Shown: positions 1-64,000 of the stretch, piece by piece | Layout: the number at the start of each line of letters is the position of its first letter | Position numbering within the stretch: position 1 is the stretch's first letter | NCBI GenBank assembly: GCA_043817315.1 | Contig: JBDRGY010000001.1 | Span: 154,550-218,549 of the forward strand | Length of the DNA: 64,000 bases | DNA from: Patescibacteria group bacterium | Lineage (GTDB): Bacteria > Patescibacteriota > Patescibacteriia > JBDRGY01 | Direction: 5' to 3' | Translations under genes and position numbers: made by a program | Notes under the pieces: generated by a model | Database searches by the model: none | The model's input: only the letters and a program-made list of their open reading frames with translations | What the model was told of the DNA's origin: nothing

Positions 1-1
1 A

Positions 2-442
2 TTGTTGGGAGTGTTCTACACTAAAGATAAAATGGATGTGTTCGCCGACTGGCAGCCCTATACATATCAGCAGAGCTACTACAAAGAAGACTCTGTCGAT
101 TTTGGAATATTAGAAGATATCCCTCGGGATAAAGTAATTTTTGCCGATGAAATGGAATCTCATATCTTATCGGGCCTGACCGGCCATAACGTTGTCGGGG
201 TTCGCCCTCAACATGCCAGTTTTGCCAAACTGCCAGAACAGACAGAGGGCTACTATGATATCCAAAAAACCTATGAGGAACCATCATATATCAATCAGGT
301 GATTGATAAATTCGGGGTTGATTATATTTTGATAAAAAAAACTGCTCCGGAAAAACAGGAGCATTTAGCCGACTATATCAGGCAAAATTTTGAACTATGG
401 AAGAGCAATCAGCTTCTGGAACTATATTTGGCCCATTATTAA
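2..442 (+). CDS. Hypothetical protein, C-terminal fragment (5' partial at window edge)
   Basis: Open frame from window start to TAA at 440-442. No recognisable family motifs. Confidence 0.4.
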   Translation: MLGVFYTKDKMDVFADWQPYTYQQSYYKEDSVDFGILEDIPRDKVIFADEMESHILSGLTGHNVVGVRPQHASFAKLPEQTEGYYDIQKTYEEPSYINQVIDKFGVDYILIKKTAPEKQEHLADYIRQNFELWKSNQLLELYLAHY

Positions 443-1980
443 GGCTTTAGATAGATATCAATTGATTTTATCTTGATCTCCCCGGATAAAGTAGTTAGGT
501 TGGGGGAATAGATAGAAAAATCGATTTGGTTTTCAATCCCCAAATTATTCAGGTTAAAAGTATGAGAGCTGGTATAAAAGCCATCCTGCAGGGACGGTTC
601 CCGGTAATTGGTGATAAAATAACTGTAATTTTCTAACTCATCTTTTTGAAAAACTTGAGCCCTAAGGGGATCCGGATTAAAAAACGATTCTGCAGTGAAA
701 GAAAAATATCGTGTAATAGGATCACTATTCTTGATAAAAACGTGATTTTTGCCCAATTGGATAGAATTAACCGAATTGGAGGTTCCGAGAATAATACCAA
801 GAGGAGGCTGATTTACCCGAGAATCGGTCAGTTCAATTTCCGTTTGGTCATTAATGGTAAGTTTTTGGCTGGTGCCGTCGATGTGCCAAACTGGAATGTT
901 TACGGCGTAAGCATCAGTAAATAATTTAAAAGGATTATCTGCTTGATATCGGTTGTGTTGGGTCATTACCTGATTGGCAGCTACTAAGTAAGGCTGGTTG
1001 ACTGTAACTTTGGAATGAACATCACCAATGCCGGTAACAATCTTATAAAGACCGGCCTTTAATCCCTCGACTGAGATATTGAGTAGTTGAGGATCACTAG
1101 TTTCTTGTGAACCTCCCTCGATGCCATCGTCAGCAATTTCTGTAAAATAGATAGTATTATCTTTTGAGTCATACACCGAGACAGGCATAATATCCTCCCC
1201 GCCGTAGTAATTAATATCCCTTTTTTCGACATCAATATTTAAATCACCCGGTTCAGTCAACAAAGTATATAGCAGATAACCCTCCTCGAGAAAAGGAGTT
1301 GAGGTAGAAGTCGCCGCAGGAACTGAGTCGGGAAGCTGATCCAGAATAATTTCTCCTGGATTATAGTCGAAATAGTAATCCGCGATCGGAACTACCAATC
1401 GAGTTCTGGTTGTTCCTTTAGAGACATAAGTCTCTTCAGTCGGCAGGGGTGGGTCAGCCAAAAATGACTCAATTGAGTCGTAATCCTCTTCCTTTTGAAA
1501 AACAGTCAGATCACCATCTGTGATTTTAGGCCAGTCGAGCCCGTTAAAGAATTTGCTGTAAATAGGAGCATAGATAATATCATCCGTGTTCGGGTTTTTG
1601 ATGCCGAGCAAGATTTCTTCTGTTTTCTCGACAGCAAAATCAATTTTGACTTCTACTTGGTCAAACTGTTGCTTGTTTAAACCATCAGGCAAGCCAATAG
1701 AGAACTTACTGATCGTTTTATCGATTATTTGGTTATCAATTTTATAGGAAAGCCCGTTCCGTTCTCCGATAATGGTAGTGTCGGTGATCGGTGTTAAAGG
1801 AGAGATAATCTGGCTGTTAGACGGATATTGCAGAGAAAAGTGAATGGTGTCTGAAAAAAACATGAAGTTTTTATTCAAAATTCCCAACAAGAAAAACAAT
1901 ATAAAAATGATCACCACTTCGACGGAGATTCTTGTTACCAGATTGCTTTTTTTGCCCTTCTTTTTTTCTTCCATTATCAA
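439..1980 (-). CDS. N-terminally membrane-anchored extracytoplasmic protein (paralog A of 20098..21654)
   Basis: Lys-rich N-terminus followed by one TM helix (VEVVIIFILFFLLGIL). The large Thr/Asn/Asp-rich ectodomain shares blocks with the 536-aa ORF, e.g. GLYKIVTGIGDV / GIYRLVVGAIND and FSFTAESFFNPDP / FYAFSPESFFDPTD. Confidence 0.6.
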   Translation of the reverse strand: MIMEEKKKGKKSNLVTRISVEVVIIFILFFLLGILNKNFMFFSDTIHFSLQYPSNSQIISPLTPITDTTIIGERNGLSYKIDNQIIDKTISKFSIGLPDGLNKQQFDQVEVKIDFAVEKTEEILLGIKNPNTDDIIYAPIYSKFFNGLDWPKITDGDLTVFQKEEDYDSIESFLADPPLPTEETYVSKGTTRTRLVVPIADYYFDYNPGEIILDQLPDSVPAATSTSTPFLEEGYLLYTLLTEPGDLNIDVEKRDINYYGGEDIMPVSVYDSKDNTIYFTEIADDGIEGGSQETSDPQLLNISVEGLKAGLYKIVTGIGDVHSKVTVNQPYLVAANQVMTQHNRYQADNPFKLFTDAYAVNIPVWHIDGTSQKLTINDQTEIELTDSRVNQPPLGIILGTSNSVNSIQLGKNHVFIKNSDPITRYFSFTAESFFNPDPLRAQVFQKDELENYSYFITNYREPSLQDGFYTSSHTFNLNNLGIENQIDFSIYSPNLTTLSGEIKIKSIDIYLKP

Positions 1981-2055
1981 TTATAATTTGTATTTTTGGC
2001 AATTTTTTGGTATAGTTTATTATAACAAAATCGCAATTATTAAACAAATTACCGA

Positions 2056-2460
2056 ATGGCAAAACTGGTCAAGGGCAAATTTCTAGCGGGCACTCTGGGA
2101 ATTTTCCAGGTATTGTTCCTGGGGTCATTAGTTTTTTATTTGATGATTCTAGTAATTGAAAATCTGATAGAAGGTGCGGTGTCAAATACTTTAAGTCCCA
2201 ATTATATTTTGGCTGTTGTGTTCATAACCGGAATCCTCAGCATCTTTGCCCCTCAAGCCAAACCAGAAAAAAAGGAAGCAGCCGGAAAGTCTGATTACTA
2301 TTTAATATCAGCCCTAGCTGTGATTGGTGCTGTTCTGATTTATATTAAAATGAAAGAAATGGGGAACCTGGCCTGGCCCGTAGCGATTCTGACAGGGGTT
2401 TTGATATTGATGGTTGGATTTCTTTTATTAAGAGCTGATGACAAGGAACAACCTTCATGA
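2056..2460 (+). CDS. Small polytopic membrane protein (3-4 TM), hypothetical
   Basis: Hydrophobic segments throughout. Lies immediately upstream of, and overlaps by 4 bp (ATGA), the GT2 gene. Confidence 0.5.
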   Translation: MAKLVKGKFLAGTLGIFQVLFLGSLVFYLMILVIENLIEGAVSNTLSPNYILAVVFITGILSIFAPQAKPEKKEAAGKSDYYLISALAVIGAVLIYIKMKEMGNLAWPVAILTGVLILMVGFLLLRADDKEQPS

Positions 2461-3125
2461 AGAAATTTATCGTAATTCCCGCTTATAACGAAGAAAAAAC
2501 AATAGCCAATGTTATCAATAACGTCCGAAAATACTATAATAATATTATTGTGATTGATGACGGATCTTCTGACAGTACCTATGATCTGGCTACCGGTTTA
2601 GGAGTACACGTTTACCGGCACATCATTAACCGGGGATTAGGGGGTGCCTTAGGTACCGGTATAGCTGCTGCCTTAAGGCATGAAGCTGATATTATCGTCA
2701 CCTTTGATGCTGATGGTCAGCATCGGGCTGAAGATATTGCCCGATTAATCCGACCGATAGAAGCGGGCCAGGCTGATGTGGTTATTGGCACCCGGGCAAC
2801 CGATAAAGAAGGAATGCCCCTGACTAGACAGTTGGCTAATTCTATCGGTAATCTGGTTACCCGACTGTTGTTTGGCATCTGGGTATCAGACAGCCAGTCA
2901 GGTTTGCGTGCTTTTGCAAGCAGAGCCGCCGAAAAAATGCAGATAAGAGCCAACCGGATGGAAGTCTCCTCGGAAATTATTCAGGAAATCAAAAAACACA
3001 ACTTGCGCCTCAAAGAAATTCCCATAAAATCGATTTATACCGAGTATTCTCTTTCCAAGGGCCAGGGTTTTATTACGGGAATTAAAACTTTAATGAAATT
3101 AGTATTAATGAGACTGCTAAAATAA
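2457..3125 (+). CDS. GT2 glycosyltransferase, polyprenol-phosphate sugar synthase type (DPM1/ArnC/GtrB-like)
   Basis: IVIPAYNEE...IIVIDDGSSDST...DADGQH motifs typical of GT-A DPM1-like enzymes. Size 222 aa. Confidence 0.8.
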   Translation: MKKFIVIPAYNEEKTIANVINNVRKYYNNIIVIDDGSSDSTYDLATGLGVHVYRHIINRGLGGALGTGIAAALRHEADIIVTFDADGQHRAEDIARLIRPIEAGQADVVIGTRATDKEGMPLTRQLANSIGNLVTRLLFGIWVSDSQSGLRAFASRAAEKMQIRANRMEVSSEIIQEIKKHNLRLKEIPIKSIYTEYSLSKGQGFITGIKTLMKLVLMRLLK

Positions 3126-3479
3126 ATGATAATTCAAATCGTTTTAATTTTTTTCATTTTGTTTGCCGTATCCAGAGTCTGGTTGCGCTTTAGAGATAAG
3201 CAGATAACCACCATGGAACTGATTATCTGGACCTTGTTTTGGATTCTAGTGGCTGTAGTTATCCTTTTACCCAACACCACTGATTGGCTGGCCAATGTTT
3301 TGGGCGTGGGCCGGGGAGTAGACGCCGTCATCTACTTGGCCATTATCGTAATTTTTTACGCTATTTTTCGACTAGGAGTTAAAATCGAACATATTGAGAG
3401 GGAAATTACCCAAATTGTCCGGAGGAGTGCTTTAAAGAATCTGACCAAGGACGAAGATGAAAATAACGATAGTCAGTGA
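3126..3479 (+). CDS. DUF2304-like small membrane protein (typical partner of DPM1-like GT2 enzymes)
   Basis: 117 aa with 3 TM helices and a GVGRGVDAVIYLAII motif followed by a charged tail. Directly follows the GT2 gene. Confidence 0.6.
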   Translation: MIIQIVLIFFILFAVSRVWLRFRDKQITTMELIIWTLFWILVAVVILLPNTTDWLANVLGVGRGVDAVIYLAIIVIFYAIFRLGVKIEHIEREITQIVRRSALKNLTKDEDENNDSQ

Positions 3480-4587
3480 GTTTTTCCCTTGGAGTGAGCA
3501 CGCGGAGCTACGCGGCGGGGTAGAATCACGGGCTTTTTATTTTGCCAAACATTTAGCTGACAAGCATCAAGTTGAAGTGATAACCTCCTACGAGGAGGGG
3601 ACTTCGCACTATTCTAAAATCGACAAAGTAACAGTATTACGAGTGGGGCGCAAAAGAAAATATGTTCAAGGCGGTTCTTTGATAAAACGGATAATATTTA
3701 TCTGGCAAGCTAAAAGAAAAATTCAAACCAGCCATCCGGATATTATTGACGGTTACAACTGGGTTTGTCATTTAGCGGTTTGGCTGGCCAGGTCAAAGGC
3801 CAAGAAGGTCTCTACTTATCATGATGTTTGGGTAGGCAGTTGGATAAAGAACATGGGATTGATTTCGGGTATACTTGGGGACTTGATGGAAAGATACATT
3901 CTCAAGCGCCAATGGGATCTATTGATAGCCAATAGTAAAGTGACCAGAAATAAATTAATCCGCTGCGGGGTGAAAAATTCTAAAATCGAAGTAGTATACA
4001 ACGGAGTAGAATTGGACAAGTACAATTATCAGATTGAAAAGTTTGAAAGGCCAACGGTGATCTATGCCGGTCGCCTGGTTTCCTATAAACGAGTGGAAGA
4101 TTTGATCAGAGCAATCTTTTTAGCCAAGCCTCGGATTCCCAATATCCAGTTAAAAATAATTGGCAGCGGCCCGGAAGAAGATAAGTTGAAGAAGTTGGCC
4201 GCTAAGATGGATAAAAACGGTGCCGTGGAATTTTTAGGATTTGTGGAAAAGCATGCCGATGTGATTAGAAATATCAAAAGATCTCATATTTTCAGCTTGC
4301 CCTCGGCCGTTGAAGGATTTGGCATTGTCACTTTAGAAGCCCTGGCTTCTGGTGTGCCCTATGTTAACTCCAACATCGCTCCAACCAGGGAGATAACCCG
4401 CCAGGGTATGGGAGGGTTGTTGTTCGAATGTTACGATGCCAGTGACTTAGCCCTCCAAATTATAAAGTTACTGCAAAACAAAACCCTATATCAGCGAAAG
4501 TTGGAAGAGGGCAGAACACTAGTTCAAGGTTTAAGTTGGTCGTCTCTTGCTCCAAGGCTGGAGGACGTCTATCAATCAATATTATGA
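3457..4587 (+). CDS. GT4 family glycosyltransferase
   Basis: GT-B fold. C-terminal EGFGIVTLEALASGVPYV motif (E-x7-E). Confidence 0.8.
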   Translation: MKITIVSEFFPWSEHAELRGGVESRAFYFAKHLADKHQVEVITSYEEGTSHYSKIDKVTVLRVGRKRKYVQGGSLIKRIIFIWQAKRKIQTSHPDIIDGYNWVCHLAVWLARSKAKKVSTYHDVWVGSWIKNMGLISGILGDLMERYILKRQWDLLIANSKVTRNKLIRCGVKNSKIEVVYNGVELDKYNYQIEKFERPTVIYAGRLVSYKRVEDLIRAIFLAKPRIPNIQLKIIGSGPEEDKLKKLAAKMDKNGAVEFLGFVEKHADVIRNIKRSHIFSLPSAVEGFGIVTLEALASGVPYVNSNIAPTREITRQGMGGLLFECYDASDLALQIIKLLQNKTLYQRKLEEGRTLVQGLSWSSLAPRLEDVYQSIL

Positions 4588-5594
4588 AAATTGCTATTTT
4601 ATCCGCCACCTTTTCTCATTTTAGTGGAATAGACCGGGTGGTTGAACAACAAGCTAATCAGTTAATCCAAGAAGGTAATCAAGTTACCATTTTTGCCCTG
4701 GAAGCGGAAATGAAACCACAACAGGCCAATCTGGTCGTTTTGGGCATGCCCCGGGGTCTATTGGCACAAAGAATGTTCCGTCTTCTTTTTCCCCTGTTTT
4801 TAAGCAGGGTAAATGACATGGTTAAAAAGTTGGAGGGTTATGCCACTGTCTTTAGCCACCAGTATCCTTTAAACCACCTGGCCCATAAAGCTAAAAAAAA
4901 ATTTGGAGCCAAGTATATTTATTACAACCATGGAGTGGCTTCGTCAAAGTGTTTTAACAGTCCAATAGAGAAAATCTACATCAAGAAATTCATCTGGCTG
5001 GCTAACCGTTCAGTTAAAAAAGCGGATCAAGCAATATCGATTAGCCGTTATCTGCAAGGGGTGTTGAAAGAAGAAACAGGAATTGATAGTCAAGTAGTTT
5101 ATGACAAGGTTGATACCAATAGATTCCATCCCGGAATCGATGGGGGATCAGTGCGTCGGAATTATAATATTGGAAATAACCCCTTAATTCTGTATGTGGG
5201 ACGGATTTCTCCTCACAAAGGAGTGCACCTATTGATCAAATCATTTTTAGAGGTGAAGAAAAAAATCGACAACGCCAAACTAATGATTGTGGGAAAACCG
5301 ACTTTTGCCAAGTATGCCAAGCAATTAAAAGAAATGGCAGCCCCAGATGTGATATTTACCGGTTTTGTAGCTGATCAGGAATTGCCCCAGTACTACGGAG
5401 CCTGTGATGTTTATGCCACTGCTTCACTGTGGGAAGGGTATAATTTGCCGATGGCCGAAGCCCAGGCCTGCGGCAAGCCTGTTATTGCCTGGGACCTAGG
5501 ACCGCACCCCGAAGTGATTGATCAAAACGGTATATTAGTAAAACCAGAACACAAAGAAGGTTTAGCTCAAGCCATTATCCAGAAGATTAGTTAA
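4584..5594 (+). CDS. GT4 family glycosyltransferase
   Basis: MKIAILSATF start overlaps the upstream stop (ATGA). WEGYNLPMAEAQACGKPVIA motif. Confidence 0.8.
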   Translation: MKIAILSATFSHFSGIDRVVEQQANQLIQEGNQVTIFALEAEMKPQQANLVVLGMPRGLLAQRMFRLLFPLFLSRVNDMVKKLEGYATVFSHQYPLNHLAHKAKKKFGAKYIYYNHGVASSKCFNSPIEKIYIKKFIWLANRSVKKADQAISISRYLQGVLKEETGIDSQVVYDKVDTNRFHPGIDGGSVRRNYNIGNNPLILYVGRISPHKGVHLLIKSFLEVKKKIDNAKLMIVGKPTFAKYAKQLKEMAAPDVIFTGFVADQELPQYYGACDVYATASLWEGYNLPMAEAQACGKPVIAWDLGPHPEVIDQNGILVKPEHKEGLAQAIIQKIS

Positions 5595-5597
5595 AAC

Positions 5598-6692
5598 ATG
5601 ACCAAAACCAAGATAATAATTGTCACCCCGTTTTATCAGCCTTACCCGGCTGGAATTTCGTCTTATTTTCAAAGTTTAGTAAAATCTTTGTCAGACCGAG
5701 TTGATTTTACAATCTTAACAACTTCACTGCCCAATCAAAAGAGAGACGAAATCAAGAATAATTGTCTGATTCTCCGCTTGATTCCCAACGTGATAAAATC
5801 CAGCATTTTGCTCAGGATACCGGTCTTAACGACAACAGTTTTTTATCAGCTGGCACGGCTTAACTCCAGGGAGAGGCCAGCGGCTATCCATGTTCATTCC
5901 AGCACGGCCATGACTTTGGGAGCTTCCATTTACAGTCTGCTTTGGGGCACTCCGCTGATCATGGAAGTGCAGGATATTATGGCTCCCGGCTGGCTATTGA
6001 GAATGGGCCGGGTCAAAAAATATATTGCCACTGGCCAGACAGTCCGTAAGAGATTGGAGTCTATGGGAATAAAAAGTGATAAAATCGTTACTATCTATTC
6101 ATTGCCTCCTTCCAATATCAAAGAAATCACCATGATGACCAAGTCTGAGCAGACAGTGAAGTGTTTATACGTAGGAGAATTAAATACTGATGTAAAGGGA
6201 TTGGATACTCTGCTGGAGTCTTTTAAAGAAGCCCAACAGCAATTTCCCGATTTGACCCTAAAGATGATAGGCGAGGGTCCGGACAAAAACTTTTGTCTTG
6301 ATTATATAGATAGATTTAATCTGAAGAAAAAGATAAGCTTGACCGGAGGTTTGGGCCGGTCGGCTACTTTGCAGGAGATGGCCGCTTGTGATATCTTGAT
6401 TTTAGCCTCCCGATCTGAGGGAGTGCCCAGAGTAATTTTGGAGGCCTTCTATTTTGAGAAAGCGGTGATTGCCAGTTCTGTGGGGGGAATAGTTGACGTA
6501 ATCGATCACCAAAAAACCGGTCTGCTTTTTCGGGTAAATAATAATGAGCAACTAACAACTCATATTATTACTTTAGCCAGGGACGAAAGTCAGAGACGAT
6601 TATTGGGGCAAAATGGCAAAGCCTTTCTTGATTCTCTGGGCAATTGGCCAGAGATAGCACAAAAGGTATTTGATTCTTACCAAGCTAATTAG
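5598..6692 (+). CDS. GT4 family glycosyltransferase
   Basis: EGVPRVILEAFYFEKAVIAS motif. GT-B architecture. Confidence 0.8.
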   Translation: MTKTKIIIVTPFYQPYPAGISSYFQSLVKSLSDRVDFTILTTSLPNQKRDEIKNNCLILRLIPNVIKSSILLRIPVLTTTVFYQLARLNSRERPAAIHVHSSTAMTLGASIYSLLWGTPLIMEVQDIMAPGWLLRMGRVKKYIATGQTVRKRLESMGIKSDKIVTIYSLPPSNIKEITMMTKSEQTVKCLYVGELNTDVKGLDTLLESFKEAQQQFPDLTLKMIGEGPDKNFCLDYIDRFNLKKKISLTGGLGRSATLQEMAACDILILASRSEGVPRVILEAFYFEKAVIASSVGGIVDVIDHQKTGLLFRVNNNEQLTTHIITLARDESQRRLLGQNGKAFLDSLGNWPEIAQKVFDSYQAN

Positions 6693-6856
6693 AGATTGTA
6701 TGATTATAAAAATACTATTTTGGCCCAGCATGTTGATCGAAAAGATGCTGTCCTATTTGCCAATATATTGGTTAGAACCGTATTATCCTTTGATATCCTT
6801 ATTGCTCGGAATTATTGTGACTGCTGTTATCGTAATATTTTTACTAAAATTCTTTT

Positions 6857-8449
6857 TTATAGAACTTCATAAACCTCAAAGTAAGGAACAGTAGCCGACC
6901 CCTGGTCGTTTAACTGTTCAGTTCCTTCACTCTGATAGATTCTTTGGAATTTATCACTTTCGGCAAACTTATCCAAATCATATTCTGCAAAAAGTTCTTG
7001 GGTAATTGAAGAGACAACTACATACCTGGCCTGTAATGACTTGGCATATTCGTTAGCAGTGGCGGCATCGCCCCTGATCAACTTCTCAGTAATCGGCCAG
7101 TCAAGGATTTTCTGGCGCGTCAGCTGGGTATGTTCGTACTCAAAAGGTTTTTTGGTATTACTGATAGAAATCAAATAGTACATGGTAATCGGATCTGAAA
7201 GCACGATTTCCTGGGAGATTTCTGGTTGCAGATTTATTAACTCATCAATTCTTTCCTGAGAGAATCCGTAATTATTAAAATCACTTTGTACCGAATTAAA
7301 ATCTTTAATCAAAGGCAGCAAGACAGCAACGACCAGGGAGATAGCCAACAAATTGGCAATAAGTTGTTGACCAGCCAGTTTCTTGAACAGAAAACTAAAG
7401 CCCAGGGCAGCTACCATAGTGGCTGGCAGAATAAAGGCGTCGGCGTAACGTCCCGGGAAAAAGTTGTAATTGGCCACTCCCTGATTTAACATTAATATGG
7501 TTAATAGCAGCCAGACAAAAAAGATTATTGATTTGAAGTTAATAGCTTTAGTCTTCCTGATTTCATTGAGCAGGACCAGCAGACCGATTACCAAAAGGGT
7601 CAATAAAACCACACCGGTTATACTACTGAAAGAAACTGAAAGTCTGCTGGAACTTGAGGCAGATGCTTCCCAGGAGGTGTCGGAGGGGTCTATGGGGAAT
7701 TTGTTAGCGAAAATTACCGGGCTGAAGGTAATTGCGAATAGAATTATTGAGGCAAGAGTAGTAAAAATAATCCTACCGAAGAATTTCCGATGTCTTGATA
7801 CAAAAATAAGGGATGATAGTGCGATGGCAATAATCAGGGTGGTCCAAAAAGTAGCATTAAACAGATGAGTCAGAATCAATGAGAGTCCGAGCACTACCAG
7901 CAATATTGTTTTTTTCAAATCAATAAACTTCTTTTGGTAGCAGATTAATGCGGTGATAAGTAAAATTAAAAATATCAAGATACTCAGAGAACGTGGCAGA
8001 AAATAGATGAACCAAACTGTGCCGCCTCGGGTAATAAATAGTAAAGCAGCTAATAGGGCTATCACTTTGCTATTAAGGAGCAGATTTGATAATATATAGA
8101 CTGCCGCAGTTAATCCTAATACTAATAATATGTTTAGCCAGGGGATCAGTTGAGGAATCGAAGTGCCAGTGACCTGCGAGACGCTGGAAAGGAAAATGTG
8201 AAACAAAGGGGAATAACTGTAGATGCTGGTGGCTGAAGCCGTGGCTGTCTCCTGAGGAATCTGACCCGTTTCGGAAATCTGATTGGAAAACCAAGTGTGA
8301 AAAAAGAGATCACCGCCTTCTTGGTAGGGATATTTCAGAAGGACATTGGAGTAAAGGATCACCACTAAAAGAATGAGTAAAAATACAATAAGTTTTAGCG
8401 GACTAATTTTTTTAATAACAGATTGCATAATGCTATGAAGATAGTTCAC
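6857..8449 (-). CDS. Large polytopic membrane protein with C-terminal soluble domain; possibly a GT-C-like glycosyltransferase or glycan polymerase
   Basis: More than 10 predicted TM helices plus a C-terminal soluble domain of about 140 aa. Sits in a glycan locus. No firm motif recognised. Confidence 0.4.
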   Translation of the reverse strand: MNYLHSIMQSVIKKISPLKLIVFLLILLVVILYSNVLLKYPYQEGGDLFFHTWFSNQISETGQIPQETATASATSIYSYSPLFHIFLSSVSQVTGTSIPQLIPWLNILLVLGLTAAVYILSNLLLNSKVIALLAALLFITRGGTVWFIYFLPRSLSILIFLILLITALICYQKKFIDLKKTILLVVLGLSLILTHLFNATFWTTLIIAIALSSLIFVSRHRKFFGRIIFTTLASIILFAITFSPVIFANKFPIDPSDTSWEASASSSSRLSVSFSSITGVVLLTLLVIGLLVLLNEIRKTKAINFKSIIFFVWLLLTILMLNQGVANYNFFPGRYADAFILPATMVAALGFSFLFKKLAGQQLIANLLAISLVVAVLLPLIKDFNSVQSDFNNYGFSQERIDELINLQPEISQEIVLSDPITMYYLISISNTKKPFEYEHTQLTRQKILDWPITEKLIRGDAATANEYAKSLQARYVVVSSITQELFAEYDLDKFAESDKFQRIYQSEGTEQLNDQGSATVPYFEVYEVL

Positions 8450-9619
8450 CTTATAGGATATTTCCAGCCGGAGTTTGGCTACAAGGAATATTATATCGCC
8501 AAAAATCAGGTTAAGCTAGGTCACGAAGTTTATGTTATCACATCTGATAAAATTTTCCCATTTCCTAACTTACCTCAATTGGCTAAAAGTCTTAATATCT
8601 CTGCTAATCGTGAGCGACCCCAGGGATTACAGATTATTGATGGTATCAAAGTCTACCGACAGCCAATAATTTTTGAACTGGGGGGCAGCGTATTGATAAA
8701 AGGCGTAAAAAAATTACTACGCGAAATAAAACCGGATATTGTCCACAGTTATGAGCCAGTCCAGCTAACTCCTATTTTAGCCGGGCGGTACAAGTCACTC
8801 GGTTATAAACTATATGCAGAGCACCAGATGTTCGAACTGCCGCGCACTTTACTGGGCCGCCTATATTTTCAATTAGTTACTAGATTTTTCAGTCGCTATA
8901 TATTAAAGAGAGCCGATAAGATTTTGTTTCCCACTTTGGCTTCTCGTGATTTTTCTTTAAAAAGGTGGCAGTTTGCTCCGGCCAAAATCGCCATGACTCC
9001 TTTGGGGTATGATCCGGAACGATTTCATTTTAATGAGAGAGCTAGAACCGAAATTAGGCAAAGATTCAATTACTCAGACCAAGATAAAGTAATAATCACA
9101 GCTGGAAAAATTGAACAGGGAAAGAACTATGAACTAATCCTGAAGGCGATGGTTGAACTCAAAGATCAATGGCCAGTTAAATTATTGATGGTAGGAAGCG
9201 GAGACCAAAAATATTTGGACAGTATCAAAGAATTGGCCAAGGAATTAGGGTTAGGGGAGAGGGTATCTTTTGAGGGATTTGTCAGCAATGACCAGCTCTA
9301 CCGTTATTACAGTGCCGCGGATTTGGGTATCTGGCCGCATTTGCCCTCAATTACCATTATTGAAGCGATGGGCTGCCAATTACCGCTGTTGTTGCCTGAT
9401 TGGAATACAGTTACCCATTTGGTCAAAAAAGGCAACGGCCGACTGTTTAAAATAAACGATTATCGAGAGTTAAAAAATCAACTAGGTAGGATATTGAACG
9501 AAGAAGATTATCATCAGGTTAAACTGGCAGCCCAAGAAGTTGCTCCTGATTTCAGCTATCAAAAAATCGCCGATAGAATTCTAACTGGCGATTACCAAGA
9601 TTATTTTGAAATGGATTGA
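8435..9619 (+). CDS. GT4 family glycosyltransferase
   Basis: MKIVHLIGYFQPEFGYKEYY N-terminus and GT-B layout. Start chosen at the second Met to avoid a divergent overlap with the minus-strand gene. Confidence 0.75.
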   Translation: MKIVHLIGYFQPEFGYKEYYIAKNQVKLGHEVYVITSDKIFPFPNLPQLAKSLNISANRERPQGLQIIDGIKVYRQPIIFELGGSVLIKGVKKLLREIKPDIVHSYEPVQLTPILAGRYKSLGYKLYAEHQMFELPRTLLGRLYFQLVTRFFSRYILKRADKILFPTLASRDFSLKRWQFAPAKIAMTPLGYDPERFHFNERARTEIRQRFNYSDQDKVIITAGKIEQGKNYELILKAMVELKDQWPVKLLMVGSGDQKYLDSIKELAKELGLGERVSFEGFVSNDQLYRYYSAADLGIWPHLPSITIIEAMGCQLPLLLPDWNTVTHLVKKGNGRLFKINDYRELKNQLGRILNEEDYHQVKLAAQEVAPDFSYQKIADRILTGDYQDYFEMD

Positions 9620-12009
9620 AAGACATCAGCCAATCGTTTGGTCAATTGGCGCCGGTCGTAATATTTGATCAGGGTTTGGTCCGGGGAAAATAATGTTTCA
9701 TCGTTTAACCAGGCTTGATAAAGTTTAAGCAGCTGGTTTTTTATTTGGTCAACATGGTCTGGATCAGCCACTAAACCGGTTTTGGTTTTCTGGATAAGTT
9801 TAGCGGCCAGGCCATCAAGCGGAACGATTGCCAGGATTGGCTGCTTGGTTGCTAAGTATTCGAAAATTTTTCCGGTATAGCAGCCAGCGCCTCTTTCGTT
9901 ACTGATGTAAAGTAGTTGGACAGAACTTTGCTGCAGAGCGGAAATTATATATTGATGATTCTGATAACCTACAAAATCAACTACTTTTTTAATCGGTTGG
10001 GCCAGGTTAATAAATTTTTGATTGGAAATAGTACCAATAAACCTGACCTTTAATTTTTCTCGGTCAATTTTTTCTTCTGCTAATAATTCTTCGACCGCTT
10101 TTAGAAAATTATCCGGGGATTGCTGGTCGTAAATTGTTCCGGTATAGGTAACGATGAATTTATTTGTCCTTGAATTGTTTTGTTGCTCGGGAAAATCAGC
10201 CGAATCATAGCCATTGGTTATGGTTATGAATTTTTCCGGATTAGATCCGGCTATTTTGGCTAAATCGTCTGTAATCATCTCGGATACGGAGATAACCTGG
10301 TCAGCTGTTTGCAGCACCTCTTTTTCTAATCGCTGGTGCTTCTTTTTATGCCAGGGGGTTAGATATTTTTTGAAAGGGTTGAGGGTCCATTCGTCGCGGA
10401 AATCGGCCACCCAGGGTAAATTAAACTTGTTCTTTAGTCGCAAAGCGATTAAATGAGCGGTGTGAGCTCCTGAAGTAGAATAAATAACTTTGATGTTGTC
10501 TTTTTTGATTATCTTTTTGGCGGTGCGATAACCGGGCAGTAACCAAGCAGCAGCGTTATCAGGGATGAACAGCAAAGCAGTCAAACCGAAAACTAGTTTT
10601 TCTACAATTTTGTAAAGTGTATTTAGAAAAGGAAAATTCTTTTTGGCCACTGCTAAACGAGTCAACCAAATTTCCGGAGAAAGAAACCGGTTTCTTACCA
10701 CCTCAGTGCTAAGAGGAACTTCCTCAAGCAGTTTAGTGTCCTGATGAGTTTTAATCAACCCCTTGGTGGTTAAAACAACACAGTCCCAGCCAAATTCCTT
10801 CAAGTATTTAACAAACTTGGTTGTTCGCTGAACCCCGCCTCCCCCGACCGGCGGGAAGCTGTAAGTTATTATCAAAGCCTTTTCCTGATTCTGTTGTTGC
10901 AAGCTCTGATACATTTCCTGCAATTTATCAGCAACAACTTCCTGAGAATAGAGAGAGGAGGTGTATTCTGATATTTTATCGGCTGAATATTGATCATAAT
11001 TATTTAGTATCTGATTGATGGCTTCAGCCATTTGCTTGGCATCGTCTTTTTTGACTAATAAGCCTGTCTGCTTATTAATTTTTTCCTGCATTACCGGCAG
11101 GTCGTTAGCTACTACCGGCCGTCCGCTAGCCAAAGCTTCAATCACGACTACGCTGAAGGTTTCGTGCTGACTGGGTTGAATCAACAACTTGCTGTTTTGT
11201 AGTTCTGCAGCAATTTGCTCCCGGGTAAGTTGGCCTGGTAATTGGATATAGGAGGCTAAACCTTTTTTAGTAATCAAATTTTGATAATAAGCATACTGGT
11301 TTCCCTGGCCAATGATTTTGAGATTAAAATCTCGCCTGATATTAGCCAGATGGGAAATGGCCTCAATTAGCTGATCCAGCCCCTTTTCTTTATAAAAGCT
11401 GGTGATGCAAATCAGGTTGTTGAATTGGGGAGGAGGGGAGTTTGATATAAAATTTTGGTCGACAATATTGGGAACCACCATTATCCTGGTTTTAACTCCT
11501 ATCCTGGCAATGGCTTGACCCAAGTAATCACTAACCGGCAAAATCAAATCAGCCTGGTTTAAAACATAGCGGGCTAACCGCCGGTAGGTTTTAGACAGTC
11601 TATTCTTGGTAAAAACGCTGGAATGAACCGTAATGACCAGCGGAACATTAAACTGCTTAGCCAATTTCTTTCCATAAAAGCCGGCCGACCAAATATGGCA
11701 GTGAATCAGATCAGGAGTAAACCCTTCACGCTGTAAATTTAATACTAAACGGGATAGTTTCCGGCGGTGTCTAAAAAAACTATAGCCAGGCAGCACTGAT
11801 TTAAAAAAAGGCATCCGAATAGTCCGTAGCCCGTCTTCTTCCTGGTCGGTTATGGCCTGTCCTTTTGCCTGTAAAAAAATAACAATTATTTGATTGTGCC
11901 TGTTGCTGGCTTTTATCTGGTCGCGGACAAAACAACCCTCTTGTTGGTTTTCTGGGTGGGGGTACCAGTTAGTTAGATGAAGTATTTTCAGTTTATTCTG
12001 ATTGGACAT
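9601..12009 (-). CDS. Fused tandem GT4-GT4 glycosyltransferase (two GT-B modules in one 802-aa polypeptide)
   Basis: The N-terminal module carries MSNQNKLKILHLTNWYPHPEN...SFSVVVIEALASGRPVV. The second module starts around ALIITYSFPPVGGGGVQRTTKF and has its own C-terminal GT-B half. Confidence 0.7.
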   Translation of the reverse strand: MSNQNKLKILHLTNWYPHPENQQEGCFVRDQIKASNRHNQIIVIFLQAKGQAITDQEEDGLRTIRMPFFKSVLPGYSFFRHRRKLSRLVLNLQREGFTPDLIHCHIWSAGFYGKKLAKQFNVPLVITVHSSVFTKNRLSKTYRRLARYVLNQADLILPVSDYLGQAIARIGVKTRIMVVPNIVDQNFISNSPPPQFNNLICITSFYKEKGLDQLIEAISHLANIRRDFNLKIIGQGNQYAYYQNLITKKGLASYIQLPGQLTREQIAAELQNSKLLIQPSQHETFSVVVIEALASGRPVVANDLPVMQEKINKQTGLLVKKDDAKQMAEAINQILNNYDQYSADKISEYTSSLYSQEVVADKLQEMYQSLQQQNQEKALIITYSFPPVGGGGVQRTTKFVKYLKEFGWDCVVLTTKGLIKTHQDTKLLEEVPLSTEVVRNRFLSPEIWLTRLAVAKKNFPFLNTLYKIVEKLVFGLTALLFIPDNAAAWLLPGYRTAKKIIKKDNIKVIYSTSGAHTAHLIALRLKNKFNLPWVADFRDEWTLNPFKKYLTPWHKKKHQRLEKEVLQTADQVISVSEMITDDLAKIAGSNPEKFITITNGYDSADFPEQQNNSRTNKFIVTYTGTIYDQQSPDNFLKAVEELLAEEKIDREKLKVRFIGTISNQKFINLAQPIKKVVDFVGYQNHQYIISALQQSSVQLLYISNERGAGCYTGKIFEYLATKQPILAIVPLDGLAAKLIQKTKTGLVADPDHVDQIKNQLLKLYQAWLNDETLFSPDQTLIKYYDRRQLTKRLADVFQSISK

Positions 12010-13330
12010 TAGCTTCCTTCTTTCGTTTAAAAATAGATTTAATAAAGTCTTTATACAGTTGCCAATCTTTCATCTTAATAAAGACGATATCCCAGACTTT
12101 GTTGCCAGAAATCCGGGCGTAAATAAAGACACGGATTAAAAAGACTAAGGTGTAGGAAATAGTGGTGGCATAGGCAGCTCCGGAGATTCCGTATCGGGGA
12201 ATAAAAATTATATTAAGGATGACGTTGACTATTAGAGAGGTAATATTGATATAGGTGTTGATGATAGGTTTGCCGCGGCCCGCTATATCATTGGCCAATA
12301 TTTTACTACCACTAACCGAGATAGTGCCGAGTAACAAAATTTGGAATGGTAACAGGGCGTCTAGAAAATCTGCTGAATAAAGAAGCAAAATTAGCCAGCG
12401 TCCCAGTAGAAAAAGTGTCAAGGCGCCGATTACAGTTAATAACAAAATGTTGCGGCAAACCACCGGTGTAAAATTCTTCTTAGCTTCTTCATCAGTTTCC
12501 GAAGAGATTTTGGGAAAAAGAATCACTGAAGTAGATTCAGCCAGCAGCCATAGCCTTTCAGTCAGACCCACGGCCACAGCATAGAAGCCGACTGCGATTG
12601 GATTGAGAAAGTAATTGATAATCAGCTGGTCAATTCTTAGATGGAAAAAAGAAATGATACTTCCCAAGAAGGCTTTGGATCCGTAATTAAAAGTGTCCTT
12701 GAGATAATCTTTATTAATCCGGTAATAAAATTTCTTTAAATGTTGCTTAAGAACTATAAACGTAATCAAGAAGACGACGAAAGACGAGATCAAATAAGTA
12801 ATAATGACCGGAAGCAGAGAGAAAGATGAGGTCAAAACCAGAATCAGGAAAATAATTATTTGAACAATAACACCAACTAAGCTGAGAATGTTATAAACAA
12901 AATAGCGGTGAATACCGAGATTTATGTAATTAAGAGTAGAGGATAATTTTAAGAAGGGAATGGCTAGCAACACTAAGACTATGGCATTGGTGGGCACTCC
13001 GGTAAAAAAGGAGTCTTTGAAAAAGATCAAAATGATGCCCATGATAATGATAGCACCCACGGACAGAATAGTATTAAAAACAATATTGTTCCCAGCTACC
13101 AATTGAGGCGGGTATTTTTTCTTACCGAGATAATAAACCGATGCAGAAGTAATTCCCCAATTAGTAAAGATAACGGCAAAGGAGGGGATTAAGATGGCCA
13201 AAGCGTAAATTCCCCGGCCCTCGGGACCCAGCAGGCGGGCCAGCATAATAGAGACTACTATGCCGATTAGCAAGTTTAAAATCCGCGTGGTGAAGGTAAT
13301 GGCAGTTCCTTTGATGAAATTACTTTTCAT
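11993..13330 (-). CDS. Wzx-like polysaccharide flippase (MOP superfamily)
   Basis: 445 aa with about 12 TM helices. N-terminus TAITFTTRILNLLIGIVVSIMLARLLGPEGRGIY is typical of RfbX/Wzx. Confidence 0.7.
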   Translation of the reverse strand: MKSNFIKGTAITFTTRILNLLIGIVVSIMLARLLGPEGRGIYALAILIPSFAVIFTNWGITSASVYYLGKKKYPPQLVAGNNIVFNTILSVGAIIIMGIILIFFKDSFFTGVPTNAIVLVLLAIPFLKLSSTLNYINLGIHRYFVYNILSLVGVIVQIIIFLILVLTSSFSLLPVIITYLISSFVVFLITFIVLKQHLKKFYYRINKDYLKDTFNYGSKAFLGSIISFFHLRIDQLIINYFLNPIAVGFYAVAVGLTERLWLLAESTSVILFPKISSETDEEAKKNFTPVVCRNILLLTVIGALTLFLLGRWLILLLYSADFLDALLPFQILLLGTISVSGSKILANDIAGRGKPIINTYINITSLIVNVILNIIFIPRYGISGAAYATTISYTLVFLIRVFIYARISGNKVWDIVFIKMKDWQLYKDFIKSIFKRKKEANVQSE

Positions 13331-14498
13331 AGAATGTGGTTAATCTTTTATCGATCTCTTCAATAACTCTTCTGGAAGCTTGTCCATCCATCTTAAAGTG
13401 GATTTTTTGGGCAATTCTGGATCTTAATTTAGCTAGCTCTGCTGGGTTAGATAAACTGCTGCTTAGGGCCTGGAAAAATCCTTCTTGACTATCGACTATT
13501 ATACCAGCTCTGGCCGACGGTTTTAAAGCATAACCGTGCTCAAACAGCTCGTTCAGCGTTTCTAAAAATATCATCGGTTTATCCAGAACAATGAAATCAT
13601 TGGCGATGCTGGACCAGTCAGTAATCAGGATATCAGTAATAGCTAACAGTTTTTCAGTGTCCCAATCGGTGCGGACACTGCTTAAGGTAATTCTGTCACT
13701 TGTTTCTATCAAATCACTAATTTCATGATCCTCAATCTTATAGTTGGGGTGCAGACGAATAATCATCTGCAGGTCATTGGATTCTAAGAACGACAATATC
13801 TGTTTGATTACCTCCGAATCCTGACTAAAGGGAAAGAGTGGTTTCTTGGTTCCTGATTCATGGGCCCAAGTGGGAGCATAAAGAATAGTTTTAAACGAAG
13901 GGTTGAGGTCTAATTCCTCAATAATCTTGGCTCGGTCGTAAAAAGGATTAATCAGTCGATCAATTCTGGGATATCCGGTGACCGCCACTCTTTCAGGATC
14001 GACACCGATTCCTTCTATATAGTAGTCAGATAGCCACTGGGAAGAAACCGGATGCAGGTCGTAAATATTGAAATATTTTTTGGTAAGCGGATTGCCGGCA
14101 AAACCCTTAAAGGGAATACCGTGCCAGACTTGAACCCAAAAACTTTTTTTATGCTTTTTAACCGGAAAGTCACCGGGTCCGTGGTCGCCAACCCAAACAT
14201 TAGTTTTCAAAAAAAGAGGCAGTTTAGTAATGCTAAATTTCCAAAGCGGATTGACTCCTTCTTTTTTCCATTGCCTACTCTTGGTGCGGTCGGCCACTGC
14301 CCAATAAAGAATTACCTCTCCCTGTTGGACTTTCTTTTGGTATTCCAGGTAGACTGATTTGGAATTTCCGTAAAAATAATCTCCTCCAAAACCGACAATC
14401 AAAGGATTAGCCTGCGGTTTTGGTTTAATAAATTGTTGCAAAATAAACCGTAGAGTTTTCCAAGTCAGAATATAGATTATCCAGATAATTTTAGCCAT
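13320..14498 (-). CDS. CDP-glycerol glycerophosphotransferase (TagB/TagF family)
   Basis: ILYAPTWAHES (the YAPTWR-like motif), RLHPNYK and LITDWSSIANDF blocks. Confidence 0.7.
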   Translation of the reverse strand: MAKIIWIIYILTWKTLRFILQQFIKPKPQANPLIVGFGGDYFYGNSKSVYLEYQKKVQQGEVILYWAVADRTKSRQWKKEGVNPLWKFSITKLPLFLKTNVWVGDHGPGDFPVKKHKKSFWVQVWHGIPFKGFAGNPLTKKYFNIYDLHPVSSQWLSDYYIEGIGVDPERVAVTGYPRIDRLINPFYDRAKIIEELDLNPSFKTILYAPTWAHESGTKKPLFPFSQDSEVIKQILSFLESNDLQMIIRLHPNYKIEDHEISDLIETSDRITLSSVRTDWDTEKLLAITDILITDWSSIANDFIVLDKPMIFLETLNELFEHGYALKPSARAGIIVDSQEGFFQALSSSLSNPAELAKLRSRIAQKIHFKMDGQASRRVIEEIDKRLTTFYEK

Positions 14499-14577
14499 AA
14501 TTAATTAAAACCTGCTATAAGCAGATTTTCTTTCCAGTAGACCAGAATAGAAACTATTAATTTTCATCTGAAAGAAT

Positions 14578-15288
14578 TTATGATTGACTGATGAATTTCT
14601 TGACGCTAGCCAGATCTTCAGCAAAATCAATCTCTTGGCAGAAGAGCCCCTGAGAATCTAGAGGAATAATCTCTGCCTTGTCTTGGCTAATCATATTCTC
14701 AATAGCTTTTTCAAAATAATCCTGATCAGCTATGGCTTCTAGGTGTTTTTTGAATTGAGGTAACAAATCCTTTTTAATCAGGTTAATACCCAGGGCCTCA
14801 CCTTCCGGTTTTGCCACTTCTTTGGACAACTTAATAATATTACCCTTATCGTTAGTAGTGTACTTGATTTCTTCCTCACCACATTTCTTATGATCGGACA
14901 GCAGACAAGATTTTTTGGAATCAATTAGTAGGAGTAATAGTTTCTCATCAAAAAAAACATCACCATTTAACCAAATGACATCGTTATCTATTTTCTTTAT
15001 TGCCTTCAGCAAACTTTTTCCGGTATTGGTTCTGGCGTAGGCTTCATTATAGACGTAGGTTAGTTCCGGATGCTTTTCCATAATTATTTCTTTTTTATAG
15101 CCCACTACCACAAAAATATTATCGAAGGGTATGTACTTTGATAATTTCTCGATTTGGTAATCAAAAATGGTCTTCTCGTTTGTTAGAGAGATCAATGGTT
15201 TGGGAATGTCTTGGGCCAGTCTGGTTCCCATTCCGGCTGCTAAAATAACTGCTTTTAAATGATTGTTTTGACTCATAGGATTAGGCAA
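14578..15288 (-). CDS. Sugar/alcohol-phosphate nucleotidyltransferase (LicC/IspD-like NTP-transferase)
   Basis: KAVILAAGMGTRLAQDIPKPL Rossmann-like NTP-transferase motif. 236 aa. Lies next to the TagF-like gene. Confidence 0.65.
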   Translation of the reverse strand: MPNPMSQNNHLKAVILAAGMGTRLAQDIPKPLISLTNEKTIFDYQIEKLSKYIPFDNIFVVVGYKKEIIMEKHPELTYVYNEAYARTNTGKSLLKAIKKIDNDVIWLNGDVFFDEKLLLLLIDSKKSCLLSDHKKCGEEEIKYTTNDKGNIIKLSKEVAKPEGEALGINLIKKDLLPQFKKHLEAIADQDYFEKAIENMISQDKAEIIPLDSQGLFCQEIDFAEDLASVKKFISQS

Positions 15289-16381
15289 AGAATTCTTTAA
15301 TTTTTTGGGCGATTAGTTCTTGGTCAGCGTCAGCTAATTCTGGATAAATGGGCAGGCAGAGAATTTCCGAAGCCGCCCTATCACTTTGTGGAAACTCACC
15401 ATCTTTATGATTCAAATATTTGAAGGCCTTTTGTAAGGGCAAGGAAGAGGGGTAGTGGACAGCAGAGGGGATATCATTTTCTTTAAGGAAATCTTGTAGT
15501 TGATCTCTTTTTTCGGAAACTCTTATAGTATATTGTTGGTAAACCGGAATATTATGATCAGCCACCCAGGGAGTGGTTATTTGAGTCACATCGGCCAGCA
15601 GCTTATTGTAATTGTCTGCTTTTGTCCTTCTTTGTTCGTTCCAGTCGCTAATATATTTCATTTTGACATTCAAGATAGCAGCCTGTAGATTGTCCAAGCG
15701 GCTGGAGTCGCCGATGAAATCATGAGTGTATTTCTGGGGTTGGCCGTGATTCCGGGCTTTCTGAAGCCATTCAGCAACTTTTTGGTCGCTGGTAGTCACC
15801 ATACCGGCATCACCATAGGCTCCCAGATTTTTAGCCGGAAAGAATGAAAGGCAGCCGATATTACCAATAGAACAAACTTTTTTACCTTTGTATTCAGCTC
15901 CAATAGCCTGAGCCGCATCTTCGATTACTTTAAGGTTATGCTTTTGGGCGATTTGCATAATTGTATCCATCTCAGCAGCTTGTCCGTAAAGGTGTACCGG
16001 AATAATCGCCTTAGTCTTGTCTGTAATTTTTTCCTCTATTTGGTCAGGGTCGATATTAAAAGTCTGGGGATCGATATCTACAAAGACAGGCTTGGCCCTT
16101 TCCAGGGCTACAACCTCAGCAGTAGAAACAAAGGTATAAGCGGGTACTATTACTTCGTTACCGTCTTTAATCTCATAAGCTCTCAGGGCAAATAATAGGG
16201 CATCAGATCCGGAATTTAGTCCGATAGCATACTGACTTTGACAGAACTGAGCCATTGATTTTTCCAGCTCCTCTACATCTGCACCCATAATAAATTGACT
16301 GTTTTCCACTACTCGCTGCATGGCCTGGTCAATTTCAGGTTTTATGGAGTCGTATTGTGCTTTGAGATCCAATAATTTCAT
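15281..16381 (-). CDS. DegT/DnrJ/EryC1/StrS family PLP-dependent sugar aminotransferase (WbpE-like)
   Basis: MKLLDLKAQYDSIKPEIDQAM...ENSQFIMGADVEELE N-terminal signature. 366 aa. Confidence 0.85.
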   Translation of the reverse strand: MKLLDLKAQYDSIKPEIDQAMQRVVENSQFIMGADVEELEKSMAQFCQSQYAIGLNSGSDALLFALRAYEIKDGNEVIVPAYTFVSTAEVVALERAKPVFVDIDPQTFNIDPDQIEEKITDKTKAIIPVHLYGQAAEMDTIMQIAQKHNLKVIEDAAQAIGAEYKGKKVCSIGNIGCLSFFPAKNLGAYGDAGMVTTSDQKVAEWLQKARNHGQPQKYTHDFIGDSSRLDNLQAAILNVKMKYISDWNEQRRTKADNYNKLLADVTQITTPWVADHNIPVYQQYTIRVSEKRDQLQDFLKENDIPSAVHYPSSLPLQKAFKYLNHKDGEFPQSDRAASEILCLPIYPELADADQELIAQKIKEFFA

Positions 16382-16387
16382 TGCTGA

Positions 16388-16966
16388 CTATTTCCTTTCT
16401 ATTTTATCTTCACTAATTCTTTTGTATTCCTTATTGCATTCCAAACATTTGGCCTGATCCTTGGATCCAAAATCTATTTTGGTTCCACACTGGCACATCC
16501 AGCCTTGAATTCTGGCCGGATTGCCAAAGGCCAGGGCGTAATCTGGAATATCCTTGGTAACCACTGAGCCGGCACCGATAAAGGCGTACTCGCCGATGGA
16601 GTTGCCGCAGATCACAGTGGCATTGGCACCAATAGTGGCTCCTTTTTTAACCACCGTTTGCAGCCAAGAATCCCGATGCGAATACTCGGCTCGGGGATTG
16701 GGGTCGTTGGTAAAAACACAGGAAGGAGCGCAAAAGACGTTATCCTCCAGGATTACTTTGTCGTAAACTGAGACGTTATTTTGAACTTTAACGTTATTGC
16801 CGATTACTGCTTCACTGCCCACATAGACATTTTGGCCCAGGGAACAATCTTTGCCGATCTTAGCGCTGGGCATTACATGGGTCCAATGCCAAATCTTAGT
16901 GCCGGATCCGATAGTGGCCTTTTCCTCAATAATACTAGTTTCGTGTACGAAAAAATCTTTGGTCAT
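16388..16966 (-). CDS. Hexapeptide-repeat (LbH) sugar N-acetyltransferase (WbpD/PglD-like) with C-terminal Cys4 zinc-ribbon tail
   Basis: Repeated [LIV]G-x4 hexapeptides and a GNPARIQG end motif. C-terminal CQCGTKIDFGSKDQAKCLECNK. Confidence 0.75.
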   Translation of the reverse strand: MTKDFFVHETSIIEEKATIGSGTKIWHWTHVMPSAKIGKDCSLGQNVYVGSEAVIGNNVKVQNNVSVYDKVILEDNVFCAPSCVFTNDPNPRAEYSHRDSWLQTVVKKGATIGANATVICGNSIGEYAFIGAGSVVTKDIPDYALAFGNPARIQGWMCQCGTKIDFGSKDQAKCLECNKEYKRISEDKIERK

Positions 16967-16967
16967 T

Positions 16968-17969
16968 TTATAAGTCGAAGGGTTTACCGTTTTTGTCCAT
17001 GGATTGCTGAGCTAGATTAAGTAACTTAACTACTCTTAATCCATCTTCCCCATCACTTCGCGGTCGAGTGTCATTTTGGATACTGTCTACAAAATGCTGA
17101 CATTCGATTGAAAGTGGTTCCTGATTTTCAATATGGGGAATAATGGTATCGCCCCAGTTGATGGTCAGGAAATCTTTGTAATCTTCAAAATCAGAAGAAA
17201 CTACTGTCTTGGTAAATACTTTAACTTTATCTGAAGTGGCCACGTCGTCGAAAACTGCCATCTGTTTTTCGCCAACCAGGGTTATCTGACGTATTTTATG
17301 GGGATCGAGCCAGGAGGCGTGAATAGAGGCCATTTTATTATCCTTGAAATAGAAATTTACGAAAGAAACATCTTCGACGTTAGTGGGTAAATAGTTTTGA
17401 CCACGAGCCGAAACACTGTTAGGTAGATCACCAAACAGATAGAGGATGACTGAAATATCGTGAGGGGCTAAACTCCAGAGGGCATTTTCGTTTTTACGGA
17501 AGATGCCCAGATTCACCCTTTGGGTGTACATGTAATATATTTTCCCAAATTCTCCATTGCGGATTTTGTCTTTTAAATACTGGACGCATGGATGATATTC
17601 CAGGAGGTGTCCCACCATTAGCTTGACATTCTTTTTGTCAGCCAGCTCAATCAGTTCTTCCGCGTGCTCTACTTTTAGGGTCAGCGGTTTTTCCACGAAA
17701 ACATGCTTGCCTTTGTTAAGCGCCCCTTTAGCAATCTCATAATGAGTAGGGGATTGGGTGGCGATAACGACTGCATCTACTTCTTTATCATTAAAAATGT
17801 CATTAACATTTTTAGTTGTCTTAACTTTGGGAAAATTAGCCGCAATTTTTTTAAGATTATCGTCATTAAGATCAGATACCCATTTCAAATTGACATCGGG
17901 TAGTCCGTCAAAATTTCTAATTAGATTTTTGCCCCAGAATCCGGCCCCGATGCATCCTAGTGTTAGCAT
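16968..17969 (-). CDS. Gfo/Idh/MocA family NAD-dependent sugar oxidoreductase (WbpB-like)
   Basis: LGCIGAGFWGKN Rossmann motif, EKP motif, 333 aa. Confidence 0.75.
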   Translation of the reverse strand: MLTLGCIGAGFWGKNLIRNFDGLPDVNLKWVSDLNDDNLKKIAANFPKVKTTKNVNDIFNDKEVDAVVIATQSPTHYEIAKGALNKGKHVFVEKPLTLKVEHAEELIELADKKNVKLMVGHLLEYHPCVQYLKDKIRNGEFGKIYYMYTQRVNLGIFRKNENALWSLAPHDISVILYLFGDLPNSVSARGQNYLPTNVEDVSFVNFYFKDNKMASIHASWLDPHKIRQITLVGEKQMAVFDDVATSDKVKVFTKTVVSSDFEDYKDFLTINWGDTIIPHIENQEPLSIECQHFVDSIQNDTRPRSDGEDGLRVVKLLNLAQQSMDKNGKPFDL

Positions 17970-17974
17970 AGTTT

Positions 17975-18361
17975 TTAATTAGTTGATATTTGCTTCTTTT
18001 GTTTAAAGTAGATTATTACTGAACCGATTACCACGATGGCAAGAATAACCAGGCTGCTATTTAGTAAATTAATGGGCATCCCGGCTTTGTTTAAATAGAA
18101 GAGTATCAGAGGAACAACTGCAATAGACAGAGCTATGGCTAAGGTAATTCTAGTTATGCTGTCTATTGATTTATGCTTTTCTTGGCTCGGGAAAAAGACG
18201 AAGCTTAAAGTAAATCCGGGCAGGAAGATGACCAAGAAAGAACCGAAGACAGTTCTAAACGATTGGCTAATAGGCAGTTGAATACTTATTAAAAGAGAGA
18301 CAACCACCAAGCCCAAAACCGTAAAAAAAATGATCTTGATGGATTTTTGAATATTTAGCAC
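17975..18361 (-). CDS. Small membrane protein, hypothetical
   Basis: 128 aa with 4 hydrophobic segments. Confidence 0.4.
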   Translation of the reverse strand: MLNIQKSIKIIFFTVLGLVVVSLLISIQLPISQSFRTVFGSFLVIFLPGFTLSFVFFPSQEKHKSIDSITRITLAIALSIAVVPLILFYLNKAGMPINLLNSSLVILAIVVIGSVIIYFKQKKQISTN

Positions 18362-18410
18362 TGGTTTCAGCCCTTTATGAAAAATGATATACTAATAATT
18401 ACCTAATTGT

Positions 18411-20063
18411 ATGAACAATCATAGTATAAAACTTTTCTTTCGTCAACTCAATGCTCGGGACAAGGAGCTGAAAATTATCGTTGCCTTAGCGGTAGTTTTC
18501 TTCGTAATTTATGCCTATTTCCCGGCTACCCAACCGGCAAAATTTGTATCTCCCGATGCCACGGCTAACTACTTTTTTACTAAACAGTTTGCCGAACAAT
18601 CAACACTTAGTTACCAAGAACCTTTAGCAGAGATAAGCCGGAACTTAGTACTGCCCCGTAGCACTGAAGCAGCTGATGGTCAGATAGTGCCCACTAGCTT
18701 TTTGGGTATAATATTAATCTACGGCAGTTTAGCCAAAATATTTACAACTAACATAATAGTTTTCATCACTCCACTGTTGGCCAGTCTGACCGTAATTTTC
18801 TTTTATTTAATATTGAAGCAGGTCTTTGCCAAAAGAATTGCATTTATTTCAAGCTTGCTGCTATATATTCTTCCCGCTTTTTGGTACTACAGTTCCAGGG
18901 CCATGATGCACCAGATTGCTTTTGTCGCTTTTTTTGTAATGGGATTATATTGGACACTTACCGCCCTTAAAAAGACGAAGTTACTTTATTATTTACTGGG
19001 AGGATTATTTCTGGGATTAGCATTGATAGTGCGCACTTCTGAAATCTGGTGGGTGGCACTTTTACTGGTAATTCTGTTTATTGCCAATCGCCAGAAGATG
19101 AAATGGGGCTATCTTGTCTGGTGGGCCTTGATGTTGGGCATAGTATTCGTACCGATTTTATTTTTTAACAATCAATTGTACGGTTCCCCTCTGGCTACGG
19201 CCTATAAAGGTACTGTGGAGGCCGTCACTGCGAGCGGTAGTTCATCGGCTGGTCTTTGGTCCAAGATTTCCAGTCTTATTTTTCCTTTTGGCATTTCTTG
19301 GGCACAATTCTCGGTTAATTTTTGGCACTACTTTATTCAATATTTTTTCTGGCTATCTCTGCCGGCGGTTTTCGGCTTCTTTTTGTATTTGAGACAGTGG
19401 TGCCAGAAAAAGTTATCCCAGCCGCAGATTGTATTTATGATTTCTTTTGTTATTGTTGGTCTCTGGCAAGTTGCTTATTATGGAAGCTGGAGAATTGTTG
19501 AGTTTGAAGATCCCAGTGTATTAATACTTGGTTCTTCCTATATACGTTACTGGCTGATTTTATCTATTTTTTCGTTACCCTTTATCTCGGCTTTTATTTT
19601 ACGACTGGCTACGCTGATAAAGAAAAAATGGAGTCAGGTAGTATTTCCGATTGTCGTAATAAGTTTCCTTATCTTTTTCTCCGCACAGGTTGTTTTGCTG
19701 GACCCTCTTTATGGTTTATCCAAGATTAAACAAGACACTCTTGATTATCAAGATTACTCCGATCAATTAAACCAGGTAACAGAAGATAACTCGGTAATAA
19801 TATCTGGTACCGCTGATAAAGTCTTTTGGCCGGAAAGAGATGTTATCGTCAGCTACCAACCGGACTATAAATTTATCGACGGTGTGCTCAAGCCATTACT
19901 GAAGCAAGTGTCGGTATATTTCTACCACATTAGGTGGCAGACACAATCCCAGGAGTTTTTGAAAGCCTTACCCCAATACAATATTTCTTATGTGGAGACA
20001 TCGCAGATCGACAGTGATTTAACTCTGTATCAACTGCGGGATAATGGTGGAATATCGGACTAA
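18411..20063 (+). CDS. Polytopic membrane protein, putative GT-C-fold glycosyltransferase (ArnT/PMT-like, low confidence)
   Basis: 550 aa with more than 10 TM helices and a C-terminal soluble domain, in a glycan locus. No canonical DE..HPPL motif seen. Confidence 0.4.
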   Translation: MNNHSIKLFFRQLNARDKELKIIVALAVVFFVIYAYFPATQPAKFVSPDATANYFFTKQFAEQSTLSYQEPLAEISRNLVLPRSTEAADGQIVPTSFLGIILIYGSLAKIFTTNIIVFITPLLASLTVIFFYLILKQVFAKRIAFISSLLLYILPAFWYYSSRAMMHQIAFVAFFVMGLYWTLTALKKTKLLYYLLGGLFLGLALIVRTSEIWWVALLLVILFIANRQKMKWGYLVWWALMLGIVFVPILFFNNQLYGSPLATAYKGTVEAVTASGSSSAGLWSKISSLIFPFGISWAQFSVNFWHYFIQYFFWLSLPAVFGFFLYLRQWCQKKLSQPQIVFMISFVIVGLWQVAYYGSWRIVEFEDPSVLILGSSYIRYWLILSIFSLPFISAFILRLATLIKKKWSQVVFPIVVISFLIFFSAQVVLLDPLYGLSKIKQDTLDYQDYSDQLNQVTEDNSVIISGTADKVFWPERDVIVSYQPDYKFIDGVLKPLLKQVSVYFYHIRWQTQSQEFLKALPQYNISYVETSQIDSDLTLYQLRDNGGISD

Positions 20064-20097
20064 TCTGTGTTATGATGGATTTATTCTAAGCAGAAAA

Positions 20098-21654
20098 ATG
20101 AGTCTAGAAACAACCAAACTGACAGTAAAAATTATCAAGGTGGTTATCTATTTGATCCCAATAGGTATTTTGCTTTTTTTGTTAAATAAAAATTTTGTAC
20201 CGCTAGGAACTCTGGAAATAAAATACCAGGCAGAGTTGAATGAAAATCAAGCCATCGAAAATTTCGCCAGTCGGGAAGGGGATAAAATAATTGGGTATGC
20301 GGAAACAACGGGTGATTATTTTCATTTAATAACAACTGATCCGGTGTTATTCGACTTGAGAGCGCCACGACTTTTTCCAACGGCTAAAATAAGCGTTCTA
20401 TACCAGGATCCTGATTGGCAACCGCTTCTAAGGATAGGTGTTAGACAGAAAAACGGGCAGTATCACACTCAAACTGCGGCCCATCACGATCGTATTATAG
20501 AAAACTTACCAGATGACTGGCAGGTTACTAAAGAAGGGGCTGGTTATCTGGCCCAGAAGACAGAGGGCCTTGATACTGGTTTTAAGAAATTCGATAGTGT
20601 TGAGCAGTTAAAAGCAGATCAACCATCTATCGAAAAAATTCTAACGATCAATCATCATCTGGTCAATGACTTAGCCATACCCGAATACCAAAAATCAGGT
20701 TCCTTTTTTACCATAGACAATAGTCTCCGTGGTCCTATCGAAATCTATACTTATGTGCAACATGAAGATTTAGATTTTACTTTCCATTTTCAAGATATCA
20801 ATAGACACCAAGGAGCAGATAAGGTACCAATCGTTGTTTATAAGGAAGCTGAAATTGTTTACAGCAGCCTGCTTGAAGATGATGGAGATGATACCGTGTC
20901 CGGAGTAGCCTCTGCAGTTAGACCTGTGTCAGTAAAAATTGTTGACCCCGAGCCGGGAATTTATCGCTTGGTAGTAGGGGCTATCAACGACGAAATTTTT
21001 ACTCGCCAAATTATAACTAGTCAATCAAAAGTTGTATTCAAAAATAATCTGTTTTTGGCTGAAAGTGATGAATACGCCAGTTCCTTTGATGATATCCAAA
21101 CCAAAGAGGTCGTAGTCTATACTGATAGCCCCTCATTTCGCTTGACTACACCACATCAAAAAGGGTTACAAACGATTACTGCTGGAGATCAGACAGTCGA
21201 TATAGAAGAAACACATATTGAATACCCCGTAGTAAATCCCGGTCAGAATTTGATAGCCTTGAATTCTCCAATCAATGACGTCAAGATTATCGGGAGTGGT
21301 TTTTATGCTTTTAGTCCGGAAAGCTTTTTCGACCCGACCGATTATCAAATAAGAGCCAAATCAGTGTCTTCACTGAACAGCCTTGATGATTTGGCGGACT
21401 ATGACTATATCATTGGTGAATATATTGAACCCCAGCGCCAAGGCAACTGGTTGGTGGCTGAAGCGCAAGTGGAGGTGCCCCAGCTTTATTTTGACGAGAA
21501 TTTCCGGGCTTCCTTCTCCATAGATTTACCGGGATTGGCTGAAAACAATAGGTTGTTTAAAATCAAGGAAATTCAAATTGTCTTAGAGAAACCACCGTTA
21601 ACCTTTTCCAATATTTTTTCTAGAGCCAAAGATTATTTTACTAATCTATTTTAA
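20098..21654 (+). CDS. N-terminally membrane-anchored extracytoplasmic protein (paralog B of 439..1980)
   Basis: A TM helix (VVIYLIPIGILLFLL) follows the Met at 20098; the upstream ATG at 20044 is also possible. Shares conserved blocks with the 513-aa ORF. Confidence 0.55.
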   Translation: MSLETTKLTVKIIKVVIYLIPIGILLFLLNKNFVPLGTLEIKYQAELNENQAIENFASREGDKIIGYAETTGDYFHLITTDPVLFDLRAPRLFPTAKISVLYQDPDWQPLLRIGVRQKNGQYHTQTAAHHDRIIENLPDDWQVTKEGAGYLAQKTEGLDTGFKKFDSVEQLKADQPSIEKILTINHHLVNDLAIPEYQKSGSFFTIDNSLRGPIEIYTYVQHEDLDFTFHFQDINRHQGADKVPIVVYKEAEIVYSSLLEDDGDDTVSGVASAVRPVSVKIVDPEPGIYRLVVGAINDEIFTRQIITSQSKVVFKNNLFLAESDEYASSFDDIQTKEVVVYTDSPSFRLTTPHQKGLQTITAGDQTVDIEETHIEYPVVNPGQNLIALNSPINDVKIIGSGFYAFSPESFFDPTDYQIRAKSVSSLNSLDDLADYDYIIGEYIEPQRQGNWLVAEAQVEVPQLYFDENFRASFSIDLPGLAENNRLFKIKEIQIVLEKPPLTFSNIFSRAKDYFTNLF

Positions 21655-21656
21655 TA

Positions 21657-22073
21657 ATGATAAATTCATCGAATAACTATTCTCACAGTCGCCAGTACGC
21701 CAACGAGATTATTTTAGAGATCTTTAAAGTATCTTTAGTCAGCTATTTTCTATTTTCTTTATTAGAATTAATCAAGCCAGGCATGGTCAGTCACTATTTT
21801 AATCAGAATGTCCTATTACAAGCTGCCATTGTATCGGGAATTATTCTGGTTTCATTTTTTGACTTTGATGATAGCAAGGCTATAATTAATAAGAACAAAA
21901 GACTGCCAACCTTAATAACTTTTATATTGGCCGTTATTATCGCCGTTTACCTTTACCTGCAGTTAAAATCACTTGGCATCATTGGCCTAGTGTTTTCATT
22001 AATTGTTGGGGCGGTGATCATCTTAATCCCCATTTTTCTTAGCAGAGAATTATTTGAGCCTAAAGAGGAGTAA
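21657..22073 (+). CDS. Small membrane protein, hypothetical
   Basis: 138 aa with 4 TM segments. Confidence 0.4.
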   Translation: MINSSNNYSHSRQYANEIILEIFKVSLVSYFLFSLLELIKPGMVSHYFNQNVLLQAAIVSGIILVSFFDFDDSKAIINKNKRLPTLITFILAVIIAVYLYLQLKSLGIIGLVFSLIVGAVIILIPIFLSRELFEPKEE

Positions 22074-22077
22074 ATAT

Positions 22078-22806
22078 ATGAAAGGAATAATTTTGGCTGG
22101 AGGCTTAGCCACTAGACTAAGACCGCTGACCAAGGTAACCAATAAACATCTATTACCGGTTTACAACAAACCGATGATTTATTATCCAATTGAGACGCTA
22201 AAGCAGTCTGGCATCGAAAACATCATGATAATATCTGGTAAGGGTCATGCCGGTCATTTTCTCGAACTTTTAGGTTCGGGCAAAGAACTGGGAATTAAAC
22301 TGTCGTATGAAGTTCAAGAAGAGCCAGGAGGAATTGCTCAGGCCCTGGGCTTGGCTGAGGATTTTGCCGATAACGGACCAGTGATGGTTATGTTGGGTGA
22401 TAATATCGTTGTCGATGATATCAGCCAGGCTGCTAAAGACTTCAAAGAACAAAAATCTGGTTCCAAAATCTTTCTTAAGGAAGTTGATAACCCAGAAAGC
22501 TTTGGAATTGCCTTTTTACAAGACAATAAAATTATCAAGATTGTAGAAAAGCCCAAGCGGCCAGACAGCAATTTAGCAGTTGTGGGTATCTATATGTTTG
22601 ATTCGGAAGTTTTCAAGGTAATTAAAACTCTTAAGCCTTCTTCCCGCGGTGAGTTGGAAATCACCGATGTCAACAATCACTATCTTGACAAGGGACAATT
22701 GACCTACGAAGTTCTTAAGGGTTGGTGGGGGGACGGGGGAGAGTCTTTTGACAGTTTATTAAAGGCCTCGAATTTAGCAGCTGATTCTTTTAAGGAGAAA
22801 GAGTAA
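22078..22806 (+). CDS. rmlA: Glucose-1-phosphate thymidylyltransferase-like nucleotidyltransferase (short RmlA type)
   Basis: MKGIILAGGLATRLRPLTKVTNKHLLPVYNKPMIYYPIE. AAAGAGGAG ribosome-binding site 9 nt upstream of the ATG at 22078. Confidence 0.7.
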   Translation: MKGIILAGGLATRLRPLTKVTNKHLLPVYNKPMIYYPIETLKQSGIENIMIISGKGHAGHFLELLGSGKELGIKLSYEVQEEPGGIAQALGLAEDFADNGPVMVMLGDNIVVDDISQAAKDFKEQKSGSKIFLKEVDNPESFGIAFLQDNKIIKIVEKPKRPDSNLAVVGIYMFDSEVFKVIKTLKPSSRGELEITDVNNHYLDKGQLTYEVLKGWWGDGGESFDSLLKASNLAADSFKEKE

Positions 22807-23276
22807 TGAAACTTATCGAAGGAGTTAAAGTAAAGAAACTGAAGAAGATTGAAGATGAAAGAGGATTTTTGATGGAAATGATGAGAGCTGATGATCCCTT
22901 TTTTAAGAAATTTGGTCAGGTGTATATGTCAGCTTGTAATCCAGGCTATGCCAAGGGCTGGCATTATCACAAGATTCAGACCGATAATTTTACAGTGGCC
23001 AAGGGGAAGGCCAGGATTGTACTATATGACGGCAGAAAGGACTCTCCTACATATAAGAAGATAAACGAGTTTGAATTAAGTGACGAAAACCGAGTATTAA
23101 TTACAGTTCCGCCTGGTGTCTATCATGGATATGTAGTTCTTGAATCGGAGAAGGAACCAGGCTACATGATAAATACCCCAACTGAAAAATATAATTACGA
23201 TAACCCCGATGAATTTCGAGCCCCTTTCGATGATCCAAAGATAGGGTACGATTGGGGTGTCAAGAAAGGAGGCTAA
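22806..23276 (+). CDS. rmlC: dTDP-4-dehydrorhamnose 3,5-epimerase (cupin, RmlC family)
   Basis: 156-aa cupin with GWHYHK...VPPGVYHGY motifs. Confidence 0.7.
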   Translation: MKLIEGVKVKKLKKIEDERGFLMEMMRADDPFFKKFGQVYMSACNPGYAKGWHYHKIQTDNFTVAKGKARIVLYDGRKDSPTYKKINEFELSDENRVLITVPPGVYHGYVVLESEKEPGYMINTPTEKYNYDNPDEFRAPFDDPKIGYDWGVKKGG

Positions 23277-23277
23277 T

Positions 23278-24213
23278 ATGAGAGTAATCGTTGTTGGTTC
23301 TCTAGCCTATGATCGAATCATGAATTTTCCAGGGTATTTTAAGGACAATATCCTGCCCTCGAAAATTCATGTACTTAATGTCAGTTTTCATCTAGAAAGG
23401 TTTAATGAACAATTCGGAGGAACTGCCGGTAATATTGCCTATAACTTGGCTTTACTTGGCGAGAAACCGGTTATTTTTGCTGCAGTCGGTAAAGACTTCG
23501 GAAAATATAAACAGTGGCTCAGAAGCAAGAAAGTTGATGTATCCAAAATTAAAACGATAGATAGAGAATTGACAGCTACTGCCCATATTATTACCGATAA
23601 AGCAGACAATCAGATAACCGGTTTTTACCCAGGTGCCATGAAGCACTCGGCCAATACTTTGCCTAAAAGCTGGAAGGGCAAAAAGGCAATCGGGATCGTG
23701 GCTCCGGGTAATCTACAAGACATGGTCAGATTTCCCCGACTTTTTAAGCAATACAAGATTCCTTTTATCTTTGATCCTTCGATGCAAATTCCGCGTCTCT
23801 CCAAGAAAGATTTGCTCTCCGGCATTCAAGGTTGCACTGCCTTGATTGGAAACGATTATGAAATGACAATGTTCTTGAGAAAAACCGGATTAAATAAGCG
23901 TGTCTTGTTAGAAAAAGTTCCCTTGGTAATCACCACCAAAGGGCCTGAAGGAGCAGTGATTGATACAGCTGTTCAGAGATTCAATATCCCTCCGGCTAAA
24001 CCAGAAAATGATTCTGATCCTACCGGGGCAGGAGATGCATTCAGAGCGGGACTTATTAAAGGATTAATTAATGACTATCCCTTGGAAAAGGCCGGAAAAC
24101 TAGCGGCTACGGTGGCAGTTTACACAGTAGAAAAATATGGCACTCAAACTCATCATTACAATTGGACCTCGGTTAGGAAGCGTTATCAAAAAAATTATAA
24201 GGAAAATCTATGA
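23278..24213 (+). CDS. PfkB-family carbohydrate/nucleoside kinase (possibly adenosine kinase)
   Basis: [15 protein letters not shown] and [17 protein letters not shown] motifs. GGAGG ribosome-binding site before the ATG at 23278. Adjacent to ahcY. Confidence 0.7.
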
Positions 24214-25466
24214 AGTATGACGTAAAGAACTTGAATCTTGCCGACAAAGGTGTCAAAAGGATTGCCTGGGCTGCCCGCAGCATGAAAGTTTTGGAATTAA
24301 TCAACCAGAGATTTACCAAGCAAAAGCCGTTGAAAAACATCAGGATCGCGGCCTGTCTTCATGTTACCACCGAGACGGCCAATCTGATGATCACCCTGAA
24401 GCAAGGCGGAGCCAAGGTGATGCTCTGTGCTTCCAATCCATTATCAACTCAAGATGATGTAGCCGCTGCCTTAGTTCAAAGATACAAGATTCCAGTTTTT
24501 GCCATTACCGGAGAATCTCGTAAGAAGTATTACGACCATTTAAATGCTGTGCTAGATGCCAAGCCACAGATTACCATGGACGACGGAGCCGATTTGGTTT
24601 CCCAACTTCATTCGGAAAGATCCAAGTTGGCCACCAATGTCCGTGGCTCGACTGAGGAAACGACAACAGGGGTTATCCGCCTAAAAAGTTTAGCCAAAAA
24701 GAAATTACTAAAATTTCCTGTGATTGCCGTTAATGATGCTCTGACCAAGCACCTTTTTGATAATCGATATGGAACCGGACAATCAACAATCGACGGTATT
24801 ATGAGAGCCACCAATGTTTTGCTGGCCGGTAAGAAGTTTGTGGTAGCCGGATACGGAATGTGCGGCCGAGGAGTGGCTATGCGGGCCAGGGGATTGGGCT
24901 CTCAGGTTATTGTTACCGAGGTGGATCCCACCAGAGCTTTGGAAGCCCATTTAGACGGTTATCAGGTAATGACCATGGAACAGGCAGCCGCTGTTGGCGA
25001 TATATTTGTAACCGTAACCGGAGATACCAAAGTGATTGCCCAGCAACATTTTGCGGCCATGAAAGACGGTGCTATCGTGGCCAATTCCGGGCATTTCGAC
25101 GTGGAGATCGATTTAAAGGCCTTGGGAGAGCTTGCTAAGGAAGTTAAGAAGATTCGGGATTATGTTGAGGAGTACGTTATTAACAAAGATAAAAGCATTT
25201 TTGTTCTTGGTGGGGGGCGCTTAATAAACTTAGCGGCGGCCGAAGGACACCCGGCCCAAGTGATGGATATGTCGTTTGCCAATCAGGCATTGTCGGCTGA
25301 ATACCTGGTTAAAAGCTACCGCAAGTTAAAAAATTTGGTTTATCCGGTACCGGAAGATATCGACAAGAATATTGCCTTAATAAAACTCAAGACCATGGGT
25401 ATAAAAATTGATCAATTGACCAAAGAACAGCAGGAATATTTGGCCAGTTGGCAGTTAGGAACCTAA
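24210..25466 (+). CDS. ahcY: Adenosylhomocysteinase (S-adenosyl-L-homocysteine hydrolase)
   Basis: [25 protein letters not shown], and the [20 protein letters not shown]-binding motif. 418 aa. Confidence 0.9.
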
Positions 25467-25468
25467 TA

Positions 25469-26470
25469 ATGAAAGTCTTAGTTACCGGGGGAGCCGGTTT
25501 CATGGGCTCCAACTTCATCCGCTACATGTTAAAAAAGCATGAGAGTGCTAAGATTGTTAACTTAGATAAATTAACCTATGCTGGAAATCTGAAAAATCTG
25601 GAAATGATTGCTAATAACCCCAGATACCAATTCGTCAAAGGAGATATTGCCGATGAAAAGATAGTAGATAGAATTGTTAATAATAAAATCGACACTATTA
25701 TAAACTTCGCAGCAGAGACTCATGTCGATCGTTCTATCTTAGGCCCCAAAGACTTCATTATTACCGATGTGCTTGGTACCTATACTCTTTTGGAAGCAGC
25801 CAAAAAGTATAAGGTCAAAAAATATATCCAAATATCCACTGATGAAGTGTATGGCAGCACTAAAAGCGGCAAGTTTTCAGAAACCACCAACTTCGACCCC
25901 TCATCACCGTATTCTGCTTCTAAGGCCGGGGGAGATCATTTGGTGATGGCCTATTACAAAACTTTTGGGGTACCAATAATCAGAACCCACAGCTGTAACT
26001 TTTTCGGGCCCAATCAGTATCCGGAAAAATTAATCCCGCTATTCGTCACCAATTTGTTGGAGAATAAAAAGGTACCGGTTTATGGTAAGGGGTTAAATTC
26101 ACGAGAATGGATATATACAGAAGATTATTGCCAAGCCTTAGACCTTATTATGAATAAGGGTAAAATCGGAGAAGTCTATAATATCGGGACTGGTTGGGAA
26201 AAAACCAATATGGAGATTACCAGATTAATCTTGCGGTTACTGGGTAAAGATAAGTCGATGATAAAGTACGTCAAAGACAGACCGGGTCATGATTGGAGAT
26301 ATGCTATTGATAATCGAAAACTGAAAAGATTGGGCTGGAAACCATCCTTTACCTTTAACGAGGCAATGAAGCTGACAGTCTCCTGGTACCAACATAACCA
26401 CAAATGGTGGCAGCCCCTAAAAAGCGGCCAGTATAAGAAATATTATAAAAAGCAGTATGACAAAAGGTAA
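25469..26470 (+). CDS. rmlB: dTDP-glucose 4,6-dehydratase
   Basis: MKVLVTGGAGFMGSNF and YSASKAGGDHLV (YxxxK) short-chain dehydrogenase motifs. RYAIDNRKL. Confidence 0.85.
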   Translation: MKVLVTGGAGFMGSNFIRYMLKKHESAKIVNLDKLTYAGNLKNLEMIANNPRYQFVKGDIADEKIVDRIVNNKIDTIINFAAETHVDRSILGPKDFIITDVLGTYTLLEAAKKYKVKKYIQISTDEVYGSTKSGKFSETTNFDPSSPYSASKAGGDHLVMAYYKTFGVPIIRTHSCNFFGPNQYPEKLIPLFVTNLLENKKVPVYGKGLNSREWIYTEDYCQALDLIMNKGKIGEVYNIGTGWEKTNMEITRLILRLLGKDKSMIKYVKDRPGHDWRYAIDNRKLKRLGWKPSFTFNEAMKLTVSWYQHNHKWWQPLKSGQYKKYYKKQYDKR

Positions 26471-27293
26471 ACCCAGAAAAATCTTGGTTTTAGGAGCCAA
26501 CGGCATGTTAGGTAGCCAGCTGGTTAAGGTATTTGCTAAAGAAAAACCTATTGCCTGGACTAAGAAAGACCTAGACATTTCTAATCAGAAGCAGGTTGCC
26601 GACAAGATATCAAAGCTAAGACCGGAAATAATCATTAATGCTGCTGGTTATACTGCGGTTGATGATTGCGAGAAAAGGGCCGATAAAGCTTTGGCGGTAA
26701 ATGGCAAGGCAGTTGGTTATTTGGCACAAACCTGCCAAAAAATAAACTGTACCTTAGTTCACTTTAGTACCGACTATGTTTTTAACGGTAATAAGGAAAC
26801 CGGCTACAAGGAGAATGACAAGACCTATCCCGTTAATACCTATGGCCAATCAAAAGAATACGGCGAGAAAATGTTAAAAAAATATCTGAAGAATTACTAT
26901 TTAATCAGAACCTCCTGGCTGTTTGGCAAGAACGGTCGTAATTTCGTTGATACAATTTTAGAGTTTGCCCCCAAGAGAGTAGAAATGAAAGTTGTTAATG
27001 ACCAATTTGGTAAACCTACCTACGCCCTAGATTTAGCCACTGAAACCAAAGAGATCATAGAAAAACAACCCTATGGTATTTACCACGTGACCAACGAGGG
27101 AATAACAAGCTGGTATAATTATGCCAAGACTATCTGCCGTCTTAGGCATTTGCCGACGAAAATTGCTCCAGTAACCTCTTACGAGTTTCCCCGTCCCGCC
27201 AAAAGACCACGCTATTCTATTCTGGTTAACACAAAAATAAAAAAATGCCGTCACTGGAGGTTGGCTTTAAAAGAGTATTTAAGGACTAATTGA
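26457..27293 (+). CDS. rmlD: dTDP-4-dehydrorhamnose reductase
   Basis: KILVLGANGMLGSQL, HFSTDYVFNG and YGQSKEYGE motifs. Confidence 0.8.
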   Translation: MTKGKPRKILVLGANGMLGSQLVKVFAKEKPIAWTKKDLDISNQKQVADKISKLRPEIIINAAGYTAVDDCEKRADKALAVNGKAVGYLAQTCQKINCTLVHFSTDYVFNGNKETGYKENDKTYPVNTYGQSKEYGEKMLKKYLKNYYLIRTSWLFGKNGRNFVDTILEFAPKRVEMKVVNDQFGKPTYALDLATETKEIIEKQPYGIYHVTNEGITSWYNYAKTICRLRHLPTKIAPVTSYEFPRPAKRPRYSILVNTKIKKCRHWRLALKEYLRTN

Positions 27294-28620
27294 TAATCAG
27301 TTTTTTCAAAATATAGGTAGTCACTTTAGTGGGTTGCTTCTCGAAAAAGTAGAGGTCTTTTTTATTATGTAAAAAAAGATCCAGGGCATCGCTTTCCGCC
27401 AAATCTTGGGTGATGGAGGTGCGTTGATCAAACTCGATTGCTTTTATCCGGTTTTTGGTGACAAAAAGAGCATATGGATAACCATTATAAATAATTGCGT
27501 CGGTGATTAAACTGCTGTAACGGGTTACCAGATTACTTTGTAGGCTTTGTTGGTCCCAGGTCCATAGTTCGTGATCGTCTAAAAATAGCAGGTGGTTAGC
27601 ATCGGTAGCCATATCTATTTTTAGCGAAGCGTTTATGGTAGCAAGTACTTGATTATCATTTATAGAGAAAATTATTGTGTCTTGGTTGTCTAAGTCATAA
27701 ATAACCAGATAGTCAGTAGAGTTTACCATCGGCTGAAAATACATAGCAGATGAATCTGGCCAATGAGAGATTTCTTGACCATCCTTACTATCCGGGGAAT
27801 AGGCGCGCAATTTGACTCCCAGTTCAGTGTTATTGAGAAGATATATCAAGTTATCACGTCCTTGATAATCCAATAGGGCATCTCCTGTGCCTGAAATAAT
27901 CTCCAATTTATTTGTAGGGACATTGAACCGGTACAGTTTTTGGTTATTAGAAAAGTAAAAGTAGTCATCGGATAATTGATCCCATCGTAAATCATTGATT
28001 TGAAAATTTATCAGTGGATTAAGATTGGAGATCTGATCAATGTGATTGGCATCAACAAGGTAGTGTTGACCACTGGATTGGGTTATCACCACCTGATTAC
28101 CCTGATAAGACCAATAGTAATTTGAAATGGTATCTTTGGAGGGAAGAGTAATCTTTCTTTTGTCCCCGGTAAGTTTCTGATGCCACAATTGATTATCGGT
28201 GTCTTGGTAAATTATATTATTCTTATCGTGACTGACCGAGTAGCTTAGAATATCTTCTATGATGTTTTCCGGGTCCTGGTCATTTCTATACAGGACAATA
28301 TCTTCGAAGATTGCAGTCTGAGCCGGCAATACTTCAATTTGTTTTTGCCAAGGAAAATAGCCCTCTTTCTTTACTTCGACTGTGTAAAAGTCCGGTCTTA
28401 AATTAGTTATCAGGTGCTTACTCTCTCCGACTAATTGACCGTTGAGGTATATATCAGCCTGGTCCGGCTGACTATCAATCTTAATGGATCCGATTTTATA
28501 CAATGAATGCATTTGCCAGTCATAGCGGTAACCCAAAGAATATAAAAGGACTACCGGTGCCAGGGCCAGAAAAAGCACAATAAAACTGGAATAATAGATT
28601 CTTCTTTGCCTAAGATTCAT
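27286..28620 (-). CDS. Membrane-anchored protein with PEGA-like domain and repeat-rich ectodomain, hypothetical
   Basis: N-terminal TM helix. IDSQPDQADIYLNGQLVGE...VEVKKEGYFPW resembles a PEGA domain. Ends convergently overlapping rmlD by 8 bp. Confidence 0.5.
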   Translation of the reverse strand: MNLRQRRIYYSSFIVLFLALAPVVLLYSLGYRYDWQMHSLYKIGSIKIDSQPDQADIYLNGQLVGESKHLITNLRPDFYTVEVKKEGYFPWQKQIEVLPAQTAIFEDIVLYRNDQDPENIIEDILSYSVSHDKNNIIYQDTDNQLWHQKLTGDKRKITLPSKDTISNYYWSYQGNQVVITQSSGQHYLVDANHIDQISNLNPLINFQINDLRWDQLSDDYFYFSNNQKLYRFNVPTNKLEIISGTGDALLDYQGRDNLIYLLNNTELGVKLRAYSPDSKDGQEISHWPDSSAMYFQPMVNSTDYLVIYDLDNQDTIIFSINDNQVLATINASLKIDMATDANHLLFLDDHELWTWDQQSLQSNLVTRYSSLITDAIIYNGYPYALFVTKNRIKAIEFDQRTSITQDLAESDALDLFLHNKKDLYFFEKQPTKVTTYILKKLIIN

Positions 28621-28621
28621 T

Positions 28622-28650
28622 TTGACAAAAGAGGCGATTACTTATAGAAT
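28622..28650 (+). promoter_or_regulatory. Sigma-70-like promoter for the murA operon (TTGACA-17-TAGAAT)
   Basis: TTGACA at 28622-28627, 17-bp spacer, TAGAAT at 28645-28650. Lies in the divergent intergenic region. Confidence 0.5.
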
Positions 28651-28698
28651 TGATATCAGATAATAACTACATTTTAGCAGAAAAAGTCAATTTGGAAT

Positions 28699-29955
28699 AT
28701 GGAAAAATTCATTATCAACGGACAAAAAGAGTTAGACGGCGATATTGAGGTGGCCGGTGCTAAGAATAATGCCCTCAAACTATTAGCCGCTTGTCTTTTA
28801 ACAGCTGAAACAGTCGAGTTAAAAAACGTTCCTGACATTGCTGATGTTAAGGTAATGATAGATATTATGCAAGACTTGGGGGGAGTCATAAACAAAGAAG
28901 GCGACAACAACTACACAATCAGTGCTCAGAACGTTAATAAGACAACCATTGAAAGAAAACTAGCCTCAAAGCTTAGAACATCTATCATGTTTGTGGCGCC
29001 CTTGCTGGCTCGATTTGGTGAGGCTAAGTTCCCTCATCCCGGAGGCTGTGTTATCGGCCAAAGGCCGATTGACATGTTTTTAAATGGCTATAAAGCTTTC
29101 GGTGCCACCATTACCGAGGACGAAAAATATTTCCATATAAAATGCCAAAAGCTAAAAGGCACCAAAATAGTTTTTCCCTGGATTTCTCATACCGTTACCG
29201 AAAGCATGATAATGACTGCTGTTTTGGCCGAGGGACAGACCGTGTTGGTAAACGCTGCCTGTGAACCTGAAGTGGAAGCCCTTATCGAGCTACTCAATCA
29301 GCTGGGTGCTGACATCAAAGGAGCGGGTAGTCACACTATTGTAATTAACGGAGTCAAAACACTTGGCAGTGGGACTTTTGCCACTATCCCAGACAGGATA
29401 GAGGCGGGTACTTTTGCTATTCTGGGGGCTTTAGCGGCCAAGGAATTGAATATCAAGAATTGTCGCCCCCAACATTTGGAAGTACTTTTATCTTTCTTTG
29501 ATAGAATTGGTATTAGCTACAAGCGGGGAAATGATTATCTGAAAGTAAGCAAGGCCAAAGAAATAAAGCCGACTCAAGTACGTACCCATGAATATCCCGG
29601 ATTTATCACTGACCTGCAGGCACCGTTTACTGTTTTGTTAACACAGGCCAAGGGAGTTAGTATGGTACATGAAGTTATTTACGAAGGCCGCTTATTTTAC
29701 ACCGACAAATTGATTAAGATGGGAGCCAGGATCATAATGTGTGACCCCCACCGAATAATAGTTGAAGGACCAACTCCGCTATATGCGGCTCAACTGGAAA
29801 GTCCAGATATCAGAGCCGGCATAGCCCTGATTATGGCCAGCTTGATAGCTGAAGGGCAAAGTGAGATTAGTAATATATATCAAGTTGATCGTGGCTACCA
29901 GAGAATTGCCCAAAGATTAAAAGGCATTGGTGCCGATATCACAAGGACAAAGTAA
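28699..29955 (+). CDS. murA: UDP-N-acetylglucosamine 1-carboxyvinyltransferase
   Basis: MEKFIINGQKELDGDIEVAGAKNNALKLLAA N-terminus. 418 aa EPSP-synthase-fold protein. Confidence 0.9.
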   Translation: MEKFIINGQKELDGDIEVAGAKNNALKLLAACLLTAETVELKNVPDIADVKVMIDIMQDLGGVINKEGDNNYTISAQNVNKTTIERKLASKLRTSIMFVAPLLARFGEAKFPHPGGCVIGQRPIDMFLNGYKAFGATITEDEKYFHIKCQKLKGTKIVFPWISHTVTESMIMTAVLAEGQTVLVNAACEPEVEALIELLNQLGADIKGAGSHTIVINGVKTLGSGTFATIPDRIEAGTFAILGALAAKELNIKNCRPQHLEVLLSFFDRIGISYKRGNDYLKVSKAKEIKPTQVRTHEYPGFITDLQAPFTVLLTQAKGVSMVHEVIYEGRLFYTDKLIKMGARIIMCDPHRIIVEGPTPLYAAQLESPDIRAGIALIMASLIAEGQSEISNIYQVDRGYQRIAQRLKGIGADITRTK

Positions 29956-31197
29956 ATGATGAATAATTCTCCAAAACCATACCGATTTCTATTTACATTA
30001 TTGGGCCTTATCCTACTGGCCGCTACTTTTTTATTTGGATATTACTGGGGAGTCAATTATGGAACGGCCGGTGATGTTAATATTTCCCTGATCGATAAGA
30101 CTATCGAGTGGATCTCGGCAAACCTCAATGACTCTGTTCAACCTGATCTATATTCTAAAGTATGGCAATCTATTGATGCACGATTTATTGGCGGAACCAT
30201 AGATGAGAGTGCTGCTCTTTATGGCAGTGTGGCTGGTTTGGTAAATTCTCTTGGTGATCCTTATTCTATTTTCTTGGATCCGGAACTGACCGAAATATTC
30301 AACCAAGAAATCTCTGGAAATTTTGAAGGTGTCGGTGTCGAAATTGCCCTTAAGAACGACAAATTGGTAGTGGTATCTCCTCTGCCAGATACACCGGCTG
30401 ATCGCGCTGGTGTTCGATCTGGTGATCATATTAGCAGGATTGATGACATAGACACTTCGGGCCTATCTCTTGATTTTGCCGTTACTTTGATAAGAGGGGA
30501 GAAAGACACTAAAGTTACTTTAACGATCCTCAGGAGCGAGGAAGAGCCTCAAGAGATCGAAATTACCAGAGAGGCTATTCAGATGGAAAGTGTTGATTGG
30601 GAAATAAAAGAAACCCCTAAGGGGCAGAAAGTGGGGTATATCGAGATATTTCATTTTAGTGAAGATACAGAATCTTTATTCCTGGAGGCGGCTAACGCCA
30701 TTTTGCTGGAATCAACGGATGGGCTGATTCTTGACCTCAGAGGTAATGCCGGTGGCTATTTAGCTGAGGCGATAAATATCGCTTCTGAGTTTGTCGAAGA
30801 TGGGGTAATTTTTATTGAGAAGGATGCGGCTGGGATCGAAACCAAATTTGAAGACGATAGTCGTCAGCCTAAATTTTCCAACATGAAGACAGTAATTCTG
30901 ATTAATGGCGGTTCTGCTTCCGCATCGGAAATATTAGCAGGAGCTCTGAGAGACAACGGACTGGCCGAGATAGTTGGTGAAGTTAGTTTTGGCAAGGGTA
31001 GCGTTCAAGAACTGGAGGAATTTACCGACGGTTCTTTACTGAAATTAACCGTGGCTAAATGGTTTACTCCTTCTGGTCTCTCGATCGACGAGGAAGGGAT
31101 TGAACCTGATCACCTTGTAGAGTTATCCGAAGACGATTACAATAACGACAGAGACCCCCAATTGGATAAGGCTTTCAATCTCATTGATAACCAATAA
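29956..31197 (+). CDS. ctpA: Carboxyl-terminal processing peptidase, S41 family, with PDZ domain
   Basis: GNFEGVGVEI, PDZ segment, and ILDLRGNAGGYL...LINGGSASASEILAGAL. Confidence 0.85.
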   Translation: MMNNSPKPYRFLFTLLGLILLAATFLFGYYWGVNYGTAGDVNISLIDKTIEWISANLNDSVQPDLYSKVWQSIDARFIGGTIDESAALYGSVAGLVNSLGDPYSIFLDPELTEIFNQEISGNFEGVGVEIALKNDKLVVVSPLPDTPADRAGVRSGDHISRIDDIDTSGLSLDFAVTLIRGEKDTKVTLTILRSEEEPQEIEITREAIQMESVDWEIKETPKGQKVGYIEIFHFSEDTESLFLEAANAILLESTDGLILDLRGNAGGYLAEAINIASEFVEDGVIFIEKDAAGIETKFEDDSRQPKFSNMKTVILINGGSASASEILAGALRDNGLAEIVGEVSFGKGSVQELEEFTDGSLLKLTVAKWFTPSGLSIDEEGIEPDHLVELSEDDYNNDRDPQLDKAFNLIDNQ

Positions 31198-31200
31198 CTT

Positions 31201-31476
31201 ATGAAAAAAAGATTGGTTTTAAAAACATTCGGAGAGGTCCAGGGTATCAATTTTCGGTCAATGGTAAAAATGAAATGTATTGACCTGGGATTAAATGGTG
31301 TGGTCAAGAACTACAGTGATGGCTCTGTCTATATTGAGGCTGAAGGAGAACAAGAAAAACTGGAGAACTTAGTTGTTTGGGTAAATAGCAGCCCCAGTTT
31401 CTCTAAAGTGACAGGAGTTGAAGATTTTTGGAGCGAATGTCAGGATAAGTTTGAAGATTTTAGAATTGAATACTAA
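31201..31476 (+). CDS. acyP: Acylphosphatase
   Basis: VQGINFR and GVVKNYSDGSVYIEAEG motifs. 91 aa. Confidence 0.8.
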   Translation: MKKRLVLKTFGEVQGINFRSMVKMKCIDLGLNGVVKNYSDGSVYIEAEGEQEKLENLVVWVNSSPSFSKVTGVEDFWSECQDKFEDFRIEY

Positions 31477-31479
31477 GAA

Positions 31480-31929
31480 ATGGCCCAGGTAATTCTACAA
31501 AAAGACATCGCTTCTTTAGGAAGTAAAGGCGATATCAAGAAAGTTGCAGACGGTTTTGCGCGCAACTGGCTAATCCCTCAGAAATTAGCCTTCTTAGCGA
31601 CTGGTGATGTTATCAATGAAGTGAAAACCAAGAAGCAGATCAATAAGGACAAGATGAAATCACAACATCGTAAGATAGATAGTTTGGCCAAAAGAATAGA
31701 AGCTACAAAAATGGTAATTAAGGCCAAGGCCAATGAAACGGGACGACTTTTCGGGGCAATCAGTGCCAGTGATATCGTAAAAAAGATTAAAGAAGATACC
31801 AATTCAGAAATATTAGAATCTAGTATTGATCTTAAGGAACACATAAAAGAAGTAGGAGATCATGATTTCTTGATAAAATTCCCTGATAATATTACAATAA
31901 AGGCGAAGATAACGGTTGAGGCTGCTTAG
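31480..31929 (+). CDS. rplI: 50S ribosomal protein L9
   Basis: MAQVILQKDIASLGSKGDIKKVADGFARNWLIPQKLA. Confidence 0.9.
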   Translation: MAQVILQKDIASLGSKGDIKKVADGFARNWLIPQKLAFLATGDVINEVKTKKQINKDKMKSQHRKIDSLAKRIEATKMVIKAKANETGRLFGAISASDIVKKIKEDTNSEILESSIDLKEHIKEVGDHDFLIKFPDNITIKAKITVEAA

Positions 31930-31952
31930 CCATTTTTATTTAAATTAAAATA

Positions 31953-33581
31953 ATGAAAGAAACTAAATATATTTTTGTAATGGGCGGGGTATTATCCGGC
32001 CTGGGTAAGGGAATTGCTGTTTCCTCCATTGGGAAGCTACTGCAGAGCAGGGGATACAAAGTGACAGCAATGAAAATCGACCCCTATGTCAATGTTGATG
32101 CCGGCACCATGAACCCTACTGAGCATGGAGAAGTTTTTGTAACAAAAGACGGCCTAGAGACTGATCAGGACATTGGGAACTACGAGCGTTTCCTGGGAGA
32201 TGACCTGACTCATGACAATTACATGACTACGGGGCAGGTTTATATGTCAGTGATTCAAAGGGAACGCAACTTAGCCTATCAAGGAAGATGCGTGGAAGTT
32301 GTGCCCCACATCCCCCAGGAAGTGATTCGAAGAGTGAAACATTTGGGCAAAACCAGTGAGGCGGATATTGTGATCGTGGAAATTGGAGGAACAATAGGCG
32401 AATACCAAAACCTAATATTCTTAGAGGCTGCCAGGATGATGAAGTTGAAAGAGCCTGAGAATATTATGTTTATTTTGGTCAGCTTTCTACCTATACCCAG
32501 CAAATTAGGAGAGATGAAGACCAAGCCAACTCAATATGCAGCTCGTACTCTTAATGCTTCAGGTATTCAACCGGATTTTATACTTTGCAGGGCTAAAAAA
32601 CCTCTCGATAAGCCAAGACGTGAAAAAATTTCCATCTTTTGCAACATTGACAGTGAACATGTAATTTCTGCTCCCGATGTAAAAAATATCTATGAAGTGC
32701 CTATTGGATACGAAAAAGAAGATTTATCAGAAAAAATTCTTAATAAGCTGAAGCTAAAGTCTAAAAAGAAAGATCTTGGGGACTGGAAAAAATTTATTCA
32801 ATCAATCAGACTTTCCAGAAAAAAGGTGAAAATCGGTATTGTGGGTAAGTATTTTGGCAGCGGAAAGTTTACCTTGGCTGATTCCTACATTTCTGTAATT
32901 GAGGCCCTCAAGCATGCCAGCTGGTATAATAAAGCAAAACCGCAACTGGAATGGATAAATTCGGAGGAGTTTGAAGAAGATCCTAAAAAGGTGGAAAGTT
33001 TAAAAGAATTTGATGGTATTGTAGTGCCTCAAGGTTGGGGATCACGTGGCTCTGAGGGAAAAATATTGACTATCAAATACCTACGGGAAAACAAGATACC
33101 CTTTTTGGGCTTATGTTATGGAATGCAGATGGCAGTGGTGGAGTATTCTCGAAATGTCGCTAAACTGAAAAACGCAAATTCATTGGAAATCGATCCCAAG
33201 ACTCCTCACCCGGTAATTTATGTAATGGCTGATCAGGAGAAGTACCTAGCCAAACAGCAATACGGAGGCACTATCAGGCTGGGGGATTGGCCCACGGTAT
33301 TAACCAAAGGGACAAGAGCGGCCCAGGCCTATGGAAACCCGGAGAAAGAAATTTTAGAAAGGCATCGTCATCGATACGAATTTAACAATGATTATGTTGA
33401 AATACTAACTGAGGCAGGCCTGACGATTAGCGGCACCTCACCTGACCAGAAACTAGTAGAGGTTATTGAGATATCTGACCATCCTTTCTTTGTCGGAGTC
33501 CAATTCCACCCTGAATACAAATCTCAGCCCCTAACTCCTCATCCACTTTTTATAGAGTTTATTAAGGTTAGTTTGAAATAA
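31953..33581 (+). CDS. pyrG: CTP synthase
   Basis: KYIFVMGGVLSGLGKGIAVSSIGKLL N-terminus. Glutamine amidotransferase GLCYGMQ motif. Confidence 0.95.
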   Translation: MKETKYIFVMGGVLSGLGKGIAVSSIGKLLQSRGYKVTAMKIDPYVNVDAGTMNPTEHGEVFVTKDGLETDQDIGNYERFLGDDLTHDNYMTTGQVYMSVIQRERNLAYQGRCVEVVPHIPQEVIRRVKHLGKTSEADIVIVEIGGTIGEYQNLIFLEAARMMKLKEPENIMFILVSFLPIPSKLGEMKTKPTQYAARTLNASGIQPDFILCRAKKPLDKPRREKISIFCNIDSEHVISAPDVKNIYEVPIGYEKEDLSEKILNKLKLKSKKKDLGDWKKFIQSIRLSRKKVKIGIVGKYFGSGKFTLADSYISVIEALKHASWYNKAKPQLEWINSEEFEEDPKKVESLKEFDGIVVPQGWGSRGSEGKILTIKYLRENKIPFLGLCYGMQMAVVEYSRNVAKLKNANSLEIDPKTPHPVIYVMADQEKYLAKQQYGGTIRLGDWPTVLTKGTRAAQAYGNPEKEILERHRHRYEFNNDYVEILTEAGLTISGTSPDQKLVEVIEISDHPFFVGVQFHPEYKSQPLTPHPLFIEFIKVSLK

Positions 33582-33583
33582 TA

Positions 33584-33629
33584 AAAAAAGACCACATATA
33601 TAATTAATTGAAGTGGTCTTTTTTTTTAA
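33584..33629. terminator. Bidirectional intrinsic terminator between pyrG (+) and rpmA (-)
   Basis: aaaaaGACCACatataattaattgaaGTGGTCttttttttt: perfect inverted repeat flanked by an A-run on one side and a T-run on the other. Confidence 0.75.
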
Positions 33630-33907
33630 TTTTTAACTGTTATGCTGACGACGGTAGACCATTTTAAATTACCAGTAAATTTTTTCAATTTCTTTCTGGC
33701 AAATTTAACATAACCGTCTTTGGTGGCATAAAGGGTGTCATCTTCACCCTTCTTGACGTTAGAACCCGGAGAAAACCTGGTACCACGTTGCCTGACGATA
33801 ACACTACCTGATTTGGCATATTGTCCACCAGCAATCTTGACCCCTAGCCTTTTTGATATTGAGTCTCGCCCCAGTGAAGTTGTTCCACCTGCCTTTACGT
33901 GTGCCAT
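33626..33907 (-). CDS. rpmA: 50S ribosomal protein L27
   Basis: [29 protein letters not shown]...[12 protein letters not shown]. Confidence 0.9.
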
Positions 33908-33970
33908 GCTTATGGATTAATAGTCAGTAGAAGAAAGTTTATTATAAATGTAATTATATGTCAAGATCCT

Positions 33971-34255
33971 TTAAAGATTAAAGGGATCCCTAATCTCCTC
34001 GGTATTGAGGTCCTCAGCCATTCTTTCCGCTTTAAGACTCTCAATAAGGTCAAATTTGCTATCGGCACCCATACTGACCTGCGATTGTTCATAGCTGGTT
34101 AAATCAGGCAGTTGGGGTTTGAGCAAAACCAAATAAAAGTTCTGATAAAGAAAGTAAATGGTGTAAATTGAAAAAAGTACCAAAACAAGAGCAATAAGTT
34201 TGGAATAATACTTACCGATAAACGTTTTTAGATTTTTGATAATTTTAAACTTCAT
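33971..34255 (-). CDS. Small single-TM protein at the 3' end of the pilus operon (possible PilP-like component)
   Basis: 94 aa with one TM helix. Operon position after pilO. Confidence 0.35.
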   Translation of the reverse strand: MKFKIIKNLKTFIGKYYSKLIALVLVLFSIYTIYFLYQNFYLVLLKPQLPDLTSYEQSQVSMGADSKFDLIESLKAERMAEDLNTEEIRDPFNL

Positions 34256-34257
34256 AT

Positions 34258-34794
34258 TTATCTCCAGTAAGTTTTTGCCATGATCTGTAGTTTGATAAAA
34301 CTAGCCGGTTCGTCCCGCTCCACTGCGGCCCGGGTCAATTGAATCTCATCAATATCAAATAAATAATCGCTTTGTTCTAAATTGATAATATAACTGAGCA
34401 CTTGTTGCCAGGACCCATTAGCGGTGATTTGAATAGGCAATGTTTCGAGGCCGCTACCTTCTTTAAATTCTGGGATTTGAAGTTGCAATCCAGAAAGATT
34501 AGCCTCAGTGGCTTCATCTTCCAGGCTGGTAATAAATTCCAGGGCTTCAATCTTCTTAATACCATGAGCATTTAATTCATTGATCTTGGAAGTTAAATTT
34601 TCTGATTTGGTACTAACCCAACCCTCGTCACTGTTCTTTAATAAGGTATATTCAAGCTCTGCCTTTTTTTCTTCCAAGGTAATGGTGGCACTTTTAATTT
34701 TCGAGTATTGGGGAATAATCAAAAATAGTAACCCACCAATGATTAGTGTGGAGAAGAGGGCGACAATACTGTTTTTGCCAAGCTTGATTTTCAT
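34258..34794 (-). CDS. pilO: Type IV pilus assembly protein PilO-like
   Basis: N-terminal TM helix plus coiled-coil and periplasmic domain. Follows pilN; ATGA overlap. Confidence 0.55.
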   Translation of the reverse strand: MKIKLGKNSIVALFSTLIIGGLLFLIIPQYSKIKSATITLEEKKAELEYTLLKNSDEGWVSTKSENLTSKINELNAHGIKKIEALEFITSLEDEATEANLSGLQLQIPEFKEGSGLETLPIQITANGSWQQVLSYIINLEQSDYLFDIDEIQLTRAAVERDEPASFIKLQIMAKTYWR

Positions 34795-35342
34795 TAACTT
34801 TCTGTATTGGTTAATGACAAGTCTATTCGAAAGTCTAAATCAGTTTTCTTCAAGAAACTGGAAATCGGTATCTCAATGTTTGTATAGATAGGGTTGCTTT
34901 GTAAGTTATCTTTAAATAAAACAAGGTCATCTCTGGTCCTGGCATATCCGCTTAATTCAACTGCCCGACCAGCCTTTTGTAGGGACCAGTATGTAAACTG
35001 AATTCCGTCAGGAACGTTCTTGGTGAATTGACTGACCACTTCAGACCACTTTTCAGTCGCCTTAAATAACTTATAAACTTCTATAGCTCGCTGATTATAT
35101 TGGGAGATTTTTTGATCTAAAGTAGTAGATGTTCCGGATTTAGTAATCTGCTGAGACGCTTCAATTTGTTGTTCAATGTCAGCAACCCGTTCCTCTATTA
35201 ATAAATTATTTCCCCAGAGAAAAGTTAGCGAGAAGAATAAAACAATGATGGTGTAGATAATTATTTTTCTGGTAATAAAAAGTGTTCTTTCCCTGGCCAG
35301 GGCTAACTTCTTGTGGGGAGGTAAAATGTTTAAGTTAATCAT
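34794..35342 (-). CDS. pilN: Type IV pilus assembly protein PilN-like
   Basis: Short cytoplasmic N-terminus (NILPPHKK...ARE), TM helix, coiled coil. Follows pilM. Confidence 0.6.
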   Translation of the reverse strand: MINLNILPPHKKLALARERTLFITRKIIIYTIIVLFFSLTFLWGNNLLIEERVADIEQQIEASQQITKSGTSTTLDQKISQYNQRAIEVYKLFKATEKWSEVVSQFTKNVPDGIQFTYWSLQKAGRAVELSGYARTRDDLVLFKDNLQSNPIYTNIEIPISSFLKKTDLDFRIDLSLTNTES

Positions 35343-36390
35343 TGTTATTCATCTCCCTTAGAGCCAGTCCAATGGCGGTTGGGTATGACAATATTTTGTT
35401 GTTGGGGATCTGTAATTTGCCCTGTTGCCAATTGATTTGAGGATCTCCTAAGTCCATCTTAATATCAGACCTTGGTTTAATGGGGAGGGCTTGCAACAGA
35501 CCCTTCAGCCTGGCACCTCCTCCTGAAAAGATAATAACTTCAATGGGTTTATGGTTGGTAAAATTATCTTGGTAGTAATTAATAGTATCTATGATTCTCT
35601 TTTTCAGGTTATTGACTATTGGAAGCATTATATTCCGCACCTCTCCCTTGCTGCCTCTTTCATTAAGACCGAAGATAGTCTTGGCTTTTTCAGCTTCACG
35701 AATTGAAAGTTTCAATTTCTGGGCGACGGCTTTTGTCATCTGATTGCCGCCGATTTCCGTGCTGGAAGTGGTAAACATAACCTCATCGTTTTCGGCTAAT
35801 ATGATTGTAGAGCGGTCGAAACCTAAGTCGATAATTATTTGAGCCCCATTAGACTTCTCTTTAATTTTGGATAAACAGCGGGTAATGGCCACTGATTCAA
35901 TTTCTAAGGCGTAGGGGACTAAGTTGGCCTTTTCTAGTGTTCGGACATAGCCATCAACAATAATTTTCGGTGAGGCCCCAATTAAGATTCGTGAGTTATT
36001 ACCGCTTTTACCTAAATTCTGCCAGTCATAATATACTTCATTGAGAGACAAAGGTATATGGTTAGGCAGATCTTTTTTTACGATCCCCTCAATATTAGTC
36101 TCGGCTTCTGGTAAGTCTATCACTTTGATAAAGGATGTCTTTTCCGGCAAGCAGGCTACTACATTGTGTCCTGTGACCTTGCCTTGTAGGTTTTTCAACA
36201 GATCCTTAATAGATTTGGCAACTTTGTCTTCGTTCTTTATTATTCCATTCTGGATAAGCCCAGGAGGAATTTTTATTTCGCCATAAGCCCTTAGCTTGAT
36301 ATCGCCCCGCAATTTAAAAAACTGTACAATCCGTAGAATGTAGTCGCTAAAATCTAGTCCAAAACAGTTTTTCTCTTTGTTACTAAACAT
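35335..36390 (-). CDS. pilM: Type IV pilus assembly protein PilM (actin-like ATPase fold)
   Basis: 351 aa with IIDLGFDRSTIIL and IIFSGGGARLKGL blocks typical of PilM/FtsA-like proteins. Confidence 0.75.
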   Translation of the reverse strand: MFSNKEKNCFGLDFSDYILRIVQFFKLRGDIKLRAYGEIKIPPGLIQNGIIKNEDKVAKSIKDLLKNLQGKVTGHNVVACLPEKTSFIKVIDLPEAETNIEGIVKKDLPNHIPLSLNEVYYDWQNLGKSGNNSRILIGASPKIIVDGYVRTLEKANLVPYALEIESVAITRCLSKIKEKSNGAQIIIDLGFDRSTIILAENDEVMFTTSSTEIGGNQMTKAVAQKLKLSIREAEKAKTIFGLNERGSKGEVRNIMLPIVNNLKKRIIDTINYYQDNFTNHKPIEVIIFSGGGARLKGLLQALPIKPRSDIKMDLGDPQINWQQGKLQIPNNKILSYPTAIGLALREMNNND

Positions 36391-36399
36391 ACATATATT

Positions 36400-37629
36400 T
36401 TAATACTCTTCTTCCCAATGTTCAACATAGATAGTGGGGGAGAAGGATGGTGAGCCTATCGTTGTGTTGACCGTCTCTTCATCGTATGTGATATTGAGTA
36501 CATTCCACAAGCTGATGGTGTGCAACTTACGTGAATAGAAACCACCTACCAGGTCAAACTGAGAAGGTAGGCTGACCATATCAATTTGCTGTAAGGAGTA
36601 AAGAAGCCCTTGAATGGTGATGGCTTGGGTATAAGCTCCAAAATCAATCTTATTTTTACATAGAATGCCAGAGGGCACATCTTCTGTATGGTTAACTGTC
36701 AATTTGGCGAAAGGTTCAGTCTTGGGATTTTGCTTGGTGCCTACTTCTATAGAACCGTCACTTGCCAAAATCCCATTTATGGTAATATCCATCCCTCTTT
36801 TTATGTCTACTCGTCCCGTGACATAATATATTCCGTCCAAAGTTGTAGACGGATTATTGGCTAAAAAAGTAGCGAACTCAGATTCGGTGTAAAGATGATT
36901 TTCAGCAATTGCCTGGTTTTTGTAGGAAGTAGGATCTTCTGAATCAAAGTCAATGGCTGGTTGAATAACAGAATCAGGAGCCGGAGGATAATTAGCAGAT
37001 TCATAAGCCTCAGCAGTAACATCAGCTGTCCAGCTAATATTGATTTGGTTTACTGCCTGGATCTTCTTTTGAACATCGACCTCACTGTCTCCTTTGATAA
37101 GGACGTTATTGTTAGAAAACAAGCCACCGTTATAGACATTGACGATGGAGTCGTCAAAATCAATATTTCCGTTATCATAAATCGCCAGATCAGCTGTAGG
37201 ATTTTCCCCAATGGCTTTGTAAATGGTGGTTTTAATAATTCTTTGTGAGGTTTGTCCGCCGACAACCATAGTTCCGGTAGATGTCACTTCACCTTGGGCT
37301 TGATCCGTATTTTGAATAGTTACCGTGTAAGAACCGCCTTCAAGCAGAGCATTGTCTTGGGTGAATTGGGTTGACCAGGTGGGATTTGTCTCGAAACTAT
37401 TGCGCCAATCGGTATCGTGTTTCAAGCGCCAAATCATTTCGTGAATTCCGGCCTCGGCCAGATAATAATCTTGAATACCTACCGTCTGACTTTTGGCAAT
37501 GCGATATTCGGTTAAGGTAAAATTTAAGAAGTATACACCCAAGAGCATTAACAGGATAATAACAACAATGGAGCTAATTAAAACGAATCCATTTCGTTGT
37601 TTGGCTGAACTTTTTGAGATGGTGGTCAT
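36400..37629 (-). CDS. Large pilin-like protein lacking Glu5 (PilX/GspK-type minor pilin or tip-associated protein)
   Basis: N-terminus QRNG|FVLISSIVVIILLML is a prepilin-like G|F site with Ser at +5. 409-aa Thr/Asn-rich body. Confidence 0.5.
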   Translation of the reverse strand: MTTISKSSAKQRNGFVLISSIVVIILLMLLGVYFLNFTLTEYRIAKSQTVGIQDYYLAEAGIHEMIWRLKHDTDWRNSFETNPTWSTQFTQDNALLEGGSYTVTIQNTDQAQGEVTSTGTMVVGGQTSQRIIKTTIYKAIGENPTADLAIYDNGNIDFDDSIVNVYNGGLFSNNNVLIKGDSEVDVQKKIQAVNQINISWTADVTAEAYESANYPPAPDSVIQPAIDFDSEDPTSYKNQAIAENHLYTESEFATFLANNPSTTLDGIYYVTGRVDIKRGMDITINGILASDGSIEVGTKQNPKTEPFAKLTVNHTEDVPSGILCKNKIDFGAYTQAITIQGLLYSLQQIDMVSLPSQFDLVGGFYSRKLHTISLWNVLNITYDEETVNTTIGSPSFSPTIYVEHWEEEY

Positions 37630-38198
37630 TATTGAATATTACGGCCTAATATCTCAGTACGTAAATTGGTAGCAGAATTGTTCTTTTCCAAACTGGTTTC
37701 GATAACAATTGCTTCAGATCCGTAGAATTGAAGATCGGAAAAGTATTCTCCTACCAACCTATCTTCCTGGACCAATGAAGAAGGAGGTTGGCCACTTACA
37801 TCAGTAGCATTCCAATTGACATATTCTCCTTCCACAAAGTAGTAAACAATGATCTGTCTTTTAAACTGATTACCGTCCAGATAGTATCGAAAGTATCTAA
37901 TAGTATCAATTTGGTGGCCGTCTTGGAACTGAATTTCAGATGGCGGGGGGAAGCCGGGTTCCTCTTTGGTTCCCGGTAGTTCGGTAGTGATTCCTACTGT
38001 TTGTCGTAGTTCTCTAGTTAGTCTATCTAATGTCACTCTGCCGTTTTGCACTATCTCTAGTCGGTCACTGCCTGATCTATAAAACTGCTGGCCCAAGAAA
38101 TAAATAGCGGTGATTGCCAAGAAAACCATGATGCCAATGAATAGGGCCAATATTATTTCAATTAAAGTCATTCCTTTTTTTGTTGATCTTTTTGGCAT
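37629..38198 (-). CDS. Type IV pilin-like protein (class III signal peptide)
   Basis: KKG|MTLIEIILALFIGIM, with Glu at +5. Confidence 0.7.
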   Translation of the reverse strand: MPKRSTKKGMTLIEIILALFIGIMVFLAITAIYFLGQQFYRSGSDRLEIVQNGRVTLDRLTRELRQTVGITTELPGTKEEPGFPPPSEIQFQDGHQIDTIRYFRYYLDGNQFKRQIIVYYFVEGEYVNWNATDVSGQPPSSLVQEDRLVGEYFSDLQFYGSEAIVIETSLEKNNSATNLRTEILGRNIQ

Positions 38199-38199
38199 A

Positions 38200-38625
38200 T
38201 TAAAACTGGCTGATTAAAGAGACAATTTTAAGGTTATTTTCTCCACCTAATTTTGAGGACCAATGTACTGTGACAGTAACTAGTTTGATTCCTTGGTCAG
38301 TCAAGGTAACTTGAAGATCTTCATCAGCATAGACTACTTCAGTTTTCCTTTCAAAAATATAATAAGGATCGTCAGGAGTGGTGTCCAGACGATGTCTTAA
38401 TTCAAATTCACCCATGCCAATCTCTTCGTAATCCAGAGCGGCAATTTCTTCAATTTTCTCCTGGGCCAAATTTGTAGCTATTGTTTTTAATTCAGCGGCC
38501 TTGCTGATCTGTAAACTCCAGGGGAATATGTTGATGATGCTCAATACAGCTATTAACAATACAGCGATGGCGACGATACCTTCGATTACCGTTAATCCTT
38601 GTTTTGATTTATTCGATCTTAACAT
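38200..38625 (-). CDS. Type IV pilin-like protein (class III signal peptide)
   Basis: KQG|LTVIEGIVAIAVLLIAV, with Glu at +5. Start placed at the internal Met (MLRSNKSKQG). Confidence 0.65.
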   Translation of the reverse strand: MLRSNKSKQGLTVIEGIVAIAVLLIAVLSIINIFPWSLQISKAAELKTIATNLAQEKIEEIAALDYEEIGMGEFELRHRLDTTPDDPYYIFERKTEVVYADEDLQVTLTDQGIKLVTVTVHWSSKLGGENNLKIVSLISQF

Positions 38626-39067
38626 AACCTGAGGGTCTAATATCAATAAGTTTAGTTGTATCACGGGTGTTAATTAGGGATATCTGGCCGCTTTCTGATG
38701 GGGCTCCAGCAGAATTATACCTGACCTCATTATCAGTCAGATTTGTAATCGATTGATAAGTTACAGAATCCGGCAAATCCTTTTGCTCGATAAATTCTTC
38801 TACATCAGGTTGTTCCGGGTCAGGAATGCGGTAAAGAGAATATTGATTGGTGGTGGTGTTAAACTTAACTACATAGTTCAGTTGTTCAGTAACAGCCTGT
38901 TGGGCAGCGTAGCGCAGTTCTGAAGCGATATCTCGGGAAGCAGAAGTTAATTGGTAGCCGGGTAGCAGCAGGCGAGTAGAAGGAATACCAATCAAGGCCA
39001 GTATACAAATAATCGCAATAACGACTGCGATCTCGGGCAAATTAAAACCTTTTAGATGATGCATCAC
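38609..39067 (-). CDS. Type IV pilin (class III signal peptide), candidate major pilin
   Basis: MMHHLKG|FNLPEIAVVIAIICILALIG. First pilin gene after pilC. Confidence 0.7.
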   Translation of the reverse strand: MMHHLKGFNLPEIAVVIAIICILALIGIPSTRLLLPGYQLTSASRDIASELRYAAQQAVTEQLNYVVKFNTTTNQYSLYRIPDPEQPDVEEFIEQKDLPDSVTYQSITNLTDNEVRYNSAGAPSESGQISLINTRDTTKLIDIRPSGYVKIE

Positions 39068-39069
39068 AA

Positions 39070-40290
39070 TTATATGACGCTACTTAAGTTGTACATTGGC
39101 ATGATGATAGCAGCAGCAATGGCTGCAATGGCAACCCCCAAAACGATCATCAGAATCGGTTCGATAATTACAGTAAGATTTGACATAGTCTGGTCAATAT
39201 CCTCTTCGTAAAACACTGCAATTTCCTCGGTGATGGTATCAAGAGTTCCTGATTCTTCTCCTACCGAAATCATCTGAGTTACTACCGGAGGAAACAAAGC
39301 AGGATCTTTTTTGAGAATATTTTTTAAAGGCTCGCCCTTCTCTAAATCTTTGCCGACTTCCAGCACGAACTGGCGATAAATAACATTTCCCAATGTCTGA
39401 GCAATTATATTAAAGGATTGAACGATTGGAATATCAGTTTTCAAGAGAGAGCTGAGGGTTCTGGTAAACCTGGCTAAATTTACCTTTTTAATAATACTGC
39501 CTGCTATCGGAGTTTTGAGTAGGATACGATGAAAAAAATGTTTTCCTTTTTTGGTGGCAATAGTCCTTTGTAAACCAATAATTATTGCTACCAAGCTGAC
39601 CAGAAAAACAATTGTATTTCCAGCCATGAATTTACTGGCAGTAATTAGGATTTGGGTCATAAGCGGCAGGGCGGCATCCATCTCTTCGTAGATTGAAGTT
39701 ATCTTAGGAATGACGAAAATCATTGCGAAAATGCCGATACCTAACATAGCCACAACGATAATTAGCGGATAAATCATGGCTCCTCGAACTTTTGATTTGA
39801 GAGTGTGGTCCTTTTTCATTTGAATGGTTATTCTTTTCAGCATTTGTTCCAATTTACCGCTGACCTCGCCTGCCTCAATCATGCTAACAAATATCGGGGG
39901 AAAGACTTTGGGATATTTGCGTAGGGCCTTGGAAAGAGAGATTCCGCCTTCTACGCTTTTTTTCAAATCAACTAATATTTTCTTAAACTTCTTGTTACTG
40001 GTTTGTTCCGACATAGCTTGGAGGGCCACGCTAGCGGAAAAACCGGTTCTGATCATCACTTCTAGGTTCTGAGTAAAAAATATCTTGTCAACTTGCGTTA
40101 CATTACTAAAACGTTCGGCAAGAGTAAATTTAATATTGTTTTTAGCCGGTGTTCCTTTTTCTTCGAAAGAATCCAAAGTCAAACCTTGCTCAGCTAGCTT
40201 ATTTTTCAGCTCATCCGAGTCCTGACATTCCAGCTCACCTACTATTTCTTTATCCTGATCATTTCTTGCTTTGTAGTTGAATTCTGTCAT
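39070..40290 (-). CDS. pilC: Type IV pilus platform protein PilC (GspF family)
   Basis: 406 aa with two GspF repeats and 3 TM helices. Confidence 0.85.
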   Translation of the reverse strand: MTEFNYKARNDQDKEIVGELECQDSDELKNKLAEQGLTLDSFEEKGTPAKNNIKFTLAERFSNVTQVDKIFFTQNLEVMIRTGFSASVALQAMSEQTSNKKFKKILVDLKKSVEGGISLSKALRKYPKVFPPIFVSMIEAGEVSGKLEQMLKRITIQMKKDHTLKSKVRGAMIYPLIIVVAMLGIGIFAMIFVIPKITSIYEEMDAALPLMTQILITASKFMAGNTIVFLVSLVAIIIGLQRTIATKKGKHFFHRILLKTPIAGSIIKKVNLARFTRTLSSLLKTDIPIVQSFNIIAQTLGNVIYRQFVLEVGKDLEKGEPLKNILKKDPALFPPVVTQMISVGEESGTLDTITEEIAVFYEEDIDQTMSNLTVIIEPILMIVLGVAIAAIAAAIIMPMYNLSSVI

Positions 40291-42024
40291 TTATTCCTTG
40301 GTTACTCTTAAAATCTCCTCGATGGTTGTAATGCCGTTCTTGGCTTTAATAAATCCATCCTCTAATATGCTAATCATATTGTGTTCATGAGCCGCCTTAG
40401 TCACTTTTTCTTCGGAGGCTTTGTTGAGCAATAAATCAGCAATCTGCGGGGTTATTTCTAAAACTTCGTATATTCCGATTCTCCCTTTATACCCTTCATT
40501 GTTACATTTTTTACAACCCCTCCCCTTAAAGAAGAGTAAATCTTTTAAAGGCAGGGAAGCAGACTGAATAGCCTCTTCTCGTTCTAGTGTTTTCAGTATT
40601 TGGTCAACATCAACGTCCTTTCGCAGTTCCTCTATTTGGGTTTTTGTCAGATTATAGCTCATAATGCAATAGGGACAAATCCTTCTGACTAGCCGCTGGG
40701 CAATAACCAGGTTAGTGGTTGAAGCTATTAAAAATGATGGTACATTCATTTCAGACATTCGGGTGGGTGCACCCACTGCATCGTTGGTATGTAGGGTTGA
40801 AAGAACCAAATGTCCAGTCATAGCGGCGTGTGACGCTATTTCGGCGGTCTCTTTATCTCTGATTTCTCCAACCATAACTATGTCCGGGTCTTGACGCAAA
40901 ATTGATCTTAAACCGGCAGAAAAAGAAAAACCAATCTTGGGATTTATTTGGCTTTGGTTAATATGGGTGATTCGATATTCAATAGGATCCTCGATAGTGG
41001 CGATGTTAACGCCAGGGGAGTTCAGTATATTTAGGATGGTATAAAGAGTGGTAGTTTTTCCTGATCCGGTTGGTCCAGTTACCAGTATAATACCGTGGGG
41101 AGCCTTGATATTTCTTTTGATGATATCTAAAGGATTAGCCAGCAATCCCAATTGCTCCAGGGTTAGGACTTGAGCCGATTCATTGAGTAGGCGCAAAACG
41201 ATTTTCTCACCATCATAGATAGGCATGATAGAAACTCGGAAAGCAACTTTGTATTCATCGGTTTCAACTTTAAAGCGACCGTCCTGGGGCAGGCGGTGTT
41301 CGTCCAGTTTCAAGTTGGAGAGGATTTTAATTCTAGCCACTACTCCGTTTTGGATTTTTTTAGGTAGAGTCATTACTTGACGCAAAATGCCATCAATCCG
41401 GTAACGAACAATCACTTCTTTCTCAGTTGGCTCGATATGTATATCGGATGCGTTTTCAAAAATAGCGTATTCCAAAAGTGTGTCCACTATTCTGATGACC
41501 GGCAAATCTTGGGCCAGTTCTTTTAGGTCTTTCTCTTCTCTTGCTTTTTCTTCTGGTTTTTTTTCTTCAGTAAATTCAGCAAACTTCGCCTTGATTCCCT
41601 TGTGAAACTGTTTGATGGCATCGTTTATTCCCGAGGGAGTGGTGATATGAATATCCAATTCCTGCCCAGTCTTTTTTTTGATAAATTCAAAAGTTTCCAG
41701 ATCATTAGGATCCAGAGTGGCAATTTTTAGGGTATTATCGGTTTTATCAAAGACTATTAGCTTGTGAGTCTGAACAATCGGTTCAGGTAATATGGTGAGA
41801 ATATCTTTCCGAATAGTTTGGTTTTTTAAATCAATAAAAGGCAACTTAAAAGAGGTGGCAATAGTTTCAAAAAGAGTTTGTTCCGGTACAATTTTTTCCT
41901 TTAGAATCAGTTCCTGTAAAGAAACATCACTGCTTTTAGTTTTGGCCTTAAGTCGCTCCAATTCCTCTTTTTTCAGAAGATTGGACTTAATTAAAATGCT
42001 TTCCAGTTGTTTTCCAGAAATCAT
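40291..42024 (-). CDS. pilB: Type IV pilus assembly ATPase PilB (GspE family)
   Basis: Walker A GPTGSGKTT, Asp box, His box, a Cys tetrad (CPYC...CKKC) and an N-terminal GSPII_E_N domain. Confidence 0.9.
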   Translation of the reverse strand: MISGKQLESILIKSNLLKKEELERLKAKTKSSDVSLQELILKEKIVPEQTLFETIATSFKLPFIDLKNQTIRKDILTILPEPIVQTHKLIVFDKTDNTLKIATLDPNDLETFEFIKKKTGQELDIHITTPSGINDAIKQFHKGIKAKFAEFTEEKKPEEKAREEKDLKELAQDLPVIRIVDTLLEYAIFENASDIHIEPTEKEVIVRYRIDGILRQVMTLPKKIQNGVVARIKILSNLKLDEHRLPQDGRFKVETDEYKVAFRVSIMPIYDGEKIVLRLLNESAQVLTLEQLGLLANPLDIIKRNIKAPHGIILVTGPTGSGKTTTLYTILNILNSPGVNIATIEDPIEYRITHINQSQINPKIGFSFSAGLRSILRQDPDIVMVGEIRDKETAEIASHAAMTGHLVLSTLHTNDAVGAPTRMSEMNVPSFLIASTTNLVIAQRLVRRICPYCIMSYNLTKTQIEELRKDVDVDQILKTLEREEAIQSASLPLKDLLFFKGRGCKKCNNEGYKGRIGIYEVLEITPQIADLLLNKASEEKVTKAAHEHNMISILEDGFIKAKNGITTIEEILRVTKE

Positions 42025-42050
42025 TGATATTTTTTAAGTTTACTAGCTAT

Positions 42051-42079
42051 ATTATATCACATAACAGGACTTTAGTCAA
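42051..42079 (-). promoter_or_regulatory. Consensus sigma-70 promoter for the pilus operon (TTGACT-17-TATAAT on minus strand)
   Basis: Minus strand reads TTGACTaaagtcctgttatgtgaTATAAT. The -10 element ends about 27 nt upstream of the pilB ATG. Confidence 0.6.
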
Positions 42080-42087
42080 TTATAAAA

Positions 42088-42112
42088 AGACCAGAGGCAT
42101 ATCCGGTCTTGT
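42088..42112 (-). terminator. Intrinsic terminator after the PMT-like gene (minus strand)
   Basis: Minus strand reads CAAGACCggatatgcctctGGTCTTtttataa: 6-7 bp stem followed by a T-run. Confidence 0.45.
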
Positions 42113-42149
42113 AGTCAGTAATCTTTAGCTGGGCAAGGATGCAAATAAA

Positions 42150-43928
42150 CTAGATTTGGTATATCCAAATAGAGTGGCTAATAGTTGCTATGGGTTGATA
42201 TTGTTCTAACCAAGAAAACTCTTTTTCTTTGGAAAGAAGTGCTGTAACTGAGATGGCAATGTGACCGTGCCAGTCCGGCAACGTAGCAATCTCTTGATTA
42301 TTCGGCGGTGACTCCCAATTAACATCGTAGGACCGGGGATCAACCGAGCCAAAGTAATGAAGGTAAATTGAATCGAGTCCATTGGCATCCATGTAGTTCT
42401 TTAATTGAATCAAGCCTTGTCCCCAGTCAATATTGGAGTCAGTAAGATAGCGGTGACCACGTTGTGGTCCCCCCACTAGTTCCTGAAAATATGAAAGGTA
42501 GTGAGGGTAGATCCAAAACGAGGAAATCAATAGTTGAATACAAAGTAGGGCGGCAATGCCGGTCAAGATTTTTTGATTTTTTAGCAAGCGTCCTAGAAAT
42601 AAAGCTATAAAGATAAAGATGAAGGGGAAGATGGGTAATAGATGTCTTATGCCAATATTTAATTTGCTGCTTAGGGTCCAGCCGAAATAAAAGGTGATCG
42701 AGATAAATAATGCCCAATAAACAAAAGGAACTAAATCCAAAAACGATTTAATTTTGGTTACTAACTTTTGAGTAGTACCTTTTAATTTATCCTTAGTTCT
42801 ATTGACACCTCGAAGGAACAGAAAAACTGTTGAAAAAATAATTAATAAGGTGATTGCGATTGGAGTTTTGACTAGAAAAGCAATTGGGAAATAATACCAC
42901 CAGCCAAAATCAGAATGTTGACCCAGGAGGTAAGAGGTGTGCCCAAAGTGATTGTGGCGTGCCAAAAGATAAAAACCCTTGAAATAAGAAAAACCAGGGA
43001 CCGGAACTTCATGGGAAAACCATTTGATAAATTTTCCGATTAGCTTTTCGGGATCAGTTTGTTTATACCAAAAGCGAGGGAAGCTATTTTGTTGTTCTAA
43101 GTATTCTTCATCCAACCAATGAGGCAGATTTTGATAATAATCAGAAACCAGAGGATCTTCAATTGTTGTTTTCAGTTCAAATCCGTAAAATGAAATGATT
43201 AGGAAATAAGTAATGATAAAAATGAGGGCGAAGGCTCCAAAGAATTTTTTGAAGCTAAAACGACTTGGGGGGTAGTAGATCAAAAATAAGGTGATCAAAA
43301 TGGGAATTAGGATCACCGAAGAAAATTTGGTAAGGCTAGCACCGGCAAAGGCGAGGGCCACGTATACTAAATTCTTCCAATTCGATTTCTTTAAATAGTT
43401 CAACCAAAGATAGATTGTTAAAAAGATGAAAAAGGTAATGGGAATATCAGTGGTAACATAGCGGGAATGAGCTATGATATTAGGGTTAAAGGCGTATAGG
43501 ATTAAGGCCAAAAAGGCAGTCTTGGTGTTAAAGTACTTTCTGGTAAATTTGAAAATTATAAAACCAAGTAGTAAACTAAATAACATCGTCGGTAATCTGC
43601 CCAAGCCAAGTATTAATCGGTTGGAAACTCTGTTGTTGTGAATTAGCTGTCTGGCGTATTCCCATTGATTATCATCATAGGCGTCAGTATCGAATTTATC
43701 GTCCAGATCAAGGAAAAGTAGGGGAATAGCAGCCAGGTATTTAGACAGCGGTGGATGTTCAGGGTTTAATTCGAAGTTTAGATCTTTAAGATAGGCATAG
43801 CCGGAGGATAAATGCACTCCTTCATCAATTGTTTGAGATTCATTGGTAGCTGAAGAAACCTCCAGCCAGAACATGGCTGATAGTATCAGTGCTACAAAGA
43901 GAAAAATAATTCTTTTAGATGATTTCAT
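42150..43928 (-). CDS. GT-C glycosyltransferase, PMT/ArnT-like (GT39/GT83 family; dolichyl/undecaprenyl-phosphate-sugar dependent)
   Basis: First loop DEGVHLSSGYAYL...NPEHPPLSKYL matches the PMT DE-x-H ... HPPL-x-K signature. 592 aa with more than 10 TM helices. Confidence 0.75.
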   Translation of the reverse strand: MKSSKRIIFLFVALILSAMFWLEVSSATNESQTIDEGVHLSSGYAYLKDLNFELNPEHPPLSKYLAAIPLLFLDLDDKFDTDAYDDNQWEYARQLIHNNRVSNRLILGLGRLPTMLFSLLLGFIIFKFTRKYFNTKTAFLALILYAFNPNIIAHSRYVTTDIPITFFIFLTIYLWLNYLKKSNWKNLVYVALAFAGASLTKFSSVILIPILITLFLIYYPPSRFSFKKFFGAFALIFIITYFLIISFYGFELKTTIEDPLVSDYYQNLPHWLDEEYLEQQNSFPRFWYKQTDPEKLIGKFIKWFSHEVPVPGFSYFKGFYLLARHNHFGHTSYLLGQHSDFGWWYYFPIAFLVKTPIAITLLIIFSTVFLFLRGVNRTKDKLKGTTQKLVTKIKSFLDLVPFVYWALFISITFYFGWTLSSKLNIGIRHLLPIFPFIFIFIALFLGRLLKNQKILTGIAALLCIQLLISSFWIYPHYLSYFQELVGGPQRGHRYLTDSNIDWGQGLIQLKNYMDANGLDSIYLHYFGSVDPRSYDVNWESPPNNQEIATLPDWHGHIAISVTALLSKEKEFSWLEQYQPIATISHSIWIYQI

Positions 43929-44281
43929 TTGGAAAAAAAATCTTAGCGAAAAAAAGCAGTAGAAATATTATTTATATAATATTATCAGGTGTTTTGGTAA
44001 ATGTAAGCAACTGGATATATTTAGCTATTACATTACAGCCCAAGTCAGAACCAATTCCGCTTCATTATAACATCTACTTTGGCATCGATCTAATTGGAGT
44101 GTGGTATAATATGTATGCCATGCCCTTTTCCGGCCTGCTGATAATCGGGATTAACATTTGGTTGTTAAAGATTGTAAAGCCAAAGGATGTTTTGACCAAA
44201 TATTTTTTGGCAGCCGGCCTAACCTTTGCTCAAGTTATTCTGTTGCTGGCCACCGTATATATAATTACCCAAACCGGATAA
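43919..44281 (+). CDS. Small membrane protein upstream of mraY, hypothetical
   Basis: 120 aa with 4 hydrophobic segments. Confidence 0.4.
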   Translation: MISFGKKILAKKSSRNIIYIILSGVLVNVSNWIYLAITLQPKSEPIPLHYNIYFGIDLIGVWYNMYAMPFSGLLIIGINIWLLKIVKPKDVLTKYFLAAGLTFAQVILLLATVYIITQTG

Positions 44282-45343
44282 ATGGACTTTTTAGAAGATT
44301 TCGGGATTATTAAAATATTCTTGATGACGGCTTTGTCATTTGTCTTGGCTATATCCTGGACACCCTTGCTGTCTCATTTTTTGTATAAATATAAAATGGG
44401 AAAGACCATTCGCGATATTAAAAGCGCCCCTATTTTTTCCAAACTTCACCGGAAGAAATCAGGAACTCCGACTATGGGTGGTATGTTGATTTGGGTAACT
44501 ACTTTATTGTTGGCCGCCTTATTTTGGATATTAGCCCGGGCTACCGACGTTGAGCTGTTTGATAAGCTAAACTTTTTGACCCGACCCCAGACTTTATTGC
44601 CTTTGGGTGCCTTGGTGGTATCAGCCATTATTGGGTTGGTAGACGATTACTTCAACACACGCAAGATAGGGGATAACGGCGGAGGGATGAAGATGAAGAT
44701 CAGAATTATGCTTTATACCGCTATTGCCATAGGGGGTGCTTATTGGTTTTTCTATAAGCTAGACTGGGATTTGATCCATGTGCCTTTTGTCGGTAACTTC
44801 GAGATTGGATTCTGGTACATTCCAATCTTCATATTTATTATTGTAGCCACCTCTTTTTCGGTTAATGAATCAGATGGTCTTGATGGTTTAGCCGGTGGGG
44901 TTTTACTAATCTGTTTTGGTGCATTTGGTATCATAGCTTTTGCCCAGGGTAAAACCGATTTGGCAACTTTCTGTGGAGTTATCTCCGGGGCCTTGTTGGC
45001 TTTTTTATGGTTCAATATACCCCCAGCTCGTTTTTTTATGGGCGACACTGGTTCTATGGGTTTGGGGGTTACTTTGGGCATTGTGGCTATGCTGACCAAC
45101 TATGCCTTATTATTGCCCATTATCGGTTTAGTCTTGGTTCTGGAATCTTCATCGGTCATCATTCAATCTGCCTCTAAAAAATTTCGGAAAAAGAAGGTGT
45201 TTCTCTCTACCCCGATTCATCATCATTACGAAGCTATTGGTTGGCCCGAGAGTAAGATTGTGATGCGTTTCTGGGTGATTACCGGAGTGATGGCCATGAT
45301 TGGATTGGTAATCGTATTTATGGAGCGCGGATTCACTTTTTAG
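44282..45343 (+). CDS. mraY: Phospho-N-acetylmuramoyl-pentapeptide transferase
   Basis: DGLDGLAGG and FMGDTGSMGLG motifs. 353 aa with about 10 TM helices. Confidence 0.95.
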   Translation: MDFLEDFGIIKIFLMTALSFVLAISWTPLLSHFLYKYKMGKTIRDIKSAPIFSKLHRKKSGTPTMGGMLIWVTTLLLAALFWILARATDVELFDKLNFLTRPQTLLPLGALVVSAIIGLVDDYFNTRKIGDNGGGMKMKIRIMLYTAIAIGGAYWFFYKLDWDLIHVPFVGNFEIGFWYIPIFIFIIVATSFSVNESDGLDGLAGGVLLICFGAFGIIAFAQGKTDLATFCGVISGALLAFLWFNIPPARFFMGDTGSMGLGVTLGIVAMLTNYALLLPIIGLVLVLESSSVIIQSASKKFRKKKVFLSTPIHHHYEAIGWPESKIVMRFWVITGVMAMIGLVIVFMERGFTF

Positions 45344-45360
45344 AATTTAGCTAAAAAAAT

Positions 45361-45389
45361 AAGGGCTCGTACTTACGAACCCTTTTTTG
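45361..45389 (+). terminator. Intrinsic terminator after mraY
   Basis: aaGGGCTCGTacttACGAACCCttttttg: 8-9 bp stem with one mismatch, followed by a T-run. Confidence 0.55.
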
Positions 45390-45432
45390 ATTGAACCGTC
45401 TTTACTAAATAAATAAGCCAAATCTTCTCAAA

Positions 45433-45460
45433 TTAAAAAGGGCACATGTTTCGTGCCCTT
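45433..45460 (-). terminator. Intrinsic terminator of the GC-rich island-1 gene (minus strand)
   Basis: Minus strand reads AAGGGCACgaaacatGTGCCCTTtttaa: perfect 8-bp stem 12 nt after the stop codon. Confidence 0.65.
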
Positions 45461-45471
45461 AGGGTAGAGAA

Positions 45472-46134
45472 CTACTTGCGGCGGCTGCGAACGATCAAGA
45501 CCACCAGACCGACTAGACAAACTACGGCGATGATCCAGATACCGGTTCGGTTGCTACCGGTCTCCTCAGCCTCCTGTAGCCTGACATACTGCGGGTACTC
45601 GCTGGCCACAGTTCCCGACTGCTTCCTGAAGCCGACACTTTGATGGATCCAGCCGGTCTTCTTGGGATCAAAGCGGACCTTGAACCATTGACCCTGTTTT
45701 TCCACAATGGTCAGTTCGTCGGCCTTCTTGACCTTGGCGTAGTGCTGGACAGCCTTGTCTCCCCAGACCCGGCCAATCTCGGTTGCCTCTCGTGAATTCC
45801 GATCGCGAATAATGGCTCGATAGGCGGTCACATGAAAGACGTGTTTGGGAACCTGCTCGCTGAACAGCTGGTAGGGATTGTCGTCAGTGTCGTAGAGAAC
45901 CTTGAGGTTGTCATCGGCCAGAGGCAGCGTGGTCGGTTGAGCCAAGTCTCCCCTGATCTCGGTACCACCGGTAAAGGCAGCCGAAGTGGTGGTAAAGTGA
46001 CATCCCAGACACTCAACGACTTTATGCATCTGCGAGTTATCTTCGCTGATGACACAGCGCTGGTTCGGCTCCAGGTTGATGGACACAACGGCCAGACAGA
46101 GCACGGCCGCTACCAAGAAGCTAAGCTTCCTCAT
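45472..46134 (-). CDS. Secreted/anchored protein of GC-rich island 1, with signal peptide, CxxCH motif, SH3b-like domain, and C-terminal TM plus basic tail
   Basis: MRKLSFLVAAVLCLAVVS signal peptide. VECLGCH (CxxCH). QGQWFKVRFDPKKTGWIHQSVGF resembles a bacterial SH3b domain. C-terminus ETGSNRTG-IWIIAVVCLVGLVVLIV-RSRRK. Local GC about 55% by hand count versus about 40% host. Confidence 0.6.
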   Translation of the reverse strand: MRKLSFLVAAVLCLAVVSINLEPNQRCVISEDNSQMHKVVECLGCHFTTTSAAFTGGTEIRGDLAQPTTLPLADDNLKVLYDTDDNPYQLFSEQVPKHVFHVTAYRAIIRDRNSREATEIGRVWGDKAVQHYAKVKKADELTIVEKQGQWFKVRFDPKKTGWIHQSVGFRKQSGTVASEYPQYVRLQEAEETGSNRTGIWIIAVVCLVGLVVLIVRSRRK

Positions 46135-46223
46135 CCTGCACCCCCTTCCTAGGGTTTGCCCGACAGTGATATCAGCTGAAAAGAACCAAGAATTAGTATA
46201 TCTTAGCTTAATCAGCTGAGATT

Positions 46224-46298
46224 TGTCAACCCCGAAGGAAATTTATCAGTCCGCAGAGGAGAAAGGTTATTTAATGAGAAATTTCCCTTCGGGGTCAA
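46224..46298. repeat. Long imperfect inverted repeat / hairpin upstream of murD at the island-1 boundary
   Basis: CAACCCCGAAGGAAATTT ... loop of about 32 nt ... AAATTTCCCTTCGGGGTC: 17-18 bp arms with a single 1-nt indel. Confidence 0.6.
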
Positions 46299-46341
46299 TA
46301 GGTAGAAAAAGACCGAAATTTCTGTTATAATTCTATTTACT

Positions 46342-47727
46342 ATGTTATTTATTGAACTGAAAAACAAAAAGGTAGTTTTGATGGGATTAGGCGTACTGGG
46401 CGGCGGCTTGGGTACTGCTAAATATCTGGCTCAATCAGGAGCCAGGCTTTTAATTACAGACCTGAAATCAGCCAAAGAACTGAAAGATTCTTTGAAAGAA
46501 TTGAAAAAATATAGAAACATTCGATACGTATTGGGCCAACATCGCCAGCAGGATTTTCGGGGTAAGGATTTAATCGTTAAAAACCCCGGCGTTCCCAATA
46601 ATTCAGCTTATCTTAAAATAGCCAGGAAACATAATATTCCAATTGAGACGGACACCAGCCTTTTCTTTTTGATCAATCAAGGTCCGGTAATCGGTATTAC
46701 TGGCTCCAAAGGAAAATCAACTACTGCCACCCTGGTTTACCAAATATTTAAAGAAGCCAAACGACAACCAGTCCTGGCTGGCAATATCCGGGTATCGGCC
46801 TTATCTCAACTTAAAAAGATTAAGAAGAGAACACCGGTAATCCTAGAATTATCCAGTTGGCAATTGAACAGTATCAAGAAACATAAAAGCAGCCCTTTCG
46901 TTTCTGTCATAACCAATATTTTTCCGGAACATCTGAATCGCTATTCCGGTATTAAGGCGTATGTTGCTGATAAAAAATTAATTTTTCAAAATCAAACGGA
47001 GTCAGATTTTGTTGTTTTAAATAAAGATAATAAAATTACCAGACAACTAGGCCAAGAAGTTGTTTCCCAACGCTATTGGTTTTCCCGGAAATATTTTAGT
47101 GACGAGAACGGCTGCTATATTAAATCGGATTTTATCTTTTTCAGGCAAAATGGCAGAGAGCAAAAGGTAATCAGAGTGGCTGACATTAAAGTAAGGGGGA
47201 CTCACAATCTAGAAAATATTCTAGCCGCGGTTTGTATCGCCAAGATTTACGGCCTGGGTACTAAAAGTGTTCACCGGGCAGTTACTCAGTTTAAGGGATT
47301 AGAAGATCGTTTACAATTGGTAAAAAATTATCATGGCGTCAAATATTATAACGATACCACGGCTACTCATCCGGAAGCAGTGATAGCAGCCCTTGATTCT
47401 TTTGAATCCAAAGTGATTTTAATTGCCGGTGGCGCTGACAAAAAATTGAATTTTGCTGCTTTGGCCAAAAAGATAAAGCAAAGAGCCCGTTTTTTAATTC
47501 TACTCAAAGGGAATGCAAGCAACAAATTACTAAACGAGTTAAATAAGGTAAAATTCAACAACTTGGTAATAGTCGACACTATGCCCAGGGCGGTAAAGGT
47601 GGCTCAGTTTGTGGCGATAGCAAATGATATTGTCTTACTTTCTCCGGGAGCTGCTTCTTTTAACCTATTTATCAACGAATTTGATAGGGGGGGCCAGTTT
47701 AAACAATGCGTCAAAGGCCTAAAGTAA
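46342..47727 (+). CDS. murD: UDP-N-acetylmuramoylalanine--D-glutamate ligase
   Basis: GITGSKGKSTTATLV P-loop and the Mur ligase three-domain layout. Gene order mraY-murD-ftsW-murG. Confidence 0.9.
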   Translation: MLFIELKNKKVVLMGLGVLGGGLGTAKYLAQSGARLLITDLKSAKELKDSLKELKKYRNIRYVLGQHRQQDFRGKDLIVKNPGVPNNSAYLKIARKHNIPIETDTSLFFLINQGPVIGITGSKGKSTTATLVYQIFKEAKRQPVLAGNIRVSALSQLKKIKKRTPVILELSSWQLNSIKKHKSSPFVSVITNIFPEHLNRYSGIKAYVADKKLIFQNQTESDFVVLNKDNKITRQLGQEVVSQRYWFSRKYFSDENGCYIKSDFIFFRQNGREQKVIRVADIKVRGTHNLENILAAVCIAKIYGLGTKSVHRAVTQFKGLEDRLQLVKNYHGVKYYNDTTATHPEAVIAALDSFESKVILIAGGADKKLNFAALAKKIKQRARFLILLKGNASNKLLNELNKVKFNNLVIVDTMPRAVKVAQFVAIANDIVLLSPGAASFNLFINEFDRGGQFKQCVKGLK

Positions 47728-48848
47728 AAAAGCGAAGAACCGTATCCGGTCATAAACCAGATTATTTTTTGATGGGTACTGTCTTGATAATTGTCTTATT
47801 TGGTCTGATCATGCTTTCTTCAGCCAGTTCGGTTGTGGCTTTTCAAAAATTCGGCGATCCGAATTACTACGTTAAGCACCAATTTGTCCTCGGTATCTTG
47901 GTGGGAGTGTTGGGTTTTCTAATTATATCCAAGATTGACTATCATCACTGGAAGAGATTAGCGGTGCCGCTATTGGTTTTTACTTTCATCCTTTTGTTTT
48001 TAGTTTTTATGCCTGGTGTTGGTTTCGGTTACGGTGGAGCCAAGCGTTGGATTGCCTTGGGCGGTTACACTTTTCAGCCTTCGGAACTGGCTAAATTGAC
48101 TTTCATAATCTATTTAGCCGCTTGGTTAGAAAAGCGAGGCGAGGTGATAAAGGATCTAAAGCATGGACTCTTGCCCTTTGTTATCCTCTTAGGTAGCGTA
48201 GCTTCATTGATTATTTTTCAGCCAGACATGGGCACCATGCTTTCTTTGGTTGTTTCCTCGGTGGCTGTGTTTTTTGTAGCCGGTGCCCCATTCGCCCACT
48301 TAGCTCTGATTGGGGCCGGAGGAGCTTCTTTAATGTTTTTATTAATCAAGTTAGCTCCTTATCGGGCGGCTCGTCTGACTATTTTCCTAAATCCCGAAAT
48401 TGATCCTCAGGGCATCGGTTATCATATCAATCAAGCTCTTTTGGCTATTGGTTCTGGGGGGATTTTTGGTTTGGGCCTGGGACATTCCCGTCAAAAGTTT
48501 AATTATTTACCCGAGGTAGCTGGAGACTCTATCTTCGCGGTTATTGCCGAAGAATTAGGATTCATGTTTTCCGTATTACTGATTGTCCTTTTTCTCATTC
48601 TAATGCTTCGCGGTTTTCGGATTGCCAGAGCGGCACCAGATAAATTTGGAAAGTTTCTGGCAGTTGGTATTACCTCCTGGTTTGTTTTTCAGGCATTAAT
48701 AAATATCGGTACCATGACTTCAATCCTGCCCTTGACCGGCATACCCCTGCCTTTTATTAGCTATGGCAGTTCCGCTTTAATGATATCCTTGGTGGCTTTT
48801 GGTATCCTGATAAATATCTCCAGGTACACTAAATTGCGCAACGATTAG
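47706..48848 (+). CDS. ftsW: Peptidoglycan glycosyltransferase FtsW (SEDS family)
   Basis: 380 aa with 10 TM helices and the SEDS motifs GGAKRWI and PEVAGDSIFAVI. Confidence 0.9.
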   Translation: MRQRPKVKKRRTVSGHKPDYFLMGTVLIIVLFGLIMLSSASSVVAFQKFGDPNYYVKHQFVLGILVGVLGFLIISKIDYHHWKRLAVPLLVFTFILLFLVFMPGVGFGYGGAKRWIALGGYTFQPSELAKLTFIIYLAAWLEKRGEVIKDLKHGLLPFVILLGSVASLIIFQPDMGTMLSLVVSSVAVFFVAGAPFAHLALIGAGGASLMFLLIKLAPYRAARLTIFLNPEIDPQGIGYHINQALLAIGSGGIFGLGLGHSRQKFNYLPEVAGDSIFAVIAEELGFMFSVLLIVLFLILMLRGFRIARAAPDKFGKFLAVGITSWFVFQALINIGTMTSILPLTGIPLPFISYGSSALMISLVAFGILINISRYTKLRND

Positions 48849-48886
48849 CCTTTACTTTTGGACCCAGATTCTATATATTTAAAGCT

Positions 48887-49939
48887 ATGAAAGTCTGTTT
48901 AGCAGGTGGAGGAACCGGCGGTTCAGTTACTCCTCTTATTGCCCTAGCTCAGGAAATTGAAAAGAGAGGCAAAAAAACTGAGTTTTTATTTATTGGTGGA
49001 AAAGAGGGTCCAGAGGAGCCGATTGCCAAACAATACAAAATACCTTTCAAGAAAATTGACGCCGGTAAATTGCGTCGATATTTTTCATTAAAAAATTTTT
49101 CCGACATCATCAAGACCACTCAAGGGCATTTTCAGGCCAGGAATATTCTTAAAGAGTTTAAGCCCCAAATTATTTTGACAGCTGGCAGCTATGTAGCGGT
49201 TCCAGTTGTTATAGCTGGGAAGGAACTGGGCATCAATTCTTTTATTCATCAACAAGATTACCAGAAAGGATTAGCCAACCGCTTGATGTCTCCCTTTGCC
49301 TCCAAGACAACAGTTGTTTTTAGAAAGTCAATAAGAGATTTTCCTCAGAATAAGACTCATTTAACTGGTAATCCGGTGCGCCAAGAAATTTTTTCAGGAA
49401 ATAAAGAAAAAGCGATCGACATTTTTAAACTGGATAAAAAATTGCCCACCTTGCTTTTCGTCGGGGGGGGGACCGGAGCCTTGGGCTTAAATAAATTGAT
49501 CGCGGGAGCCGCCGATAAGCTGACCCAAGTCTGTCAAATAATTCATATTTGTGGATCAGGAAAGAAAACAGCGATAAAGGACAGTCGCTATCATGTTTAC
49601 GATTTTTTGAAGGATGATCTTAAAGAGGCTTATGCTGCAGCCGATTTGGTTGTCAGCCGAGCTGGCATGGGCGTTTTAAGTGAATTGTCTGCACTGGGAA
49701 AACCCAGCATTCTTCTCCCGTACCCAAAGAGCCATCAGGTAGACAATGCCAAGATGTTTGAAGATGCTTCACTGGTTTTTGATCAGCAGAAGATGACCTC
49801 CCAAAAACTTTTTATAGTAATCAAAGAATTGATTACCAACAGAGACAAGCTGAATTTTCTGTCGGGTGCTATAAAAGAGGTATTACCTAAAAACGCGGCC
49901 AGAAAAATAGTTGATTTGGTTTTTGAGGAATTGTCATGA
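48887..49939 (+). CDS. murG: UDP-GlcNAc:lipid I N-acetylglucosaminyltransferase
   Basis: MKVCLAGGGTGGSVTPLIALAQEI. GT28 family. Confidence 0.9.
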   Translation: MKVCLAGGGTGGSVTPLIALAQEIEKRGKKTEFLFIGGKEGPEEPIAKQYKIPFKKIDAGKLRRYFSLKNFSDIIKTTQGHFQARNILKEFKPQIILTAGSYVAVPVVIAGKELGINSFIHQQDYQKGLANRLMSPFASKTTVVFRKSIRDFPQNKTHLTGNPVRQEIFSGNKEKAIDIFKLDKKLPTLLFVGGGTGALGLNKLIAGAADKLTQVCQIIHICGSGKKTAIKDSRYHVYDFLKDDLKEAYAAADLVVSRAGMGVLSELSALGKPSILLPYPKSHQVDNAKMFEDASLVFDQQKMTSQKLFIVIKELITNRDKLNFLSGAIKEVLPKNAARKIVDLVFEELS

Positions 49940-51306
49940 ATTTAGACTCTATTAAAAAAATCCATATGGTGGGAATCGGAGGAATCGGTGTTTCCGGCCT
50001 GGCCAGAATGATGTTGGTAATGGGCAAAGAGGTGTCTGGGTCAGATGTTGTAGATTCGCCAATAGTTTCTGATTTAAATGAAAAGGGAGCCCAGATTTTT
50101 TTAGAGCATGATATCAATAATGTGAGTAAAGATATTGATTTACTGGTTTATTCATCGGCTGTGCCCCCGGATAATCCGGAAATCGGCGCCGCCCAAAAAT
50201 ATGGCAAAAAACAGCTATCATATCACCAGTTTTTAGGCCAGTTAATGGTTGATAAATACGGGATAGCTATTTCCGGTACCAACGGTAAAAGTACAGTGAC
50301 TGCTATGATTGGATTAATATTGTTAAAGGCCGGACTGGACCCAACGGTAACCGTGGGCACCAATATCGCTGAGTTTGATGGAAATTCTCGTTGGGGTCAA
50401 TCGAAGTATTTCGTGGCCGAGGCCTGTGAGTACCAGGCGCATATGCTAGAGCTAAATCCGGCCGCAATAGTCCTGACGAATATCAGTAAAGATCACCTGG
50501 ATTTTTATAAAGGGCTGGATGATATTGTGGCTCACTTCCAAAAGTTTGTTGACAAGCTAAAGCCAGATGGAAAACTGATAATAAATAATGACGATAATAA
50601 TCTGAACAAGCTGGCAACTTCTTCTGAGTTAATAACTTATGGTATTGATAATGATTCTGATCTTTTGGCTAAAGACATTACGATTGGTTCAGAAGAGCAG
50701 ATGTTTAATTTAATTTGGAAAGGTGAAGACCTGGGTCAATTTAAGTTAGCAATACCTTCCCGGTTTAATATTTACAATTCCCTGGCCTCAGCTGCTACGT
50801 GTTTAAATCTAGGAGTTGATCCTGGTGTAATTAAGGAATTCTTAGGAAGCTTTACCGGATTGTGGCGGCGTTTCCAACTGATCGGTGCCATCAACGGGGT
50901 TAAGGTCATTTCTGATTATGCCCATCATCCCGATGCTATTAAGGGAATAATCCAGGGCATAAAAGATTTTTATCCTCAAAAAAGGTTGGTTGTAGTCTTT
51001 CAACCCCACCAGCATGCTCGAACAAAAACCTTGTTCAACGAATTTGTGGATTCTTTTACCGGTGCCGACCTCCTAATCCTAAGTGAGATTTATCATGTAG
51101 TCGGCAGAGAGCAGCCACAATACCAGGATGTTAGTTCCAAAGATCTTTATGATAAAGTTAAAAATAAGATGACTAACGTATTTTACGCCAAGGATTTGCA
51201 GGAAGCAAAAAATTTGGTAGAAGAAAATCTTGGCTCCGACGACCTACTTCTCATTTTGGGAGCTGGTGACATCTACAAGGTGGGACAAGAGCTGATAAAA
51301 AAATAA
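49936..51306 (+). CDS. murC: UDP-N-acetylmuramate--L-alanine ligase
   Basis: IHMVGIGGIGVSGLA and IAISGTNGKSTVTAMI motifs. Confidence 0.9.
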   Translation: MNLDSIKKIHMVGIGGIGVSGLARMMLVMGKEVSGSDVVDSPIVSDLNEKGAQIFLEHDINNVSKDIDLLVYSSAVPPDNPEIGAAQKYGKKQLSYHQFLGQLMVDKYGIAISGTNGKSTVTAMIGLILLKAGLDPTVTVGTNIAEFDGNSRWGQSKYFVAEACEYQAHMLELNPAAIVLTNISKDHLDFYKGLDDIVAHFQKFVDKLKPDGKLIINNDDNNLNKLATSSELITYGIDNDSDLLAKDITIGSEEQMFNLIWKGEDLGQFKLAIPSRFNIYNSLASAATCLNLGVDPGVIKEFLGSFTGLWRRFQLIGAINGVKVISDYAHHPDAIKGIIQGIKDFYPQKRLVVVFQPHQHARTKTLFNEFVDSFTGADLLILSEIYHVVGREQPQYQDVSSKDLYDKVKNKMTNVFYAKDLQEAKNLVEENLGSDDLLLILGAGDIYKVGQELIKK

Positions 51307-51308
51307 AC

Positions 51309-52205
51309 ATGGATTTACCAGAAATTTTAAAAAATGAATTAAAAGGAATTAAGGCAAAAGTACCTTTAGCCCGTTACACCACATTTAGGATTGGCGGACC
51401 GGCTTCCTTTTTTTATTCGGCCAAGTCGAACGACCTACTTGTTAAAAGTATTAAACTAGCCATTCAGGAAAAGGTGCCTTACTTCCTCTTAAGTGGCGGC
51501 TCCAACGTTTTAGTGTCTGATACAGGATTTGATGGTTTGGTAATCAAGGCGGACAACCAAAATTTTCAATTTACTGATAACACCTTGGAAGCTGATTCCG
51601 GGGTGATCTTGAATAAACTAGTGGCCGAAGGTACCAAGAGAGGATTATCAGGGCTGGAATGGGCAGCTGGTATTCCCGGAACAGTAGGAGGGGCTATTCG
51701 GGGCAATGCCGGAGCCAAGGACGGAGAGATGAAGGACATTGTAGACTGGGTGGAAGTGGTAAAAGAAGATGGTGACACTATTAATATGAGCTCCAAAGAC
51801 TGTCAGTTTAAATACCGTGATAGTTTGTTTAAAAACAAGGATTTAATCATAATTTCGGCCAAATTAAACTTAGAGCAAGATGATCAACAACAGATTCAGC
51901 AAAGAGTTGCCTCAAACTTAAAAAACCGTTTAGATACTCAACCGTTTCAGGAACATTCAGCTGGTTGTATTTTTAAGAATCCGGAAGGCGCCAGCGCCGG
52001 GCAGTTGATCGATCAAGCTGGTTTAAAAGGAAAGAAAATAGGAGGAGCTGAAGTTTCAGACAAACATGCGAATTTCATTGTTAACACCGGCAAAGCTACG
52101 GCTGAACAGGTGGTGATGCTTATTGGCCTGATCAAGCAAAAAATTCGTAATCAACACAATATACAACTTCAAGAAGAGATAGAATACATCGGATTTGATA
52201 ATTGA
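51309..52205 (+). CDS. murB: UDP-N-acetylenolpyruvoylglucosamine reductase
   Basis: ARYTTFRIGGPA and the FAD-binding domain. 298 aa. Confidence 0.9.
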   Translation: MDLPEILKNELKGIKAKVPLARYTTFRIGGPASFFYSAKSNDLLVKSIKLAIQEKVPYFLLSGGSNVLVSDTGFDGLVIKADNQNFQFTDNTLEADSGVILNKLVAEGTKRGLSGLEWAAGIPGTVGGAIRGNAGAKDGEMKDIVDWVEVVKEDGDTINMSSKDCQFKYRDSLFKNKDLIIISAKLNLEQDDQQQIQQRVASNLKNRLDTQPFQEHSAGCIFKNPEGASAGQLIDQAGLKGKKIGGAEVSDKHANFIVNTGKATAEQVVMLIGLIKQKIRNQHNIQLQEEIEYIGFDN

Positions 52206-52239
52206 TAATAATAGCATTGTCTGATAGACTGACTAAACT

Positions 52240-55002
52240 ATGGCATTTTTAGGTAAAATTTTTGGCGATACCAACAAGAAAGAGTTAGACAAACTCCAGT
52301 CTTTAATTGATAAAATTAACGGGCAAGAAAAACACTTTGCTGGTTTTTCTGATGATCGTTTACGCCAGCAAACTAAAGAGTTCCAGAAACGATTAAAGGA
52401 TAATCCTAAAGATGTTGATATTATTTTGCCTGAGGCCTTTGCCATGGTGCGTGAAGCGGCCAAAAGGACTTTGAAACAGAGGCATTATGATGTCCAGCTA
52501 TTGGGAGGAATTGTTTTGCATCAAGGCAAAATAGCTGAAATGAGAACCGGAGAAGGAAAAACCTTAGCCGCTACTTTGCCAGTATATTTAAACGCCTTGA
52601 CCGGAAAAGGAGTTCACGTGGTCACAGTCAATGATTATTTGGCCAGGCGTGATGCTGTTTGGATGGGGCAGATCTACCATCTTTTGGGTTTATCTGTATC
52701 TTGCATACAGCACGAGTCCGCTTTTTTGTATGACCCCAAGGCCACAAAGTCCGAAGTTAATGAATTAGCTTTAGTGGATATTGACCTAGACAGTTTACGA
52801 CCAATTACCCGACCGGAAGCATATAAAGTGGATATTACCTACGGTACCAACAACGAATTTGGTTTTGATTACTTGCGTGACAATATGGCCCCGTCGCTGG
52901 AGCGTCAAGCACAGCGGCTCTTGGCTTATGCTATTGTCGACGAAGTTGATAGTATTTTGATAGATGAAGCCCGCACACCTTTAATAATCTCTTCACCCAC
53001 TGCGGAACCAACTGATAAATATTACAAGTTTGCCCAACTGGTCAGACAATTGCAGGAGAACCAACACTTTAATATTGATGAAAAGATGCGGGCAGCTACT
53101 TTTTCAGACGGCGGTCAAGATGCCATAGCCAAAATCCTTAATTACGACCCCTGGCAGGAAAACCGCTGGGAAGATATTCATCACCTAGAACAAGCATTGC
53201 GAGCCGAAACCCTGTTTAAACGCGACAAAGATTATGTGGCCAAGGACGGTGAGATTATTATCATCGATGAATTCACGGGACGTTTAATGTTTGGGAGGCG
53301 CTATTCAGAAGGTTTACACCAAGCCATAGAAGCTAAGGAAAACGTTGATATCAAGCAGGAAAGTATTACTATGGCCACCATTACCTTCCAGAATTATTTT
53401 CGGATGTATCAGAAATTGGGGGGTATGACCGGTACAGCAGCCACTGAAGCAGAAGAATTTTCCAAAATCTATGATCTGGATGTGGTAATTATACCCACTA
53501 ACGAACCGATGGTCAGGAAGGATAAGCCGGATAAAATATACAAAACCGAAGAGGCCAAATACCAAGCAGTAATTGAAGATATAAGATCAAAACACGAAAT
53601 AGGACAACCGATCTTAGTCGGCACTATTTCTATAGACAAAAATGAATACCTTGGTTCACTCTTGACCAAGGCAGGAATTCCTCACCAGATTCTCAACGCT
53701 AAGCAACATGAAAAGGAAGCCAGTATCATCGCTCAGGCCGGAAAGTTGGGAGCAGTTACCGTGGCCACCAATATGGCGGGTAGGGGAGTCGATATCATAC
53801 TTGGTGGTAATCCACCGGACTATGAAGAAGCTGACCAGGTAAAGAAAAAAGGTGGACTGGCTATTATTGGTACGGAACGGCATGAAGCCAGACGAATAGA
53901 TAACCAACTGCGTGGACGTTCCGGTCGTCAGGGAGATGCCGGTGTTTCTCAATTCTATGCATCTTTGGAAGATGACCTGATGCGAATCTTTGGTTCTGAT
54001 AGAATCAAGGGGATTATGAACCGACTGGGTGTGCCTGATGATATGCCTATTGAACACAGCATGATCTCTAGGTCAATCGAAACAGCTCAGAAGAAAGTCG
54101 AAGGCCATAACTTTGATATTCGTAAACACTTAGTGGAATACGACGACGTTATTAACAAGCATCGTGAAGTCATCTACGGACGTCGCCAGAAGATACTGAC
54201 CATGGACGACAAGAGTGATCGGCTAAAAAAAGAGATTCTGGACACAGTGAACAAGGAAATTGAACAAGTAGTTTCTTTTCACACAGCCGTGGACGATGAA
54301 AAGTCCTGGAATCTCGATGAAATTTATGAAGTGGTAGATACGGTCTTTCCCATTGATATTAAAGAAAGAATAAAACTGGAAGATATTCGTGAAAAAGCCG
54401 GCGACAAGATGCAAGACGCCAGAAGCCGCACTGAAATTATTCAGTATCTAGAACAGCTGGCCAAAATACGTTATGACCAACTTGAAGAGAGAATAATAAA
54501 TAATGCACCGGCACAGTTTGACAAAGGAGACAGCCGAATAATGCGCGGCATTGAAAGAAGCATGCTGTTACGTTCCATTGACACTCTTTGGGTAGAGCAT
54601 ATTGACATGATGGACCATTTGAGAACAGGAATCGGACTTAGAGGCTATGGACAAGCAGATCCTTTAGTAGAGTATAAAAAAGAAGCTTACTCACTATTCA
54701 CCGCTCTATTAAACAATATAAATAAACAAGTAGCTTATACAATTTACAAAGTAGGCATTGCTCAAGAGACTCAGAATGATCAGCAAAAGAAAATGGTTTA
54801 TCAGGCTCCGGCCAAAAACATGACTAATACCACCAAACCAGCCGCTTTTGTGGCTCAGGATGATACTGCTTCAGCCAAGGACGAAGCTAGGCCAGACAGC
54901 ATCAAGGAAAAGGCCAAAGACGCCGCCGGGAAGAAGGTAGGTCGTAATGATCCCTGCCCCTGTGGTTCCGGGAAGAAATATAAGAAGTGTTGTGGTAAGT
55001 AG
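52240..55002 (+). CDS. secA: Preprotein translocase ATPase SecA
   Basis: 920 aa with Walker A MRTGEGKTL and DEAD-like motifs. C-terminal zinc finger CPCGSGKKYKKCCG. Confidence 0.95.
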   Translation: MAFLGKIFGDTNKKELDKLQSLIDKINGQEKHFAGFSDDRLRQQTKEFQKRLKDNPKDVDIILPEAFAMVREAAKRTLKQRHYDVQLLGGIVLHQGKIAEMRTGEGKTLAATLPVYLNALTGKGVHVVTVNDYLARRDAVWMGQIYHLLGLSVSCIQHESAFLYDPKATKSEVNELALVDIDLDSLRPITRPEAYKVDITYGTNNEFGFDYLRDNMAPSLERQAQRLLAYAIVDEVDSILIDEARTPLIISSPTAEPTDKYYKFAQLVRQLQENQHFNIDEKMRAATFSDGGQDAIAKILNYDPWQENRWEDIHHLEQALRAETLFKRDKDYVAKDGEIIIIDEFTGRLMFGRRYSEGLHQAIEAKENVDIKQESITMATITFQNYFRMYQKLGGMTGTAATEAEEFSKIYDLDVVIIPTNEPMVRKDKPDKIYKTEEAKYQAVIEDIRSKHEIGQPILVGTISIDKNEYLGSLLTKAGIPHQILNAKQHEKEASIIAQAGKLGAVTVATNMAGRGVDIILGGNPPDYEEADQVKKKGGLAIIGTERHEARRIDNQLRGRSGRQGDAGVSQFYASLEDDLMRIFGSDRIKGIMNRLGVPDDMPIEHSMISRSIETAQKKVEGHNFDIRKHLVEYDDVINKHREVIYGRRQKILTMDDKSDRLKKEILDTVNKEIEQVVSFHTAVDDEKSWNLDEIYEVVDTVFPIDIKERIKLEDIREKAGDKMQDARSRTEIIQYLEQLAKIRYDQLEERIINNAPAQFDKGDSRIMRGIERSMLLRSIDTLWVEHIDMMDHLRTGIGLRGYGQADPLVEYKKEAYSLFTALLNNINKQVAYTIYKVGIAQETQNDQQKKMVYQAPAKNMTNTTKPAAFVAQDDTASAKDEARPDSIKEKAKDAAGKKVGRNDPCPCGSGKKYKKCCGK

Positions 55003-55005
55003 CTC

Positions 55006-55034
55006 TTGACTTATTCTAAAAAATGTGCTAATAT
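55006..55034 (+). promoter_or_regulatory. Sigma-70-like promoter (TTGACT-17-TAATAT) downstream of secA
   Basis: TTGACT at 55006-55011, 17-bp spacer, TAATAT at 55029-55034. Confidence 0.5.
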
Positions 55035-55060
55035 TATAGTGTTGTTCCTTAAATAGGAAA

Positions 55061-55078
55061 CAAAAACAAAAACAAAAG
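55061..55078. repeat. Short tandem repeat (CAAAAA)x3
   Basis: caaaaacaaaaacaaaag, seen directly. Confidence 0.7.
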
Positions 55079-55082
55079 GACA

Positions 55083-55171
55083 GGCTAGGAGTCCTCATCT
55101 AATTTGGGACACCTTGAGCCTGAGTACAATAATTTGGACTTAAAGTGTCTCAAATTAGTGGACTCCTAGCC
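55083..55171 (+). promoter_or_regulatory. Structured 5' leader / operator-like nested inverted repeats upstream of the L,D-transpeptidase gene
   Basis: GGCTAGGAGTCC at 55083-55094 and its reverse complement GGACTCCTAGCC at 55160-55171. Three copies of TAATTTGG(G)AC at about 55099 and 55129, and inverted at 55150, allow alternative pairings. Confidence 0.5.
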
Positions 55172-55207
55172 TTCACCCCTTGTTTCCAATTTAGGAATAA
55201 AACAAAA

Positions 55208-56644
55208 ATGAAAAAAACTGCAAAAAGTTTTTATTTTTTTATGGTAATCCTTTTGGGGATTATTTTTTTATACCCAGAGGGACTTTTGGCTTACTACCAG
55301 AGGGAGACGGAAGTTAAGGTTTATACCACGGGTAACTTAAGCCTCTACGACAGCTTCAAGCCTTTTTCCTCGGAGTTTCTAGGGGGCGCTGACATTGCCT
55401 TGGGTGATTTGGGAGGTGATGGAATTGACGAAGTTGTTTTGGGCACTGGCCCTGGGGATTCTCCTTACGTCAAAGTACTAAGAGCTGATGGAACCGAAAT
55501 CAATACCTTCTTGGCTTACGGTTCCTTTTTTGATAGGGGAATAACTGTAACCACTTGTGATCTTGATAATGATAATCAGGAAGAAATTATTACCGGTACC
55601 CGCTACGGTGGTGGACCACAAGTCCGGGTTTTTGATGGATATGGTAATTTAAAATTCACTCCAGGCTTTTATGCTTACGATATGAAATTCCGCGGCGGCG
55701 TCAATGTAGCTTGTGGAGACCTGGATGGAGACGGTTATCGGGAGATAATCACTGCACCGGGACCTTCCGGCGGTCCTCACATCCGGGTGTTTAACCGTTA
55801 CGGTGAATATCTGGGAGTTGACTTCTATCCGTTTGAAGATTCTTTCCGGGGAGGGATATCAATAGCTGTTGCTAATTTTGACGGCGGACCAGAGGAAGAA
55901 TTAATTGCCGGCAGACAGAGTTATGGACGTTCTCAAATAATTACATTTAAAACTTCGCCTGAAACCTACGTCATCGGTGACTTCGTAGCTTTCACTGACG
56001 ACTTTTTGGGGGGAGTAAATCTGGCTGGTGGTGATATTGACCATGACGGCTATGACGAAGTAATTGCCACTGCCAATGCAGGAGGTGGTCCTCATGTCAG
56101 ATCATTTGAGGGATACGGAGAGTTTACTGGAAAACAGTTTTTTGCCTACGAAGGAGATTTCCGAGGGGGCACTAATGTAGCTATGGGTGATATGGATGGA
56201 GGAGGTCTAAAAGAAATTTTTGTGGCTCCGAATTCTAAAGTTCTTGAAGGCCGAACCGATTTATATAAATACATCGAAATTGATATTTCGGAACAGAAGC
56301 TGCAATATTTTGAAAACGGATTCAAGATAGGGGAGTATCCGGTTTCTACAGGCAAGGTTGGAATGCCCACCCCCTACGGTGAATTTAAAGTGATGAGCAG
56401 AAGTTTGGATGCTTACTCATCTAAGTATGCCTTGTGGATGCCTTGGTGGCAGCAGTTTACTTCTGCCGGTCATGGTATTCACGGTTTACCTTATTGGAAA
56501 CTAAGCGGCGGCGGAGTATACAAAGAAGGAGAGAACCATTTAGGATTGCGAGTTTCCCACGGCTGTGTCCGCTTGCCTTGGGAGGGAGCAGAGAAATTAT
56601 ATAATTGGTCCTCAACGGGAACCGTAATCATCATCCACGAATAA
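55208..56644 (+). CDS. Secreted FG-GAP/beta-propeller repeat protein fused to a C-terminal YkuD-type L,D-transpeptidase domain
   Basis: Signal peptide MKKTAKSFYFFMVILLGIIF. About 6 repeats of GDxDGDGxDExxxGxGxGGGPxVRVF. C-terminal HGIHG...RVSHGCVRLP catalytic His/Cys motif. The upstream ATG at 55145 lies inside the leader inverted repeat and is less likely to be the start. Confidence 0.75.
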   Translation: MKKTAKSFYFFMVILLGIIFLYPEGLLAYYQRETEVKVYTTGNLSLYDSFKPFSSEFLGGADIALGDLGGDGIDEVVLGTGPGDSPYVKVLRADGTEINTFLAYGSFFDRGITVTTCDLDNDNQEEIITGTRYGGGPQVRVFDGYGNLKFTPGFYAYDMKFRGGVNVACGDLDGDGYREIITAPGPSGGPHIRVFNRYGEYLGVDFYPFEDSFRGGISIAVANFDGGPEEELIAGRQSYGRSQIITFKTSPETYVIGDFVAFTDDFLGGVNLAGGDIDHDGYDEVIATANAGGGPHVRSFEGYGEFTGKQFFAYEGDFRGGTNVAMGDMDGGGLKEIFVAPNSKVLEGRTDLYKYIEIDISEQKLQYFENGFKIGEYPVSTGKVGMPTPYGEFKVMSRSLDAYSSKYALWMPWWQQFTSAGHGIHGLPYWKLSGGGVYKEGENHLGLRVSHGCVRLPWEGAEKLYNWSSTGTVIIIHE

Positions 56645-56661
56645 CCATCTGTAGATAAAAA

Positions 56662-56700
56662 AGACCCGACTATATAGGTTATGTCGGGTTCTTTGTTTTG
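56662..56700. terminator. Bidirectional intrinsic terminator between the L,D-transpeptidase gene and GC-rich island 2
   Basis: aaaaaGACCCGACtatataggttatGTCGGGTTctttgttttg: 7-8 bp stem with A/T runs on both sides. Confidence 0.65.
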
Positions 56701-56711
56701 TGATAGGTGCC

Positions 56712-56945
56712 TTATTGCTTCAGCATCATTCTGGGGCCGCCACCACCGGAAGCACGGTAGCGTCTTCCCCGATGGAAACGATTGGGGTCGCGGGCCCGCT
56801 TGATGGCGTCATCAATTGCAGCCATAACCTTGGGTAAGTCTCTGGCCCCGCGGACAATTCTGGCGAAGTTAGCGCGACGTTGTCGAGCTTCTTCTGGAGT
56901 TGGCTTACGACGAACGGGACTGGATGAACCTTCCTTGTCAGGCAT
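56712..56945 (-). CDS. Island-2 small highly basic protein (77 aa), hypothetical nucleic-acid-binding
   Basis: AGGAGG ribosome-binding site 4 nt before the ATG. Arg/Lys-rich with a Gly-rich tail. RRKPTPEEARQRR motif related to the neighbouring paralogs. Confidence 0.5.
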   Translation of the reverse strand: MPDKEGSSSPVRRKPTPEEARQRRANFARIVRGARDLPKVMAAIDDAIKRARDPNRFHRGRRYRASGGGGPRMMLKQ

Positions 56946-57282
56946 CAGACCTCCTCTTCTTTCTTACTTGACTAAGGTATCGTTGCCAGCTCTCTGGAGG
57001 TGGCGGAGGTTTCTGCCCGATAGCTGCCCAAGCCTCTGTTTCGAATCTTTCTCTTCTCCTTCGTCTCTCGATGGCACGACCATGGGAATGTGAGCAGGGG
57101 TCGATACTGGTCGATCTCTCGATGCTTCTGGCCATGTTAGCCATCTTGGTCATGTCTTCGGCTTTTCTTACTGGATTGATCAGAGGTTCGCCCGGCTGGC
57201 GTTTCCTGCGACAGGCACGTCGAAATTGTAGTAATGCCCTTCTGTCATCCGCCGTCCCATCTACTGCTTTCTTTTTGGCCAT
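56938..57282 (-). CDS. Island-2 small basic protein (114 aa) with poly-Pro tract, hypothetical
   Basis: AAGGAGG ribosome-binding site. MAKKK start like the 68-aa paralog. RRRRRER and PPPPP tracts. Confidence 0.5.
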   Translation of the reverse strand: MAKKKAVDGTADDRRALLQFRRACRRKRQPGEPLINPVRKAEDMTKMANMARSIERSTSIDPCSHSHGRAIERRRRRERFETEAWAAIGQKPPPPPESWQRYLSQVRKKRRSDA

Positions 57283-57294
57283 AGAGCCTCCTTG

Positions 57295-57498
57295 CTAGAG
57301 CATAGAAGGATCGAAACCCATTCCCGGTCTACCCATCAAACAACCAACCATAAAACGCATGTTCATCATCTGAGTGATCAGTCTTTGACTGCGTTCAATC
57401 TCTTGCCTGAGCAGTCGGCAGCTTTCCACTGCCTGTTCGATCTCAGACTTGGTGGGATAGCGGTAAGGCTTAGCTTGTTTCTTTCTTCTCTTAGCCAT
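57295..57498 (-). CDS. Island-2 small basic protein (68 aa), paralog of the 71-aa protein, with Met/Gly-rich C-terminus
   Basis: AGGAGGTAAGG ribosome-binding site plus ATG (MAKRRKKQAKPYRYPTKSEIEQ). The longer ORF-track start would overlap the upstream gene by 73 bp. Confidence 0.55.
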   Translation of the reverse strand: MAKRRKKQAKPYRYPTKSEIEQAVESCRLLRQEIERSQRLITQMMNMRFMVGCLMGRPGMGFDPSML

Positions 57499-57515
57499 GA
57501 CCTTACCTCCTAGGT

Positions 57516-64000: not shown

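Follow-up and report, generated by a model that had tools for sequence, protein, structure and literature searches.

The 998 bp that separate mraY from murD in the 64 kb stretch of DNA analysed here (the window) are best described as a clade-specific accessory islet of a small Patescibacteria lineage, in which a variable antisense gene encodes an exported, membrane-anchored SH3b protein. We assign this reading a probability of about 0.6. A GC-rich antisense gene of the same SH3b family is found at the mraY–murD junction in five lineages (MraY at least 81% identical), with antisense homologues in L011, L012, L013 and L094 (MraY 81–91% identical). The islet is a strain-variable diversity hotspot with mosaic alleles: the insertion point is the same, the content differs and the site is empty in syntenic outgroups. 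The sequence features that the original prediction described for this block were all found, at or near their predicted positions, while several of the interpretations attached to them have to be revised.

The locus and its expression signals

The ORF map of the window places the gap between positions 45343 and 46342. To its left lies mraY (44282–45343, plus strand; 353 aa, PF00953, 100% identical to NCBI MraY P0144) and to its right murD (46342–47727, plus strand; 461 aa), the first gene of a murD-ftsW-murG-murC-murB-secA series whose order is also seen, by Pfam domains, in L013. The sole long ORF in the gap (45472–46134, minus strand) encodes 220 aa and is deposited at NCBI as a 'hypothetical protein' (MFH1597646.1, ABIB97_01060). 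The murD–islet junction was found again at 98.4–98.6% identity in two independent ENA assemblies, L001 and L002, and therefore is not an assembly chimera. Compared with the 98.4% identical strain L001, the 220-aa gene carries six synonymous differences and one non-synonymous difference; because of this ratio we judge the ORF to be a real gene, and it is under purifying selection within the strain line. That the block is an assembly or binning artefact, or the ORF a spurious one in a chance GC-rich stretch, is hardly credible: the source is a MAG, the related contigs are short (852–3622 bp) and one MAG ends inside mraY, but the junctions recur in assemblies from different samples and the gene, with its 6:1 ratio, belongs to a conserved family with an SH3b domain.

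Two divergent promoters are predicted between the islet gene and murD. The islet promoter is of the sigma-70 type (46200–46229, minus strand; TTGACA, 18 nt, TAAGAT), and all five islet-bearing lineages have kept its −35 element, its −10 element and the 5'UTR block that follows. The ribosome-binding site (GGAAGGGGGTG, 46138–46150, minus strand) lies 5' of the ATG, and the GGAGG-type site is kept in relatives. On the other strand, murD has a putative extended −10 promoter of its own (TGTTATAAT, 46303–46331, plus strand), the −10 element of which is conserved in the same five lineages. Islet promoter, 5'UTR and murD promoter are each homologous across all five.

A long inverted repeat (46229–46295) lies between these promoters and overlaps the −35 element of the islet gene. 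It folds with a dG of −25.6 to −27.7 (z −3.2 to −3.6), and none of 200 shuffled sequences folds as well. The repeat is lineage-specific and represents about 60 nt of additional sequence compared with L011, L012, L013 and L094; the first three of these have shorter, unrelated hairpins at this position. Two copies of the palindrome TCAGCTGA (46172–46179 and 46212–46219), 40 bp apart, bracket the −10 element and the transcription start of the islet gene. They are the only copies in the 64 kb (expectation for the window 0.68), are kept in L001 and L002 and are not present in the other lineages; they are a possible operator pair. The hairpin and the palindromes had been read as the right boundary of an insertion, but both are situated inside the divergent promoter region and no direct or terminal inverted repeats flank the block.

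At the opposite end, the terminator claimed for the 220-aa gene itself is indeed present: a predicted intrinsic terminator at 45438–45460 (minus strand) combines a 9 bp stem with a following T-run (TTTTTAATTT; dG −16.4, z −5.0), and in L001 its loop is changed and its stem retained. The separate mraY terminator that had been proposed is confirmed as a hairpin at 45361–45384, but its form is bidirectional, as it is preceded by an A-run and followed by a T-run, and the minus strand gives the stronger fold (10 pairs, −14.9 kcal; the mraY strand has a C.A mismatch and reaches −11.1 kcal). In the alignment, a homologous hairpin lies 3' of the last islet gene in L011. Judging from these sequence features, the hairpin probably is the distal terminator of an ancestral multi-gene islet that also ends mraY. 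Between the two terminators is a degenerate promoter remnant of a second islet gene (45404–45437, minus strand), where homology to L001 decays, ending at 45404. This second gene is missing from the window and present in L001, which beyond this point has a promoter of the TTGACA type with a ribosome-binding site, a gene for a membrane protein of 96 aa and another secreted ORF. Rfam returned nothing at the gathering threshold, and the hairpins, the long inverted repeat included, gave only sub-threshold noise.

We propose that entry of the islet split the mraY–murD transcription unit, upon which murD would have obtained its own extended −10 promoter and the bidirectional hairpin would close mraY. 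Going by its promoter, ribosome-binding site and terminator, the islet is likely to be expressed separately, antisense to the operon.

Architecture of the 220-residue protein

Only two hydrophobic segments are present in the 220-aa protein, residues 1–23 and 196–219. The first is a predicted signal peptide (46066–46134, minus strand; residues 1 to about 23) in which MRK precedes the hydrophobic core seen in the hydropathy profile; AF2 predicts a helix for residues 2–19, and cleavage was judged by eye. In all family members the N-terminus has such a hydrophobic segment, and an AxA-like site comes after it. The second is a predicted C-terminal transmembrane helix with the basic tail RSRRK (45475–45543, minus strand), spanning residues 198–215 according to hydropathy and 196–219 in the AF2 model.

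The SH3b domain (45610–45837, minus strand; approximately residues 100–175) is supported by Pfam, AF2 and Foldseek, and this part of the original prediction held up in both profile and structure searches. Pfam SH3_3 (PF08239) matches the 220-aa protein with E = 3.1e-5 and 24.5 bits, slightly under the gathering score of 27, and is matched in all six family members (best E = 6e-14). A PDB profile search likewise matched SH3b domains. AlphaFold run on the single sequence reached a pLDDT of 43. With a five-sequence alignment, AF2 gave a usable model for the SH3b part and the helices alone: the model is all-beta, with pLDDT 65–86, over approximately residues 95–175, and does not extend to residues 20–90, which include the CxxCH motif; in the region of the motif pLDDT is below 50. 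The top matches of this model in a Foldseek search of the PDB are SH3b structures, namely 2kt8, 9ovi (TM 0.81 on the target, rmsd 1.9) and 2krs (TM 0.70, rmsd 1.6); owing to the poor quality of the model elsewhere, E-values reach only about 0.01.

In fold, sequence profile and extracytoplasmic location the islet protein therefore resembles the bacterial SH3b wall-binding domains (PF08239 SH3_3, PF06347 SH3_4). These occur in lysostaphin (5LEO, 4LXC), NlpC/P60 hydrolases (3H41), phage endolysins (4KRT), Clostridium perfringens CPE1231 and CPF_0587 (2KT8, 2KRS) and Bacillus cereus EntFM and EntA-D; the NCBIfam EntFM and EntA-D models were matched via the SH3b domain. In contrast to these proteins, the islet protein has a single SH3b copy, no amidase, peptidase or NlpC/P60 partner, and a C-terminal helix that would hold the domain on the membrane. 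In the window allele and in P0028, one SH3b loop contains an insertion of about 16 residues.

An exported SH3b domain with a C-terminal transmembrane segment as its tether is also the overall architecture of TIGR04211 (SH3_and_anchor), the family type of E. coli YgiM, in which a signal peptide and an SH3 domain are combined with a membrane anchor at the C-terminus. This model matches weakly in four of the six family members (best E = 1.2e-5). The window protein scores 13.5 bits (E = 0.04) compared with a cut-off of 65 and aligns to model positions 23–56 of 198 only. Membership was rejected, since the score is far below the cut-off and the match is confined to the SH3 segment. To our knowledge, the TIGR04211 family is neither hypervariable nor located in dcw clusters.

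The C-terminus had been interpreted as a tripartite signal of the sortase or exosortase type. Like LPXTG substrates, the islet protein ends in a hydrophobic helix and a basic tail, but an LPXTG-like motif is lacking. The TIGR01167 LPXTG model gives 11.2 bits compared with a cut-off of 15.9 (E = 0.47), the NPXTG model gives E = 0.95 and no other CTERM sorting model appears. Helix and Arg/Lys tail are kept in all six family members, whereas the segments that precede the helix (ETGSNRTG, NSSTSTRA, WEPQQLLVGG and QNIKIDH) have no motif in common. On the basis of the HMM score and this lack of conservation we rejected a sortase signal in favour of a plain membrane anchor. Within the window, no sortase or cytochrome-maturation domain was recognised, either in a Pfam scan of ten unassigned or membrane proteins or when the other ORFs were read by eye.

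The CLGCH motif (45997–46011, minus strand; residues 42–46) is the window's only CxxCH in ORFs of 90 aa or more. In P0028 the aligned sequence is CAHCH, and an upstream His is conserved as well. The earlier observation of a CxxCH motif in an exported protein is thus correct, but the motif occurs in only two of the six family members and the implied cytochrome is unsupported by profiles: Pfam and NCBIfam gave no cytochrome family at E ≤ 10 for the 220-aa protein, and one homologue has a weak match to TIGR01904 (CxxCH cytochrome, E = 0.011). The islet protein shares with c-type cytochromes the exported CxxCH and, in two alleles, the upstream His; it differs in that it has no profile match, that four of six homologues are without the motif and that the model of this segment is disordered or of low confidence. 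No Ccm or CcsBA maturation genes were seen in the 64 kb window. A role restricted to binding the cell wall would not account for the combination of CxxCH and upstream His in these two alleles.

The first gene of the islet, which is constant in position, would thus encode a Sec-exported type I membrane protein. Its parts follow each other in the order signal peptide, short variable N-terminal segment, SH3b domain, juxtamembrane strand, transmembrane helix and, presumably on the cytoplasmic side, basic tail. The juxtamembrane strand (YxQYVRL) is conserved in the islet SH3b proteins. Judged by its domain family, the ectodomain most likely binds peptidoglycan or the cell wall, in which case the protein would display a wall-binding module at the cell surface.

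Distribution, variability and composition

A search of 5.8 billion clusters matched only the gene itself, and HMMER against 1.84 billion representatives yielded P0028 and P0073 as the only full-length matches. HMMER also returned about 140 SH3b-repeat proteins, for which the match covers the SH3b segment, mostly about residues 132–167. A profile search added P0143. Besides the window protein, the family members include these three and a 196-aa protein of L094, and all family members are antisense between mraY and murD. Protein databases supplied the informative close relatives: a MurD search of genome contigs found no close relative (best 48% identical) and an MraY scan of metagenomes found relatives at 71% identity or below only. 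The lineages known number only five, mostly on short contigs.

In the outgroups L003, L005 and L100 (MraY 62–71%), which share the upstream synteny, the gap between mraY and murD is 7, 27 and 42 bp, respectively, and the order in L100 is pilB-PMT-small ORF-mraY-murD. The closer outgroups have no murD at the mraY-adjacent position. This comparison of dcw clusters supports the proposal that the block is an insertion. The premise that the two genes are normally adjacent does not hold strictly in Patescibacteria, where other genes lie between them in nine of the 19 surveyed loci that have both. Nor is the insertion recent or private to this genome: the family, the site and a homologous promoter are common to the five lineages. 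Since promoter and 5'UTR are shared by these lineages while the genes abut in the outgroups, the islet dates to the ancestor of the clade. From this comparison, it appears to have entered once, in the ancestor of lineages with MraY at least about 81% identical. The original prediction had set against itself an old, conserved gene of host-like composition; the gene is clade-wide, but its composition stays unlike that of the host. In the distant relative L043, a different GC-rich gene occupies the mraY–murD junction.

The content of the islet varies strongly. Islet proteins are 20–29% identical between lineages, compared with 82–84% for MraY, and the number of islet genes is one in the window, at least three in L001, two in L094, four in L011 and one each in L012 and L013. 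Between L012 and L013, identity is 100% from murD through the first 70 nt of the islet gene, drops to approximately 40–48% over the central 290 nt and returns to 82–100% thereafter, such that flanks of 93–100% identity enclose an unalignable central ectodomain. In an all-against-all comparison, homologies across islets were limited to the 96-aa protein of L001 with an 85-aa membrane protein of L011 (E = 1.3e-9), which occupy different islet positions, and the 177-aa protein of L011 with the SH3b family. The alleles are mosaic, with signal peptide and anchor conserved and the ectodomain swapped. A diversity-generating retroelement target was also considered and was rejected, the variable segment of L012 and L013 being unalignable rather than point-substituted. 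In the window, no reverse-transcriptase-like ORF was noticed, and there is no second copy of the gene or block, no silent donor cassette and no block paralogue.

The base composition of the gene is alien to the host, in agreement with the original prediction. Its GC content is 0.555 (GC1/2/3 = 0.58/0.39/0.69), and the 500 bp from 45501 to 46000 reach 0.558 compared with about 0.40 in the surroundings. With GC3 at 0.413 ± 0.030 in 36 host genes (maximum 0.50; 0.47 in mraY), the gene lies at z = 9.2. Its relative synonymous codon usage (RSCU) correlates with that of the host at 0.14, compared with at least 0.55 for host genes, and at 0.53 with that of the second GC-rich island of the window (56.4–59.0 kb), an ORFan island. 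The suspected likeness to this island is therefore real in terms of codon usage; an all-against-all comparison of islet and island 2 proteins detected no homology.

Across lineages, GC3 is 0.49–0.70 in islet genes (0.54–0.70 in SH3b-family members) and 0.36–0.47 in the flanking genes. At 4-fold sites, GC is 0.68 in the window allele, 0.61 in L094, 0.58 in L011 and 0.49–0.50 in L012 and L013, compared with 0.45–0.47 in the host. The GC-richness coincides with the coding sequences; the promoter, the 5'UTR and the spacers between genes are conserved and rich in AT. Identity of mraY between lineages at 4-fold sites is 0.33–0.40, i.e. synonymous sites are saturated. Simple vertical descent is not the whole story, because such saturation should have erased a foreign GC3, yet 0.68 persists. 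The allele now present in the window may have arrived later, from some unsampled relative of higher GC.

Origin of the islet and its significance

The original prediction favoured a recent foreign gene, private to this genome, for a c-type-heme protein attached to the wall via a sortase- or exosortase-type signal. The GC3 of 0.69 and RSCU correlation of 0.14, the CLGCH that is unique in the window and has its counterpart with upstream His in P0028, the weak TIGR01904 match (E = 0.011) of one family member and the hydrophobic helix followed by basic residues are all as expected for such a gene. They are outweighed by the presence of the same family, site and promoter in five lineages with saturated synonymous sites, by the failure to find homologues outside the clade or in the phages, plasmids and viral contigs searched, by an LPXTG score below the cut-off without a conserved pre-helix motif, and by the lack of CxxCH in four of six members, of any cytochrome family at E ≤ 10, and of a further CxxCH ORF or a sortase or maturation domain in the window. 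We consider this explanation very improbable, and its 'recent and private' part is largely refuted. Less probable still is a remnant of a mobile element (a prophage, integrative element, IS/MITE or integron-like cassette) with the spacer between mraY and murD as its target. The unit is compact and self-contained in its expression, gene number differs among strains, one edge carries a long inverted repeat and the distant L043 carries a different GC-rich gene at the same junction. However, no integrase, recombinase or transposase ORF was found in or beside the block, no tRNA or tmRNA in the window, and no significant flanking direct, terminal inverted or att-like boundary repeats; the arm sequence of the inverted repeat has no second copy in the window, and the promoter region is vertically conserved. 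For the 220-aa gene and the island 2 genes PHROGs is empty except for one weak match of unknown function, and IMG/VR viral contigs, INPHARED phages and PLSDB plasmids (tblastn) contain no relatives of the 220-aa protein. A phage, plasmid or outside donor is thus not found in the databases searched. Genomic islands and horizontal transfer are mentioned for Patescibacteria in general statements (PMC12455944), and general statements are also all that the literature offered on CxxCH proteins or GC-rich islands in this group.

An unlikely possibility is that the slot is ancestral and its coding content has been repeatedly overwritten from an unsampled GC-richer pool (other Patescibacteria or their mobile elements); DNA taken up by natural transformation would recombine at the flanking genes or at the promoter and terminator, which are conserved. 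The coincidence of GC-richness with coding sequences between AT-rich, conserved promoter, 5'UTR and spacers, the sharp central drop in similarity in the L012/L013 mosaic, the graded 4-fold GC (0.68 to 0.49) expected for imports of different ages, the codon usage common to the islet gene and island 2, and the small membrane-protein gene at different islet positions in L001 and L011 all fit such replacement. It is opposed by the lack of a donor among the 1.84 billion protein representatives, viral contigs, phages and plasmids and of an integrase, att-like repeat or tRNA; moreover, all members belong to the same clade and locus, and the pool may be the clade itself, with genomes of about 40% GC. 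An in situ origin of the composition, by GC-biased gene conversion or a local mutational bias in which frequent recombination drives synonymous sites to G/C in both islands, is improbable. Lassalle et al. reportedly linked recombination to GC3 in bacteria in 2015, recombination is evident at this locus, the excess is concentrated at third positions (0.69 compared with 0.41) and persists despite saturated synonymous divergence, and the bias is common to two unrelated islands; yet the flanking genes, which are the recombination anchors, have normal GC and the spacers within islets are still AT-rich. Four of the six synonymous differences from L001 have G/C in the window and A/T in L001, a count that is not polarisable. 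Rather improbable is the broader proposal that this islet and island 2 represent an undescribed class of recombination-driven surface loci, with ectodomain swaps that serve antigenic variation or host range and GC-rich codons that arise in situ. In a sub-variant of it, the CxxCH alleles would bind heme or metal on the surface of an organism without a respiratory chain.

Flexible genomic islets or integration hotspots between core genes are a general phenomenon, as are strain-variable surface loci that recombination and diversifying selection maintain. The mraY–murD islet likewise has a fixed position, variable content, atypical composition and mosaic secreted or membrane ORFans. It differs in that it lies inside the dcw cluster, is antisense, measures only 1–2.3 kb and has a vertically conserved promoter. 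Flexible islets are usually AT-richer, whereas this one is GC-richer than the genome and has no mobility genes. For the accessory islet that we favour, homologous recombination among clade members at the conserved flanks may be the driver, with diversifying selection from phage or host-cell contact as the most likely, if speculative, cause.

If the 220-aa gene is an ordinary accessory gene, it would chiefly serve as a cautionary example: a 'foreign insertion' called from the composition of a single genome may be an old, clade-wide feature. GC-rich codons that persist amid saturated synonymous divergence could bear on whether such composition is of foreign origin or due to biased gene conversion. 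The islet is also a convenient strain marker, as its fixed position is easy to amplify and primers in mraY and murD would capture alleles from environmental DNA. Although the dcw cluster is supposed to be rigid, it accommodates an antisense accessory unit here, with murD then running from its own predicted promoter. Most Patescibacteria (CPR) live as obligate episymbionts and have tiny genomes, and little is known of the determinants of their attachment, host range and phage susceptibility. Fast-evolving, recombining, predicted to be surface-exposed and equipped with a domain of a wall-binding family, the islet protein is a concrete candidate determinant of these properties.

The islet between mraY and murD

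In the window, mraY (44282–45343, plus strand) and murD (46342–47727, plus strand) are separated by 998 bp, a block that we refer to as the islet. The sole long ORF in this gap is a minus-strand gene (45472–46134) encoding a 220-amino-acid protein, identical to MFH1597646.1 (ABIB97_01060) from a 321 kb contig of an NCBI MAG. The original prediction described the block as GC-rich, and this is in agreement with its composition statistics. The GC content is 0.558 over the 500 bp from 45501 to 46000, compared with an average of 0.41 for the whole window. The gene itself has a GC content of 0.555 (0.58, 0.39 and 0.69 at codon positions 1, 2 and 3), and its GC3 lies 9.2 standard deviations away from that of 36 host genes (0.413 ± 0.030, maximum 0.50). 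Its RSCU correlation with the host is 0.14, whereas all host genes reach at least 0.55.

The islet is a genuine feature, and both the gene and the junction are real. The murD–islet junction is recovered at 98.4–98.6% identity in two independent ENA assemblies (L001 and L002). The coding sequences of the window and L001 differ at seven sites, six of which are synonymous third-position changes and one non-synonymous (D156A), which argues for purifying selection on the reading frame. The terminator of the gene retains its stem in L001, while the loop has changed.

This terminator, the presence of which had been predicted, maps to 45438–45460 on the minus strand (9 bp stem, ΔG = −16.4, z = −5.0). 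The separate hairpin expected after mraY is likewise found, at 45361–84. It folds better on the minus strand, and its counterpart in the islet-bearing lineage L011 sits after the last islet gene; it looks like a distal terminator of the islet that also serves mraY. A long inverted repeat at 46229–46295 (ΔG of about −26 to −28, z = −3.2 to −3.6) is a lineage-specific addition of ∼60 nt that lies between the two divergent promoters and overlaps a −35 element. Neither arm occurs a second time within the window. At the same position L011, L012 and L013 carry shorter, unrelated hairpins and L094 carries none. The 8 bp palindrome TCAGCTGA has just two copies in the 64 kb (46172–46179 and 46212–46219). 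These are 40 bp apart and flank the −10 element of the islet gene on both sides; the pair is kept in the 98% identical strain and is absent from the other lineages. It may be an operator pair for some regulator. The hairpin and repeats that had been taken to mark the right boundary of the insertion do exist, but neither the inverted repeat nor the TCAGCTGA pair looks to us like a scar of insertion; both are candidates for a regulatory role.

A membrane-anchored SH3b protein

A word-indexed search of 5.8 billion clusters returned no match besides the islet gene itself. Exhaustive HMMER searching of 1.84 billion representatives gave 141 matches, nearly all to proteins with multiple SH3b repeats and centred on residues 132–167. 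Only two matches are full length: P0028 (252 amino acids, E = 3.5e-8) and P0073 (215 amino acids, E = 2.7e-5). A profile search added P0143 to the family, and context look-ups added a 196-amino-acid protein in L094 and a 177-amino-acid paralogue in L011. All six members match Pfam SH3_3 (best E = 6e-14), the window protein slightly below the gathering score (E = 3e-5). The SH3b-like segment that had been noted in the sequence is further confirmed by a PDB profile search, which retrieves the SH3b domains 9ovi, 2krs, 2kt8 and 2kq8. An AlphaFold model from a five-sequence alignment is confident (pLDDT 65–86) only for approximately residues 95–175 and the terminal helices, and Foldseek ranks SH3b domains at the top (2kt8, 9ovi with a TM-score of 0.81 and an r.m.s.d. 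of 1.9, 2krs, NlpC/P60 and the lysostaphin SH3b domain). The closest known architecture is TIGR04211 ('SH3_and_anchor'); membership is excluded by a score of 13.5 bits, the cut-off being 65. The family is new, very narrow in distribution and fast-evolving.

Only residues 1–23 and 196–219 of the protein form hydrophobic segments. The second segment contains a transmembrane helix (residues 198–215) followed by RSRRK, and this arrangement of helix and tail is kept in all family members, while the residues preceding the helix share no common motif. A sortase- or exosortase-type sorting signal had been proposed for this C-terminus. Among the sorting-signal models only LPXTG appears, at 11.2 bits (cut-off 15.9, E = 0.47), and with the residues before the helix not conserved the sortase reading finds no support. 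We read the C-terminus as a stop-transfer anchor, which makes the protein a type I membrane protein with its SH3b domain displayed outside the membrane.

The predicted CxxCH motif is present as CLGCH at residues 42–46 and is the only one among window ORFs of at least 90 amino acids. As a c-type heme site it fares less well. The motif, together with an upstream histidine, occurs in two of six family members (the window protein and P0028 alone), and no cytochrome profile matches the window protein; the cytochrome reading is thus unsupported. One homologue gives a weak match to TIGR01904 (E = 0.011). A heme or metal site in some alleles is possible but unsupported.

A clade-wide, hypervariable insertion

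All family members sit antisense between mraY and murD. In L012 the flanking proteins are 84% (MraY) and 79% (MurD) identical to those of the window. In L013 the order is secA–murB–murC–murG–ftsW–murD, then the islet gene, then mraY. L094 (MraY 82% identical) has two islet genes, and L011, from the same MAG as L095, has four, with the 3' end of mraY alongside. Across these relatives the islet GC3 is 0.49–0.70 (0.54–0.70 for SH3b-family members) compared with 0.36–0.47 in the flanks. All five lineages share a homologous interval from the gene to murD, which in each contains an extended −10 element for murD (TGTTATAAT, followed by a T-run), an islet-gene promoter (−35 TTGACAA, −10 GCTAAGATA) and a block in the 5' UTR of the islet gene of the form TATCGTTCATTTTA. 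A promoter scan of the window finds two promoters matching these.

The outgroups lack the islet. L100 (MraY 71% identical) matches the window upstream (pilB, PMT glycosyltransferase, small membrane ORF, mraY) and has an mraY–murD gap of 42 bp; in L003 and L005 (62–64%) the gaps are 7 and 27 bp, and in L096–L099 (72–74%) ftsW follows mraY and murD is absent there. The idea of an insertion that splits mraY from murD thus holds relative to the outgroups, but the islet goes back to the ancestor of a clade, with five lineages carrying it, and is no peculiarity of this genome.

The accompanying premise that mraY and murD are normally adjacent is no firm rule in the phylum: among surveyed loci having both, ten abut and nine have intervening genes. 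The textbook dcw order is loose in this phylum. The loci considered are 80 metagenome loci (L014–L093), L006, L023, L033, L036, L038, L045, L080 and L085, and many Patescibacteria have no murD within 5 kb after mraY. Intervening genes include ftsW plus murG, a 248-amino-acid YfiH/PgeF-like protein and an amidohydrolase-like protein of ∼520 residues. At the nine loci such genes lie on the sense strand and are mostly host-like in composition. One exception in composition is a different, GC-rich gene of 363 codons, also on the sense strand, between mraY and murD in the distant Patescibacterium L043 (6038–7129, MraY 56% identical), with a GC content of 0.57 against 0.40 for the locus. Read by eye, its product resembles a fusion of a dUTPase with a dCMP-deaminase-like zinc domain. 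The case suggests that more than one lineage can accommodate foreign DNA at this junction.

Family proteins are only 20–29% identical to the window protein, compared with 82–84% for MraY. L012 and L013 match at every position (100% identity) from murD across the promoter and ∼70 nt into the coding sequence, fall to ∼40–48% over the central ∼290 nt (ectodomain and SH3b domain) and recover to 82–93% in the anchor and 93–100% in mraY; these alleles are mosaics with a replaced centre. L001, although 98.4% identical, parts from the window exactly at 45404. Beyond this point (L001 1197–1618) it has another promoter, a 96-amino-acid two-helix membrane protein homologous to an 85-amino-acid islet protein of L011 (E = 1.3e-9) and the start of an ORF with a signal peptide. 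The sole remnant of such extra genes in the window is 34 bp of decayed promoter (45404–45437), and the difference is a strain-level gain or loss of genes. The locus contigs of L001, L002, L011, L012, L094 and L095 are unusually short (852–3622 bp), and KKI23, the MAG of an islet-bearing relative, is broken inside mraY. Co-existing strains that differ at a hypervariable site would be expected to break up the assembly graph in just this way.

Composition and possible exchange of alleles

Fourfold-degenerate sites of mraY are just 33–40% identical between lineages, and synonymous sites are therefore saturated. Had the islet gene been passively inherited since the ancestor of the clade, it should have host composition. 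Its GC content at these sites is 0.68 in the window, 0.61 in L094, 0.58 in L011 and 0.49–0.50 in L012 and L013, compared with 0.45–0.47 for the host. Three explanations are possible: alleles could be swapped in periodically from an unsampled pool of higher GC content, the GC content could be raised in place by frequent recombination, or selection could maintain the bias. The islet has neither an integrase or transposase gene nor a tRNA and is bounded by neither direct nor terminal inverted repeats, the 64 kb window contains no second copy or silent cassette, PHROG, IMG/VR, phage and plasmid searches give no relatives of the gene, and the islet matches no Rfam family.

The second GC-rich block of the window, island 2 (56426–58975, ORFs 56712–59022, minus strand, GC ∼0.51), has a YkuD/FG-GAP L,D-transpeptidase gene (55145–56644) on one side and secD (59135–60802) on the other. 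It contains at least six small ORFan genes, including Arg-rich proteins, a two-helix membrane protein and a Cys-pair protein, none with a Pfam or PHROG assignment, together with a TTGACA-type promoter near 59060–59091 and a terminator near 56656–56689. Its RSCU correlates with that of the islet gene at r = 0.53 and with the host at 0.25, but sequence homology to the islet is absent, so the suggested common origin or mechanism holds only compositionally.

The spacer downstream of secA (window 55003–55093) is 95.7% identical to its L013 counterpart (1–92), compared with 69–74% for coding DNA of the two genomes. It holds a strong promoter (TTGACT, 17 nt, TGTGCTAATAT) and, after it, a leader that is conserved and includes a small hairpin (GTTCCTTAAATAGGAAAC), CAAAAA repeats and GGACAGGCTAGGAGTCC. 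The element is a candidate for a conserved small RNA or 5' leader; Rfam returns only sub-threshold noise.

Directly upstream of mraY lies a type IV pilus/competence-like cluster (33971–43928) with pilM/N/O-like genes, pseudopilins, pilC-like and a pilB-like ATPase (40291–42024), next to which is the PMT-family glycosyltransferase (42150–43928). The pilus–PMT–mraY synteny is kept in relatives (L095 1–5641, L100 1–3622). The cluster bears on DNA uptake as a way in which alleles could be exchanged. Known kinds that the islet resembles are variable islets at junctions of core genes and, for its product, SH3b wall-binding proteins. The best description is an accessory islet within the dcw cluster that is specific to a clade, varies between strains and encodes a membrane-anchored SH3b surface protein. 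This protein would bind the cell wall and may play a role in host or phage interaction.
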